The translations under genes and the position numbers were made by a program. A DNA stretch of 64,000 nt from Scyliorhinus canicula (Eukaryota): NCBI RefSeq assembly GCF_902713615.1, contig NC_052175.1, forward strand, positions 7,581,941-7,645,940, in the 5' to 3' direction. The notes beneath the pieces were generated by a model. That model had not been told where the DNA came from. It saw only the letters and a program-made list of their open reading frames with translations, and made no database searches. Positions 1-64,000 of this stretch are shown here, in pieces; the stretch's first letter is position 1, and each line of letters opens with the position of its first letter.

Positions 1-204
1 GAAACTTTAGGGTTCTCCGGTGGTGTCACCCGGGGCATTGTCAGTTTTCGCTGTGAAGTATTAATTCGTAGAGTACATGCATATGTGTCCCACAGTACAG
101 CAGTACGTCAGTGCTGGCACCAGGGGGACTGGATTATTCGGCCATTCCACAAGACTGGCACATGGGAGTATCGACCTGAATTATAGGGTTTTGGTCCAGG
201 CTGA

Positions 205-430
205 CGCAAAAGTAAACGACTGCAGATGCTGAAACTTTATATTTACAGCTGAAAATGGCGGTAAAACGCAACGGGTCTGGCAGCGTCTGCACAGAACCAC
301 GCAGCTTCAATGTTTAACGCAAGTATGAACCTTCTTCAGGTCTGAGAGAGGGAGAAATATTACGGATGTTATATTGTAGAAAATGACTTGGAGCAGATGG
401 GGCAATTTAGAATTTAGCGAATAGGTGGGG
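205..430 (+). mobile_element. Degraded Penelope-like terminal fragment
   Basis: Resembles the shark Penelope terminal motif (actgcagatgctg...ggtctggcagcgtctg...ccttcttcag), from pattern recall only. Confidence 0.4.
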
Positions 431-496
431 ATGAGGATGACCTGACAAACATAGGCACAGGCGACGCACATATTAGTTATAGCTTCTAGTATTAAC

Positions 497-958
497 GTAG
501 AAGCATAGAAAATAGGTGCATGAGGAGGTAATTCGGGCGTTCGAGTTTGCTCCGTCGTTCATTATGATCATGGATACCATTCAAATCAATACTTAAACCC
601 GTTTACCACCCAGATCCGTTCATCCCCATTGCCCCAGGTGTTATATCTAACTGCTTTTTGAAAACATACAGAGTTTTGGCATCAACTACATCCTGTGGTA
701 AAGAATTCCACAGGCTCACCAACCTCTGAGTGAAGACATTTCCCTTAATCTCTGTCGTAAATGGCCTACCCCGTATCCCGCATCCTCAGACTGTGACCCC
801 TGGTTATGGACACATCAACCATCGGGGACATTCCGCATCTACCCTGGCTAATCCTGTTCGATTTTTATAGGTTTATATGTGATTACCCCCATTCATCTGA
901 ACTCCAGGGAACACAATCCTAGCTGATTCAATCGTTCCTCATACGTCAGTTCCACCAC
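497..958 (-). mobile_element. CR1 3' fragment
   Basis: Minus-strand YEERLNQLGLCSLEFR and a CR1-type tail. Confidence 0.7.
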
Positions 959-961
959 TGA

Positions 962-2140
962 GGGGCAGCACAGTAGCATTGTGGATAGCACAATCGCTTC
1001 ACAGCTCCAGGGTCCCAGGTTCGATTCTGGCTTGGGGCACTGTCTGGACGGACTCTGCACATCCTCCCCGTGTCGCGAGGAGGCGGTGACGCGGGTTAGA
1101 ATGTAGCAGCGTTCCAATGGAATGTGACCTGGAGCCGGACGAGTGATTGATACAGCTCGAGCCGCGCCCAGGTGAGCTAGCATCGCAATCAGCTGGAGGA
1201 GTTTTGGGCCCCTTTTTTCCCCCCGCTGTGCTCTCAGGCCAAGGGGAGGCGGACCGTGCCGCTGGCTGAGCGCCGTCCTTCCGCAGGGCGGCTGTACTGA
1301 GCACTGGGCGGGCGGGAGAGGGGTAGGGTGGGGGAAGATTATGCTCGCTGCAGGTACCGGCCGACTCTCTGCCATCTGAATCGATCCGACGACACTACAC
1401 CGATTCGGCGCCAGGTTGCCGTCGACCGACCGCACCTCTTTCCCCCACCGCACCCCACCCTCTCGGCTGATCCCTTCAACCCACGCATTTAAAAAGAGGA
1501 GGCCGAGTCAAGCTGAGTTACTGTCAAATCATCTGGGTGTCTGGAGACGTCACCATGAAAAAAAAAAACAGGGGCAGAGGGTAGCATGGTGGTTAGCATA
1601 AATGCTTCACAGCTCCAGGGTCCCAGGTTCGATTCCCGGCTGCGTCACTGTCTGTGTGGAGTCTGCACGTCCTCCCCCTGTGTGCGTGGGTTTCCTCCGG
1701 GTGCTCCGGTTTCCTCCCACAGTCCAAAGATGTGCGGGCGGGTTAGGTGGATTGGCCATGCTAAATTGCTCGTAGTGTCCTAATAAAAGTAAGGTTAAGG
1801 GGGGGTTGTTGGGTTACAGGTGTAGGGTGCATACGTGGGTTTGAGTAGGGTGATCATGGCTCGGCACAACATTGTGGGCCGAAGGGCCTGTTCTGTGCTG
1901 TACTGTTCTATGTTCTATGTGTGTGCGTGGGTTTCCTCCGAGTGTCCCGGTTTCCTCCCACAGTCTAAAGATGAGCTGGTTAGGTGGATTGGCCATGATA
2001 AATTGCCCTTCGTGTTGGGTGGGGTTACTAGGTGATGGGGATAGGGTGGAGGTGTTGGCCTTCGGTAGGGTGCTCTTTCCAAGAGCGGGTGCAGACTCGA
2101 TAGGCCGAATGGCCTCCTTCTGCACTGTAAATTCTATCTA
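962..2140 (+). repeat. V-SINE (subfamily B) split by an insertion at 1074-1918
   Basis: Head gtagcattgtggatagc at 962-1073. The body resumes at about 1919 and ends in the B tail gccgaatggcctccttctgcactgtaaattctat. Confidence 0.8.
1570..1919 (+). repeat. HE1/V-SINE (subfamily A), full length
   Basis: tRNA-like A box and B box (GGTTCGATTCC), V-domain gggtttcctccgggtgctccggtttcctcccacagtccaaagatg, CR1-like tail with (ttctatg)n. Confidence 0.9.
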
Positions 2141-2725
2141 TGATAACCACCCCACGAATCAGTCTGGATAACCTTCCCTGCACTCCCTCTCGATCACGAA
2201 CGTCGTTCCTCAGTTAAGGTGACGAAAACTGCATAAAGATTCCAGGTGTTGCCTCGCCAAGGCCCTGTATAATTGTAGCACAGGAGAGGTAAGTGAAATG
2301 TTGTATCAACTGGAAAACATCTTTGGGACTTTCAACGGCGAGAGAGAGGAGAAGGAAAAGATGTGGGGAGGATTAGGAAAACATAGCACCTCCTGCGATG
2401 ACATGGGAATGTACTGGGAAGTGGATGACAGTGGCGATGATGGAGGAATGGCCCAGGGCATCAAGGACACAGTCGTCGATGGCATTGTTTGTGAGGAGAT
2501 GGTGTTTTTCGTAATGGTATTATGCTTGAGTTTTTGGGAATGGCGGACTTGAATACTTTGAATAGCTAGACTGGAGGAGCAAAAAGGGCAGACGATATCG
2601 AACTATCATAAGTAACTGAAAACAAAATATACCACCTGTGCCATCGTCTCAATATTTCTTCGTGCCCATCATTATATGATTCGATGGCTCTTCCAATGTT
2701 GATGCCTGTATTTGTTTAATTCCAG

Positions 2726-3025
2726 AGAAGCTCCCCAGAGCCACGATTTCTGTCGACCCAGCCTCTGGTGTGGTGAGCAGAGGAAAGCCCATTCGATTGA
2801 CTTGCATAGGCGCAATTCTGCCCTCTGGTGGGCGATTTTACTTCTACCGTGATGATGACAAGAAGGGAACATTGGATGTATCCGGCAATTTTCACGCGGC
2901 CTCCTTCATCGTCAATGACATGGTTAACACTGGGAAATGGAACTACACCTGTGGCTATGCGAGAATTGTACAGCAGATAGCTTATCACGCACCACGCAGC
3001 ATCGCAGTGGAGGTGACTGTGGCAG
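2726..3025 (+). CDS. LRC-type (LILR/KIR/OSCAR-like) Ig C2 domain exon
   Basis: (E)KLPRATISVDPASGVVSRGKPIRLTC...FYFYR...ASFIVNDMVNTGKWNYTCGY...SIAVEVTVA. Cys spacing 48 aa. Acceptor ttaattccag and donor G|GTGAGT. 300 nt, phase 1-1. Confidence 0.85.
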
Positions 3026-3894
3026 GTGAGTGACTTGCAATAATGATCTGGGGAATGATCTGAAAACACAATGTCGGTTTTCACAGGAAAACATAATATA
3101 CAGAAATCTTAAGACCCTCTATCCAAAATCATCATTCAATGCGATCAGGGCTGTTCCTCCATACCAGCAATACCAGCAATACCGATCACGACTTTACTGC
3201 CTAGAAGTCTATAAATTTCCTTCTTAAATAAATACGATGGCATAGCCTCCATCGCCTTCGGTGGTAGATAATCCAGAGGTTCACCAGCCATCTCTGAGCG
3301 AGGAGACTGAGCTCGAATGCTCACATGCTCTGTGCATATTTTACTCAGAGTTGTCAGTTCGAAGATATTTTATTGTCTTTTGTGCTCCAATATATGTGTC
3401 GTTGGGGCGACCAGCATTTCTGTCTCATCCCTAACGGCTTGATTCAGAAGTTGGTGCAGAGTTGTTTTCTTGAATGCTGCACTCCATGTGGTTTGGGCAA
3501 ACCCCACTGTAAAATTATGGAGGGTGCCCTATAATATTGACCCCGCGGCAGTATATGGAAGGCGATAGAGTTCCAGCCAAAATGGAATCTGACCTGGAGA
3601 TGCAAGTTCCAACGCTCGTGTTACCATGCATCTTCAGTTAATTTAGCCAGGCACATAGATACATCTTTACCGCTATGTCCACTTCCAGAACATCACCATG
3701 CCTGCTCAAACTTAGTAGCTTGAAGTGTATTTGTTTCAATGTAAGAAGTATATAGCGGGTAAGGCAGTTGAACACAGAACACTGATTATAGCTTGGAGTT
3801 ATGACGCTGTGAGATTCAGAGAAACATGGTTAGAGGAAGGGGATGATTGGCAGCTGAATGTTGGAGGATTTAGATGATTCAGAATATATAGAGG

Positions 3895-4232
3895 AGGGCC
3901 TCACGGTAGCATGGTGGTTAGCATCAATGCTTCACAGCTCCAGGGTCCCAGGTTCGATTCCCGGCTGGTTCACTGTCTGTGTGGAGTCTGCACGTCCTCC
4001 CCGTGTGTGCGTGGGTTTCCTCCGGGTGCTCCGGTTTCCTCCCACAGTCCAAAGATGTGCTGGTTAGGTGGATTGCCCATGCTAAATTGCCCGTAGTGTA
4101 AGGTTAATGGGGGGATTGTTGGGTTACGGGTATACGGGTTACGTGGGTTTAAGTAGGGTGATCATTGCTCGGCACAACATTGAGGGCCGAAGGGCCTGTT
4201 CTGTGCTGTACTGTTCTATGTTCTATGTTCTA
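3895..4232 (+). repeat. V-SINE subfamily A
   Basis: Same head, V-domain and tail as 1570-1919. Confidence 0.9.
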
Positions 4233-4467
4233 TGCTAAAGGGCTAGGGGAGTAGCATTACTGGTTAAGGAGAATATTATTGCCATACTCTGGGCAGACAC
4301 CTTGTAGGTTTGAAACAAAGAACCAATCTGGGTAGAGCTCAGGAACAGGAAGGGGATAATCATAATGTTCGGCGTTTATTACAGGCCCCAAACTGTCAGC
4401 GAGAGACAGATGCGCAGATAGGTGGAGACATTTTGCATCGGTGCAAAAAGTAACAGGGTTCATCGTT

Positions 4468-7400
4468 TTTACGATATAGGTAAAAAAACGGGATGAGGTC
4501 CTACAAGCGGAATTCAGGGAGTTAGGAGTTAAACTAAAAAGTAGGACCTCAAAGGTAGTAATCTCGGGATTGCTACCAGTGCCACGAGCTAGTCAGAGTA
4601 GGAATGTCAGGATAGATAGGATGAATGCGTGGCTTGAGAGATGGTGCAAGAGGGAGGGATTCAAATTCCTGGGGCATTGGGACCGGTTCTGGGGGAGGTG
4701 GGACCAGTACAAACCGGACGGTCTGCACTTGGGCAGGACTGGAACCGATGTCCTAGGGGGGGTGTATTCTAGAGCTGTTGGGGAGGGTTTAAACTAAGGT
4801 GGCAGGGGGATGGGAACCAATGCTGGAAGTTGGAAGGTAGTAAAACAGGGACAGAAACAAAAGGAAGTAAGGGGAAAAGTGCAAGGCAGAGAATACATAG
4901 TCAGAAATCCATAAGGGCGACAGTACAAGGTACAGTGACTGAGGGGAGCACAATGAATAGGCCCAGTAATAACAAAAGGAATAAAACTGGAGATGTTAAG
5001 ATTCAAAACAGAGGTAAAAAAACCAACATAAGTGTACTTTACCTGAATGCTCGTAGTATTCGGAATAAAGTAAATGAGTTGGTGGCACAAATCATCGTAA
5101 ATGACTATGATTTAGTGGCCATTACTGAAACATGGTTAAAGGATGGTCACGACTGGGAGTTAAATATCCGAGGGTATCAAACTATTCGGAAGGACAGAGT
5201 GGATGGTAAGGGAGGTGGTGTTGCTCTGTTATTTAAGGATGACATCCGGGCAATAGTAAGGGATGACATCGGTGCTATGGAGGATAAGGTTGAATCCATT
5301 TGGGTGGAAATCAGGAATAGTAAGGCGAAAAAGTCACTGATAGGAGTAGTCTATCGGCCACCAAATAGTAACGATATGGTGGGGCAGGCAATAAACAAAG
5401 AAATAACTGATGCATGTAGAAATGGTACAGCAGTTATCATGGGGGATTTTAATCTACATGTCGATTGGTTCAACCAGGTCGGTCAAGGCAACCGTGAGGA
5501 GGAGTTTATAGAATGTATCCGCGATAGTTTCCTAGAACAGTATGTAATGGAACCTACGAGGGAACAAGCGGTCTTAGATCTTGTCCTGTGTAATGAGACA
5601 GGATTGATTCATGATCTCATAGTTAGGGATCCTCTCGGAAGGAGCGATCACAATATGGTGGAATTTAAAATACAGATGGAGGGTGAGAAAGTAAAATCAA
5701 ATACTAGTGTTTTGTGTTTAAACAAAGGAGATTACAAGGGGATGAGAGAAGAACTAGATAAGGTAGACTGGGAGCTAAGACTTTATGGTGGAACAGTTGA
5801 GGAACAGTGGAGAACCTTCCAAGCGATTTTTCACAGTGCTCAGCAAAGGATTATACCAACAAAAAGGAAGTTCGGAAGAAAGAGGGAAAATCGACCGTGG
5901 ATATCTAAGGAAATAAGGGAGAGTATCAAATTGAAGGAAAAAGCATATAAAGCGGCAAAGATTGCTGGGAGATTAGAGGACTGGGAAATCTTTAGGGGGC
6001 AACAGAAAGCTACTAAAAAATCTATAAAGAAGAGTAAGATAGAGTATGAGAGTAAACTTGCTCAGAATATAAAAACAGACAGTAAAAGTTTTTACAAATA
6101 TATAAGACAAAAAAGAGTGGCTAAGGTAAATATTGGTCCTTTAGAGGATGAGAAGGGAGTTTTAATAATGGGAAATGAGGAAATGGCTGAGGAACTGAAG
6201 AGGTTTTTTGGGTCGGTCTTCACAGTGGAAGACACAAATAACATGCCAGCGACTGATAGAAATGAGGCTATGACAGGTGAGGACCTTGAGAGGATTGTTA
6301 TCACTAAGGAGGGAGTGATGGGCAAGCTAATGGGGCTAAAGGTAGACAAGTCTCCTGGCCCTGATGGAATGCATCCCAGAGTACTAAAAGAGATGGCTAG
6401 GGAAATTGCAGATGCACTAGTGATAGTTTACCTAAATTCACTAGACTCTGGGGTGGTCCCGGTGGATTGGAAATTAGCAAACGTGACGCCACTGTTTAAA
6501 AAAGGAGGTAGGCAGAAAGCAGGAAATTATAGGCCAGTGAGTTTAACTTCGGTAATAGGGAAGATGCTGGAATCTATCATCAAGGAAGAAATTGCGAGGC
6601 ATCTGGATAGAAATTGTCCCATTGGGCAGACGCAGCATGGGTTCGTAAAAGGCAGGTCATGCCTAACTAATTTAGTGGAATTTTTTGAGGATATTACCAG
6701 TGCAGTAGATAACGGGGAGCCGATGGATGTGGTATATCTGGATTTCCAGAAAGCATTTGACAAGGTGCCACACAAAAGGTTGCTGCATAAGATAAAGATG
6801 CATGGCATTAAGGGTAAAGTAGTAGCATGGATAGAGGATTGGTTAATTAATAGAAAGCAAAGAGTTGGGATAAATGGGTGTTTCTCTGGTTGGCAATCAG
6901 TAGCTAGTGGTGTCCCTCAGGGATCCGTGTTGGGCCCACAATTGTTCACAATTTACATTGATGATTTGGAGTTGATGACCAAGGGCAATGTGTCCAAGTT
7001 TGCAGATGACACTAAGATGAATGGTAAAGCGAAAAGTGCAGAGGATACTGGAAGTCTGCAGAGGGATTTGGATAGGTTAAGTGAATGGGCTCGGGTCTGG
7101 CAGATGGAATACAATGTTGACAAATGTGAGGTTATCCATTTTGGTAGGAATAACAGCAAACGGGATTATTATTTAAACGATAAAATATTAAAGCATGCCA
7201 CTGTTCAGAGAGACTTGGGTGTGCTAGTGCATGAGTCACAGAAGGTTGGTTTACAAGTGCAACAGGTGATTAAGAAGGCAAATGGAATTTTGTCCTTCAT
7301 TGCTAGAGGGATGGAGTTTAAGACTAGGGAGGTTATGTTGCAATTGTATAAGGTGTTGGTGCGGCCACACGTGGAGTATTGTGTTCAGTTTTGGTCTCCT

Positions 7401-7935
7401 TACTTGAGAAAGGACGTACTGGCGCTGGAGGGTGTGCAGAGGAGATTCACTAGGTTAATCCCAGAGCTGAAGGGGTTGGATTATGAGGAGAGGTTGAGTA
7501 GACTGGGACTGTACTCGTTGGAATATAGAAGGATGAGGGGGGATCTTATAGAAACATTTAAAATTATGAAGGGAATAGATAGGATAGATGCGGGCAGGTT
7601 GTTTCCACTGGCGGGTGACAGCAGAACTCGGGGACATTGCCTCAAAATAAGGGGAAGTAGATTTAGGACTGAGTTTAGGAGGAACTTCTTCACCCAAAGG
7701 GTCGTGAATCTATGGAATTCCTTGCCCAGTGAAGCAGTTGAGGCTCCTTCATTACATGTTTTTAAGGTAAAGATAGATAGTTTTTTGAAGAATAAAGGGA
7801 TTAAGGGTTATGGTGTTCGGGCCGGAAAGTGGAGCTGAGTCCACAAAAGATCAGCCATGATCTAATTGAATGGCGGAGCAGGCTCGAGGGGCCAGATGGC
7901 CTACTCCTGCTCCTAGTTCTTATGTTCTTTTGTTC
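4468..7935 (+). mobile_element. Young CR1 LINE, 5'-truncated within ORF1, with intact ORF2
   Basis: ORF1 esterase C-terminus (DGLH) at 4570-4797, uninterrupted ORF2, 3' UTR ending in (ttcttatg)-like repeats. Confidence 0.95.
4830..7838 (+). CDS. CR1 ORF2: APE endonuclease plus reverse transcriptase, 1002 aa
   Basis: YLNARS, ITETW, GDFN and SDHN endonuclease motifs. NYRPVSLTS, GVPQGSVLGP and KFADD RT motifs. No stops. Confidence 0.95.
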   Translation: MEGSKTGTETKGSKGKSARQRIHSQKSIRATVQGTVTEGSTMNRPSNNKRNKTGDVKIQNRGKKTNISVLYLNARSIRNKVNELVAQIIVNDYDLVAITETWLKDGHDWELNIRGYQTIRKDRVDGKGGGVALLFKDDIRAIVRDDIGAMEDKVESIWVEIRNSKAKKSLIGVVYRPPNSNDMVGQAINKEITDACRNGTAVIMGDFNLHVDWFNQVGQGNREEEFIECIRDSFLEQYVMEPTREQAVLDLVLCNETGLIHDLIVRDPLGRSDHNMVEFKIQMEGEKVKSNTSVLCLNKGDYKGMREELDKVDWELRLYGGTVEEQWRTFQAIFHSAQQRIIPTKRKFGRKRENRPWISKEIRESIKLKEKAYKAAKIAGRLEDWEIFRGQQKATKKSIKKSKIEYESKLAQNIKTDSKSFYKYIRQKRVAKVNIGPLEDEKGVLIMGNEEMAEELKRFFGSVFTVEDTNNMPATDRNEAMTGEDLERIVITKEGVMGKLMGLKVDKSPGPDGMHPRVLKEMAREIADALVIVYLNSLDSGVVPVDWKLANVTPLFKKGGRQKAGNYRPVSLTSVIGKMLESIIKEEIARHLDRNCPIGQTQHGFVKGRSCLTNLVEFFEDITSAVDNGEPMDVVYLDFQKAFDKVPHKRLLHKIKMHGIKGKVVAWIEDWLINRKQRVGINGCFSGWQSVASGVPQGSVLGPQLFTIYIDDLELMTKGNVSKFADDTKMNGKAKSAEDTGSLQRDLDRLSEWARVWQMEYNVDKCEVIHFGRNNSKRDYYLNDKILKHATVQRDLGVLVHESQKVGLQVQQVIKKANGILSFIARGMEFKTREVMLQLYKVLVRPHVEYCVQFWSPYLRKDVLALEGVQRRFTRLIPELKGLDYEERLSRLGLYSLEYRRMRGDLIETFKIMKGIDRIDAGRLFPLAGDSRTRGHCLKIRGSRFRTEFRRNFFTQRVVNLWNSLPSEAVEAPSLHVFKVKIDSFLKNKGIKGYGVRAGKWS

Positions 7936-8069
7936 TTATGTGGTAGGGGATTTTAATTTCCCCTATATTGACTAGGACTCACATAGTGCTAGGGGTTTGG
8001 ATGGGGCAGAGTTTGTAAGGTGTATCATGGAAGCTTTGTTGATGCAATATGTAGATAGTCCAACTAGAG

Positions 8070-8417
8070 AAGGGGCAGCACGGTAGCATGGTGGTTAGCA
8101 TAAATGCTTCATAGCTCCAGGGTCCCAGGTTCGGTTCCCGGCTGGATCACTGTCTGTGCGGAGTCTGCACGTCCTCCCCGTGTGTGCGTGGGTTTCCTCC
8201 GGGTGCTCCGGTTTCCTCCCACAGTCCAAAGATGTGCGGGTTAGGTGGATTGGCAATGCTAAATTGCCCGTAGTGTTCTAAAAAGTAAGGTTAAGGGGGG
8301 GGGGGGTTGTTGGGTTACGGGTATAGGGTGGATACGTGGGTTTGAGTAGGGTGATCATTGCTCGGCACAACATTGAGGGCCGAAGGGCCTGTTCTGTGCT
8401 GGACTGTTCTATGCTCT
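8070..8417 (+). repeat. V-SINE subfamily A
   Basis: Same consensus, inserted in the old CR1. Confidence 0.9.
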
Positions 8418-10619
8418 AACTGGATCTGATGTTGGCGAAGGTGTCTGGAATGGTAGTTGAGGTGCGAAACTGGGGAAAGGCAAATTACGATAACATTAGA
8501 CAGGAATTGCAAAATTTCGATTGGGTGCGGCTGTTGGATAGTAAATCAACATCGGACATGTCGGAGTCGTTCAAGCGACAGTTGATTAAGATTCAGTAAA
8601 GTCACTTTCCTGAGAGAACGAATGATAAGTATGGGAGGTTTAAGATGTCTTGAATAACGAGGGATATTGTGAAACTCGTCAAAAAGGAACAGGAGGCTAT
8701 TGGACGCTCTCGAAGGAAGGGGTCCATTTACAAGTCTAGAGGAAGTAGGAGGTTACTGAAGCGGGAAATTAGGAGGGCTAGGAGGGGTCATGAAATGCCC
8801 ATGGCAAGTACGGTTAAGGTGAATTCCAAAGATTTTTATTCAGTTGTAAATGCAAGAGGGCGGCCAGGGCAATGATTATACCATTTAAGGACAGTAGACA
8901 AAATTTATTTGTTGAGCCATAGAAAATGGGCGATGTTCTAAATGAATATTTTGCATCAGTGTTGACCAAAGAAAGGGACTTTATGGAAGATGATTCTTGG
9001 GCAGGGTATGTGTGGACAGTCTGGATCATGTTAACATCGAAAAGGAGGAGGTATTTTAAATGATATTAAGGCAGGTTCGTGACCTGGATGGGTGGGATTT
9101 ACACCAGGGTACTGAGGGAAGCATGGAAGGAAATTGCTGGGGCCAGAAGTGACATCGTTGTATCCAATTGGCTATAGGTGAGATCGCAGAAGACTGGAGA
9201 ATAGGTAATGTGGTGCCGCTGTTTAAGAAAAGTAGCAGAGATAATCCTGGAAACTATAGCTTCACTATAGCTGGAAACCGAGCGAGTAGGTAAATTATTA
9301 GAGAGAGTTCTCAGAGTCAGGATGTATATCCATTTGGAAACAAATGGACTCATAAGCGATAGACAACATGGTTTTGTGAAGGGGACGTCGTGCCTTACGA
9401 ACTTGATCGAATTTTTTTGAGGAAGTGATAAAAATGATTGATGAGGGGTGGGCGGTGGATGTTGTTTACATGGACTTCAGTAAAGTATTTTAAAAGGCGC
9501 CACGTGGCAGACTGTTACAAAAGGTGACGTAACATCGGATAAGAGGTGAGTTGGTAAAATGGATACAGAACTGGCTCGGTCACATTAGGCGAAGGGTAGC
9601 AGTAGAATGGTGTTTTACTGAATTGAATGATGTGAATACTGGTGCTTGGGCTTCTATTATTTGTAACGTACATAAACGATTGGAGGGAACTGTAGCAAGT
9701 CTGATTAGTAATTTCGCGGACGACAGCGAGGTTGATGGGGTGGCAGATAGTATCAAGGATTGTCAAAAGCTACTGCAGGACATACATAGTTTGGAGACAT
9801 AGGCAGTGAAATGGCAAATCGGATTTAATCGTGTCAAATATAAGTTAATGCATTTTAGTAGGTCTAACATAGAGGGGGAAGTATATAGAAATATAGATAG
9901 TCAGGGAGATCTGGGAGTGCAGGTCGACAGATTTTGAGGTGGCAACTCAAGTGGACGGGGCAGTCAAGGAAGCAAAATGAATGGTTGCATTCATTGGACG
10001 GGGCATCGAATATTAAAACTGGCAAGTCATGCCACAAGTGTATAGAATCGCACTTGGAATATTGCGCAAAATTCTGGACACCACACTACCAGAAGTATAT
10101 GGAGGCTTTGGAGAGGGTGCAGAGGAGGTTTACCAGAATGTTGCCTGGTCTGGAGTGTGTTAGCTATTTTAGAGGCTGAATAGACTCTGACTGCTTGAAT
10201 TCGACAGACGGAGGTTGGGGATGATCTGATACAGGTCTACACGATTATGAGGTGCTTGGATAGCGTGGATGGGTTGGCACTCCTTCCCAGGGTGGAGGGT
10301 GTCAATCACCACGGGCCACAGTTCAGTGGGGATTTGCGAGGCAGGTTTTCTTTAGGCAGAAGGTGGTGTGTGCCTGTAAAGGGTTGCCAGGGCAGGATAT
10401 GGAAGCAGATACATCAACGGCGTTCAAAAGCACCTTGCAAACAAATGGATAGGGTGGGTACAGAGGGATACGGCACAAAGAATTCCTGAGGGTTTTGGCA
10501 AAGGTTGGTACCTTGAACAGTACAGGCTCGGAGGGCCGATGAGCCTGTTCCTGTGCTGTATTGCTCTTTGTATTTCCCCCTTGTCTCAGTTCATCGGATA
10601 TCGAAACCATCGTGTCTGT

Positions 10620-11160
10620 ATTTCTGCTTTCCCTAGGCTTGAGAAATCTAACGCTTCATAAATTCACCACCACCTACCAGACCATGTAAACTTCACCTCA
10701 TCAGTTATACCAGCTGGCCCATCCACTAACCCTCATGGATAAACCCTGTGCCACCCTTGGAGATTGCTGCTCGACATTGCCACTAACGGCAGCAACACCT
10801 CAGTCCTAAAACGTTCCTCATTCAGCTCAAATGGGACCATTTCCTCATTGCGCCGTAAATGCGAAACCACGCACAACCACTGAAATTTCCAAATCCCTTC
10901 CCAATTCGCCAAATGGACTCTCGATGTCTCCCTATCGACACGTCGATGCTCATTCTCCTGATTAAATCACTGCATCGAGTCGTTCACGCAGCCTTAAACT
11001 CGTACCCTCCCCCGCGGTCTCTGCGCTGCTTCAATCCCTGTCTCTTAAACATCTCCCGATTTCCATCCGCCATTGGCGGCCATGACATCACTACGGAGGC
11101 ATTTAAGATCTGGAAATCAGTCTTTTAACTTTTTCTACCTTTGCCTCTTTCTGAGCTACA
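10620..11160 (+). mobile_element. Degraded L2-like LINE 3' fragment
   Basis: Resembles an L2 RT C-terminus and 3' region. No intact ORF. Confidence 0.4.
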
Positions 11161-11270
11161 GGGGGGGCTGAGGTGAGTGAAACTCTATTGGTATTTATTA
11201 CCAAAATTATTGGTATTTACGCCACACTAGAATTGTCTATTAATATTCTAACCTCTTTTTAATTTTGTAG

Positions 11271-11362
11271 AATTTAATGGAACATCAAATACATTCCCAA
11301 CTCGTTTGTGTCTCTCCGCAATTCTCCTGCTTGGAATTGTTCTTGTTCTTGGGATGGAGTGA
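11271..11362 (+). CDS. Transmembrane exon of the LRC-type receptor (Arg at start of TM)
   Basis: Acceptor ctctttttaattttgtag, (E)FNGTSNTFPTRLCLSAILLLGIVLVLGME*. Phase 1, matching exon 2726-3025. Confidence 0.65.
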
Positions 11363-12289
11363 GAAAAGTTGCAACTGTGTGGCTGAGGTGGCTCCAATGA
11401 TTCAGATTGGAATTAAATCAATTACATATCAATTTCACTGTCAATGTAATGTAATGCTATCACCATGTATTAATTTATGATTAAATATTAACAATGTGAC
11501 TAGGACTGTCCTGATGCTATTTCCCAAGGAACAGTATAAGACCGGTCTTTCATACATGAGGCATAAAACATGCAATTAATTTTGTTCTCCTTGACAGAGC
11601 GAGCGCGATATAGAAACATCAAGAAGTGTTGGCTGTTGGTATATGAGTATACAATGGCGTGGGTGGTGGGGGCAAGAGATGTTTCCAAATTCATAATTTC
11701 TCTAGTTAATTGTTAAGTGATCCAGAGTAATGTTCTGGGACATGGATGTGACTTCCACGATGCCAGCTGGTGGAATTTAAATTTAAATTATAACTAATCA
11801 ATTTCAGACACAACCACCATTGAAAATCCACCTGCTTCGCTCATGAGCGCTGGAGACGAAAATCTGCCATTCATACAAGACATAAATGATGAGGGAAGGG
11901 AGATGACTTGCTGGAAATGGACAAGCTGATGAGATGCATGGACAGGGTGAATATCAAGAGACATATCCCCAGGGTGTAAATGGCTGTCACGAGGGGACAT
12001 CATTTTAAAGTAATTCGAGAAAGGAATAAGGGCTGCCAGAAGGCGGTTTTTTCACAGAAAGTGGTGGGTGCGTGGAATGCACTGCCATCTGGGGTGGAGG
12101 AGTTTGAGTCATTAGGGTTATTAAAGTGACTCTTGGACAGACACATGGACAGCAGTAAAATTGAAGGGGTGTAGGTTAAGGCCTGTACAGTGCTGTACCG
12201 TTCTATGTTCTGTACCTGTGACGCCTACATGTGACGACCGACGACGTTTTCCTTCTCCAATCTTTGTTTTCTTTTACGTCGTAAACCTC

Positions 12290-15200
12290 TCTACAAAGGA
12301 CAAAGAACAAAGACAATTACAGCACATGAACAGGTCGTTCGGCCCTCCAAGCCTGCGCCGATCCAGATCCTTTATCTAAAGATGTTGCCTATTTACGAAG
12401 GTCTCCATCTCTCTGTTCCCCACCCGTTCATATATCTGTCTAGATGCATCTTAAATTAGGCTATCGTACCCACCTCTACCACCTCCGCTGGCAAAGCATT
12501 CCAGGCACGCACCACCCTCTGTGTAAAAATCTTTCCACGCACATCTCCCTTAAACTTTCCCCCTCTCACCTTCAAATCGTGACCCCTTATAATTGACACC
12601 ACCACTCTTGGAAAACGATTGTTGCTATCCATCCTGTCCATACCTTATAATTTCGTAGACCTCAATCAGGTCTCCCCTCAACCTCCGTCTTTCCAACTAA
12701 AACAATCTTTTCTTCATAGTTAGCGCCCTCCATACCAGGGAATATACTGGTCAACCTCCTCTGAACCCTCTCTAAAGCATCCACATCCTTCTGGTAATGT
12801 GGCGACCAGAACTGCATGCAGTATTCCAAATGTGGCCGAACCAAAGTCCTATACAACTGTAACATGACCTGCTGACTCTTATACTCAATACCCCGTCCGA
12901 TGAAGGCAAGCATTCTGTATGCCTTCTTGACCACTCTATCAACCTGCGTTGCCACCTTCAAGGTACAATGTACATGAACTCCCAGATCTCTCTGTACATC
13001 AATTTTCCCCAGCACTCTTCCATTGACCATATAGTCTGCTCTTGAGTTAGATCTTCAAAAATGCATCACCTCGCATTTGCCTGGATTGAACTCCATCTGC
13101 CATTTCTCTGCCCAACTCTCCAATCTATCTATATTTTGCTGTATTCTCTGACAGTCCGCCTCGCTATCTGCAACTCCACCAATCTTCGTTTCATCTGCGA
13201 ACATGCTCATCAGACCACTTATACCTACATCCAGATCATTTATGTATATCACAAACAACAGTGGTCCGAGCACGGATCCATGTGGAACACCACTAGTCAC
13301 CGTTCTCCATTTTGAGACACTCCCTTCCACCACTACTCTCTGTTTACTGTTGCCCAGCTAGTTCTTTATCCATCAAGATAGTCCACCCGGAACACCATAC
13401 GACTTCACTTTTTCCATCAACCTGCCATGGGAAACTTTATCAAATGCTTTACTGAAGTCCATGTAGATCACATCTACTGCCCTACCCTCATCAAATAACT
13501 TTGTGACTTCCTCAAATAATTCTATTAGGTTTGTAAGACATGACCTTCCCTGCACAAAGCCATGCTGCCTATCACTGATACTTCTATTTTATTACAAATG
13601 TGAATAGAACATAGAACAGTAGAACATAGAACAGTACAGCACAGAACAGGCCCTTCGGCCCTCGATGTTGTGCCGAGCAATGATCACCCTACTCAAACCC
13701 ACGTATCCACCCTATACCCGTAACCCAACAACCCCCCCCCCCCCCCCTCCCTTAACCTTACTTTTTAGGACACTACGGGAAATTTAGTATGGCCAATCCA
13801 CCTAAGCCGCACATCTTTGGACTGTGGGAGGAAACCGGAGCACCCGGAGGAAACCCACGCACACACGGGGAGGACGTGCAGACTCCGCACAAACAGTGAC
13901 CCAGACGGGAATAGAACCTGGGACCCTGGAGCTGTGAAGCATCGATGCTAACCACCATGCTGCCGCGCTGAATAGATCCTATCCCTCAGTATCTTCTCCA
14001 GCAGTTTGCCTACTAGCTCACAGGTCTATAATTCTCTGGATTATCCCTGCTACCCTTCTTAAGCAAAGGGACAACATTAGCAATTCTCCAGTCCTCCGGG
14101 ACCTCACCCGTGCTCTAGGATGCTGCAAAGATATCTGTTAAGGCCCCAGCTATTCTGTCCCTCGCTTCCCTCAGTAACCTGGGATAGATCACATCCGGTC
14201 CTGGGGACTTGTCCACCTTAATGCCTTTTAGAAAACCCAAAACCTCCCCCTTCCTTATGCGACATTACCTAGAGTATTTAAACATCCATCCCTAGCCTCA
14301 ATATCCATTATGTCCCTCTCCTTGGTGAATGCCGATGCAAAGTACTCATTAAGAAGCTCACTCATTTCCTCTGACTCCACGCATAAATTCCGTCTTTCGT
14401 CTGAGTTGGCCAATCATTTCTCTAGTTACCAATTGCTCCTTATATCCGAATAAAAGGCTTTGGGATTTTCCTTAACCCTGTTAGCCAAAAATATTTCATG
14501 ACCTCTTTTAGCCTTCTTTATTGATATTCCTACTTTCCCGATATTCCTCCAAAGCTTCATCAGTTTTGAGCCGCCTCGATCTTACATATGCTTCCTTCTT
14601 CATCTGAGCTAGTCTCACAATTCCACCCGTCATCCATGGTTCCATAATCTTGCCATTCCTATCTCTCATTTTCACAGGAACATTCCTGTCCTGCACTCTG
14701 ATCAACCTTTCCTTAAAAGACCCCCACATTTCAAATGTGGATTTACCTTTAAACACCTGTTCCCAGTCCACATTCCCGAGCTCCTGCTGAATTTTGTTAT
14801 AGTTGGCCTTTCCCCAATTTAGCACTCTTCCTTTAGGACCACTCTCGTCTTTGTCCATGAGTATTCTAAAACTTTCAGAATTGTGATCGCTATTCCCAAT
14901 GTAATCGCCGACTGAAACGTCAACCACCTTGCCGGGATCATTCCCCAATACCAGGTCCAGTATGGCCCCTTCCCGAGTTGGACTATTTACATACTGCTCT
15001 AAAAAACTCTTCTGGATGCTCCTTACAAATTCTGACCCATCTACGCCTACATGAGTCTCATTCAATGTTGGGGAAGATAACATCTCCCATCACAACCAAC
15101 CTATTGCTCCTACATTGTTCTATAATCTGTCTACATATTTGTACCTCTACTTCAAGCTCGCTTTTGGGAGGCCTACAGTAAAGTCCTAACAATGTTACTG

Positions 15201-15345
15201 CACCCTTTCTATTTCTTAGCTCTGTCCATATTGCCTCAGTGCTCGAATCCTCCATCGTGCCCTCCTTTATCACAGCTGTGATATCATCTCTGACCAGTAA
15301 TGCAACTCCTCCACCCCCTTTAACCCTCTCTATCCCTCCTGAAGC
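12290..15345 (-). mobile_element. Degraded CR1 LINE
   Basis: Minus-strand endonuclease (14508-15273) and RT (12456-13555) fragments, (gaacaaa)n tail at about 12295. Confidence 0.9.
13608..13968 (-). repeat. V-SINE subfamily A inserted in CR1, with 7-bp TSD
   Basis: TGAATAG at 13601-13607 and 13969-13975. Confidence 0.9.
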
Positions 15346-15443
15346 TCTCTAAGCCCAATAAAAGCACAGTTTGAATTGAATGCCCCACACATACTACACC
15401 TTTTTTATGCAGGACCACTAAAAATAGGACCACTTTACTGTAG

Positions 15444-15783
15444 GGGCAGCACGGTAGCATGGTGGTTCGCACAAATGCTTCACAGCTCCATGGTCCCAGG
15501 TTCGATTCCCGGCTGGGTGACTGTCTGTGTGGAGTCTGCACGTCCTCCCCGTGTGTGCGTGGGTTTCCTCCGGGTTCTCCGGTTTCCTCCCACAGTCCAA
15601 AGATGTGCGGGTTAGGTGGATTGGCCATGCTAAATTGTCCGTAGTGTCCTAATAGTAAGGTTAAGGGGGGAAGTTGTTGGGTTACGGTTATAGGGTGGAT
15701 ACGTGGGTTTGAGTCGGGCTATCATTGCTCGGCAAACATCGAGGGCCGGAGAGCCTGTTCTGTGCTGTACTGTTCTATGTTCT
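15444..15783 (+). repeat. V-SINE subfamily A
   Basis: Consensus head, V-domain and tail. Confidence 0.9.
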
Positions 15784-16056
15784 AAAAATAACCCACTTCA
15801 ACAATGCAAACATATAGCACCTCACACCACCCTTGTTATTCTGACAAATCATCCAGCGATTTGGCTGACTCTTAACTGACTTCCACAACGTTCTAAGAGA
15901 ACATTATGTTCCGCTACAATAGAATAGCAAATGCTGGCCTTTACAGCGATACCCTCATCCCATGAAAGAATGAGAATAGAAGTTATGACAAATGCAGGTC
16001 AACTAAATGGTGCAGTGCAATCAGTTGCCATGAATCAATGATTCAGTTAACTTAGA

Positions 16057-16410
16057 GAACATAGAACATAGAACATAGAACAGTACAGCACAGAACAGGC
16101 CCTTCGGCCCTCAATGTTGTGCCGAGCCATGATCACCCTACTCAAACCCACGTATCCACCCTATACCCGTAACCCAACAACCCCCCCTTAACCTTACTTT
16201 TATTAGGACACTACGGGCAATTTAGCATGGCCAATCCACCTAACCCGCACATCTTTGGACTGTGGGAGGAAACCGGAGCACCCGGAGGAAACCCACGCAC
16301 ACAGGGGGAGGATGTGCAGACTCCGCACAGACAGTGACCCAAGCCGGAATCGAACCTGGGACCCTGGAGCTGTGAAGCATTTATGCTAACCACCATGCTA
16401 CCCTGCTGCC
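16057..16410 (-). repeat. V-SINE subfamily A
   Basis: Consensus on the minus strand. Confidence 0.9.
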
Positions 16411-18434
16411 CCAAATATTTTCAATATTTATATTTTCAAAACTACGTGCAATGGTGACATTCCCCATTGCCCCCACCGAGATTTTGTAAACGTGATCATT
16501 ACATGGAACTGCACTACAAAGTACAAGGGGCGTCAACGCTGCACAACATCTGGAGCTCATTCGATCAAAACTACTGCTTGCATCTAGATAATAGTTTGTA
16601 CCCTGAGCAACACAAAGGCCAGCACAGACACACTGATCTAATCGGCGTTCATCGTTATTTTCTCCCAATCTGGCAAGGTCATTAATCGTCAAAGGGAAAT
16701 TCATTTCTGTGAATTATAACTATTGACGTCGAATAAGTGATTAACTGTCTCGGATAGCTAAGCTAAGAGAGTGTGGACGAGAGCTGCATATCAACACGTA
16801 AATAACAAAGCGAAACTTGAGCATTGGATCTTATGGTCTTCTCGATGAAGGAAGAACACGTTTCTGGTTCGCAAGAGGGCATGTTGAAAGTTTTGCTTTA
16901 AATCATTTTGACGCACAGGATACCAACAGAAATGTCCAGAGTTTGATACATGACGTCAAAGACAGAACCTGACATAGTTTGATGGTATGTAATCATTGGC
17001 ATACATTGTGTATGCGTTAAGTGTTCCCACAGTAGTTTGTTTTAAAACATCAATGTCAGGATGAGCTCAGAAAAATCACACTAACTTAAAACAACACCAG
17101 TAATAGTGATTGGAAACTTTCAAGAATTTGCTTTCAAAGAGATGATTTTAGTTATTATGTGATTGAAAGATAGTCAGAAAATCTATAGAGGCGCAATTGA
17201 CTCATTATCGACGACCACACATTGTCGAGAATATGGCATTGCTTTGGGGTCAAAAACATGAAATCTATGTGTCCACTTAACAAATTGCCTGAAGCACAAT
17301 TCCACGTCGAGGCATGTGAAAACTGGTCAGGTGATTACAGACCGAAAATTGAATGCCCTCGGGAAAATCTACTACATATCAATATAATAAAGAGGACAAT
17401 GACAGCCCATTACTGGCATGAACAATTTATCATTCACTTTCCATTTTCTGGGTGATGTTACTGATGCTCTATCGGTTCGCAAGAGATTGCAATGTCAACA
17501 TCGTGTAATCACATGTCATTTTAACCAGAATCAGTGTAGACTCGGTGGGCAGAATAATCTGCGGCTGCACTGAAGGTAGTCTATCATTCTCCGATTCTAA
17601 CGACATTTACGATGTCACAAATCAGAATTATCGAGTTTGTATATCAATTGTCTGCACACAGCTATCTTCAAATGTGTTATCAATTATGTCGGGGTGTGTG
17701 TGCTTTGTCGAAGTGTTGACAGCGAATTAATGAATAAAAAGAGTCAAAGCCTCTTCTCTTCAAATATAATTTGTGGCATAAATGATATAATACCACCACT
17801 GCTGGCAGCACGCAAGTAGTGCAGGCGCTGGACTTTGTCAGTCTCGAAGTTCAGTAACTAACGAGGTGGCTACATTCCGGTCCGACTGATGACGTTTGGA
17901 TATTGAACTACATTTAACGGCTTTGGAGTTTGTAACCGGTTCTCTAGTGGTGCATTCAACCTGTTATCTACAGTTACTAAACATGAGCTCTCACATTCGT
18001 CGACCACTGAAGATATGGTCTGAAGATTATTTCAGATTGCAATGTGCACATTTCATAAAATTTGCCACATACTGTAAACCCCCTGTCAAATATTGCCAAT
18101 GTTCAATCCTGTACAGCATATCCTGTGAGATTATGTTTACATATTTCCAAGTGAATGTTATCAATTTCCCGCCTTATTCGTTGTGCTGGGAATAAATGCT
18201 GACGACAGAGACTCGAGACACACAATATTTACATTCAAGTCGGTACGCTTTTATTCACATTGTGTCAGTTCTGGAGCGCAGTGAGCACTATAACATTGGA
18301 ATTGTTATTCTGAAATCATGTGGGTTATGGTGACTGAGAGACCAATTCAGTTTTAATCCAAATGCATTACTTGCCAGTCTTGCCTCCAACCCCCCTGCCA
18401 GTTTCCCGCCAGTTATAATTCTTCAAATGCTATG

Positions 18435-18472
18435 ATTGGGTGTGATTCCCAAAATGATCCTCAGTATAAATA
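18435..18472 (+). promoter_or_regulatory. Candidate promoter: inverted CCAAT plus TATA box
   Basis: ATTGG at 18435-18439 and TATAAATA at 18465-18472, about 100 nt upstream of a GTAAGT donor. Confidence 0.35.
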
Positions 18473-21400
18473 CAATGAGGCGGTGGTGTGATCATGACGC
18501 CTTCATCCTAGCAAACTGGTCGTTACATACCTGGACACGACAACACGACGAGTAACAGCAGGATGGTGTAAGTTACCTTCCTCTTGATTCGCTTTTCCCT
18601 CTTTCTTTATTTTTGTTGTTGTCATTTTCATCCATGCACAAATCACTTTAAGTCGTGCAGGGGAAATTAGGGAAGTTACCGAAGAGAACACTGCTGGCTT
18701 TGAATTGCAGAACCAACACTTTCCGGCGCCCGAGGGATCGGTGCGACTTGGTTCGATGGTCTGGCTGGTGGCCAACGAATTCGACATAACGCCGCGTTCT
18801 GCCCGATAACGGGCTGCGATTGGGCCCTGCCTGAGTGCGAGAATTTTTAGACAGCCGGAAAAGGGTAAGGAAGTTAGAGACCTGGACTTATAGAAAATAG
18901 AGCTGCCCTCTCTCTCTCGTGTTTTCTGCAGTGAAGTTGATGCATTTCTGAAACTACAAAGACCTGAACGAATCCAAAGCGAAAACCTCGAACTGACAGC
19001 CGAAACTACATGAAGAGTCTTACCTTTTTGCACACCCAACGTTTCTCCTCTCTGTTTGTTTGCTTGCCGTGTGTGTGCTTTAGAGGCTGGAGGTGGTTTA
19101 ACGATTGGGGGTGCGGGGGTGGGGGGGGGGGTCAAGTATTAGATAATGGTTAACCTGCATTATTCACTGTATAGTTAGTCATGGAGCTTGTTATTAAGAA
19201 AGTTAACTCTTTTTGAATTTTACACACCGATGACGTTAATTATTTGGCAATCAAAGGCCAAAGTCATCGGCCTTTTTTCTCAGAATTATTTATTAATTAC
19301 AATTGTGTTTAGCCTCCGGTTCAAATGGGGATGTAAGTGTAATTGACTGAACACCATCCCAGAGGGTAGTAACAATGGTCACTGGATCATTATGGGGATA
19401 TCTACTGGGAATCGGGCTTCTAACATTCCCGAGGATGGACAATAAAGCAGAAGAACGATACAACTGTGCACACGTACCAATATATCAGGTAGTGGAGAAG
19501 AAAACTTGTTTAAAAGTCTTATGTTCGATGACTGGACATGTCAGTAGGCACGTTCCAGTATGCATCTGATAAAGCCTAAAACACTGCTGATGTATTTTTT
19601 GCACATTGCACACATTTGCCCGACAGAAATGACTCAACATTTAACCGGAAGATGACCTGCGACCACAACGAAGGAGCTGGGGCTGGGGGTGGAGTTGCGG
19701 TGGAGGGGGTGTGCTGGTTGGTGGACTGGAACCTGACGCAAGCATACCCCCTGGTGCAGTTGCGTAAGCCCAGGCTCCAACTGACGCAAGAGCAGGTGGG
19801 GATCCCCTGGCAGCTGCTGCTTTTGGACACTGAGATTGAAAATTAACGATATTTTCAAATTCTCCACTTCCTTCCTCCCCTTCCCTTCCTTCCCTCCCGT
19901 CCACCCTTCCACCTCAGTATTTACGAAATAATATGAAAACAGAACCGCTGTGTTAATATTTTTTTAATGACCGTTGTGTTAAAGTAAAACAAAGATTATT
20001 GCACAAAATTTGCAAAAGATGAGTTGGTTATTAAACTAAATGTGTTACACAGCTGCTAACGCTAAATGATGAGTTAAATGTTAACGTTATACCGAAGGTT
20101 TGCATTTATTGCATTATTTTTGTTAATAAACCTTTTCCATTAAGCTTTCCGGACGGTTCCAACTATCTTTTACCAATATCAAAACACCCAATTTGAATAT
20201 AAGATAATTGTAAAAGACTAATATAATTGAAGTAAACAAGACATAAGTATTCTAATGATGAACACAAATCACAAAGAAAAGGGTTGCCATCAAACACATC
20301 AAATCTGTGGACTGCTCCACCCAACTTCATAAAAAAATGCATAACCTAATGAGATAGAATTAGCAGTGTTGGATAGTGAGTAGATAATCCTTAATTGCTG
20401 CTGTTCCCCGTAAACATAAGGTAATTGCCCAGCAGTATCCATCTCTGAATTAGGTGGCTCCTGGCGAGAGGGCGCAGCACCATTTGTCACGATTAATTGA
20501 GAATCACTCGCATTACTGTCTTACATAATTTCGCTGGAATGGACTATTGTTCCGATGTCTCAGAAGTTCACGCAAATGCTGAGAAATGTGAATGTGTTGA
20601 GCACTGACCTCAACTAAGGCTTGAAACTGTTGGGAGACGTCATTCAAGCGTCATCTTGAGCCCTTGCACTTACCTTAAGTCGTCTCCATCACAACCCGGA
20701 GGTGATCAAAAGCCAAGTCATCAGTGACATCATCACCTGTACGATGTGGAAGTTCACATTCAGGACGACTGGGCTCTTCCAGGGACAATGCCGTAGACTC
20801 CTCGCCTCCTAAATCCGAATTTTCGTCCTCCAGCACAGTAGCCATTCCATCATAGGCCTTACTTCCTCCACCATTGGATCTCCCTGAGTCTTCCAAATGA
20901 GAAGTATGTTGAGTGCAAAGCTTCCGCGTGCTGTGAGAATGTTTCATACCCGATTGGAGATTTCTGGGAGGATTAGCTTTTCCACACCATAGAATATGAA
21001 CTAACCTTTCTGCCCCATGCAATAAGGAATCCACCTCGATATCCGTAAAGTTGTGACTTATCTACTTGATGACGAAGTATTCAGTTTCCCTCTTTTAAAT
21101 TAATACATACAGGCACTTTGTAAGTGTGCCACGTGTAAGGTTATATAATAATACAGTAGTGCTATACCTTCAAAACAAATAACAAAATCTATGTTCACTT
21201 ATAAATATTAATCAATAATAATTTTAAATAATCAAAAATAAAATTAAAACATGAACTTTAAATGAACAGTAACAATAGGACTAACTGTTTTAAAGAAAAT
21301 ACCTCAACTTACCTTAATAATCGAGAGGATAACTGTTGCGCTTTCTGACTTGTAGTGAAAACTGAACTTTAAAGTATTGACCTTAACTGCGTGTCAGACT

Positions 21401-22136
21401 GGCGCTGTCAACAGCTGGTGTGGCAAAACTCATCCAGCGCCGGACAGACTGTCCCGATGAAGGTCCACGGCTGCTGCTCACATCAGAAGTTAGGCTGTTT
21501 GTTTTAACGGAGGTAATTATTACTTTTTTTCTCTTAGTTTAGGCGACATTGGTTTTCCTCCAGTCAACGCAAGTTATGAGTCTCCATCGCTCCATGACAC
21601 ATTTAATGCTGAATGATCAGAAAGATAGATTCATAGAACATAGAACAGTACAGCACAGAACAGGCCCTTCGGCCCTCGATGTTGTGCCGAACAATGATCA
21701 CCCCACTTAAACCCACCATTCGTGTTCCCTCATAATAAATGAACTGATACGAGACTTTCTTAGACAACACGCTTTTTGAATTTTGTTGCATTAAAAAATG
21801 CTGAACTGGAAATCCTTTATCTGATTATGTTGGTTAACACTGCTCAGTTTGCCTTTTATTAGTATTGCACCCAAATACGACAGGAACATTGACACAGGAA
21901 AAGGGCATTCAACCTGTTATTCGCGGTTGCTCTCCAATTGAATCAGATAATGTCTGACCTGTTGCTTCGATCCATCTATCTGTCTAACACTCAATGCACG
22001 CAGCCAATAATAACCTACAATCGCAGTTGTCAACAGTTTCTATTGACCAGCAGACTCGGGGGACAATGTTACAGATTGTCAGTCAGCATTTTCTGAAGAA
22101 GTATGCGAAAATCACGCTTGAATTAGAATTAAAATT

Positions 22137-22457
22137 AGAACAGAACAGGCCCTTCGGCCCTCAATGTTGTGCCGAGCAATGATCACCCTACTCAAGCCCA
22201 CGTGTCCATCCTATACCAGTAACCCAACAACCCCCATTAACATTATTTTTTAGGACATTAAGGGCAATTTAGCCTGGTCAATCCACCTAACCCGCACATC
22301 TTTGGACTGTGGGAGGAAACCGGAGCACCCGGAGGAAACCCACGCACACAGGGGGAGGACGCGCAGACTCCGCACAGACAGTGCCCCAGCCAGGAATCGA
22401 ACCTGGGACCCTGGAGCTGTGAAGCATTGATGCTAACCACCATGCTACCATGCTGCC
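22137..22457 (-). repeat. V-SINE subfamily A (a further 3' fragment lies at about 21630-21715)
   Basis: Consensus on the minus strand. Confidence 0.88.
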
Positions 22458-23740
22458 CTATGGTCTGGCTATACTTTTCTGGTTTTGCCCCTTGTTCTGA
22501 ACGGCACCCTTTTATGATCTGGGAGGAGACTGCCACCCACCCAAGTCAAATCCCAAACATAAACCTGACAAGCTGTCACAGCTGGTCCCTATTTGCGTGT
22601 CTCTTCATGATAGAAACGTAGAAGCATTGAATATAGGAGTAGTGGAGTGCCATTCGGCCAATCAAGCCTGCTCCGACATTCATTATTATGATATTCCAAC
22701 AATAGCCTCATCCTGCTTTCCCCCTTATCAGGTGCAAACATTTTCAGGAGCAGTTTTTGAGACCGTAAATATAATGGAATACCGTGAGTTAAAATAACAC
22801 ATAAAAGTTACATTTACACAATAGTCCTCAAGATTATTTGCCAAAATTATTATTGCTTGGTTTCGCTCAAAAATAAGCATGTCTTCAGATGGGAGACCCT
22901 GCAGATATTTAATGTATGTAATAATTCCTGTAATATTATCATGGTGTAGGGAAGTCATGACCCAGCGATTCTCACTCCCAATCTTCTGTGGAAAATTCCA
23001 AATGCGTCAAAACAAGACATGTATTTCAAAAAATATTGTTAGCATTATGGCGAACAATTGTTTTAGCACAGTTCAGTTGTCTTTTGAGTGTTTTTGATGC
23101 TTTCAACTGAATGCACAATTTCTGAGCCTGACTGCAATGTGTACCTTTGGATATCTGATAGAAAACAGTTGACTTCTCGTCTTTCAATGTCTGCTTATTG
23201 TTCATTTTTTCCAATGCGACAACATTCAAGAAGCGTGTCGTCGTGCATACGGCCTGGAATGTCTGAGACCGTCTCTTATCAGTTCATTTATTATGAGGGA
23301 AACAGGAATCTGCCTTTCTCATCATTGGCAACCTGTTCGAATATTGATCATAAAATACTAAACTTAAGAACCGTACGATTATTATTAGTCAACATATTAG
23401 TGCAGAGAGATAGACTACGTGGTGGGTAGGTCGGCGTCCCGGTGTCTAGTACTGTCATGGACGGGTACTGCACAGTGCCAGGCAAATGCGTCAGGAAATG
23501 GATCGTCAGCCGGAAGATGGTGGAATTCTAATTCAGGTTAAATAAAAAATCAGAATCACATTTTCAATCAATCATAGATCTGAAATAATTCGAAATAAAA
23601 ACAGGTCAGTGACACTTACATCATTTTCGATTGTGTAAATACAAATCTTACGATACCACCTTCAAGATACGGTGACCGCAATGCACTGATGCCAATTTTC
23701 CCCGCAACAGCCAATCAGGAGTTCCACTCTACTGCACTCT

Positions 23741-23926
23741 GAAATGAAATGAATGAAAATCGCTTATTGTCCCAAGTAGCCTTCAATGAAGTTACTGTGA
23801 AAAGCCCCTAGTCGCCACATTCCGGCCCCTGTTCGTGGAGGGTGTTACGGGAATAGTACCGTGCTGCTAACCTGCCTTGGTCTACTTTCAGAGCGAGCGA
23901 TTTAGCCCAGTGTGCTAAACAGCCCC
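23741..23926 (-). repeat. Second tRNA-derived SINE family with (TTTCA)n tail
   Basis: Minus-strand head ggggctgtttagcacactgggctaaatcgct and tail ttttcattcatttcatttc. Unrelated to the V-SINE body. Confidence 0.7.
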
Positions 23927-24034
23927 TACCGATGCTTGCCTTCACTTGAACACGGAGAATGTCTTGCTCAGGTACACGTTCTGGATGCAGTGACCGCAAT
24001 GCACTGATGTAAAGTTTTCCCGCAACAGCTAATC

Positions 24035-27000
24035 TGGATGAACTTCGGATCATTCGGGAGGCAGAGGTGGTCATAGATAGTAGCTTCAGGGGTGTAGTTA
24101 CTCCGAAGAATCAAGATAGATGGGTAACGGTGAGAGGGGCTGGGAGGAAGCAGTCAGTGCAGGGATACTCTGTGGTCGCTCCCCTGAGTAACAAGTATAC
24201 CGCTTTGGATACTGTTGAGGTGGCCGACCTACCAGGGGTAAACCACGGTGAACGGATCCCCAGCATTGATTCCGTCCCCGTGGTTCAAAGGCGATGGAGG
24301 TAGAGCAGGAGAGCAATAGTTATTGGGGACTCGATAATTAGAGGGACAGATAGTGGGTTCTGTGTCGGCGAAAGAGACTCACGATGGTATGTTGCCTCCC
24401 GGGTGCCAGCGTCCATGACATCTCGGACCGTGTTTTCAGAATCCTTAAGGTGAGGGGGAACATTCACAAGTCGTGGCACACATCGGTTCAAACGACATAG
24501 GTAAGAGAAGGGACGGCGATTTAAAAGAGGAATGTAGGGAGCTAGGATGGAAGCAGAGAGGCTGGGCAAACAATGTTGTCATCTCTGGTTTGTTGCCGGT
24601 GCCACGTGCTAGAGAGGTGAGGAATAGGGAGAGAGTGCATATAAACACGTGGCTGCAGGGATGGTGCAGGAGGGAGGGTTTCAGCAACGTGGATAATTGG
24701 AGCACTTTCTGGCGAATGTGAGACCTGTGCAGACAGGACGGTTTGCACATGAACCAGAGGGGCACCGATATTCTGGGAGGGAAATTTGCTACTGCTCTTC
24801 GGGGTGGAGGGGGGATAAACTAATTTATCAGGGAGCTGGGAAAATGAGCTGTTGTCCAGACGCCAGTGTTTTGAGTAGTGAGGTACTGAGGAGGGTATCA
24901 AGGTCGCAGGAGTGTTCAAGCAGACAGAAATGTGGGTTGACGTGTGTCTACTTCAATGCAAGGAGCATCGGGAATAAGGTAGGTGAACTTGGAGCGTGGA
25001 TTGGTACTTGGACTACGATGTTGTTGCCATTACGGAGACATGGTTAGAACAGGGACAGGAATGGTTGTTGGACGTTCCGATGGATAGGTGTTTCAGTAAG
25101 ACGAGGGAAGCTGGTAAAAGGTGGAAGAGTAGCATTGTTCATCAAGGATAGTTTAACGGCTGCAGAAAGGCAGTTCGAAGGGTATATCCCTACTGAGGTA
25201 ATATGGGCCGAAATTAGAAATAGGAAAGGAGCGGTCACATTGTTAGGAGTTTTCTCCAGGCCCCCAAATAGTATTAGAAATGTGGAGGCAGAAATTGCAA
25301 AACTGATTATGGATAGGTGTGGAGGTCTCAGGGTAGTTGTCATGGGTGAATTTAACTTTTCAAATATTGATTGGAACCTCTGTAGGTCGAACGGTTCGGA
25401 CGGGGCAGTATTTTTACAGTGTGTGCAGGAGGGTTTCCTGACATAATTTGTGGATGGGCCGACAAGGGGTGGGGCACATTGGATTTGCTACTGGGTAATG
25501 AATCGGGCCAAGTGTTAGATTTGTTTGTTGGAGAGCACTTTGGAGATAGTGAATAAAATTCGGTGTCTTTCACTATTGCAATGGAGAGGGATAGGGCCAT
25601 ACGGGAGGGCAAGGTATATAATTGGGCGAGGGGTAATTATGATGTGATTAGGCAAGAATTCGGGAGCATAAGATGGGAACAGAAACTGTCAGGGAAAGGC
25701 ACAAATCAATAGTGGAGTTTGTTCAAGGAACAAATACTGCGTGTCCTTGATAGGTATGTTCCTGTAAGGCAGGGAGGAAATGGCCGTCTGAGGGAACCAT
25801 GGTTAACAAAAGAGGTTGGACGTCTTGTCAAGAGGAAAAAGGAAAACTATGTAAGGATGAGAAAACAAGGTTCAGTTGGGTCGCTTGAGGGTTACAAGGT
25901 AGCAAGGAATGAGCTAAAAAAAAAAAGGGCTCAGGACAGCTACGAGGGGGATGAGATGTCCTTGGCGGGTCGAATCAAGGAAAACCCTTGGCGTTTTACT
26001 CTTATGTGAGAAATGAAAGAATGACCAGGGTGAGGGTAGAGCCGGTCAAGGAAAGTAGTAAGAACTTGTGCATGGAGTCAGAAGAAATAGGAGAGGCGTT
26101 GAAAGAATACTGTTCTTCAGTGCTCACCAAGGAGAGCGGCCATGTTTTTGATGATGAGAGTGTGATACAGGCGGGTGGGCTGGAGGAAGTAGATGTTCTG
26201 AGGAAGGATGGATGAGGTATTTTGAAAAATCTGAGTGTCGACAAGTCCCCTGGGCCCGATGGGATATAGCCAAAGATTCTTTGGGAGGCAAGGGATTTGA
26301 TTGCAGAGACATTGGCTTTGATCTTTGGGTCCTCACTGTCCACGGGGATAGTGCCAGAGGGTTATAGAGTGGCGAATGCTGCTCCTCTGTTCAAGAAAGG
26401 GAATAGGATTGACCCTGGTAATTATAGGACAGTTAGTCTTACTTCGGTGGTCGGTAAGTTAATGGAAAAGGTCTGAAGGATAGATTTTATGACCATTTGG
26501 AAAGATGCAGCTTAATTCACGATAGTCAATAAGGTTTCGTGAATGGTAAATCTTGCCTCACGAATTTCATTGAATTCATTGAGAAGGTAACTAAGTGTGT
26601 AGATGAAGGTAGAGCAGTTGATGTTGTACACATGGATTTTAGTAAGGCGTTTGATTAGGTGCCCCATGGTCGGTTCATGACGAAAGTTAGGAGGTGTCTG
26701 ATAGAGTGAAATTTAGCAATTGGATAAGTAACTGCCTACCACATACAAGACAAACGTGGTGGTGGATTGACAATTTTCAGGCAGGAGACCAGTTTCCAGC
26801 GGTGTAGCACAGCGATCACTGCTGGGTCCTCTGCTATCTGTGATTTTTATCAATAACTTCAAGGAGGGGGCTAAAGGGTGGGTCAGTAAATTTGTTGATG
26901 ACACCAAGATTGGTGGAGTAGTGGATGAGGTGGAGGGCTGTTGTAGGCTACAAAGAGACATTGATAGGATGCAGAGCTGGACCGAAAAATGGCAGATGGA

Positions 27001-27772
27001 GTTTAACCCTGATAAGTGCGAGATGGTTAATTCTGGTAGAAAAAAATTGAATGCGGATTACAGGGTTAACGGCAGGGTTCTGAGGACTGTGGAGGAACAT
27101 AGTGATCTTGGGGTTCATGTCCACAGATCCCTGAAGGTTGCTACACAAGTGGATAGAGCCGTGAAGGAGGCTTATAGTGTGTTAGCGTTTATTTTAAGAG
27201 GCGCGGGGTTATGCTGCAACTATACATGACCCTGGTGAGACCACATTTGGGGTTTTGTGTGCAGTTCTGGGTCATCTCATTATAGAAAAGATGTGGAAAC
27301 ATTGTAAAGGGTGCAAAGGAGATTTACCAGGATGCTGCCTGGTTTGCAGGATAGGTCTTATGAGGAAAGGTTGAGGGAGCTAGGGCTTTTCTCTTTGGAG
27401 TGGAGGAGAATGAAAAGCGACTTAATAGAGGTTTATAAGATGATGAGGGGGGTAGATAGAGTGAATGTTCAGTTAATATTTCCTCGGGTGGATGAATCTG
27501 TTACAAGGGGGCATAACTATAAGATTCATGGTGGGAGATATAGGAGGGATTTCCGAAGTAGGTTCCGTACTCAGAGAGTGGTTAGGGTGTGGAATGGACT
27601 GCCTGATGTGATAGTGGAGTCGGACAGTTTTGGAGCTTCCAAGCGGTTATTGGATAGGCACATGGAGCACATCAGAATGAGAGGGAGTGGGATAGCTTGA
27701 TCTTGGTTTCGGACAATAATCGGCACAATATCGAGGGCCGAAGGGCCTGTTCTGTGCTGTAATGTTCTATGC
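24035..27772 (+). mobile_element. Near full-length degraded CR1 (ORF1 esterase plus ORF2)
   Basis: GDS esterase region at about 24310, frameshifted endonuclease and RT, tail gggccgaagggcctgttctgtgctgtaatgttctatg. Confidence 0.9.
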
Positions 27773-28337
27773 AATGCACTAATGTAATTCAGGGAAGCCG
27801 TTCGTTCCTAATATGGCCTGGTCTACATATAATCCCAGCCCGACAGAAATGTAACTTACTCTTTATGTGCCTCTGAGACAGCTAGCATGTCGCCCATTTT
27901 ATACAATCAGTCCAATAGGAAGCAATCAGGAAGGAGCAAGCTGACCCAGGCACCAGAAATCACAAATTAATAAAGAAAATAGCGGCAAACCCAGTCCTGC
28001 AATGTAATCTTTACTAAAATGTGGGGGCTTTTGACAAAATTAGGACAGATTTCCCCCTGGACAAAGACATCAAAAGCCAAACTGTCAAACTCACTGAATT
28101 GTATCAGGCAGACAAGGTTCCAGGCACTATCAGCACCGTTGAGGCGGCTTTAAAATGTTGGACAATCAGAAAGAAGTTATCCAGCGAGGTAACATGTTTT
28201 CTTGACCTCAAGAAGTCGCTTGCCAGTGGGTGAAATATGGCAAGAAAAAGTACCTCTGTTTACCATCTACGCCTCAGCTCATGAATCTACACTTACCGAT
28301 TTTGAACAGTACTTGGAGAAAACACTTAAGATATTAA

Positions 28338-28681
28338 GGGCAGCACGGTAGCATAGTGGTTAGCATAAATGCTTCACAGCTCCAGGGTCCCAGGTTCGAT
28401 TCCCGGCTGGGTCACTATCTGTGTGGAGTCTGCACGTCCTCCCCGTGTGTGCGTGGGTTTCCTCCGGGTGCTCCGGTTTCCTCCCACAGTCCAAAGATGT
28501 GCGGGTTAGGTGGATTGGCCATGCTAAATTGCCCGTAGTGTCCTAAAAATTAAGGTTAAGGGGGGTGTTGTTGGGTTACGGGTATAGTGTGGATATGTGG
28601 GTTTGAGTCGGGTGATCATTGCTCGGCACAACATTGAGGGCCGAAGGGCCTGTTCTGTGCTGTACTGTTCTATGTTCTATA
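28338..28681 (+). repeat. V-SINE subfamily A
   Basis: Consensus head, V-domain and tail. Confidence 0.9.
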
Positions 28682-29711
28682 TTATTGGCACGGAATTTAC
28701 TCTGATGGCGGATCACGGTCACTGGGAATGGCTGAATAGCACTACTTCTGGGCGAGCTGGCAGTGTTCAAAATTACATAAATTCCACTAGATTGGAAATA
28801 AGGCACGTGGTGTGGGTACAACCAAAAGGGGAAAATAACGAACGGAACTCGTGCTCAGCACTGTGACTGCGGAAGGTAAATCTATCTGTGACAGTATGGG
28901 CTGGTTACATCCATTCAGTGTTGTGGTGACGGTACACGGCCTTCATATCCTGTATCGTCGTTTGAGACCCAGCACATCCCCAAATAAACCTTTGGCATCA
29001 AGCCTAACTGAATGATGTCGGCGGTCAGGGCTGGGAATGAGCCTTGACGGCATTCTGGGAGGAGAAACAGCCTAAAATATGGTGTAACGTGGTGAACATA
29101 TAACAATGTCCATCCAAACAACAGAAAACAACATGAGACAGACAGGGATAAGTGATGCCACGGTCAATTGAGTACATGTAACCTATCAACTCCTGTCATA
29201 TCCTGTCGGAAATAGTGTTGGAAAATGAAACAGCAAAAGGTCAATTAACTCAAAATATATAACGATCCGCAATGATGGAAAGGCCCAGTACATTTCTGCA
29301 AAATATGCGGCTGAAGCATGTGCAACGGTTTTCAGCCAGAGGTGCCAAATGGTCAACACTTCAGCACTATATTCTTCGTTGTTAGTAACCTCTGTTGTGA
29401 ATGTTGATGGTTCATTATTTGACCTCGGACAGTGGGTTAACAAATTGGCTTGCGACTGTTGAATATTGAGTGAAGCAAGTGGGTGATTGCAGGGTCCACT
29501 GTCAATAACTAACGCCCTCACTGCAACCGGGAGATGTGCTGGATAACTGGCGCATCGCCAATATGCTACCATTAACATGAGGGGAGGAAGGGTGAAAACC
29601 GAAAATTACAGGCCAATCACTCGAACCTCAGTGGTGGGGAAGCTATTGGAAACAGTTCTAAGAGAAAGAATTAATCTGAATTTGGTGAGGCAGGAAGTAA
29701 TAAAGAACAGA

Positions 29712-30336
29712 ATTAAGACTAGGGAGGTTATGTTGCAATTGTTTAAGGTGTTAGTGCGGCCACACCTGGAGTATTGTGTTCAGTTTTGGTCTCCTTACTT
29801 GAGAAAGGACGTACTGGCGCTGGAGGGTGTGCAGAGTAGATTCACTAGGTTAATCCCAGAGTTGAAGGGATTGGATTATGAGGAGAGGTTGAGTAGACTG
29901 GGACTGTACTCGTTGGAATTTAGAAGGATGAGGTGGGATCTTATAGAAACATTTAAAATTATGAAGGGAATAGATAGGATAGATGCGGGCAGGTTGTTTC
30001 CACTGGCGGGTGACAGCAGAACTAGGGGACATAGCCTCAAAATAAGGGGAAGTAGATTTAGGACTGAGTTTAGGAGGAACTTCTTCACCCAAAGGGTTGT
30101 GAATCTATGGAATTCCTTGCCCAGTGAAGCAGTTGAGGCTCCTTCATTACATGTTTTTAAGGTAAAGATAGATAGTTTTTTGAAGAATAAAGGGATTAAG
30201 GGTTATGGTGTTTGGGCCGGAAAGTGGAGCTGAGTCCACAAAACATCAGCCATGATCTAATTGAATGGCAGAGATGGCTCGAGGGGCCAGATGGCCTACA
30301 CCTGCTCCTAGTTCTTATGTTCTTATGTTCTTATGT
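29712..30336 (+). mobile_element. 5'-truncated copy of the young CR1 family
   Basis: Nearly identical to about 7318-7935 (KTREVMLQL...AGKWS* plus 3' UTR). Confidence 0.92.
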
Positions 30337-32112
30337 AAACATGGTTTTGTTTGACTGACCTGATTTCTTTTCGGAGAAATGACCAAGTGCATTGATGAGG
30401 GAAATGCACTTAATGTAGTATACTTGAACTTTAGCAGGGCGTTTGATAAGTTTCAACATGCGAGAATGATAGAGAAAGTAAGAGCCCATGCGATCCGAGA
30501 AATCTGGCAAATTGGATGCACAGATTAATTTAATCATATAAGTTATCCACACTGGAATCAACTGTAAGGTGTGGGGTGGGGGGAGCGGGGGACTAGGGTG
30601 GCTGGAAGGGCAGTAACCATAAAGAGACAATCTTATATGGCTTGGTTTTAAAACATAGGGTGTCGGCTCATGAGCCAGATCGCCTACTCTTGCTCCAAAT
30701 TCTTATGATCTTGAACTTTCGGTCAAAAAGCGTTTTGAAATGAAGATGATTGGTCGGTCTCAGAATTCTTTTTGAAGTGAAAATGAAACGCACCGAAGCA
30801 TAAATATATGGTCGTGTTGTGTTGGATGAACTAGTTACGACACAGATCTAAATACAGTGAGAATGGGTCAGTTACCCACTTTTCGTTGTGGGAGCAATTC
30901 ATTCAAATTTCTCAAGTAAAGCAAATGAGTATTTAAAATCAACTTATGTTAAACAAATGTTTCTTAAAAACCTGCCTGCTAAACAACAGTCCTGGCCTGA
31001 GAGGCTGTTTAATGACTGCAGAATGACAATGACGTGTCGAACCCGATCAGCTTGGCAGTTATCGCAAAGGAGCAAACTGTTTCACCTTGAACGAGAAAAC
31101 ACATTTGGAACTGCCGATGTGAAAAAATCCATTCGTGCCTTGGGACTGCATTACTGAAAAATGACCTAATTCTGGGCAAAGCAGCGAAACACGTGGTGGA
31201 AATTCTTCACAACATTACTCGTGAGCGCATTACAAGCAATCTTCAGGATAATGGCGAGAAATGCAAGTTGGGACAAAAGACTGAGTTCATGCGTCTTTCT
31301 TGTGAGGAACCTTGGATCATGATTTTCCAGTCGAATAGGTTCTCAGTTGAGCGGAAAGTGTTGCGCTTCAACGTCGATCTGAAGTCGTCTCCAGAAATGC
31401 ATGACCTGGAATAACAAGAGAAAGAGTCAGTCGAGCCTGCACCGTCAAACAAATGTTCACAGTAAAGAGGCTCACTGGCTGTGACCATGCCTGTTTGCTG
31501 TCGACCACAGAGTGACGGCTTGCACACAGCCCATTCTGCAGCGTGCACGAGAACAAGGGCAGAAAGAGTTGTCAAGATTCTATCCAGTTTCGGCCGGTGA
31601 TGGAAAATAATTTGAGCCAGTACCTCTCAGTGGTTTTCCTGTTTTTACAGTTGATGCGCTTCGCGTTCAGAATTGTCTGCAGATGTTACACAATGGCACG
31701 GAACTAGAAACCGCAAGCTGAAGGAAGTGTGCCGCCCAGGTTTGATGCAACTGAACAAAGACCAGGCTGGTGTACTATGCACCTCATATAATGTCTCTCA
31801 TAAATGTGACTCCAGCTCCAGGTCACTCTGCAGTGCCCGGTTTGAAGAAAATGCGCACGTCCCACTCGTGATGTATTCCTAGAGTACGTGTCTCACAGTA
31901 AATTCAGAGAACAATATATATCCACACGCAACACTGCAAAAATGCGCCAAGGCTGCAAGCACACATTTCAAATCTATCCACGCACAATTCTTCCAATAAG
32001 TTTCCAGTATCTATGTAAACAGTTCATGTCATTAGTTGTGAAGATCATCTCTTCAGAATAGCCCACAAAGTACACAATTACATTCCCGTCTTAATTCCTA
32101 GCGATAATCATA

Positions 32113-32425
32113 GAATTCATGGAATTTACAGTGCAGAACGATGCCATTTGGCCCATCGAGTCTGCATCGGCTCTTGGAAAGAGCACCCAACCCAAGGTCC
32201 ACACCTCTACCCTATCCCCATAACCCAGTAATCCCACCCAAAGCTAAGGGCAATTTTGGACGCTTAGGGCAATTTAGCATTGCCAGTCCACCTAACCTGC
32301 ACATCTTTGGACTGTGGGTGGAAACCCACGCACACACGGGGAGGATGTGCAGACTCCGCACAGACAGTGTCCCAAGCCGGAATCGAAACTGGGACCCTGG
32401 AGCTCTGACGCATAATGCTACCGTG
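32113..32425 (-). repeat. V-SINE subfamily B, with internal deletion
   Basis: B-type tail and V-domain on the minus strand. Confidence 0.8.
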
Positions 32426-33124
32426 CTGAAAATCCATCCCTTTATCGTCCAGAAGGACAAGGCAGCACCCGTTTATAAACAGAACCACCTGCAAGCTCGC
32501 CTCCCTGGCAGAGACAAAGCTGATGGAAACTGCATTGCATTTGCTTCACTGTCAGGGTGTAACATTCCTGGAACTCGCTCCATCATAGCACTGTCACTGT
32601 TGGACATGGGGTGCTATCTTTGATGAAGGCACCTCATTACACCGATCAAGGGCCCCGATCGTGGTACATTCATACAGTTGGTGAGGCTCTTTTGAAAAAT
32701 CGTTCCATGTCTATCTCGATCTCTTTTACCTTTGAGCTTTCCCGTCAGCATCAGACCTTCCAAATTTTGATTTCTTATGACATGCCCAAGAAATTCCAAC
32801 TCTCTCTTCCTGTAGCTCACATTCTGTGAATTAATTAAGCATTATCTTCAATAGACACCACACATCCACATAATTAATATGCTAGGTAAACCTCTAAATG
32901 ATCAGCCTGTGCATTTAGATTTGGCCGAACGTCCACTGTGAAGCACAGGCGGTGACCAAAGTGTGTCAAATACATGTGGTGTTCGGCAGGATACCGCACC
33001 CCATGTTTCGTCATAGTTTCCACCGCATCTGTAAGTGGAGCAATTCACTAGGACTGAGCCAGGTCAGTCTGCGACCATTCAGCCTGCAGAAGCAAACTAG
33101 TGAAATCACCGCATCAATATATCC

Positions 33125-33173
33125 ATGGAATCTTTACGCCTCTTCCTGATTTTCCAACTCCTCAGGCTCCTGA
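33125..33173 (+). CDS. V-C1 receptor gene, exon 1 (leader peptide)
   Basis: ATG-initiated hydrophobic MESLRLFLIFQLLRLL followed by A|GTAAGT, a phase-1 donor matching the V exon acceptor. Confidence 0.8.
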
Positions 33174-33453
33174 GTAAGTGACGCCTCGGAATGTTAAACT
33201 GGAATCAGCCAAAATCAGGCTTCGTAGCTCTGAAAATGTGACCCAGTCATCGGGGGAAAGCGATGGAACGGGTAGTTTTAATTCATTTTTATGATTCTTA
33301 CTTTCAAGGGACGAAAAGGTCAATTGGAGAACAAATATAACCAAGAATAATGAACGACATTAATAAGATTGTTTTTAAATTACATGGACGTTCTTCCAAC
33401 GTTTGCTTCCTAAATCACGATAATCAGAGGTGATGTCACAATAATCTTTCTAG

Positions 33454-33786
33454 TTACAGAATCCGAGACCTCTCAATCTCACACTCCCTTCCAAATGACA
33501 GCTGACGTCGGGGAGACGGTGTATGTAGCCTGTCATCACATTTACGAAGTGGAATTGGAGGCTACCTATTTCTGGTACAAACAACGTGTGGGTGAAATCC
33601 CGAAACTAATCGATATCCCAGCCTGTGAGGGGAAATACTGTAATTTCAGTTCTAAAAAAGGCAGCAACAAAAATGAATTGATACTGGAACTTCGCAAAGT
33701 ACAGGTGAATGACTCGGGTTCCTATTATTGTGCTGATAAGGATGGTTATGCACCGCTCCAGAATGCACCTACATTACTGGTTGGAG
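33454..33786 (+). CDS. V-C1 receptor gene, exon 2 (Ig V domain including G strand)
   Basis: TVYVAC...FWYKQ...DSGSYYCA...NAPTLLVG. Acceptor ttctag (alternative ttacag at 33460, same phase) and donor G|GTAAGA. Phase 1-1. Confidence 0.92.
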
Positions 33787-33876
33787 GTAAGAGAACAAGT
33801 TAAATGAATTCAGATCGTGCACAACGTTATCATTGTGTGTAAATTATTTCTTATTTTTGTCCCAATATCGGTCCAG

Positions 33877-34206
33877 ACAGTTCCACCAACAAGACGGCTC
33901 TGCTGGTTCTTGTCCCACCGATTGAACTGAATTTAACGGAATCCGTCCCCTTGGTGTGTTTGGTCAGTGGAGTTTCTTCCAGGCAGATTGTTGTTTTCTG
34001 GAACATTTCCGGCCTGGTCACCGAGAGTCTGAGCGATCCCGGTACAATGGAGGCGGACGGAACCTACAGCATCCGAAATCACATCATGGTGTCGACGGAA
34101 ACATGGACAAACGGCAGTATCTGCACTTGTGTTGCTCAACTGGGGCCTGAAGGAAAAACATTGGGAAAGAGCGTGTCGTTCGCCAAAGGAACAGGGACGT
34201 GGACAG
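33877..34206 (+). CDS. V-C1 receptor gene, exon 3 (Ig C1 domain)
   Basis: (D)SSTNKTALLVLVPP...VPLVCLVSG...VFWNISG...DGTYSIRNHIMVSTETWTNGSICTCV. Acceptor gtccag and donor G|GTGAGT. 330 nt, phase 1-1. Confidence 0.92.
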
Positions 34207-35624
34207 GTGAGTGGGAGATCAGTGAAAAGAAGGATTGCGTTCAGAGCCAGTTGGATTTAGGTTTTAGGCATCTTCAGAAACCATCTATATAGCCGGTGAG
34301 GTTGTTTATGCATGTGTGTACTTTAGGTTGTTAAATTGGTTACATTAAAACGGGATTCTCTCTGCCCAGAGCAGGTTGTTGTCTGGTAATAACTTTCTTG
34401 TTTGCCCTTTTATTTCTGAAAATCTCTTAGAAGCTTTCAGCGATGCAGGCAAAACGATTTCATTTGGCCGATCCTGCCTCGGCTTTCCTTTTGAGTGCGT
34501 TCTCCTTTTTGGCCCGCCATTTTGTCATAACCATGTGATCAATTGTCATTCATGTCAACTTTTGATTTCCCTTTTGAAAGATATAATTGAACCTTTTTCC
34601 ATCGCTGTTTTCCGGCAGTATATCTTCTAATTGAGTTGAGGTTTTTTCTGCACTGCAGGCGCCATGAGGCAAAGATAAATCCCTATAGGAGGTTACATGG
34701 ACGAGTGTGCTGAGAAACGCAATTGATTCAGTTTTCTCTTTTTGTGCCGGAAGCTTATTTGCCAAAGGACAACTGCCTCGCCAAATCCTTTTTTAAAACG
34801 TTTGATTTGCTTTCTGATATAATAACCTTATATCGCATTCTTGATCAGCTCTGATCCGAGGGAATTGCGTAAAAGGGTGGATGGTGCTTTGCCTCTCTGT
34901 TCAATAATAGGGATTATTATTCAAATGATAAAATATTAATGCATGCTGCTGTGCACATAGTCCTGGGTATGCTAGTGCATGAGTCTCAAACAGTTGGTTT
35001 ACAGGTGCAACAGGTGATTGAGAAGGCAAATGGAATTTTGTCCCTCATTGCTAGAAGGATGGCGTTTAAGACTAGGGAGGTGATGCTGCAATTGTATAAG
35101 GTGTTAGTGAGGCTACACCTGGAGTATTGAGTTCAGTTTTGGACTCCTTACTTGAGAAATAACGTATTGGCACTTAAGGGTGTGTATAACATAGAACATA
35201 GAACATAGAACAGTACAGCACAGAACAGGCCCTTCGGCCCTCAATGTTGTGCCGAGGCATGATCACCCTACTCAAACCCACGTATCCACCGTATACCCAT
35301 AACCCTACAACCGCCCCCCCCCCTTAACCTTACTTTTTTTTATTAGGACACTACGGGCAATTTAGCATGGCCAATCCACCTAACCCGCACATCTTTTGGA
35401 CTGTGGGAGAACAGAGAACATAGAACATAGAACCTTACAGCGCAGTACAGGCCCTTTGGCCCTCGATGTTGCGCCGACCTGTGAAACAGCTCTAAAGCCC
35501 ATCTAAAGCTCTTATCGTCCATATGCCTATCCAATGACCATTTAAATGCGTTTAGTGTTGGCGAGTCCACTACTGTTGCAGTCAGGCCATTCCACGCCCT
35601 GACTACTCACTGAGTAAAGAATCT

Positions 35625-38600
35625 ACAAAACCGTGTGAGGGAACTGGAGCTGGAGCTGGATGAACTTCGGATCATTCGGGAGGCAGAGGGGGTCATAGAT
35701 AGAAGCTTCAGGGAGGTAGTTACGCCAAAGAATAAAGATAGATGGGTGACGGTAAGAGGGGCTGGGGGTAAGCAGTCAGTCCAGGGATCCCCTGTGGTCG
35801 TTCCCCTTAGTAACAGGTATACCGCTTTAGATACTGTTGGGGGTGACTTACCAGGGGTCAGACATGGGGTACAGGTCTCTGGCACAGAGTCTGTCCTGTT
35901 GCTCAGAAGGTAAGGGGGAAAGGAGTAGAACATTAGTCATTGGAGACTCCATAGTTAGGCGGATAGATAGGAGATTCTGTGGGAACGAGAGAGACTCGCG
36001 GTTGGTGTGTTGCCTCCCAGGTGCCAGGTTCGGGATGTCTCAGTTCGTGTTTTCGGGATCCTTAAGGGGGAGGGGGAGCAGCCTCAAGTCGTGGTCCACA
36101 TAGGTACCAACGACATAGGTAGGAAAGGGGGTAGCGACATAAGGCAGGAATTCAGGGAGCTAGGGTGGTAACTTAGAGCTAGAACAAACAGTTATTATCT
36201 CTGGGTTGTTACCCGTGCCACGTGCTAGCGAGTCAAGGAATAAGGAGAGAGAGCATTTGAACACGTGGCTGCAGGGAAGGTGCAGGAGGGAGGGTTTCAC
36301 ATTCCTGGACAATTGGGGCTCATTCTGGGGTAGGTGGGACCTCTACAATCGGAATGGTCTACACCTGGACCAGAGGGGTACTATAATCCTCGGGGGGATG
36401 TTTGCTAATGCTCCTCGGGAGGGTTTAAACTAGTTCAGCAGGGGGTTGGGAACCTAAATTGTAGCTTCAGTACACAAGAAGCTGAGAGTAGTGAGGTCAT
36501 GAGTAAGGTTTCAAAGTTGCAGGAGTGTACCGGCAGGAAGGAAGGTGGTCTAAAGTGCGTCTACTTCAATGCCAGGAGCATCCGGAATAAGGTGGGTGAG
36601 TACCTGGTACTTCGATGTTGTGGCCATTTCGGAGACATGGATAGAGAAGGGCGAGGAATGGTTGTTGCAGGTGCCAGGATTTAAATATTTCAGTATGTTC
36701 AGGGAAGTTGGTAAGAGAGGGGGAGGGGTGGCATTGTTAGTCAAGGACAGTATTACGGTGGCTGAGAGGACATTTGATGAGGACTCGAATACCGACGTAG
36801 TATGGGCTGAGTTAACAAACAGGAAAGGGGAGATCACCCTGTTAGGGCTTTTCTATAGGCCTCCGAAAAGTTCCGGAGATATAGAGGAAAGGATTGCAAT
36901 GATGATTCTGGATAGGAGCGAAAATAACAGGGTAGTTGTTATGGGGGATTTTAACTTTCTAATATTTGACTGGAAACACTATAGTTCGAGTACTTTAGAT
37001 GTATCCGTTTTTGTCCAATGTGTGCAGGAGGGTTTCCTGATGCAGTATGTAGATAGGCCAACAAGAGGCGAGGCCGTATTGGATTTGGTACTGGGTAATG
37101 AACCAGGACAGGTGTTAGATTTGGAGGTAGGTGAGCATTTTGGTGATAGTGACCACAATTCGATTAGGTTTACTTGAGCGATGGAAAGGGATAGGTATAA
37201 ACCGCAGGGCAAGAGTTATTGCTAGGGGAAAGGCAATTATGATGCGCTGATGCAAGACTTAGGATGCATCGCTTGGAGAGGAAAACTGCAGGGGATGGAC
37301 ACAATGGAAATGTGGGGCATGTTCAAGGAGCAGCTACTTCGTGTCCTTGATAAGTATGTACCTGTTAGGCAGGGAGGAAGTGGTCGAGTGAGGGAACCAT
37401 GGGTTACTAAAGCAGTTGAAACACTTGTCAAAAGGAAGAAGGAGGCTTATGTGAAGATGAGACGTGATGGTTCAGTTGGGTCGCTTGAGAGTTACATGTT
37501 AGCTAGGAAGGCTCTAAAGAGAGAGCTAAGTAGAGTCAAGCGAGGACAGGAGAAGTCTTTGGCAGGTCGGATCAAGGATAACCCTAAAGCTTTCTATAGG
37601 TATGTCAGGAATAAAAGAATGACTAAGGTAAGAGTAGGGCCAGTCAAGGACAGTAGTGGGAAGTTGTGCGTAGAGTCCGAGGAGATAGGAGAGGTGCTAA
37701 ATGAGTATGTTTCGTCAGTATTCACACAGGAAAAAGACAAAGTTGTCGAGGAGACTACTGAGACACGGGCTACTAAACTAGAAGGGCTTGAGGTTCATGA
37801 GGAGGAGGTGTCAGCGATTCTGGAAAGTGTGAAAATAGATAAGTCCCCTGGGCCGGATGGGATTTATCCTAGGATTCTCTGGGAAGCTATGGAGGAGATT
37901 GCAAATGTTGTCCCCTTGTACAAGAAGGGGAGTAGAAATAACCCCGGTAACTATAGACCAGTAAGCCTTACTTCTGTTGTGGGAAAGTCTTGGAAAGGTT
38001 TATAAGTGATAGGATGTATAATCATCTGGAAAGGAATAATTTGATTAGAAATAGTCAACATGGTTTTGTGAAGTGTAAGTCGTGCCTCACAAACATCATT
38101 GAGTTCTTCGAGAAGGTGACCAAACAGGTGGATGAGGGTAAAGCAGTTGATGTGGTGTATATGGATTTCAGTAAAGCGTTTGATAAGGTTCCCCACGGTA
38201 GGCTATTGCAGAAAATACAGAGGCATGGGATTCAGGGTGATTTAGCAGTTTGAATCAAAAATTGGCTAGCTGATAAAAGACGAAGAGTGGTGGTTGATGG
38301 TGAATGCTCTGACTGGTGTCCAGTTACTAGTGGTGTGCCACAAGGATCTGTTTTGCGGCCGTTGCTGTTTGTCATTTTTATAAATGACCTGGAGGAGGGC
38401 GTAGGAGGATGGGTGAGTAAATTTGCAGATGACACTAAAGTCGGTGGAGTTGTGGACAGTGCAGAAGGATGTTACAAGTTACAGAGGAACATAGATAAGC
38501 TGCAGAGCTGGGCTGACAGGTGGTAAATGGAGTTTAACGCAGAAAAATGTGAGGTGATTCATTTTGGAAGGAATAACAGAAAGGTAGAGTACTGGGCTAA

Positions 38601-39303
38601 TGGTAAGATTCTTGGCAGTGTGGACGAGCAGAGAGATCTCGGTTTCCATGTCCATAGATCCCTGAAAGTTGCCGCCCAGGTTGAGAGGGTTGTTAAGAAG
38701 GCGTACGGTGTGTTAGCTTTTATTGGTAGAGGAATTGAGTTTCGGAGCCATGAGGTCATGTTGCAGTTGTACAAAACTCTGGTGCGGACGCAATTGGAGT
38801 ATTGTGTGCAGTTCTGTTCGCCACATTATAGGAAGGATGTGGAAGCATTGGAAAGGGAACAGAGGAGATTTACAAGAATGTTGCCAGGTATGGAGGGATG
38901 ATCATATGACGAAAGGGTGAAGGACTTGAGGCTGTTTTCGTTAGAGAGAAGAAGGTTAAATAGGGACTTAATTGTGGCATACAAGATGACCAGAGGATTA
39001 GATAGGGTGGACATCGAGAGCCTTTTTCCTCGGATGGTGACGTCCAGCAAGAGGGGACATAGCTTTAAATTGAGGTGAGATAGATATAGGACAGATTTTA
39101 GAGGTAGGTTCTTTACTCAGAGAGTAGTAAGGGCGTGGAATGCCCTGCCTGCAACAGTAGTGGACTCACCAACACTAAACGCATTCAAATGGTCATTGGA
39201 TAGGCATATGGACGATAAGGGACTTTAGAGGTGTTTCACAGGACGGTGCAGCATCGTGGGCCGAAGGGCCTGTGCTGCGCTGGAATGTTCTATGTTCTAT
39301 ATT
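35625..39303 (+). mobile_element. Near full-length degraded CR1 in the C1-TM intron
   Basis: ORF1 esterase (VIGDSIVR...NGLH) at 35930-36433, broken ORF2 at 36500-39200, tail at 39258-39303. Short CR1 and SINE fragments precede it at 34955-35620. Confidence 0.9.
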
Positions 39304-39433
39304 CTACCTCTGACATCTGTCCTATATCTGTCTCCCCTCAATTTAACGATTCACGAGGTCAATCCCACAGCTGAAGGGGTTGGATTACATGGAGGGGTTG
39401 AGTAGACTGCGACTGTATTCTTTGGAATCCATA

Positions 39434-39780
39434 GGGCAGCACGGTAGCATTGTTGATAGCACAAATGCTTCAAAGCTCCAGGGTCCCAGGTTCGATTCCC
39501 GGCTTGGGTCACTGTCAGTGAGGAGTCTGCACGTTCTCCCCGTGTGTGCGTGGGTTTCCTTCGGGTGCTCCGGTTTCCTCCCACAGTTCAAAGATGTGCA
39601 GGTTAGGTGGATTGGCATGCTAAATTGCCCTTAGTATCCAGAATTGCACTTAACGTTCGGTGGGGTTGCTGGATTATGGGGATAGGGTGGAGGTGTGGAC
39701 TTGGGTACGGTGCTCTTTCCAAGAGCCGGTGCAGACTCGATGGGCTGAATGGCCTCCTTCGGCACTGTACACTCTATGAA
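39434..39780 (+). repeat. V-SINE subfamily B
   Basis: gtagcattgttgatagc head and B tail. Confidence 0.85.
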
Positions 39781-39789
39781 ATCTATTAA

Positions 39790-40207
39790 ATTTAAAAGGA
39801 TGAGCGGGGATTTTACAGAAACATAAACAATTATGAAGGGAATAGATAGGACAGTTGCGGGCAGATTGTTTCCACTTGCGGGTGAAAGCAGAACGAGGGA
39901 GCATAGCCTCTAGTTCTGGGGAAGTAGATTTAGGGCTGAGATTAGGAGGAACTTTTTCACGCAAAGGGTTGTGAATCTATGGAATTCCTTGCCCAGTGAA
40001 GCAGTAGAGGCGCATTCATTAAATGTTTTTAAGATAAATATCGATAATGTTTTGAAGAATAATGGGGTTAAGGGTTATGGTGTTCTGGCCGGAAAGTGGA
40101 GCTGAGTCCACAAAAGTTCAGCCATGATCACATTGAATGGCGGAGCAGTCTCGAGGGGCTAGATGACCGACTCCTGCTCCTAGTTTTTATGTTCTTATGT
40201 TCTTATG
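39790..40207 (+). mobile_element. CR1 3' fragment, diverged relative of the young family
   Basis: Similar to 7545-7935. Confidence 0.8.
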
Positions 40208-41443
40208 TTAATCGATTAACCTCAGATGATGAATCTTTACAGAATTGGGATTGTAACAATTTGTGAAAGAAATGAGTGGCAACTTGGGGGTCTATCTGCA
40301 CAAATAGTTGAAGATGGAAGACGGTTAATAACTCACAGAGGATCCTGGACTTTCTAAATAACGACTCTGGGTCCATCCACTGAGCCAATGAGCAAATTTT
40401 GCAAAATTCTATTTAAACCTGATCAGTTACAAGCTCAGTGAATGTTCAGTTCAATGTGAGAGGGCTGTGGAATGAAAACAAGTAGTTGATGCTAAACCTT
40501 TGAATATATTCAAGAGGCGGCTAGGTATAACACTTGGGAATAATGTATTCAAAGGCTATGGGGCGAAAGCAGGATTAGGAAATCGAGTTAGATGATCAGC
40601 CATGATCGTGAGGAATGGCGGTTCAGGCTCGAAGGGCAAAAAGGCCTCTTCCTGCTCCTATCTTCTGTGATCTATGTAAAACATTGATGAATATAGTCCA
40701 CAGGTTGATGAACTTCGGTGAAATTAACCCATTTGAGAAACTGGAGCTTTTTTCTTTAACAAGGGAAGGTTGAGAGGAGAATTGAAAATCTGTTGAAAAT
40801 AACTTTTTCTCTGGACGGAGCAGATAGGAATAAACAATTTGCAATCGCAGAAGGACAGCGAACCATAGGTCGTGGGTAAAATTGACTGACCAAAAAGCGA
40901 CAGCGACAGGTTGATAATCACTTCTGGGAAGCGAGCAGTTACGATCCGAAATGCAAAACCTGGGATTGCACTTGAGGCAGATACACTCGAAGTTGTCAAC
41001 AGCGAAGCAGAAATTTATTTGAAGTGAAATAGTAATTCGCCATCGAGTGCAAAGACAGGCATGGGATTAAGTAAATTGGTGTTGCAGAGCGACGGCGAAT
41101 ATACGATGGGCTGAATGACTTCCGGTTGGGCTGTAATCATTCTACATACTACATAAAGCTTTGCAGATAGAATGAGCAACTGAAATGGATGCTAAAGGTC
41201 CTAAAATGCATTAGTCCCTTCATTAAATAGAGGACCGTGCTGGGACATTAGGGTGAATGCACATGAATCACTGGTTGGCCAAGTTAGGAGCGTTATCCTC
41301 AGCTGCCGGCACTATTTTCTTTGGGAGGAATGGCCGCAGAGGGAATGTGAAGTCGAATTATCAGAATGACACACTGGGAATGGGGAATATTAGTTAATGT
41401 GGAGAGAAGGTAAGAGCAGGGAATGTTCTTCTTCGAGGGGACA

Positions 41444-41772
41444 TAGAACATAGAACATAGAACATAGAACAGTACAGCACAGAACAGGCCCTTCGGCCCT
41501 CGATGTTGTGCCGAGCAATGATCACCCTACTTAAACCCACGTAACCCAACAATCCCCCCATTAACCTTACACTACTGGCAATTTAGCATGGCCAATCCAC
41601 CTAACCCGCACATCTTTGGACTGTGGGAGGAAACCGGAGCACCCGGAGGAAACCCATGCACACACGGGGAGGACGTGCAGACTCCACACAGACAGTGACC
41701 CAGCCGGGAATCGAACCTGGGACCCTGGAGCTGTGAAGCATTGATGCTAACCACCATGCTACCGTGAGGCCC
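41444..41772 (-). repeat. V-SINE subfamily A
   Basis: Consensus on the minus strand. Confidence 0.9.
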
Positions 41773-44700
41773 CTACATGTCGAGATTGTTATGGGAACGG
41801 CGTTTTCAGAACCCCAAAATGTATCATGGAGTTCAACCAGCCTCTCCCGTTAATGTATTGTTGCCACAAAACTTTTGCACAAAGGTTCGATCAAATCTAC
41901 TCATGCTAAGAAATCGCATTATTTCCCTTCGTCTTGAGGGTACCGGAAACTCCTCAAGGAAAGTAATTCGGGCATCTCCAAATTCACTTTCCGCTAGGTT
42001 CATCACCAAACCCGCCGCCTGAAGTCAATCGAAGAACTCGACACGATGTTTTAAATGTTCTTTCCACGTCTGGGAATTTGAAATAAAAGCAGAATATCCC
42101 ACATTCTCAATGCAATCCTTCAAACGTGGGATAGGGTAAGAGTCAGTTCTTGTAACTGCATTCACCTTTCTATAGTCCAGACACAACCGTTGGAATACAA
42201 CACTAGGTAATGCTTAATAACTTCCCAAACTACTTCCAGAAGACAAAAGAAACACCTTTTAACAGAATCACATTTTCTACAAATGCCTGTCGAAACCCCG
42301 CAGTCCATTGAAATTTTCAAATTCACTTTTGGCTAGGTTTATCAGCAAACCCGGCTCCTGAAGTCGATCGAATAACGCCATCAGATGTTTTAAATGTTCT
42401 GCCCATGTCTGGCTGAAAATTACCAGATCGTTGATGTGTACCGCACAATTGGGTAATCCTGAAACGAATTTGTTAGTTACCCGTTGAAATGTGGCTGGGG
42501 AGCTTTTCATGCCAAATGACAACCTTGAATTCCATCTGGAGTCACAAAAGTTGAAATCTCCTTCGCCCTTTCGGATGAAGGTACCTGCCAATAACCTTTA
42601 AGTAAATCCAATTTAGAAATAAAAACGGATTGTCCAACCTTTTCAATCCTCCAAACGTGGGATAGGATAAGTGTCCGTTCTTGTAACTGCATTAACCTTT
42701 CTATAGTCCACACATAACCGTTGGGTACCGTCTGGTTTAGGCGCCATCACTATGGGTGAGCTCAATTGGCTGCAACCCACTTCAATTATGCCATTTTAAA
42801 GCATATTCTCAATCTCGTTGTTAACCTGTGCCAATTTTAAAGGGTTAAGTCTATATAGATCTGGTTTCATTGGAACAGCATTTCCCACATCTCCATCATA
42901 TATAGCCATTTTAGTACTTCCCAATTTATCTCTACCAACTTGCCCATGTGATTTCAATAACTCTTTCAGATCTGTTCGTTTTTCCACTGGGAGGTAACTT
43001 AACAATTCATCCCACTTTTTAACAACATCCTCTTTTTCCAAATTAATTTGAGGTATGTCAATTTCACAGTCATCTGGATTTGGTTCGTCACTTTGAGTTA
43101 GAATCAATAAACCTTCCTTTTTCTCTACTTCCCTTTCAAAGTACGTTTTAAGCATACTCACATGACACACTCGGCGAGTCTTCCTTCTATCTAGTGTTTT
43201 TAACCACATAATTCACCTCACTTATTTGCTCTCAATCTGATACGGTCCACAAAACCTAGCTTTTAAAGGCTCACCAAACCACTGGTAACAACACTAAAAC
43301 TTGATCCCCACTGACAAAACTACGAACTTTGGATTTCTTGTCCGCTACCCGCTTCATTACATATTGTGCAACTTTCAAATGTTGTCTAGACAATTCATCT
43401 GCTCTATTTAATCGTTCCCTAATATTTGACACGTAATCTAACAGTGTAATTTCCGATTTCTCACCCACCAATTATTCCTCAATCAATTTAAGTGGTACTC
43501 TTACCTCATGACCAAAACTTAGTTCAAAAGGACTAAATTTGGTAGACTCATTAGGTGCATCCCGAATTGCAAACAATACGAATGGAATTCCTTTATTCCA
43601 ATCCTCTGGAAAATCTTGACCATACGCCCTCAACATTGTCTTTAATGTCTGATGCTACCTTTCTAATGCTCCTTGCGATTCTGGATGGGACGCAGTTGAT
43701 TTAAATTGTTTTGTTCCTAAGCTATCCATAACTTCTTTGAATAAATTTGAAGTAAAATTTGATCCTTGATCCGATTGAATTTCTGTGGGTAGTCCATATC
43801 TAGCAAATAATTGAAGTAACCCCTCCACAATCCTTTTAGGTGTAATAGTACGTACTGGAATGGCCTCTGGAAACCTAGTAGACACATCCATTACAGTCAA
43901 AAGATATGGATTGCATATTTTGTTTTCGGAAGCGGTTCGACACAATCGTTTAGTACCCTTGTAACAGGTTCCTCAAATGCTGGAATGGTTATTAAGGACG
44001 CTGGTTTTATCACTGGTTGGGGTTTCCCTATCACTTGACATGTGTGACGTGATGGACAAAATTCTAAGACATCTTTATGTATTCCAGACCAATAAGAATG
44101 TTTCTGGACTATAGCTTGAGTTTTCCTTATTCCCAAATGTCTTCCCACTGGTACCTCATGTGCAACACGTAACACCTCCTTTCTATATCCTACCGGCAAT
44201 ACTACTTGCTGAAATTCTGCCGACGTTTCATCCGCCTGCATATTTACAGGTCTCCATTTTCTCAGCAAGACATCATTTTTACGGTAATAACACTCTGGTA
44301 TACTCTCAGATTCCTCTTCCGTATATGCTTTCTGATATATCCGTTTTATTTGTACATCGTTCTGTTGTAACTCCGCCAATTTTCCTGAACTAAAAAGATC
44401 CGCCTCATCCTCCACCTTTACTTGGTCTTTTTCAACAATCTGATCAAAAATCGTTTCTGGCAATTGCACTTCATCTTGATCTTCACTCTTTGATTTATCC
44501 TCTTGACTTAACCTGTGACTTTGCGACCGGGTCACTACACAATCCGGAAAAATCCCAGGATATTCGTCCTTCAACGATTCAGTTGCCTGATTTTCCACTG
44601 GCTTATCAAGCACTGTAGGCTTCACGCCCACCTGCGATCCAGCTATATCATTACCCTAGATAAACTGTATTTCTGGACAAGATAGTTTATCTATTACTCC

Positions 44701-45302
44701 TACTGCCACTTCACCACTCTTCTCTGGAATTTCCAACCTTACTTTATATAATGGAACGTTACTCCTCCCACCCTGAATTCCACATGTCACCACCTTTTCT
44801 GGCAACATTCTTCCCAAACTACATAATTCCTCATCTCTTACCATTGAAGATTGACAAGCCCCTGTATCTCTTAAAATTGTGACTTCTTTACCTGCTCCTC
44901 CTGATACACATGAGTAAACTCTGCCCACACAAGTGAATTACTTAAAAACATCTGGCACCTTCTTTACAATTACTTCGTGAAGAGGCTGTACACTCGTTTG
45001 CCCCTCCTTCGCTTCCCTTGGGCTTTCCCTTACCACTCTAACAAATCCAACTGTCTGATCCGGTTTTCCCACATTAGCAGTCCAAGTGCATGTCTTCAAC
45101 CACCAAAACTGTGCCTTTGCATGGCCTTGTTTATTACAGTGAAAACATTTGAACCTTTTCTTTTCTTTTCCACCGTCCTGGATTTCTTTTAAAATCTGAG
45201 GTACACTCTCTTTATTGTCTCCCATCAGATCATCTTGACCTTTACCACTTGAGTATTTCTCATGCCCCCAGTTTCTATCCCTCACCAGCAGAAATTAATG
45301 TC

Positions 45303-46170
45303 AAAGAACAAAGAACAAAGAAAATTACAGCACAGGAACAGGCCATTCGGAACTTCCAGCCTGCGCCGATCCAGATCCTTTATCAAATCTGTTGCCTATT
45401 TCCCAAGGATCTACTTCCCTCTGTTCCCCGTCCGTTCATATATCTGTCCAGATGCATCTTAAATGATGCTATCGTGCCCGCCTCTACCACCTCCGCTGGC
45501 AAAGCGTTGCAGGCACCCACCACCCTCTGCGTAAAAACCTTTCCACGCACATCACCCTTAATCCTCCCCCCTCTCACCATGAAATCGTGACCCCTTCTAA
45601 TTGACACCCCCACTCATGGAAAAAAGCTTGTTGCCATCCAGCCTGTCTATACCTCTCAGAATGTTGTAGACCTCAATATGGTCCCCCTCCGTCTTTCCAA
45701 CGAAAGCAATCTTATTCTACTCAACTTTTCTTCGTACCTAGCACCGTCCATAACAGGCAACATCCCGGTGAACCTCCTCTGCACTCTCTCTCAAGCATCC
45801 ACGTCCTTCTTGTAATGTGGCGACCAGAACTGCACGCAGTATTCCAAATGTGGCCTAACCAAATTCCTATACAACTGTAACATGACCTGCAGACTCTTGT
45901 ATTCTGTACCCCGCCCGATGAAGGCAAGCATGCTGGCTGCCTTTTTGACCACTCTAACGACCTGCTTTGCTACCTTCAGGGTACAATGGACCTGAACTGC
46001 CAGATCTATCTGTTCATCAATGTTCCCCAGGACTCTTCCATTGACCATATAGTCCGTTATTGAATTAGATCTTACAAAATGCATCACTTCGCATTTGCCT
46101 GGATTGAACTCCATCTGCAATTTCTCTGCTCAACTCTGCAATCTAACTATATTTTGCTGTTCTCTGACAG
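45303..46170 (-). mobile_element. CR1 3' fragment inserted into the Gypsy gag
   Basis: QMEFNPGKC...PHLEYCVQFWSP and a (gaacaaa)n tail. Splits gag from the zinc knuckle. Confidence 0.88.
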
Positions 46171-47287
46171 AAGGCAATCTTTGATTTATGAACTAATTCA
46201 TAATCATCTGCCATTTCTCCTGCTAATCTCGCAGGTTTAACCCTCTGTTCTTCCTCATGAGTTCTCACTACTTCAGGAACTTCATCCAAAAGTATAATAT
46301 ATCTGAGAGCTTCATACGTTTGGTATATTTTCAATGCCCTTGTCCACTTATCAAAATTACTCTGTTTGAGCCTTTCAAACTCCATGTATGTTTGACCAAT
46401 TTTTCTCCTTAAATTTCTAAACGTTTGTCTGTAAGCTTCAGTCAATAGCTCATATGCACTTAAGATGGATTTCTTCACCTCTTCATACGTTCCAAATACC
46501 TCCTCCGGTAGTGATACATCACTTCATAAACTCTACGTACCAGCTTTGGTTGAATCAGTAACACCCAAATATCCTGTGGCCATTTCATTTGTTTAGCTAC
46601 AATCTCAAATGAAATGAGAAAGGCTTCCACTTCCTTCTCGTCAAACTTTGGTAATGCTTGGACATATTTAAATAGATTCCCACCAAGCCTTCAACTATTA
46701 CGCTCTTTTTCACTATCCTCATCAATATCATCCAACTGTACGTTTCCCTTTGTGTCTGCCTATTTTAATTGACTTTCATGTTTCATGGCCATTTTCTGAA
46801 TTTCAAACTCCCTCTCTTTATCTTTTTCCTTGATCTGTATCTCCCTTCCTTTTACTTTTTGTTCTGCTAGGGCTATTCTTTCTTTTCTCCTTTCGTCTCT
46901 CTTCTTTTCTTTCCCCTCTCTTTCGTATTCAAGTCGCTTTAGTTCTTTCTCATGTTCCATTTGTTTAATTTGGAACTGGATTTTTGCCATTTCCAAGGAG
47001 GCAGACACCTTCTCAGGCAACTTTAAATGCTTAACCACCACCATAATTGCCTGATAGTTTTGCATTTTGTCAGGTAATGTTAACTGCAATGTTTTTGCCA
47101 AATCTAACAGTCTGTTTTTCGTCTCTGTCCGTAAGGCACTGTTGTGATATTCTCCACACCCAAAAACTTCTGAGCTTCTGAAAAAGTCATTGTTCACAAC
47201 ACTCTCCCAACTTAAAGTAAAATACCACACCGGAAAATCAACAATCCTTCACTGTCTTTAATTTCACAAAAGCCAATAGTCTTTTTT

Positions 47288-47303
47288 CCGGCTCGAGCCC
47301 CCA
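47288..47303 (-). other. Primer-binding site, tRNA-Pro-like
   Basis: TGGGGGCTCGAGCCGG begins 2 nt after the LTR CA end. The first 10 nt match the tRNA-Pro PBS TGGGGGCTCGTCCGGGAT. Confidence 0.75.
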
Positions 47304-47971
47304 ATTGTTATGGTAGTGGCATTTTCAGAACCCCAAATGGTTTCCGAGAGTTCAACCAGCCTCTCTATTTAATGTATTTGTTGTTTTGAAGCACACGGCT
47401 TGGTCTCCAGGCGTCATATTACAATTATGGACACGTGGGGCAGTAAACACAAATCAATGAATATGCCATGAATTCAACTTAACCTTTTTAAATAAACATT
47501 GGATCCCTTAACTCCCCTTACTTGAAAGAGAACCCCGAAAATAATACAATACTATATAATCCCTCAAAATGTTCCTTGAAACCTCCAAAAGACTTAACAC
47601 ATTTAAACAGAAACACATCAGGTTAAACATTACTATTATGAGTTTAAGTCACTCAAATGACTGAGAGATAGTCTTCCCTGGCAGAGATCACCGCAGATCC
47701 AGCTCACTGCAAACACAGACACATTCAAGCTCTTTTCCTCAAAACTGAAACTAAAACTCCCAAAAAACAGAAGTGAGCTCAGCTGAACTACCCCCACCCT
47801 CTGTCATCACTTCAGTAATATGAGCTGCTTCATTTCTTAAAGGTACATTGCTTAAACATCCATTTCTTAAATATACTCTCACATGACAAATTCACTCGAA
47901 TTGTTCAGAAGCCTGATTTTTATCGGCTTGAGCGATAATAAAGAGAAACACGTTCCACGTAAAACCGGGTG

Positions 47972-48191
47972 TGGAGATGCCGGCGTTGGACTGGGGAGAG
48001 CACGGTAAGAAGTCTTACAATACCAGGTTAAAGTCCAACAGGTTTGTTTCAAACATTAGCTTTCGGAGCACTGGTCCTTCCTCAAGTGAAAGAGCACTGC
48101 TCCTTCAGCTGAGGAAGGAGCAGTGGTCCGAAAGCTAGTGTTTGAAACAAACCCGTTGGACTTTAACCTGGTGTTGGAAGACTTCTTACTG
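47972..48191. mobile_element. Penelope terminal-repeat hairpin with 12-bp TSD
   Basis: About 80-nt inverted arms, flanked by TAAAACCGGGTG at 47960-47971 and 48192-48203. Same sequence family as 59562-59690. Confidence 0.85.
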
Positions 48192-48755
48192 TAAAACCGG
48201 GTGGATAACCAGGGCGTCACATATTCAAGATTATTGGTGAAAATAATGTGACCAGATCCTTTTTTCACACTGTGGGGTTTGTGATCTAGAACACCATTAA
48301 AGGCTGTGTGAGCAGATTCAATAGTGTCAAAAGAAGATTGGGACTTATTCCATATTGGGAATAGTTTGGAATGTTATGGGTGAAACAGAAGGTTGAGTGT
48401 GGCAGACAATGAGCGAACATGGGCAGACATGAACGGGGAGCCGACTAGGTTCCATCTGGGAATTATCATTATATGATTCATATTTGAAACAAGACATTTC
48501 TATGATGTTTTCATCATACCTACTGTATGGTGGATATGGCACAACGCTGAGAGTGCTGTCAGGGCCATTGTATTAACTCGAAAAGATTGTGCAACTGATT
48601 TAATTCTGTCTGTTCAATTATCCGTCAAAATGATTTCATTTTCATTGACCCGCGATTTGTGACTCCAACGTTTTATCTTGGTCACTTTCGGCTTTTGAGA
48701 ATATCTGTAAAGAATGGTTTGATCAATGGCAATGGCTAATTGTTTTTTTTTATAG

Positions 48756-48857
48756 CATGGTGCAGTCTGCCGGTTCCTGTTGGCATTCCTGTCCTGGTGA
48801 TACTGGTTCTACTCGTGATTCTTATTTCCATTTGGCATTGTAAAAGTGGCAGATCCG
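48756..48857 (+). CDS. V-C1 receptor gene, exon 4 (transmembrane)
   Basis: Acceptor tttttttttatag, then (A)WCSLPVPVGIPVLVILVLLVILISIWHCKSGRS, then G|GTGAGG. Uncharged hydrophobic segment with basic stop-transfer. Phase 1-1. Confidence 0.85.
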
Positions 48858-48961
48858 GTGAGGATTAATAGTTATCAGGAACATTTGAATACTTGTTTAC
48901 CAACGTGAGTTCCTTCTCGGACGTTTTGATTAGCTTATTATAAATATGTTTTTTCTTTCAG

Positions 48962-48992
48962 AGGGCAGAGTCAAAGAATGCCACAATGAAAG
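48962..48992 (+). CDS. V-C1 receptor gene, exon 5 (cytoplasmic)
   Basis: Acceptor ttttctttcag, (E)GRVKECHNE, donor AG|GTGAGT. Phase 1 to 2. Confidence 0.7.
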
Positions 48993-49124
48993 GTGAGTTA
49001 CAAAATAAGTTACTAAGTGGATCATCGACCAACTTTCTTTGTTTTGCAAGGTGTTAAAGCTATTTCAAATAATGAATTCAAAACAATCTGCCAGTATTTT
49101 CAAAGAGTCTTAAAAAACTGCTGA

Positions 49125-49950
49125 AGAGTCCCTTCGGCCCATCGAGTCTGCACCGACACATCAGCACGTAATCCCCGTTGTTAGCATTTGGTCCACAGCC
49201 TTCAAAGTTATCATGCTCCAATTGCTCATCGACAAATATTTTACAAGATATGAGGCAACCCGCCTCAACCACTCTCGCAGGCAGGGCATTCCAGGCCGCT
49301 GCCACCCTCTGGGTAACAAGGTTTCCCCTCAAATCTGCTTTCAACCTCCTGCCACTCACCTTGAACTTGTATCCTCTCGTGACTGTCTCCAACTAATGGG
49401 AATAGCTGCTCCCTGTACACCCTGTCCATTCCCCTTATAACATAGAACATAGAACATAGAACAGTACAGCACAGGCCCTTCGGCCCTCGATGTTGTGCCG
49501 AGCAATGATCACCCTACTTAAACCCACGTAACCCGTATACCCGTAACCCAACAATCCCCCCATTAACCTTACACTACGGGCAACTTAGCATGGCCAATCC
49601 ACCTAACCCCGCACATCTTTGGACTGTGGGAGGAAACCGGAGCACCCGGAGGAAACCCACGCACACACGGGGAGGACGTGCAGACTCCACACAGACAGTG
49701 ACCCAGCCGGAAATCGAACCTGGGACCCTGGAGCTGTGAAGCATTGATGCTAACCACCATGCTACCGTGAGGCCCCTAACCTTGTACACTAACCATGTAC
49801 ACTTCGATCAGGTTGCCTCTCAGTCTTCTCGACTACACCGAAAATGACGCTACCCTTTCCAATCTCTCTTCATAACTTAAATGTTCCAACCTAGGAAACG
49901 TCCTGGTGAATCTCCTCTGCACCACCTCCAGTCCGATCACGTCCTTCCTA
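49125..49950 (-). mobile_element. CR1 3' fragment interrupted by a V-SINE A (49438-49776)
   Basis: CR1 RT C-terminus on both sides of a full SINE. Confidence 0.8.
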
Positions 49951-49952
49951 AT

Positions 49953-51880
49953 GGATTGGATCGGATTGGATTTGCTAATTGTCACGTGTACCGAGGTACA
50001 GTGAAAAGTATTTTTCTGCGAGCAGCTCAATAGATCATTAAGTACATGGGATGAAAAGGGAATAAAAGGAAATACATGATCGGGCAACACCAGATATGCA
50101 TTGTAACTACATAGGCACCGGCATCGGGTGAAGCATACAGGATATAGTGTTAATGAGGTCAGTCCATAAGAGGGTCAATTTGGTGTCTGGTGACAGTGGG
50201 GATCAAGCTGTTTTTGAGTCTCTTCGTGCGTCTTCTCAGACTTCTGTATCTCCTGCCCGGGGGAAGAAGTTGGAAGAGTGAGTAAGCCTGGTGGGAGGGA
50301 TCTTTGATTCTGCTGCCCGCTCTCCCCAGGCAGCGGGAGGTGTAGATGGAGTCAATGGATGGGAGGCAGGTACGTGTGATGGGCTAGCCGGTGCTCACGA
50401 CTCTCTGAAGTTTCGTGCGTTCCTGGGACGAACAGTTGCCATACCAGGCTGTGATGCAGCCAGATAGGATGCTTTCTCTGGTGCATCTGTAAACGTTGAT
50501 GTGGGTTAATGTGGACATGCCGAATTTCCTTCGTTTCCTGAGGACGTACAGGCGCTGTTATGCATTCTTCGTGGTAGCGTCGACGTGCGTGGACAAGGAC
50601 AGATTTTTGCAGATGTGTACCACTAGGAATTTGAAACTGCTAACCATCTCCACCTCGGCTCCTGACAGGGGTGTGTACGGTACTTTGCTTCCTGAAGTCA
50701 ATGACCAGCTTTTTAGTTTTGTTGGCATTCAGGGAAAGATTGTTGTTGCTGCACCACTCCACCAGGTCCTCTATCTCCCTCCTGTATTCTGACTCGTCGT
50801 AATTCGAGATCCGGCCCACTACGGTCGTATCGTCGGCAAACTTTTGGATGTAGTTGGAACTAAATTTTGCCACGTAGTCGTGTGTGTACAGGGAGTAGAG
50901 TGGGGGGGGGGGCGGGGCTAAGTACACAGCCTTGCGGGGCCCCGGTATTGAGGACTATTGTGGAGGAGGTCGTAGTTCATTCTTACTGATTGTGGTATGT
51001 TGGTCAGAAAATCGAGGATCCAGTTGTGACGATTTTGAGTTCTTTTTGCCATCAGTCTGGTCTCAGTGAACTCTGAGTCGGATTGTACGTATCGATTATC
51101 GTTTATTTCGAACAGCTTGCAAGCTTCATTTACTCTGATAACAAGGCAGGAGACTACATGTCATTTGAAACTTCTAGAGTGAGTGAGACAAAAGGAACAC
51201 AGCATCTTTTTTCACACACATGGATTCAGCATCAAGTTTCAGATACACACGACCAAATAAGGCAACGGTGCAAATGCAAAGCTCCCAGAGGCTTTCCCCA
51301 CATTCCTTAATCTGGCCTGAGGCCCCTTTTCCCAGTATCCCGTGCAACAAAGAAATAGTCCTCGTGGCTGCCCATTTTCTCTAGCCTAAGTTAGACATGT
51401 TTTAAAGTCCACTAACCTAACTCCTTATTTTACTGTGGTAAGATTTTACTCCTAACTTGGCCTAACTACCCATCATGCCCTTCTGTCCATTTCCTCAGTT
51501 GCAGAGTTTGGAGCCAAGTCCTAGGTTTTGGAGCTTTGATATGAGCTTGGCTGGAATTATGGTGTTGAAGGCGGAGCTCTACTCAATAAATAGGAGCCTG
51601 ATGTAGAAGTCCTTGTTGTCGAAATGCTCTAGGGATGAGTGTAGGGCCAGGAAAATGGCGTCTGATGTGGACCAGTTGCAACGGTATGCGAATTGCAGTG
51701 GGTCAAGGCGTTCTGGGAGTATGGCGGTGATGCGCTTCATGATCAACCTCTCAATGCACTTCATTATGACTGAGGTCAGGGCCACTGGACGGTAGTCATT
51801 GAGGCACGTTGCCTGGTTCTGTAATGTGTTGACCAGAACTGGCGACAGTACGTCAGCTGTGGCCTCACTGAATTTCAATG
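49953..51880 (-). mobile_element. Rex1/Babar-type LINE fragments (49953-51028 and 51560-51880)
   Basis: [19 protein letters not shown]...LDPLQFAY and KFADDTTVVGRISNYDESEYRREIE...NNLSLN. Confidence 0.8.
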
Positions 51881-51899
51881 CAATTCCAACATAAAATCA

Positions 51900-52228
51900 T
51901 AAGATCATACAATTTACAGTGCAGTTGGAAGCCCTTCGACCCATTAAGTCAGCACCGGCCCTTGGAAAGAGCACCCTACCTAAACCCACACTTACACTCT
52001 ATCCCCGTCACCCCAGCTAACGTTTTGAATTCTAAGGGCAACATAGAATGGCCACTTCGCCGAACCTGCACATCGTTGGACTGTGGGTGGAAACCAGAGT
52101 ACCCTGTGGTAACGCACGCGACTTGGGGAGAAAGGGTAAACTCCGCAGAATCAGAGACCCAAGCCGGAAATCGAACCTTGGACCCTGGAGCTGCGAAGCA
52201 ACTGTGCTAACCACTATGCTACCGTGCC
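51900..52228 (-). repeat. Diverged V-SINE
   Basis: Recognisable B box and V-domain with many substitutions. Confidence 0.75.
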
Positions 52229-52369
52229 TCTTGTCCTCTCTGCATTTGTAATCTATGGCACGATTGCTAATGGCAAGTGTATCACATGCATTTTCCACCA
52301 ACCTATAACCTGTTATTCTAACTTCAGACGTCTATGGACAAACAAGCGACGATTTATTTGTTCCTCATA

Positions 52370-52975
52370 ACACAGGCCAGAGTTTAGAGAACCCCAAAGT
52401 GTGTCATGGAGTTTACCTGACCCTCAACATTTAATCGATTTTGGTTGTGAGAAGCACAAGGGCCCACACTACAGGTGTTATGCAACAGAGATATAAAGTA
52501 CTTTTTAAACAAAGCAATGTTTATTATATGATTTCAGTTAAAATGTTATAAACACGCAGTAACATCTCAGCAACTATGAACTCAAATACTCCCCCCCTAA
52601 AGAATACAGCACCCTGAATCTTTCATCGCAACAACCACAAGACAAACACCCTCTTTAACAAAGACAACAGGTTTAAATTCTCTACTGAGAGCAGTTATCA
52701 CGAAGTGATATTAAGATATTCTTTTTATACAGAGAGAGATCAAAATTACACCGTGTTTGGCTCGATGCAGCACCAACTCTGAAAACCAAACTAAACACCT
52801 ACTGTAGCTGCCAGCACAAATACGAAAGTAAAAGCAGATACACAGCCCAGCTCCTCCCACACTCTGACATAACTGCAGCTATTTGATAAACACCCATGTC
52901 TTAACAATACACCCACTACAGCTGTTTGATGAACACTGATTTCTTAAAGGGATTCTCACATGGCTCTCTGAACTC
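52370..52975 (-). mobile_element. Solo LTR related to the Gypsy LTR family
   Basis: agaaccccaaagtgtgtcatggagtt and ttaaagggattctcacatg resemble the ends of 47306-47888. Confidence 0.6.
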
Positions 52976-53342
52976 TCCAGTGTCACACCGTTCATTGAAT
53001 ATTTCCTTGTCAAGTTACTTTTTCCAAAGTCTATCACCTCACTCTTTCCACCGTTAAATGTCAACTGCTCCCTCCCTGCCCATGGGCCATCCCGTCTCTA
53101 TCTTCCTGTGACACAAGACAGTCAACCTCACTCTGAACCGCACGGCCAATCTTTGTGTCGTCTGCAAGATCGCTGATTGAACCACCCCCCCCCCGAACCA
53201 ACACAAACATATATAGTAATTTTCTATTAAATTAAATCAATATATACTTAGATCTTCATCAATCCTCTTTTCAACGATGTGCTGCACAGGTGTTAGGATT
53301 TCTAAGGTATAACACTTGTTTGGTATCTTTGTTTCCACCCAG

Positions 53343-53395
53343 CTTTAGCTTGAAGATGAGAACGGAGAGAGGAGTCCCAAATAAGCGACAAACGG
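53343..53395 (+). CDS. V-C1 receptor gene, exon 6 (cytoplasmic)
   Basis: Acceptor tttgtttccacccag, (S)FSLKMRTERGVPNKRQT, donor G|GTAAGT. Open only in phase 2, which is the phase left by exon 5. Confidence 0.65.
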
Positions 53396-54099
53396 GTAAG
53401 TATATTTGAAAAGTCTGTGGAAATTAAACGGTAGAATGGGGATATTCAAATGTGCAATAACGGCATTAATTGACTACTGCTGGGGGAAAAACATGTGGCC
53501 AAGTCTTTTGGTTTTCTGTTAGTCAGCCAAATTCAGAAACATAATTCACCTTTTTGCAACTGGGTTCTTATTGGTGAAAGGTTTGCACGAATAATGCACC
53601 AGTTAACTGATGACTGTCAGTTAACTGCCGGTATTTTGTAGCATTAAAAAGCCGTAGTTTGACGGATTCGTCTGGTATTGCACTGAGGATAAAACCAGCG
53701 AATGATTGTCCCGTCTTTTGATGAGTTAAAAAACCCACAATGTGAACAATTTATTTCTGTCCACGACCTGCCTTTTGCACCATTAACCCGCTCTGCAATC
53801 ATTGTCTTATTGGTCTCATGAAAACATATTTGAGAATTGTAGTATCAGTGATGTAACAGATGGTCAAAAGACGGCAAGCACTGGTCTTAGTAAGCAAGCA
53901 GCTTGTTGGAGAATTGGGCTCCACTGAAGCACTGAGGAACATTATTTTAATGTTTCTTAGTGCTTCAACAATCGTGGCTCATTGACCTCCACCCCGAAAT
54001 ATTGGAACCATTGGCTTACCGCACAATGTCTTAAGTATTTATAGATTGTTTAAACTGGGATGACATTTCAATTCATGTCGTAACAATGTACACACACAG

Positions 54100-54149
54100 G
54101 AGATCACCGTCAAACAGGAGCCACACGTGAAACACAAGAGGACACGCTG
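54100..54149 (+). CDS. V-C1 receptor gene, exon 7 (cytoplasmic)
   Basis: Acceptor cacacacag, (G)DHRQTGATRETQEDTL, donor CTG|GTGAGT. Phase 1 to 0. Confidence 0.65.
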
Positions 54150-55034
54150 GTGAGTGCATTGAAACACTTGTAATAAAATAGAGAAAATTAATTTTGGGAT
54201 GAGGCCCATGGTACATGCTACCGGATATTTCAAACAGTGAACAAGGAGCAGCCCACTCCCTAGATCAGCTAAATTTGTGTCAAATGTCACTTGTCATCCT
54301 GACTGGAATCAGAGAAAATTCCTCAGCCCTCTCCCCACCGTATGCAAATAATGTTGTAATGTTCCGCTTAGGTATTCCCATTCAAAGTTTGTGTTTGCAG
54401 CAGATTTAATTTCATACTCCCCACTTTCTGAATTTGTTTCATTTTGTGTATCATTATGGTCATTCTTAATCCCCTCCATCCAACCAGTTTGTTGTTGGTA
54501 ATTATATTATTCAATTAAATTGCAATAAAGAGATGACAAAACCCATGATAGGTTAATCTAGTCATGTTTGCATTGTTGTAAATTGACAACTGATTCATTA
54601 GTTTGGGTGAATGTGTGTGTGTCTATGTGCTTGAGCTTGTGTGAGAGCCAGACAGTTTTTGCGAAATATATTCACCACTGGAATTACAATGACGTGATCG
54701 GCAGGCGTACTGTACATAATTCGATACATGTTTCCGTTATTGTAAGACGACATTAAAAGGATTGGTTTTCGAGAAGGTGGGACGTATTTGTGTGCGCGGT
54801 GTATGTGTCTGCCTGTGATTATGTGTCGGTGTGTGTGTGTTGCTGGTATTCCGCAGGTGAATCCCAACAATATGCAATCTGCAGACATAAAGAGAAGACT
54901 GCTTCACCACAAGAGTCATGAGACTGACCAATAGGTATATTTTATGGTCAAACAAACTTGTATATATACACAGATTGCACGATGTTGCCAATGAAGTTAC
55001 AGCTTTACAATTAACAGTGAATGAGTTTTTACAT

Positions 55035-57838
55035 AGAACAAAGAACAAAGAAAATTACAGCACAGGAACATGCCCTTCGGCCCTCCCAGCCTGCGTCGAT
55101 CCAGATCCTTTATCCAAACCTGTCTCCTATTTTCCAAGGTCTACTTCCCTCTGTTGCCTCCCTTTCATATACTTGTTTAGATGCCTCTTAAACGATGCTA
55201 TCGTGCCCGCCTCTACCACCTCCGCTGGGAAAGCGTTCCAGGCACACACCACCCGCTGCGTAAATAACTTTCCACGCACATCTCCCTGAAACTTTCCCCC
55301 TCTCACCTTGAAATCGTGACCCCTTGTAACTGACACCCACACTCTTGGAAAAAGCGTGTTGCTATCCACCCTGTCCATATCTCTCATAACTTTGTATACC
55401 TCAATCAGGTCCCCCCTCAACCTCCGCCTTTCCAATGAAAACAATCCTAATCTACTCAACCTTTCTTCAAAGGATTCTGGGATTACCCTCCATACCAGGC
55501 GACATCCTGGTCAACCTCCTCTGCACCCTCTCCAAAGCATCCACATCCTTCAGGTAATGTGGCGACCAGAACTGCACGCAGTATTCCAAATGTGGCCTAA
55601 CCAAAGCCCTATACAACTGTAACATGACCTGCCTACTCTTGTACTCAATACCCCGTCCGATGAAGGCAATCATGCTGTATGACTTCTTGATCACACTATC
55701 AACCTGCGGTTCCACATTCAGGGTAGAATTGAACTGAACTCCCAGGTCTCTCTGTACATCAATTTTCCCCAGTACCCTTCCATTGACAATATAGTCCGCT
55801 CTTGAATTTGATCTTCCAAAATGCATCACCTCACATTTGCCTGGATTGAACTCCATCTGCCATTTATCTGCCCAACTCCAATCTATCTATATTGTGTTGT
55901 ATTCTCTGACAGTCCTCCTGACTATCTGCAACTCCACCAATCTGTGTATCATCTGCAAACTTGCTAATCGGACCACCTCCAGGTCATTTGTGTAGATCAC
56001 AAACAACAGTGGTCCGAGCACGGATCCCTGTGGAACACCACGAGTCACCCGTCTCCATTTTGAGACACTCCCTTCCACCACTACGCTCTGTCTCCTGATG
56101 CACAGCCAGTTCTTTAAACATCTAGATTGTATAGCCTGAATCCCATACGACTTCACTTTTGCCATCAACCTGCCATGGGAAACCTTATCAAACGCCTTAC
56201 TAAAGTCCATGTATATGACATCGACAGCCCTTCCCTCATCAATTAACTTTGTCACTTCCTCAAATAATTCTATTAAGTTTGTAAGACATGACCTTCCCTG
56301 CACAAAACAATGCTGCCTATCACTAATAAGTTTATTTTCTTCCAGATGTGAATAGATCCTATCCCTCAGTATCTTCTGTAACAGTTTACCTACCACTGAC
56401 GTCAAGCTCACAGGTCTGTATTTCCCTAGATTTTCCCTGCTACCCCTCTTAAACACAGGGACAACATTAGCAATTCTTCCGTCCTCCGGGACCTCACCCG
56501 TGCTCAAGGATGCTGCAAAGATATCTATTAAGGCCCCAGCTATTTCGACCCTCGCTTCCCTCAGTAACCTGGGATAGATCCCATCGGGACCTGGGGACTT
56601 GTCAACATTAATGTCTTTTAGAATACCCAAACCATCCCCTTTCAAAACTTGACCTAGAGTATTTAAACATCCATCCTTCGCCACAACATCCGTCTTGTCC
56701 TTCTCCTTTGTGAATACCGATGCAAAGTTCTCATTAAGAATCTCATCCATTTCCTCTGAGTCCACGCATAAATTCCCTCTCTTGTCTTTGAGTGGGCCAA
56801 TCCTTTCCCTACTTACCTTCTTGCTCCTTACATACGAATAAAAGGCTTTGGGATTTTCCTTAACCCTGTTCGCCAACGATATTTCATGACCCCTTTTAGC
56901 CCTTTTTATTGCGCGTTTCAGATTCGTCCTACTTTCCCGATATGCCTCCAAAGCTTCTTCAGTTTTGAGTCACCTCTATCTTACATATGCTTCCTTTTTC
57001 ATCTTAGCTAGTCTCACAATTTCACCCGTCATCCATGGTTCCCTAATCTTGCCATTTCTATCTCTCATTTTCACAGGAACATGTCTGTCCTGCACTCTAA
57101 TCAACCTTTCCTTAAAAGACTCCCACATTTCAAATGTGGATTTACGCTTAAACAGCTGCTCCCAATCCACATTCCCCAGCTCCTTCCGAATTGTGTTATA
57201 CTCTGCCTTTCCTCAATTTAGCATTCTTCCTTTCGGACCACTCTTGTCCTTGTCCATGAGTATTCTAAAATTTACGGAATTGTGATCGCTATTCCCAAAG
57301 TAATCGCCAACTGAAACATCAACCACTTGGTCGGGATCATTCCCCAAAAGCAGGTCCAGTATGGCCCCTTCCCGAGTTGGACTATTTACATACTGCTCTA
57401 AAAAAAAACTCTCCTGGATGCTCCTTACAAACTCTGCTCCATCTACGCCTCCAACACTACACGAATCCAATTCAAGGTTGGGGAAGTTAAAATCTCCCAT
57501 CACAACCACCCTATTGCTCCTACATTTTTCTATAATCTGCCTGCATATTTGTACCTCTACTTCATGGTCACTTTTGGGGGGACTGTAGTAAAGTCCCAAC
57601 AATGTTACTGCACCCTTCCTATTTCTTAGCTCCACCCACTCGAATCCTCTATCGTGCCCTGCTTAATCACAGCTGTGATATCATTTCTGACGAGTAATCC
57701 AACTCCTCCACCCCTTCTACCTCCCTCTCTATCTCGCCTGAAACATCTATACCCCGGAATATTCTGTTGCCAGTCCTGCCCTTCCCTCAACCAAGTCTCA
57801 GTAATACCAATAACATCATATTCCCAGGAACTGATCCA
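55035..57838 (-). mobile_element. Degraded CR1 LINE
   Basis: Endonuclease and RT ORF fragments at 55127-57874 and a (gaacaaa)n tail. Same family as 12290-15345. Confidence 0.9.
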
Positions 57839-58512
57839 AGGAGAAACGTTTAACCCACCATCTACACCTGGCACTGTATATTCTCGTTAAGCAATCCAGC
57901 AGTTAAGTAGTTCAAAAACGGCTTACTGCCAAATGGCGCAATCAGTGTTACCTGAATATCTGTGCAGACCATCGAAGAGAATTCCCTTCAGGAACAAACT
58001 GAAAATCCGTCTGTCTTGTCAGACACTTCTGATCAACTTATAATTAAATGGCAAACTGTAAAACTACAGACAGGCATGGGGCCTCCCATTAATTACATCA
58101 TCTTCTTCCCAGCATAATAAATTCTCCAGTCTGAACTCACTAAATTGTCACATCAGCTGCTCAACTGGGAATTACCATTTTCCCTCATAAATTACCTATA
58201 CTAGAGTGAGCACCGTAAAGAGAAACAATAGTCGAGTAGCTATCTTTATGTAAGCAAGTACATTTTTTAAAATCCATCAACATCTCAAATTTAGGACTCC
58301 AGAAGTCCAACGTTAGCTGACATACGGCCTCCGGTGTTTCAAACCAGGGTAATTCAATAACATCACAGAAAAAGTCTAGAGTACAATATTTTTTTAAATC
58401 GTACATCCACCGCACCTCCCCCCTAAAAACGATCCAGCTGTATGAAAAGCTGGCTTCCTCTTTAACGTTTGGTGCCACATTTATAACATTCCTTGTGAAG
58501 CGAGATTATCAT

Positions 58513-58858
58513 CATAGAATTTACAGTGGAGAAGGAGGCCATTCGGCCCATCGAGTCTGCACCGGCTCTTGGAAAGGGCACCCTACCCAAGGTCAACACC
58601 TCCACCCTATCCCCATAACCCAGTAACCCCTCCCAACACTAAGGGCAATTTTGGACACTAAGGGCAATTAATCATGGCCAATCCACCTAACCTGCACATC
58701 TTTGGACTGTGGGAGGAAACCGGAGCACCCGGAGGAAACCCACGTACACACGGGGAGGATGTGCAGACTCCGCACAGACAGTGACCCAAGCCGGAATCGA
58801 ACCTGGGACCCTGGAGCTGTGAAGCAATTGTGCTATCCACAAGGCTACCGTGCTGCCC
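58513..58858 (-). repeat. V-SINE subfamily B
   Basis: B head and tail on the minus strand. Confidence 0.88.
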
Positions 58859-59561
58859 TTATACTCGTCTAATTGTAATTGCTTTGTTGCTAAGCTCCCC
58901 ATTAGGTTCCCTGAATAACAGCGACATAACATTTGATCCTTCATCTGCTTTGATTTATTTGGTACTCCTGATCTGGTGAAAGATTTAGTTAACTCCGCAA
59001 CAAACCTTAGCTGCAATATTCCGCAATGCAATTGCCTCCAGAAATCCAGAGGACACATCAGTAATGATCAACAAATACGGTGTCCAAATGTTGATTTTTG
59101 GAAGGAATCACACTCAATCCATTGGTACTCTCAAAAAAAGGTCTTCAAATTCCTGAATATTGGTTTGGTTATCGCTTGACGGTGTCCTCGCACCTGGCAT
59201 ATGTGACATGTACGACAAGCTCCAGCTGCATCTTTACGCAGTCCAGGCCATTAAATTTGTTTTGTTTTTTTATTGAGGTTTATTACTCCGAAATGCCTTG
59301 TACGATAACCTCATGCGCTACCAGCAAATCCTCCTTTTATGAGCCAGGGTTTAAAGAACGCAAAGGTGTATCAGGGAGTTCACCAAACCCACAACTTTTA
59401 ATAGATTGTGGTATTAAACGAGGTTCGGTTGTGTTTCCAGGTGGAGTGTAAATGTCATTAGCAATATGTGAAACACAACATGCTGCAGTTATCAGCTGTT
59501 TCTATCTTGATAATTAATCACTCAGAAAACATAAACTACCTGGGTTGTTATCACAATAATG

Positions 59562-60230
59562 ATGTGGAGATGCCGGCGTTGGACTGGGGTGAGCACAGTA
59601 AGAAGTCTTACAACACCAGGTTAAAGTCCAACAGGTTTGTTTCAAACACGAGCTTTCGGAGCACGGCTCCTTCTTCAGGTGAATGGAAAGGCTTGTTCCA
59701 GAAATGTTTATATAGACACAGTCAGAGATGCCCCGGAATGCGAGCACCTGCAGGCAATCAAATCATCAAAGATGCAGAGAGAGAGGTAACTCCAGGTTAA
59801 AGAGGTGTGAATTGTCCCAAGCCAGTTCAGTCGGTAGGCCTCTGCAAGTCCAGGCTTGTTGGTGGGGGCCGAATGTAATGCGACATGAATCCCAGATCCC
59901 GGTTGAGTCCGCATTCATGCGTGCGGAACTTAGCTATAAGTTTTTGCTCAGCAATTTTGCGTTGTCGCGTCTCCTGAAGGCCTCCTTGTAGAATGCTGAC
60001 CCGGAGATCAGAGGCTGAATGTCCTTGACTGCTGAAGTGTTCCCCAACTGGAAGGGAACAGTCCTGCCTGTTGATAGTCGCACGATGCCCGTTTATTCGT
60101 TGTCGCAGTGTCTGCATGGTCTCGCCAATGTACCACGCTTCGGGACATCCTTTCCTGCAGCGTATGAGGTAGACTACATTGGTCGAGTCGCACGAGTATG
60201 CGCCGCGTACCATTATCACCATAATGGTTA
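59562..60230 (-). mobile_element. Penelope-like element 3' part (GIY-YIG endonuclease plus terminal repeat)
   Basis: SCDSTNVVYLIRC...YIGETMQTLRQRINGH...GLN at 59827-60230. Confidence 0.92.
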
Positions 60231-60875
60231 TAGGATCGTATTTTGCACAAATTGACTGACGAGTGTCCATCGTCTCAAACAGTAACTATTTTTCGGGAAA
60301 TTTACTTTAAAACGACCAGTGCATTCCTGCAATCGTGAGGGTTGTTGTATATACACACTTTTTTTGATGGTTTATGATATTACCTGGATGTGATTAATTC
60401 TACGCGAGCCATCCAACTGTGCAGGTGGCGCATGAAAAACATAATGACTGGATTCACTGGAGCATATCAATGTATTTCAATAAATTTGGGAGACTCATTG
60501 TTCTAATTTTCTGACTGAACAACGCTGAATTCTGTGTTAATATTTTCCCCCCAAATTCTATGTCTTTCCAGCAAACCGTCCTTGTAGAAACAGATTAAAC
60601 ATAAACAAATACCAAAAGTACAGAGGGAAACATTAAGAATCGAATTGAATAAATATTGGAAATGGAGAAAAAAAGGCAAAGGTATTGGGGAAGAGATAGG
60701 TAGAGTAGGAGAATTGGATTGTTCATTCAGGAACTGGCACAGACACAATGGGCCGAATGGCCTCCGTCGTTGTTCTTGTATCATTTTATGAATCTGTCAA
60801 ATGTAAAACCAAGATGGACTGATCGGACATTAATTTTAACTGTTTTTGAATGTTAACATTTCATGTATTTCCCAG

Positions 60876-60956
60876 TCTCCCGGCGGACCTCTCTACGCCT
60901 CCCTGGATTTGGTCAATTTGGAAAAAAGGTCACAAAAGAAGGCGGGTCGCAAATGA
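60876..60956 (+). CDS. V-C1 receptor gene, last coding exon with YASL motif
   Basis: Acceptor catgtatttcccag, SPGGPLYASLDLVNLEKRSQKKAGRK*. Phase 0. Summed exon length is 1029 nt = 342 aa plus stop. Confidence 0.75.
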   Translation, partial: SPGGPLYASLDLVNLEKRSQKKAGRK

Positions 60957-61028
60957 GAATAGAGATGTTTTCTCTCTGATGAATTATGCAGCGCGCGGGA
61001 TTTGCGAATGAACAAACTGCCTTGTGGA

Positions 61029-61034
61029 AATAAA
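61029..61034 (+). terminator. Candidate polyadenylation signal of the V-C1 gene
   Basis: AATAAA about 70 nt downstream of the predicted stop. Confidence 0.5.
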
Positions 61035-61153
61035 CTTGTACTTCCCGAACAATTAAAAGAGCACCCGGAAGACCCTCTTTCAAGATCCATCGCCCACAGA
61101 CTGACCAGTAAGTTTCTTGATATATAAATGAACTGTTAAATTCGTATTCCTGT

Positions 61154-61715
61154 TGTTATGTGAGAGTATGTTTAAGAAATGGATGCTTAAGCAATGTACC
61201 TTTAAGAAATAGAACAGCTCATATTACTGAAGTGGTGTCAAAGGGTGGGGGAGCTGAGCTGAGCTCACTTCTGTTGTTGGTTTCAGGTTAGAGGCGAAAG
61301 CAGGGAGTGTTTGTGTGTTTTACAAAAAAGCTGCAAGAAGAAAACTCAGAACTGGTTTGTTGATGTCTGAAAATCCAAAGACTATAAGTATATTGAATGT
61401 AACCTCATGTCTGTTGTTGAAGGTGATGTCTTTTGGAGGTCAGGAGGAATATTTTGAGGGATTATTTAGTGTTGTATTATTTTTGGGGTTATCTTTGAAG
61501 TAAGGGGTGTTAAGTGATCCAATGATTATTTAAAAGATTAAGTTGAATTCATGGAATAAACATTGTTTTGTGATTCAAAACCCACGTGTCCATAATTGCA
61601 ATACTACACCTGGAGAACAAGCCGTGTGCTTCAAAAACTAACAATCCATTAAAAGGAGAGGTTGGTTGACCTCCATGATACATTTTGGTTTTTTGGAAAC
61701 ACCGCTCCCATAGCA
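61154..61715 (+). mobile_element. Solo LTR with 4-bp TSD
   Basis: TGTTATGTGAGAG...CCCATAGCA, with CTGT at 61150-61153 and 61716-61719. Homologous to the reverse complement of 47306-47888. Confidence 0.9.
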
Positions 61716-61879
61716 CTGTTGATATCAATTTATATTTTGCTGTTGGATTATATCATACACATCTGAATTCAAATAGAGGGGCTGGAAAGTCGTCAAGCAC
61801 AGGTCTCTCAGACAAGGCTTGTTTTCACTCGAATGTAGATCGAATGTGATCGAATCAAAGCCGTTAGAATTTCAGGCCT

Positions 61880-62195
61880 CAGGGTAACATGGTGGTTAGC
61901 ATCAATGCTTCACAGCCCAGGTTCGATTCCCGGCTGGGTCACTGTCTGTGTGGAGTCTGCACGTCCTCCCCGTGTGTGCGTGGGTTTCCTCCGGGTGCTC
62001 CGGTTTCCTCCCACAGTCCAAAGATGTGCGGGTTAGGTGGATTGGCCATGCTAAATTGCCCGTAGTGTAAGGTTAATGGGGGGATTGTTGGGTTACAGGT
62101 ATACGGGTTACGTGGGTTTAAGTAGGGTGATCATTGCTCGGCACAACATTGAGGGCCGAAGGGCCTGTTCTGTGCTGTACTGTTCTATGTTCTTT
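61880..62195 (+). repeat. V-SINE subfamily A
   Basis: Consensus with a small 5' deletion. Confidence 0.88.
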
Positions 62196-62524
62196 GTTAA
62201 CTTATTCAATCGTATCGATCGGGAGAAATTCTTTAATCACGTGGAGTAATTCCAGATCTAGAAGATGAAATTCCAAGCCTGGTAATTCACAGGTGGTGCC
62301 AAAAGCCCGTCTTCATACAAATAGAAGGCAAATTGAAAATATCTTCCCAGAATACTGTTGATTCTAGGACCCCTTTCATTTCGAAGGATGTGTCGGAAAT
62401 GATTTGGAAACCCGATGGATGGGACAACTTCAGAATCTTAAAAAAGTCGCAATTATCGGAAGCACAGCCATTTCACGTATGTGATATTGAAGGGGCGACC
62501 ACTGCATATCACATCATCTCAGTG

Positions 62525-63468
62525 AAATCCAAACTCCAAAGATGTGCAAGTTAGGTGGATTGGCCATGATAAATTGCCCTTAGTGTCCAAAATTGCCCTT
62601 AGTGTTGGGTGGGGTTACTGGGTTATGGAGATAGGGTGGAGGTGTTAACCTTGGGTAGTGTGCTCTTTCCAGGAGCTGGTGCAGACTCGATGGGCAGCAT
62701 TGTGGATAGCACAATCGCTTCACAGCTCCAGGGTCCCAGGTTCGATTCCGGCTTGGGTCACTGTCTGTGCGGAGTCTGCACATCCTCCCCGTGTGTACGT
62801 GGGTTTCCTCCGGGCGCTCCGGTTTCCTCCCACAGTCCAAAGATGTGCTGCTTAGGTGGATTGGCCGTGATAAATTGCCCTTAGTGTCCAAAATTGCCCT
62901 TAGTGTTGTGTGGGGTTACTGGGTTATGGGGATAGGGTGGAGGTAGGGTGCTCTTTCCAGGAGCCGGTGCAGACTCGATGGGCCGAATGGCCTCCTTCTG
63001 CTCTGTAAATTCTATAAATATCCTTTTCCTGTTCCTTCCACTTTTAAAAGTGTCCTTGATTGATAAGATACACAATTAACTTAAACTGTGACAGAAAAGA
63101 ATGAAAACATATTTCTACAGGATTGCAATCTTATTGCAATCGGTAGCATTGTGGATAGCACAATCGCTTCACAGCTCCAGGGTCCCAGGTTCGATTCCGG
63201 CTTGGGTCACTGTCTGTGCGGAGTCTGCACATCCTCCCCGTGTGTGCGTGGGTTTCCTCCGGGTGCTCCGGTTTCCTCCCACAGTCCAAAGATGTGCAGG
63301 TTAGGTGGATTGGCCGTGATAAATTGCCCTTAGTGTCCAAAATTGCCCTTAGTGTTGTGTGGGGTTACTGGGTTATGGGGATAGGGTGGAGGTAGGGTGC
63401 TCTTTCCAGGAGCCGTTGCAGACTCGATGGGCAGAATGGCCTCCTTCTGCACTGTGAATTCTATCTAT
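62525..63468 (+). repeat. Cluster of V-SINE subfamily B copies (one half plus two near-full)
   Basis: 62525-62691 (3' half), 62692-63015 and 63143-63468. Confidence 0.88.
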
Positions 63469-64000
63469 GTAAAATATTTCCGAGTGTCAAAGTGTTCTTA
63501 TAGTGGGGCCAGTTCTGTTACGCGTAGAGAGACTTGAAGAAGTGTTGAGCTCGCATTCTGCGTTGCCCATTAGTTATGGAATGTGAGCATTCAGATCGGA
63601 ACACAATTTGAGATGGCAGAGTCTTGGAACGTTCGGGCCTCGAGGCCGTTCTACAGTGGGGGGCAAAGCATACGAACTTGTCTGCAAGACGTACTATCCC
63701 TGAAGTATAACATCATCTCTCAATTTCGGTTACCATCTGAGAATAATGTGCATTATACGCCAATCGACCTTTATGATTCTGTGATAGAAAAATAAAGTAA
63801 TCCGTTATCATGGGCCATACACTCATCATGGGGACAGAAGGAGAATACTCAACCCTGATACCCTGATCCTGCGTCGTAACTTCACTTTATTTGCCGAATG
63901 TGTTGTTCTTTTAGCTGAACAACAACAACAACAATCAATGTTTTCGATCATGACAAGTACGGATCTGTATATTCCTTATAACGGCATAGTAGAATCATAG

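Follow-up and report, generated by a model that had tools for sequence, protein, structure and literature searches.

Last two coding exons of a transcribed LRC-type receptor gene in the catshark Scyliorhinus canicula, whose tail-less product carries an arginine at the edge of its hydrophobic anchor

The window (the whole 64-kb stretch of S. canicula DNA that was analysed, in which there are no runs of N) contains on its plus strand the two final coding exons of a genuine, transcribed Scyliorhinus gene whose product is an LRC-type (LILR/PIR/OSCAR/A1BG-like) receptor with several Ig domains. The features are the following:

2726–3025, plus strand: membrane-proximal Ig exon, D3-type, 300 nt, phase 1-1, with 99 full codons at 2728–3024
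3026–11270, plus strand: intron of 8.2 kb with the donor GTGAGT at 3026, containing a LINE and further repeat fragments
4773–7835, within the intron: LINE open frame of 1021 codons, endonuclease plus reverse transcriptase
11271–11359, plus strand: coding part of the anchor exon, with the stalk EFNGTSNTFPT, Arg, 17 hydrophobic residues, and a final Glu
11360–11362, plus strand: TGA stop codon, overlapping the unused GT (11359–11360) of GA/GTGAGA
11363–11486, plus strand: 3'UTR in its minimal extent, contigs ending at 11466 (run X1) and 11486 (run X3), with that of run X7 continuing to 12000

The borders of the Ig exon, an acceptor AG at 2724–2725 and the donor at 3026, were read from the sequence and, together with the 99-codon frame, confirm the 300-nt, phase 1-1 C2 exon that the first-pass annotation had described. 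The translation (KLPRATISV...C26...FYFYRD...C75GY...VEVTVA) has all nine of the columns that are invariant in the family, as judged from the 16 domains compared, and the single base carried over to the next exon completes a junction codon G/AA for Glu. The match to Pfam was weak (Ig_3, E = 0.0056); the protein identity amounted to 94% with the S. torazame counterpart scyTo_0005085 and to 59% with the Carcharodon sequence named OSCAR (XP_041035996). In the RNA-type runs the words of positions 2600–3200 were present at a share of about 0.49, which value is about the share of the exon alone.

A profile combining the catshark Ig domain with those of its shark relatives (profile A1) was run against the PDB, where it matched PIR-B (1.1e-23), LILRB2 (7.7e-17), and LILRB1 (1e-14), with LILRA6, OSCAR, KIR3DL1, CHIR-AB1, and NKp46 also ahead of FcgammaR and FcepsilonRI (about 1e-4); one FCRL5 chain scored 2e-12, yet with no single stretch passing. 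The Ig exon alone matched LILRB2 (0.0024). The AlphaFold (AF2) model of the domain, with a pLDDT of 95.3, had its best folds in LILRA5, LILRB1, LAIR-1, CHIR-AB1, NKp46, OSCAR, and PirB (TM 0.7–0.78), and a second fold comparison gave HIDE1, LAIR1, VSTM1, PIR-B, A1BG, NCR1, TARM1, and IGSF1. Judged by profile and by modeled structure, the domain is closer to the LRC domains than to those of other IgSF families and is of the LRC type, as had been claimed for it from the letters; the comparison among Ig families proposed along with that claim ranks LILR, PIR, OSCAR, KIR, and CHIR above the Fc receptors.

The anchor exon begins after an acceptor AG at 11269–11270 (the 3' end of the intron is TTTTGTAG, its last base being 11270) and, with the carried-over G, reads EFNGTSNTFPTRLCLSAILLLGIVLVLGME and then TGA, the Arg codon CGT occupying 11303–11305. 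The join of the two exons, 3025/11271, is predicted from the splice sites as GTGGCAG/AATTTAATGG. An HMM of the terminal exons from six other shark proteins recovered the anchor exon with E = 6.8e-14 as the sole hit when the window was searched as 2097 six-frame pieces, with the next best at E = 0.81. Transcription and splicing of this exon, on which the earlier transmembrane assignment depended, are established by contigs from four runs belonging to three studies: these begin to match at 11269/11270 and carry ahead of that point letters that lie elsewhere, to the extent of 924 nt in X10 (rec9), 597 nt in X3 (rec17), 50 nt in X1 (rec2), and 28 nt in X7 (rec25), the 1022-nt contig of X10 thereby joining to the anchor exon an upstream sequence about three exons in length. 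The contigs of X10, X3, and X1 have no substituted letters relative to the genome, and the four substituted letters in that of X7 are all located at 11913–11955, within the 3'UTR, so that the Arg codon and the anchor exon are unchanged in all four runs. The words of 11200–11500, with shares of 0.62–0.72, fit a transcript that extends from 11271 to beyond 11500.

All four contigs are colinear past 11359, reaching 11366, 11466, 11486, and 12000, and no joint leaving from 11358 is listed among the contigs of those runs. The donor GA/GT is therefore read through into the 3'UTR, by which reading the protein ends in ...LVLGME and lacks a cytoplasmic tail: its C-terminus is ...FPTRLCLSAILLLGIVLVLGME, with zero cytoplasmic residues beyond. 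The first-pass annotation had left a choice between the stop at 11360 and a splice from the GA/GT donor at 11359; the former is the one used, the latter is passed through, and the short tail that had been expected is no tail at all.

The earlier exons, for the signal peptide, D1, and D2, lie upstream of the window, as had been anticipated: in the S. torazame model P0001 a D2-type domain immediately precedes this Ig exon, and RNA contigs carry 597–924 nt of upstream sequence. By tblastn of the window we found no other exons of the family, either D1 and D2 or the tails of the relatives P0003, P0009, P0111, and P0050, for which short tails the search is a weak test; the one additional Ig hit, at 33.4 kb, was to a V-set exon unrelated to the family. 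None of the LRC flanking genes RPS9, CNOT3, PRPF31, and LENG8 lies within the 64 kb, where, apart from repeats, we encountered a single V-C1 gene copy (33.4–34.3 kb). The LINE frame of the intron matched the Pfam families RVT_1 (3.8e-33) and Exo_endo_phos (5.4e-13). In database searches with queries of 99, 359, and 151 aa, the RNA-contig proteins included, the sole returns were the fragment from S. torazame and relatives from lamniforms, and no S. canicula protein for the gene came back. A secreted protein of the SRCR/IGSF1 type was considered and rejected, since the anchor exon comes after the Ig exon; the DMBT1-like catshark protein P0013 was a distant match only (27% identity over the matched stretches).

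The shark relatives stand in RefSeq under the automatic names OSCAR, A1BG-like, and IGSF1-like, all of them predicted by annotation pipelines and named after mammalian proteins; the literature on shark LRC, LILR, FcRgamma, and DAP12 yielded no published description of the family. Among them are Carcharodon XP_041035996.1 and Cetorhinus XP_078390490.1 (both ‘osteoclast-associated immunoglobulin-like receptor'), Cetorhinus P0161–P0163, and Stegostoma XP_048381798.1 (‘IGSF1-like'). They have the same D3-type Ig domain, at 49–63% identity to that of the catshark, and directly after it, as in the catshark, a terminal exon of the form D/E-F-N-G-T-S...hydrophobic...E-stop, the catshark exon being identical to that of Carcharodon P0002 at 15 of 28 aligned residues; the basking-shark models comprise a signal peptide plus three Ig domains in 359 aa. 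The seven tail-less members, which include P0002, P0006, P0007, and P0161–163, all end in Glu followed by a stop, and at the position aligned with the Arg they have R, R, P, V, V, V, and S, the residue being kept only in the catshark gene and in P0002. Along with these, the family contains inhibitory members with two ITIM-like motifs, e.g. VLYASL and CVYAEM (P0003, P0004, P0010, P0047, P0164). The same helix is found in Mustelus P0111 (XP_078059674.1, ‘FCRL5'), as R-L-[AC]-x...G-I-V-x-x-L-G-M-E, and a helix of the same type in Heterodontus P0050 (XP_067878191.1, ‘DM43-like'), as H-Y-T...R-L-C-I-S...I-I-E, in both instances—unlike the catshark—with tails of 31 and 36 aa, respectively, which tails are without tyrosine motifs; the ectodomains of those two proteins belong to other subfamilies. 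The occurrence of the same helix with genuine tails indicates a true membrane-spanning module.

A tail-less product would be incapable of signaling alone. The R-x17-E helix is most likely the membrane anchor, and the arginine in it would form a pair with the aspartate within the transmembrane segment of an ITAM adaptor of the zeta/gamma family (CD3zeta or an FcRgamma-like chain), which pairing would make the receptor the activating counterpart of the ITIM-bearing members in the same shark family and the helix the shark version of the FcRgamma-coupling transmembrane segment of tetrapod LRC receptors. That the receptor is coupled to an adaptor in this manner we put at somewhat below even odds. 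With the tetrapod receptors in question (LILRA, OSCAR, GPVI, FCAR, NCR1, TARM1, IGSF1; Guselnikov and Taranin 2019, PMC6557307) the catshark gene has in common the LRC-type Ig domains each encoded by one phase 1-1 exon, an Arg in the outer portion of the helix—here on the outer border of the hydrophobic run—with an acidic residue 15–17 residues later, an acidic-aromatic exon start (DYT versus EFN/DFN), the lack of a signaling motif of its own, and ITIM-bearing relatives. In the activating transmembrane segment of tetrapods NxxR is the defining motif, the Arg being accompanied by an acidic residue, itself unusual, at the C-terminal end (PMC6557307). The turtle and lizard LRC proteins P0097, P0035, P0015, and P0128 have canonical DYT..NxxR helices and share the spacing of Arg, 15–17 hydrophobic residues, and Glu/Asp, with the acidic residue 17th–18th after the Arg versus the 18th in the catshark. 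As to the partner, catsharks express CD3Z, an ITAM adaptor that bears the Asp (PMC10768021), and counting against the coupling is a survey of 2014 in which the shark genomes were without FcRgamma (PMC4016189).

The catshark departs from those tetrapod receptors in several respects. The NxxR is absent, the sequence S-N-T-F-P-T-R having Phe in place of Asn at −3 and an Asn at −5 (in P0002 there is one at −1 as well as at −5, and in P0111 and P0050 there is no such Asn); between the exon start, which resembles DYT and is EFN in the catshark, DFN in relatives, and HYT in P0050, and the Arg there are some three extra residues; the cytoplasmic tail is wholly missing; and the Arg varies among the closest shark relatives, being present in only two of the seven tail-less orthologues and paralogues. 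The adaptor-coupled receptors that we know of have at least about five tail residues, most often basic, beyond the acidic one, so that an ending in Glu with nothing beyond would be unusual. Of the activating type assigned by the first-pass annotation, what stands is the R-x17-E geometry and the occurrence of the helix with tails in two sharks, whereas the motif, the conservation of the Arg, and the tail do not bear that assignment out, and a GPI signal fits the exon equally well.

Signals for GPI attachment, by rules of the Udenfriend/Eisenhaber type, have small residues at omega and omega+2, a polar spacer of 5–10 residues in which any residue is tolerated where the catshark Arg sits, and a hydrophobic stretch that continues to the C-terminus without a tail; in the pairs FcgammaRIIIA/FcgammaRIIIB (CD16a/b) and the transmembrane and GPI forms of CD58 the loss of the tail, with a small omega residue, produced such a signal. 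The catshark exon can be read in the same way, although those pairs come from another family of Ig receptors and the reading is a possibility taken from the residues: the Gly of N-G-T-S would be omega and the Ser omega+2, the spacer would consist of NTFPTR, and the 17 hydrophobic residues ahead of Glu and the stop would serve as the C-terminal signal, which terminal exon would be removed in the ER to leave the mature protein on lipid, with the arginine cut away and irrelevant, as in the tail-truncated FcgammaRIIIB relative to FcgammaRIIIA. A lipid anchor of this kind we rate as a serious, albeit tentative, possibility. It would agree with a hydrophobic stretch that reaches the very C-terminus; with the G-x-[S/C] found 8–9 residues ahead of the hydrophobic run in all seven tail-less members—including Stegostoma, whose N-G-A-S preserves it without being a glycosylation sequon—and missing from the tail-bearing P0111, P0050, and P0009; with an Arg position free to vary among R, P, V, and S, as a spacer residue would be; and with three basking-shark paralogues having neither charge nor tail, which would make little sense in a signaling transmembrane receptor. 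The homology of the helix to the transmembrane module with tails of other shark receptors argues, however, in the opposite direction, as does the R...E geometry that it has in common with the tetrapod LRC segments; the NGT may be simply a glycosylation site, the G-x-[S/C] of the seven tail-less proteins, given how closely they are related, counts as a single observation, and we know of no GPI-anchored LRC member. Of the two, signaling through a partner chain is by a small margin the more probable.

Two further explanations appear to us less probable. The gene might be a nonsignaling or decaying copy, i.e., a decoy, a poorly anchored or shed receptor, or a pseudogene transcript broken upstream, with which notion the presence of only the last two exons in the window, the failure of the database searches to return an S. 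canicula protein model, and the fast turnover of LRC-type families would be compatible; but neither exon is damaged, the splice sites follow the consensus, every invariant residue of the family is present, the long X10 contig joins its upstream exons to the anchor exon, and the near-identity of the Ig exon to its S. torazame counterpart speaks likewise for a maintained gene, so that we regard decay as improbable. More improbable still is a main product spliced at the donor GA/GTGAGA (11358/11359), with a tail from a downstream exon: the Glu-stop of the seven tail-less relatives does fit a conserved GAGTGA that is also donor-like, and P0009, P0111, and P0050 continue beyond the same Glu—Carcharodon P0009, with ...LLGIE/CSHMKRKK..., may be a case of the use of that very donor—but the catshark contigs pass straight through the site, and tblastn detected no tail-like exon downstream, a weak test for such short peptides.

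According to the survey of 2014, sharks are without C2-only receptors of the LRC type and without FcRgamma, both of which arose with the bony fish (PMC4016189). The catshark gene, together with relatives from at least seven genera of sharks, shows that paired receptors of the LRC type are older than the bony fish. The coupling of the arginine helix to a zeta/gamma adaptor, if true, would date the activating/inhibitory logic of NK and myeloid cells to the origin of the jawed vertebrates, and would give the transmembrane exon, which is the most conserved LRC element, a traceable precursor in sharks. One may go further and propose, as an idea that we consider rather unlikely, that the tetrapod NxxR exon, which couples to FcRgamma, descends from the shark R-x(15–17)-E anchor exon, that adaptor-coupled activating LRC receptors and ITIM-bearing ones paired with them were already present in the last ancestor common to the jawed vertebrates, and that the tail-less exon switched between Arg-bearing, adaptor-coupled forms and Arg-less GPI or decoy forms; such an ancestry would contradict the published origin of the LRC receptors and FcRgamma in bony fish. 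The weight of the present gene is limited in that the family is already in RefSeq under borrowed names, of which family the catshark gene is one further member. A GPI signal, for its part, would, if true, make this the first branch of LRC-type receptors known to us to be anchored by lipid.

In the 3'UTR the hexamer ATTAAA occurs at 11412–11417 and again at 11480–11485, and at 11443 we observed a 5-nt length polymorphism, the letters being left out in the contigs of X1, X3, and X7.

The LRC-like receptor gene is represented by two exons:

2726-3025, + strand: Ig exon of 300 nt, with a polypyrimidine tract and AG (2724-2725) before it and the donor GTGAGT at 3026
11271 to the TGA at 11360-11362, + strand: terminal anchor exon, with the acceptor TTTTGTAG ending at 11270

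The Ig exon has the position, size, and phase proposed in the first-pass annotation, with AG/GT borders, a 1-1 phase, 99 full codons (2728-3024), both Ig cysteines, and the motifs FYFYRD and CGY. Pfam recognized only a weak Ig_3 (E=0.0056); more informative was an all-against-all HMMER search with the Ig domain, which retrieved 220 proteins at E<=0.001 with shark proteins on top—from Carcharodon, Cetorhinus, Heterodontus, Stegostoma, Mustelus, and Heptranchias—named by the NCBI pipeline "osteoclast-associated immunoglobulin-like receptor," "alpha-1B-glycoprotein-like," or "immunoglobulin superfamily member 1-like." The nearest protein, at 94% identity, belongs to Scyliorhinus torazame; it is a fragment model of 151 aa that carries a D2-type domain directly 5' of the matching exon and reads through the donor. 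The domain type was also matched, in 10 stretches at 27% identity, by the S. canicula protein XP_038642640.1, named "deleted in malignant brain tumors 1-like"; many related domains thus occur in a far larger protein (1615 aa) of the same species.

A profile built from the Ig domain and 15 relatives matched, among the solved structures of the PDB, PIR-B (1.1e-23), LILRB2 (7.7e-17), and LILRB1 (1e-14), followed by LILRA6, LILRA2, OSCAR, KIR3DL1, CHIR-AB1, and NKp46, with the classical Fc receptors at only ~1e-4; a full-length basking-shark relative as the query gave the same ranking. The AlphaFold model of the domain was confident (pLDDT 95.3), its best solved folds being LILRA5, LILRB1, LAIR-1, CHIR-AB1, LILRB2/4, NKp46, OSCAR, and PirB, and its best reviewed proteins HIDE1, LAIR1, VSTM1, PIR-B, A1BG, NCR1, TARM1, IGSF1, KIR, and GPVI. 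The earlier LRC-type reading of the Ig domain holds, and the gene groups with the LRC-type receptors in its domain sequence, fold, exon structure, and possession of paired forms.

The second exon was likewise present as first described: once the G of 3025 is added in front, it translates as EFNGTSNTFPTRLCLSAILLLGIVLVLGME, followed by the TGA. That this anchor exon is real is established by two independent lines, homology and transcripts. The same short terminal exon directly follows a D3-type domain in six relatives (white shark P0002; basking shark P0007 and P0161-P0163; zebra shark P0006), and an HMM built from their terminal exons, the window sequence being left out, found a single place among 2097 six-frame pieces of the window, 11252-11359 on the + strand (E=6.8e-14; next best E=0.81). 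The RNA-type sequencing runs contained ~0.49 of the words of 2600-3200 around the Ig exon, about the exon-only share, and 0.62-0.72 of those of 11200-11500, the share expected for a transcript from 11271 onward. Within 11001-17000, each of four runs, drawn from three studies, yielded a contig that begins to match at 11269 or 11270, the remainder coming from elsewhere:

Run X10, record 9: 1022 nt, window 11269-11366, 924 nt of upstream sequence from elsewhere
Run X3, record 17: 809 nt, window 11270-11486, 597 nt of upstream sequence from elsewhere
Run X1, record 2: 273 nt, window 11269-11466, 50 nt of upstream sequence from elsewhere
Run X7, record 25: 755 nt, window 11269-12000, 28 nt of upstream sequence from elsewhere

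This pattern is produced by spliced RNA only, and a match that begins two letters inside the intron is what a preceding exon with a final AG would give; the Ig exon has one (GCAG). From the phase, the AG overlap, the presence of both exons in the same runs, and the D3-to-anchor order in the six relatives, we infer that the exons are joined at 3025|11271.

For the 3' end, the first pass had offered either the stop at 11360 or a GA|GTGAGA donor at 11359. In all four contigs the match stays colinear across the GT at 11359 and on past the TGA, with no joint listed from 11358; the stop is therefore used and the GT read through, so that the protein has no cytoplasmic tail. With this contig-level evidence a rare spliced isoform is still compatible, but a tail added through that donor as the main form is most improbable. 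The X1, X3, and X10 contigs contain 0 differing letters and X7 four, all at 11913-11955, so that the arginine codon and the stop are identical in all four runs. The 3'UTR contains two candidate poly(A) signals, ATTAAA at 11412 and 11480, along with a 5-nt length difference at 11443 in an (AATGT)n-like stretch, where X1, X3, and X7 are short by 5 letters relative to the window—either a non-coding polymorphism or an assembly slip.

We aligned the relatives by anchoring on the arginine position:

Catshark (window): FPT-R-LCLSAILLLGIVLVLGME, then stop; tail-less
White shark P0002: FQN-R-LGLVTFVLLGLCLSWE, then stop; tail-less
Basking shark P0007: FQN-P-...; tail-less
Basking shark P0161-P0163: FPN-V-...; tail-less
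Zebra shark P0006: LSS-S-...; tail-less
White shark P0009: His at the arginine position, continuing after Glu with CSHMKRKKDSDGRVTD; tail-bearing

The tail-less members, seven of seven in four genera, end in Glu and then the stop, and in the catshark the GAG that encodes this Glu directly precedes TGA, the resulting GAGTGA making the stop overlap a donor-like GTGAG. Since P0009 apparently runs on past the same Glu into a tail, the relatives being compared as proteins only, this arrangement suggests that an ancestral donor may double as a stop when unspliced.

An arginine helix in the membrane would couple the receptor to an adaptor chain, which, as judged from sequence, would be the single most likely mechanism; we tentatively place it in the lead, with GPI anchoring not far behind and a decoy or a copy in decay as an unlikely alternative. 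The arginine, the 15-17 hydrophobic residues, and the acidic residue reproduce the spacing of turtle and lizard LRC proteins (P0097, P0035, P0015, P0128), which carry canonical DYT..NxxR helices. The same shark helix has a 31-residue tail after the helix run in the Mustelus "FCRL5" XP_078059674.1 (IPIRLAVAVLVTFGIVIILGME-FIRTEGKK...) and the same helix type a 36-residue one in the Heterodontus "DM43-like" XP_067878191.1 (HYT...RLCISGF...IIE-YLMN...), which tails make it a genuine membrane-spanning module. The family includes members with two ITIM-like motifs, and the expression of CD3Z in catsharks (PMC10768021) also counts in favor of adaptor coupling. Guselnikov and Taranin consider the NxxR transmembrane subtype, with its essential Arg, preceding Asn, DYT start, and unusual acidic C-end, to be better conserved than any other element of the LRC (PMC6557307). 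The catshark gene may work like that FcRgamma-coupled subtype, but is at most a putative member of it, since the defining NxxR is missing (Phe at -3). Further against adaptor coupling, the arginine is kept in only two of the seven tail-less members, and the tail has zero residues and ends in Glu, a combination that we know of in no adaptor-coupled receptor. The original proposal of an activating receptor that pairs with FcRgamma has partial support.

GPI anchoring, somewhat less probable, would make the anchor exon an attachment signal, as predicted from the same 30 residues, which conform to all the classical rules: G-T-S would occupy omega to omega+2, the next six residues, the last of them the arginine, would be the spacer, and a hydrophobic stretch of 17 residues reaches the end. 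All seven tail-less members have G-x-[S/C], which none of the three tail-bearing ones shows; the Stegostoma form N-G-A-S, which is not a glycosylation sequon, still keeps it; and the free R/P/V/S variation is that expected of a spacer position. The seven proteins are, however, closely related, so that the shared motif counts as one observation, and we know of no GPI-anchored LRC member.

In the literature on shark LRC genes we found nothing later than Akula et al. (2014), who described shark genomes as being without LRC homologues having only C2 domains and without FcRgamma (PMC4016189). Many pipeline models of the family are already in RefSeq; the value of this gene lies in its tail-less arginine anchor, which opens to direct test either where the activating module of the LRC came from or whether the LRC has a GPI branch.

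The window has 0 N runs, and no exons of the family beyond the Ig and anchor exons were found in the whole 64 kb. Its other features are:

4480-7835, + strand (host-gene orientation): LINE in the 8.2-kb intron that separates the two exons; its frame is open over 1021 codons at 4773-7835 (Pfam Exo_endo_phos endonuclease, 5.4e-13; RVT_1 reverse transcriptase, 3.8e-33)
33414-33800 and 33843-34289, + strand: V-set frame (Pfam, E=3.3e-7; ...YFWYKQ...DSGSYYCA...) and C1-set frame (E=6.4e-8)
42280-47248, - strand: LTR-type retroelement fragments in several broken frames (rve, RVT_1, gag-like)
13601-14000, 15401-15800, and 16001-16400: short interspersed repeats of very high contig depth

The LINE is removed with the intron by splicing. 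The adjacent V-set and C1-set frames, ~22 kb downstream of the anchor exon, make up a copy of a V-C1 receptor-like gene, so that LRC-like and antigen-receptor-like genes lie near each other here. The LTR-type fragments comprise an integrase core at 43658-43972 (rve, 5.8e-11), a reverse transcriptase at 42280-42597 (RVT_1, 6.3e-11), and gag-like frames further up. Over the interspersed repeats the summed contig depth of all four RNA-type runs was 10^5-10^6 versus 10^2 for the gene, and chimeric joints from one copy to another are frequent there; the same tRNA-like SINE motif (translated ...GFLPQSKDVRVRWIG...) recurs in several other copies dispersed across the window.
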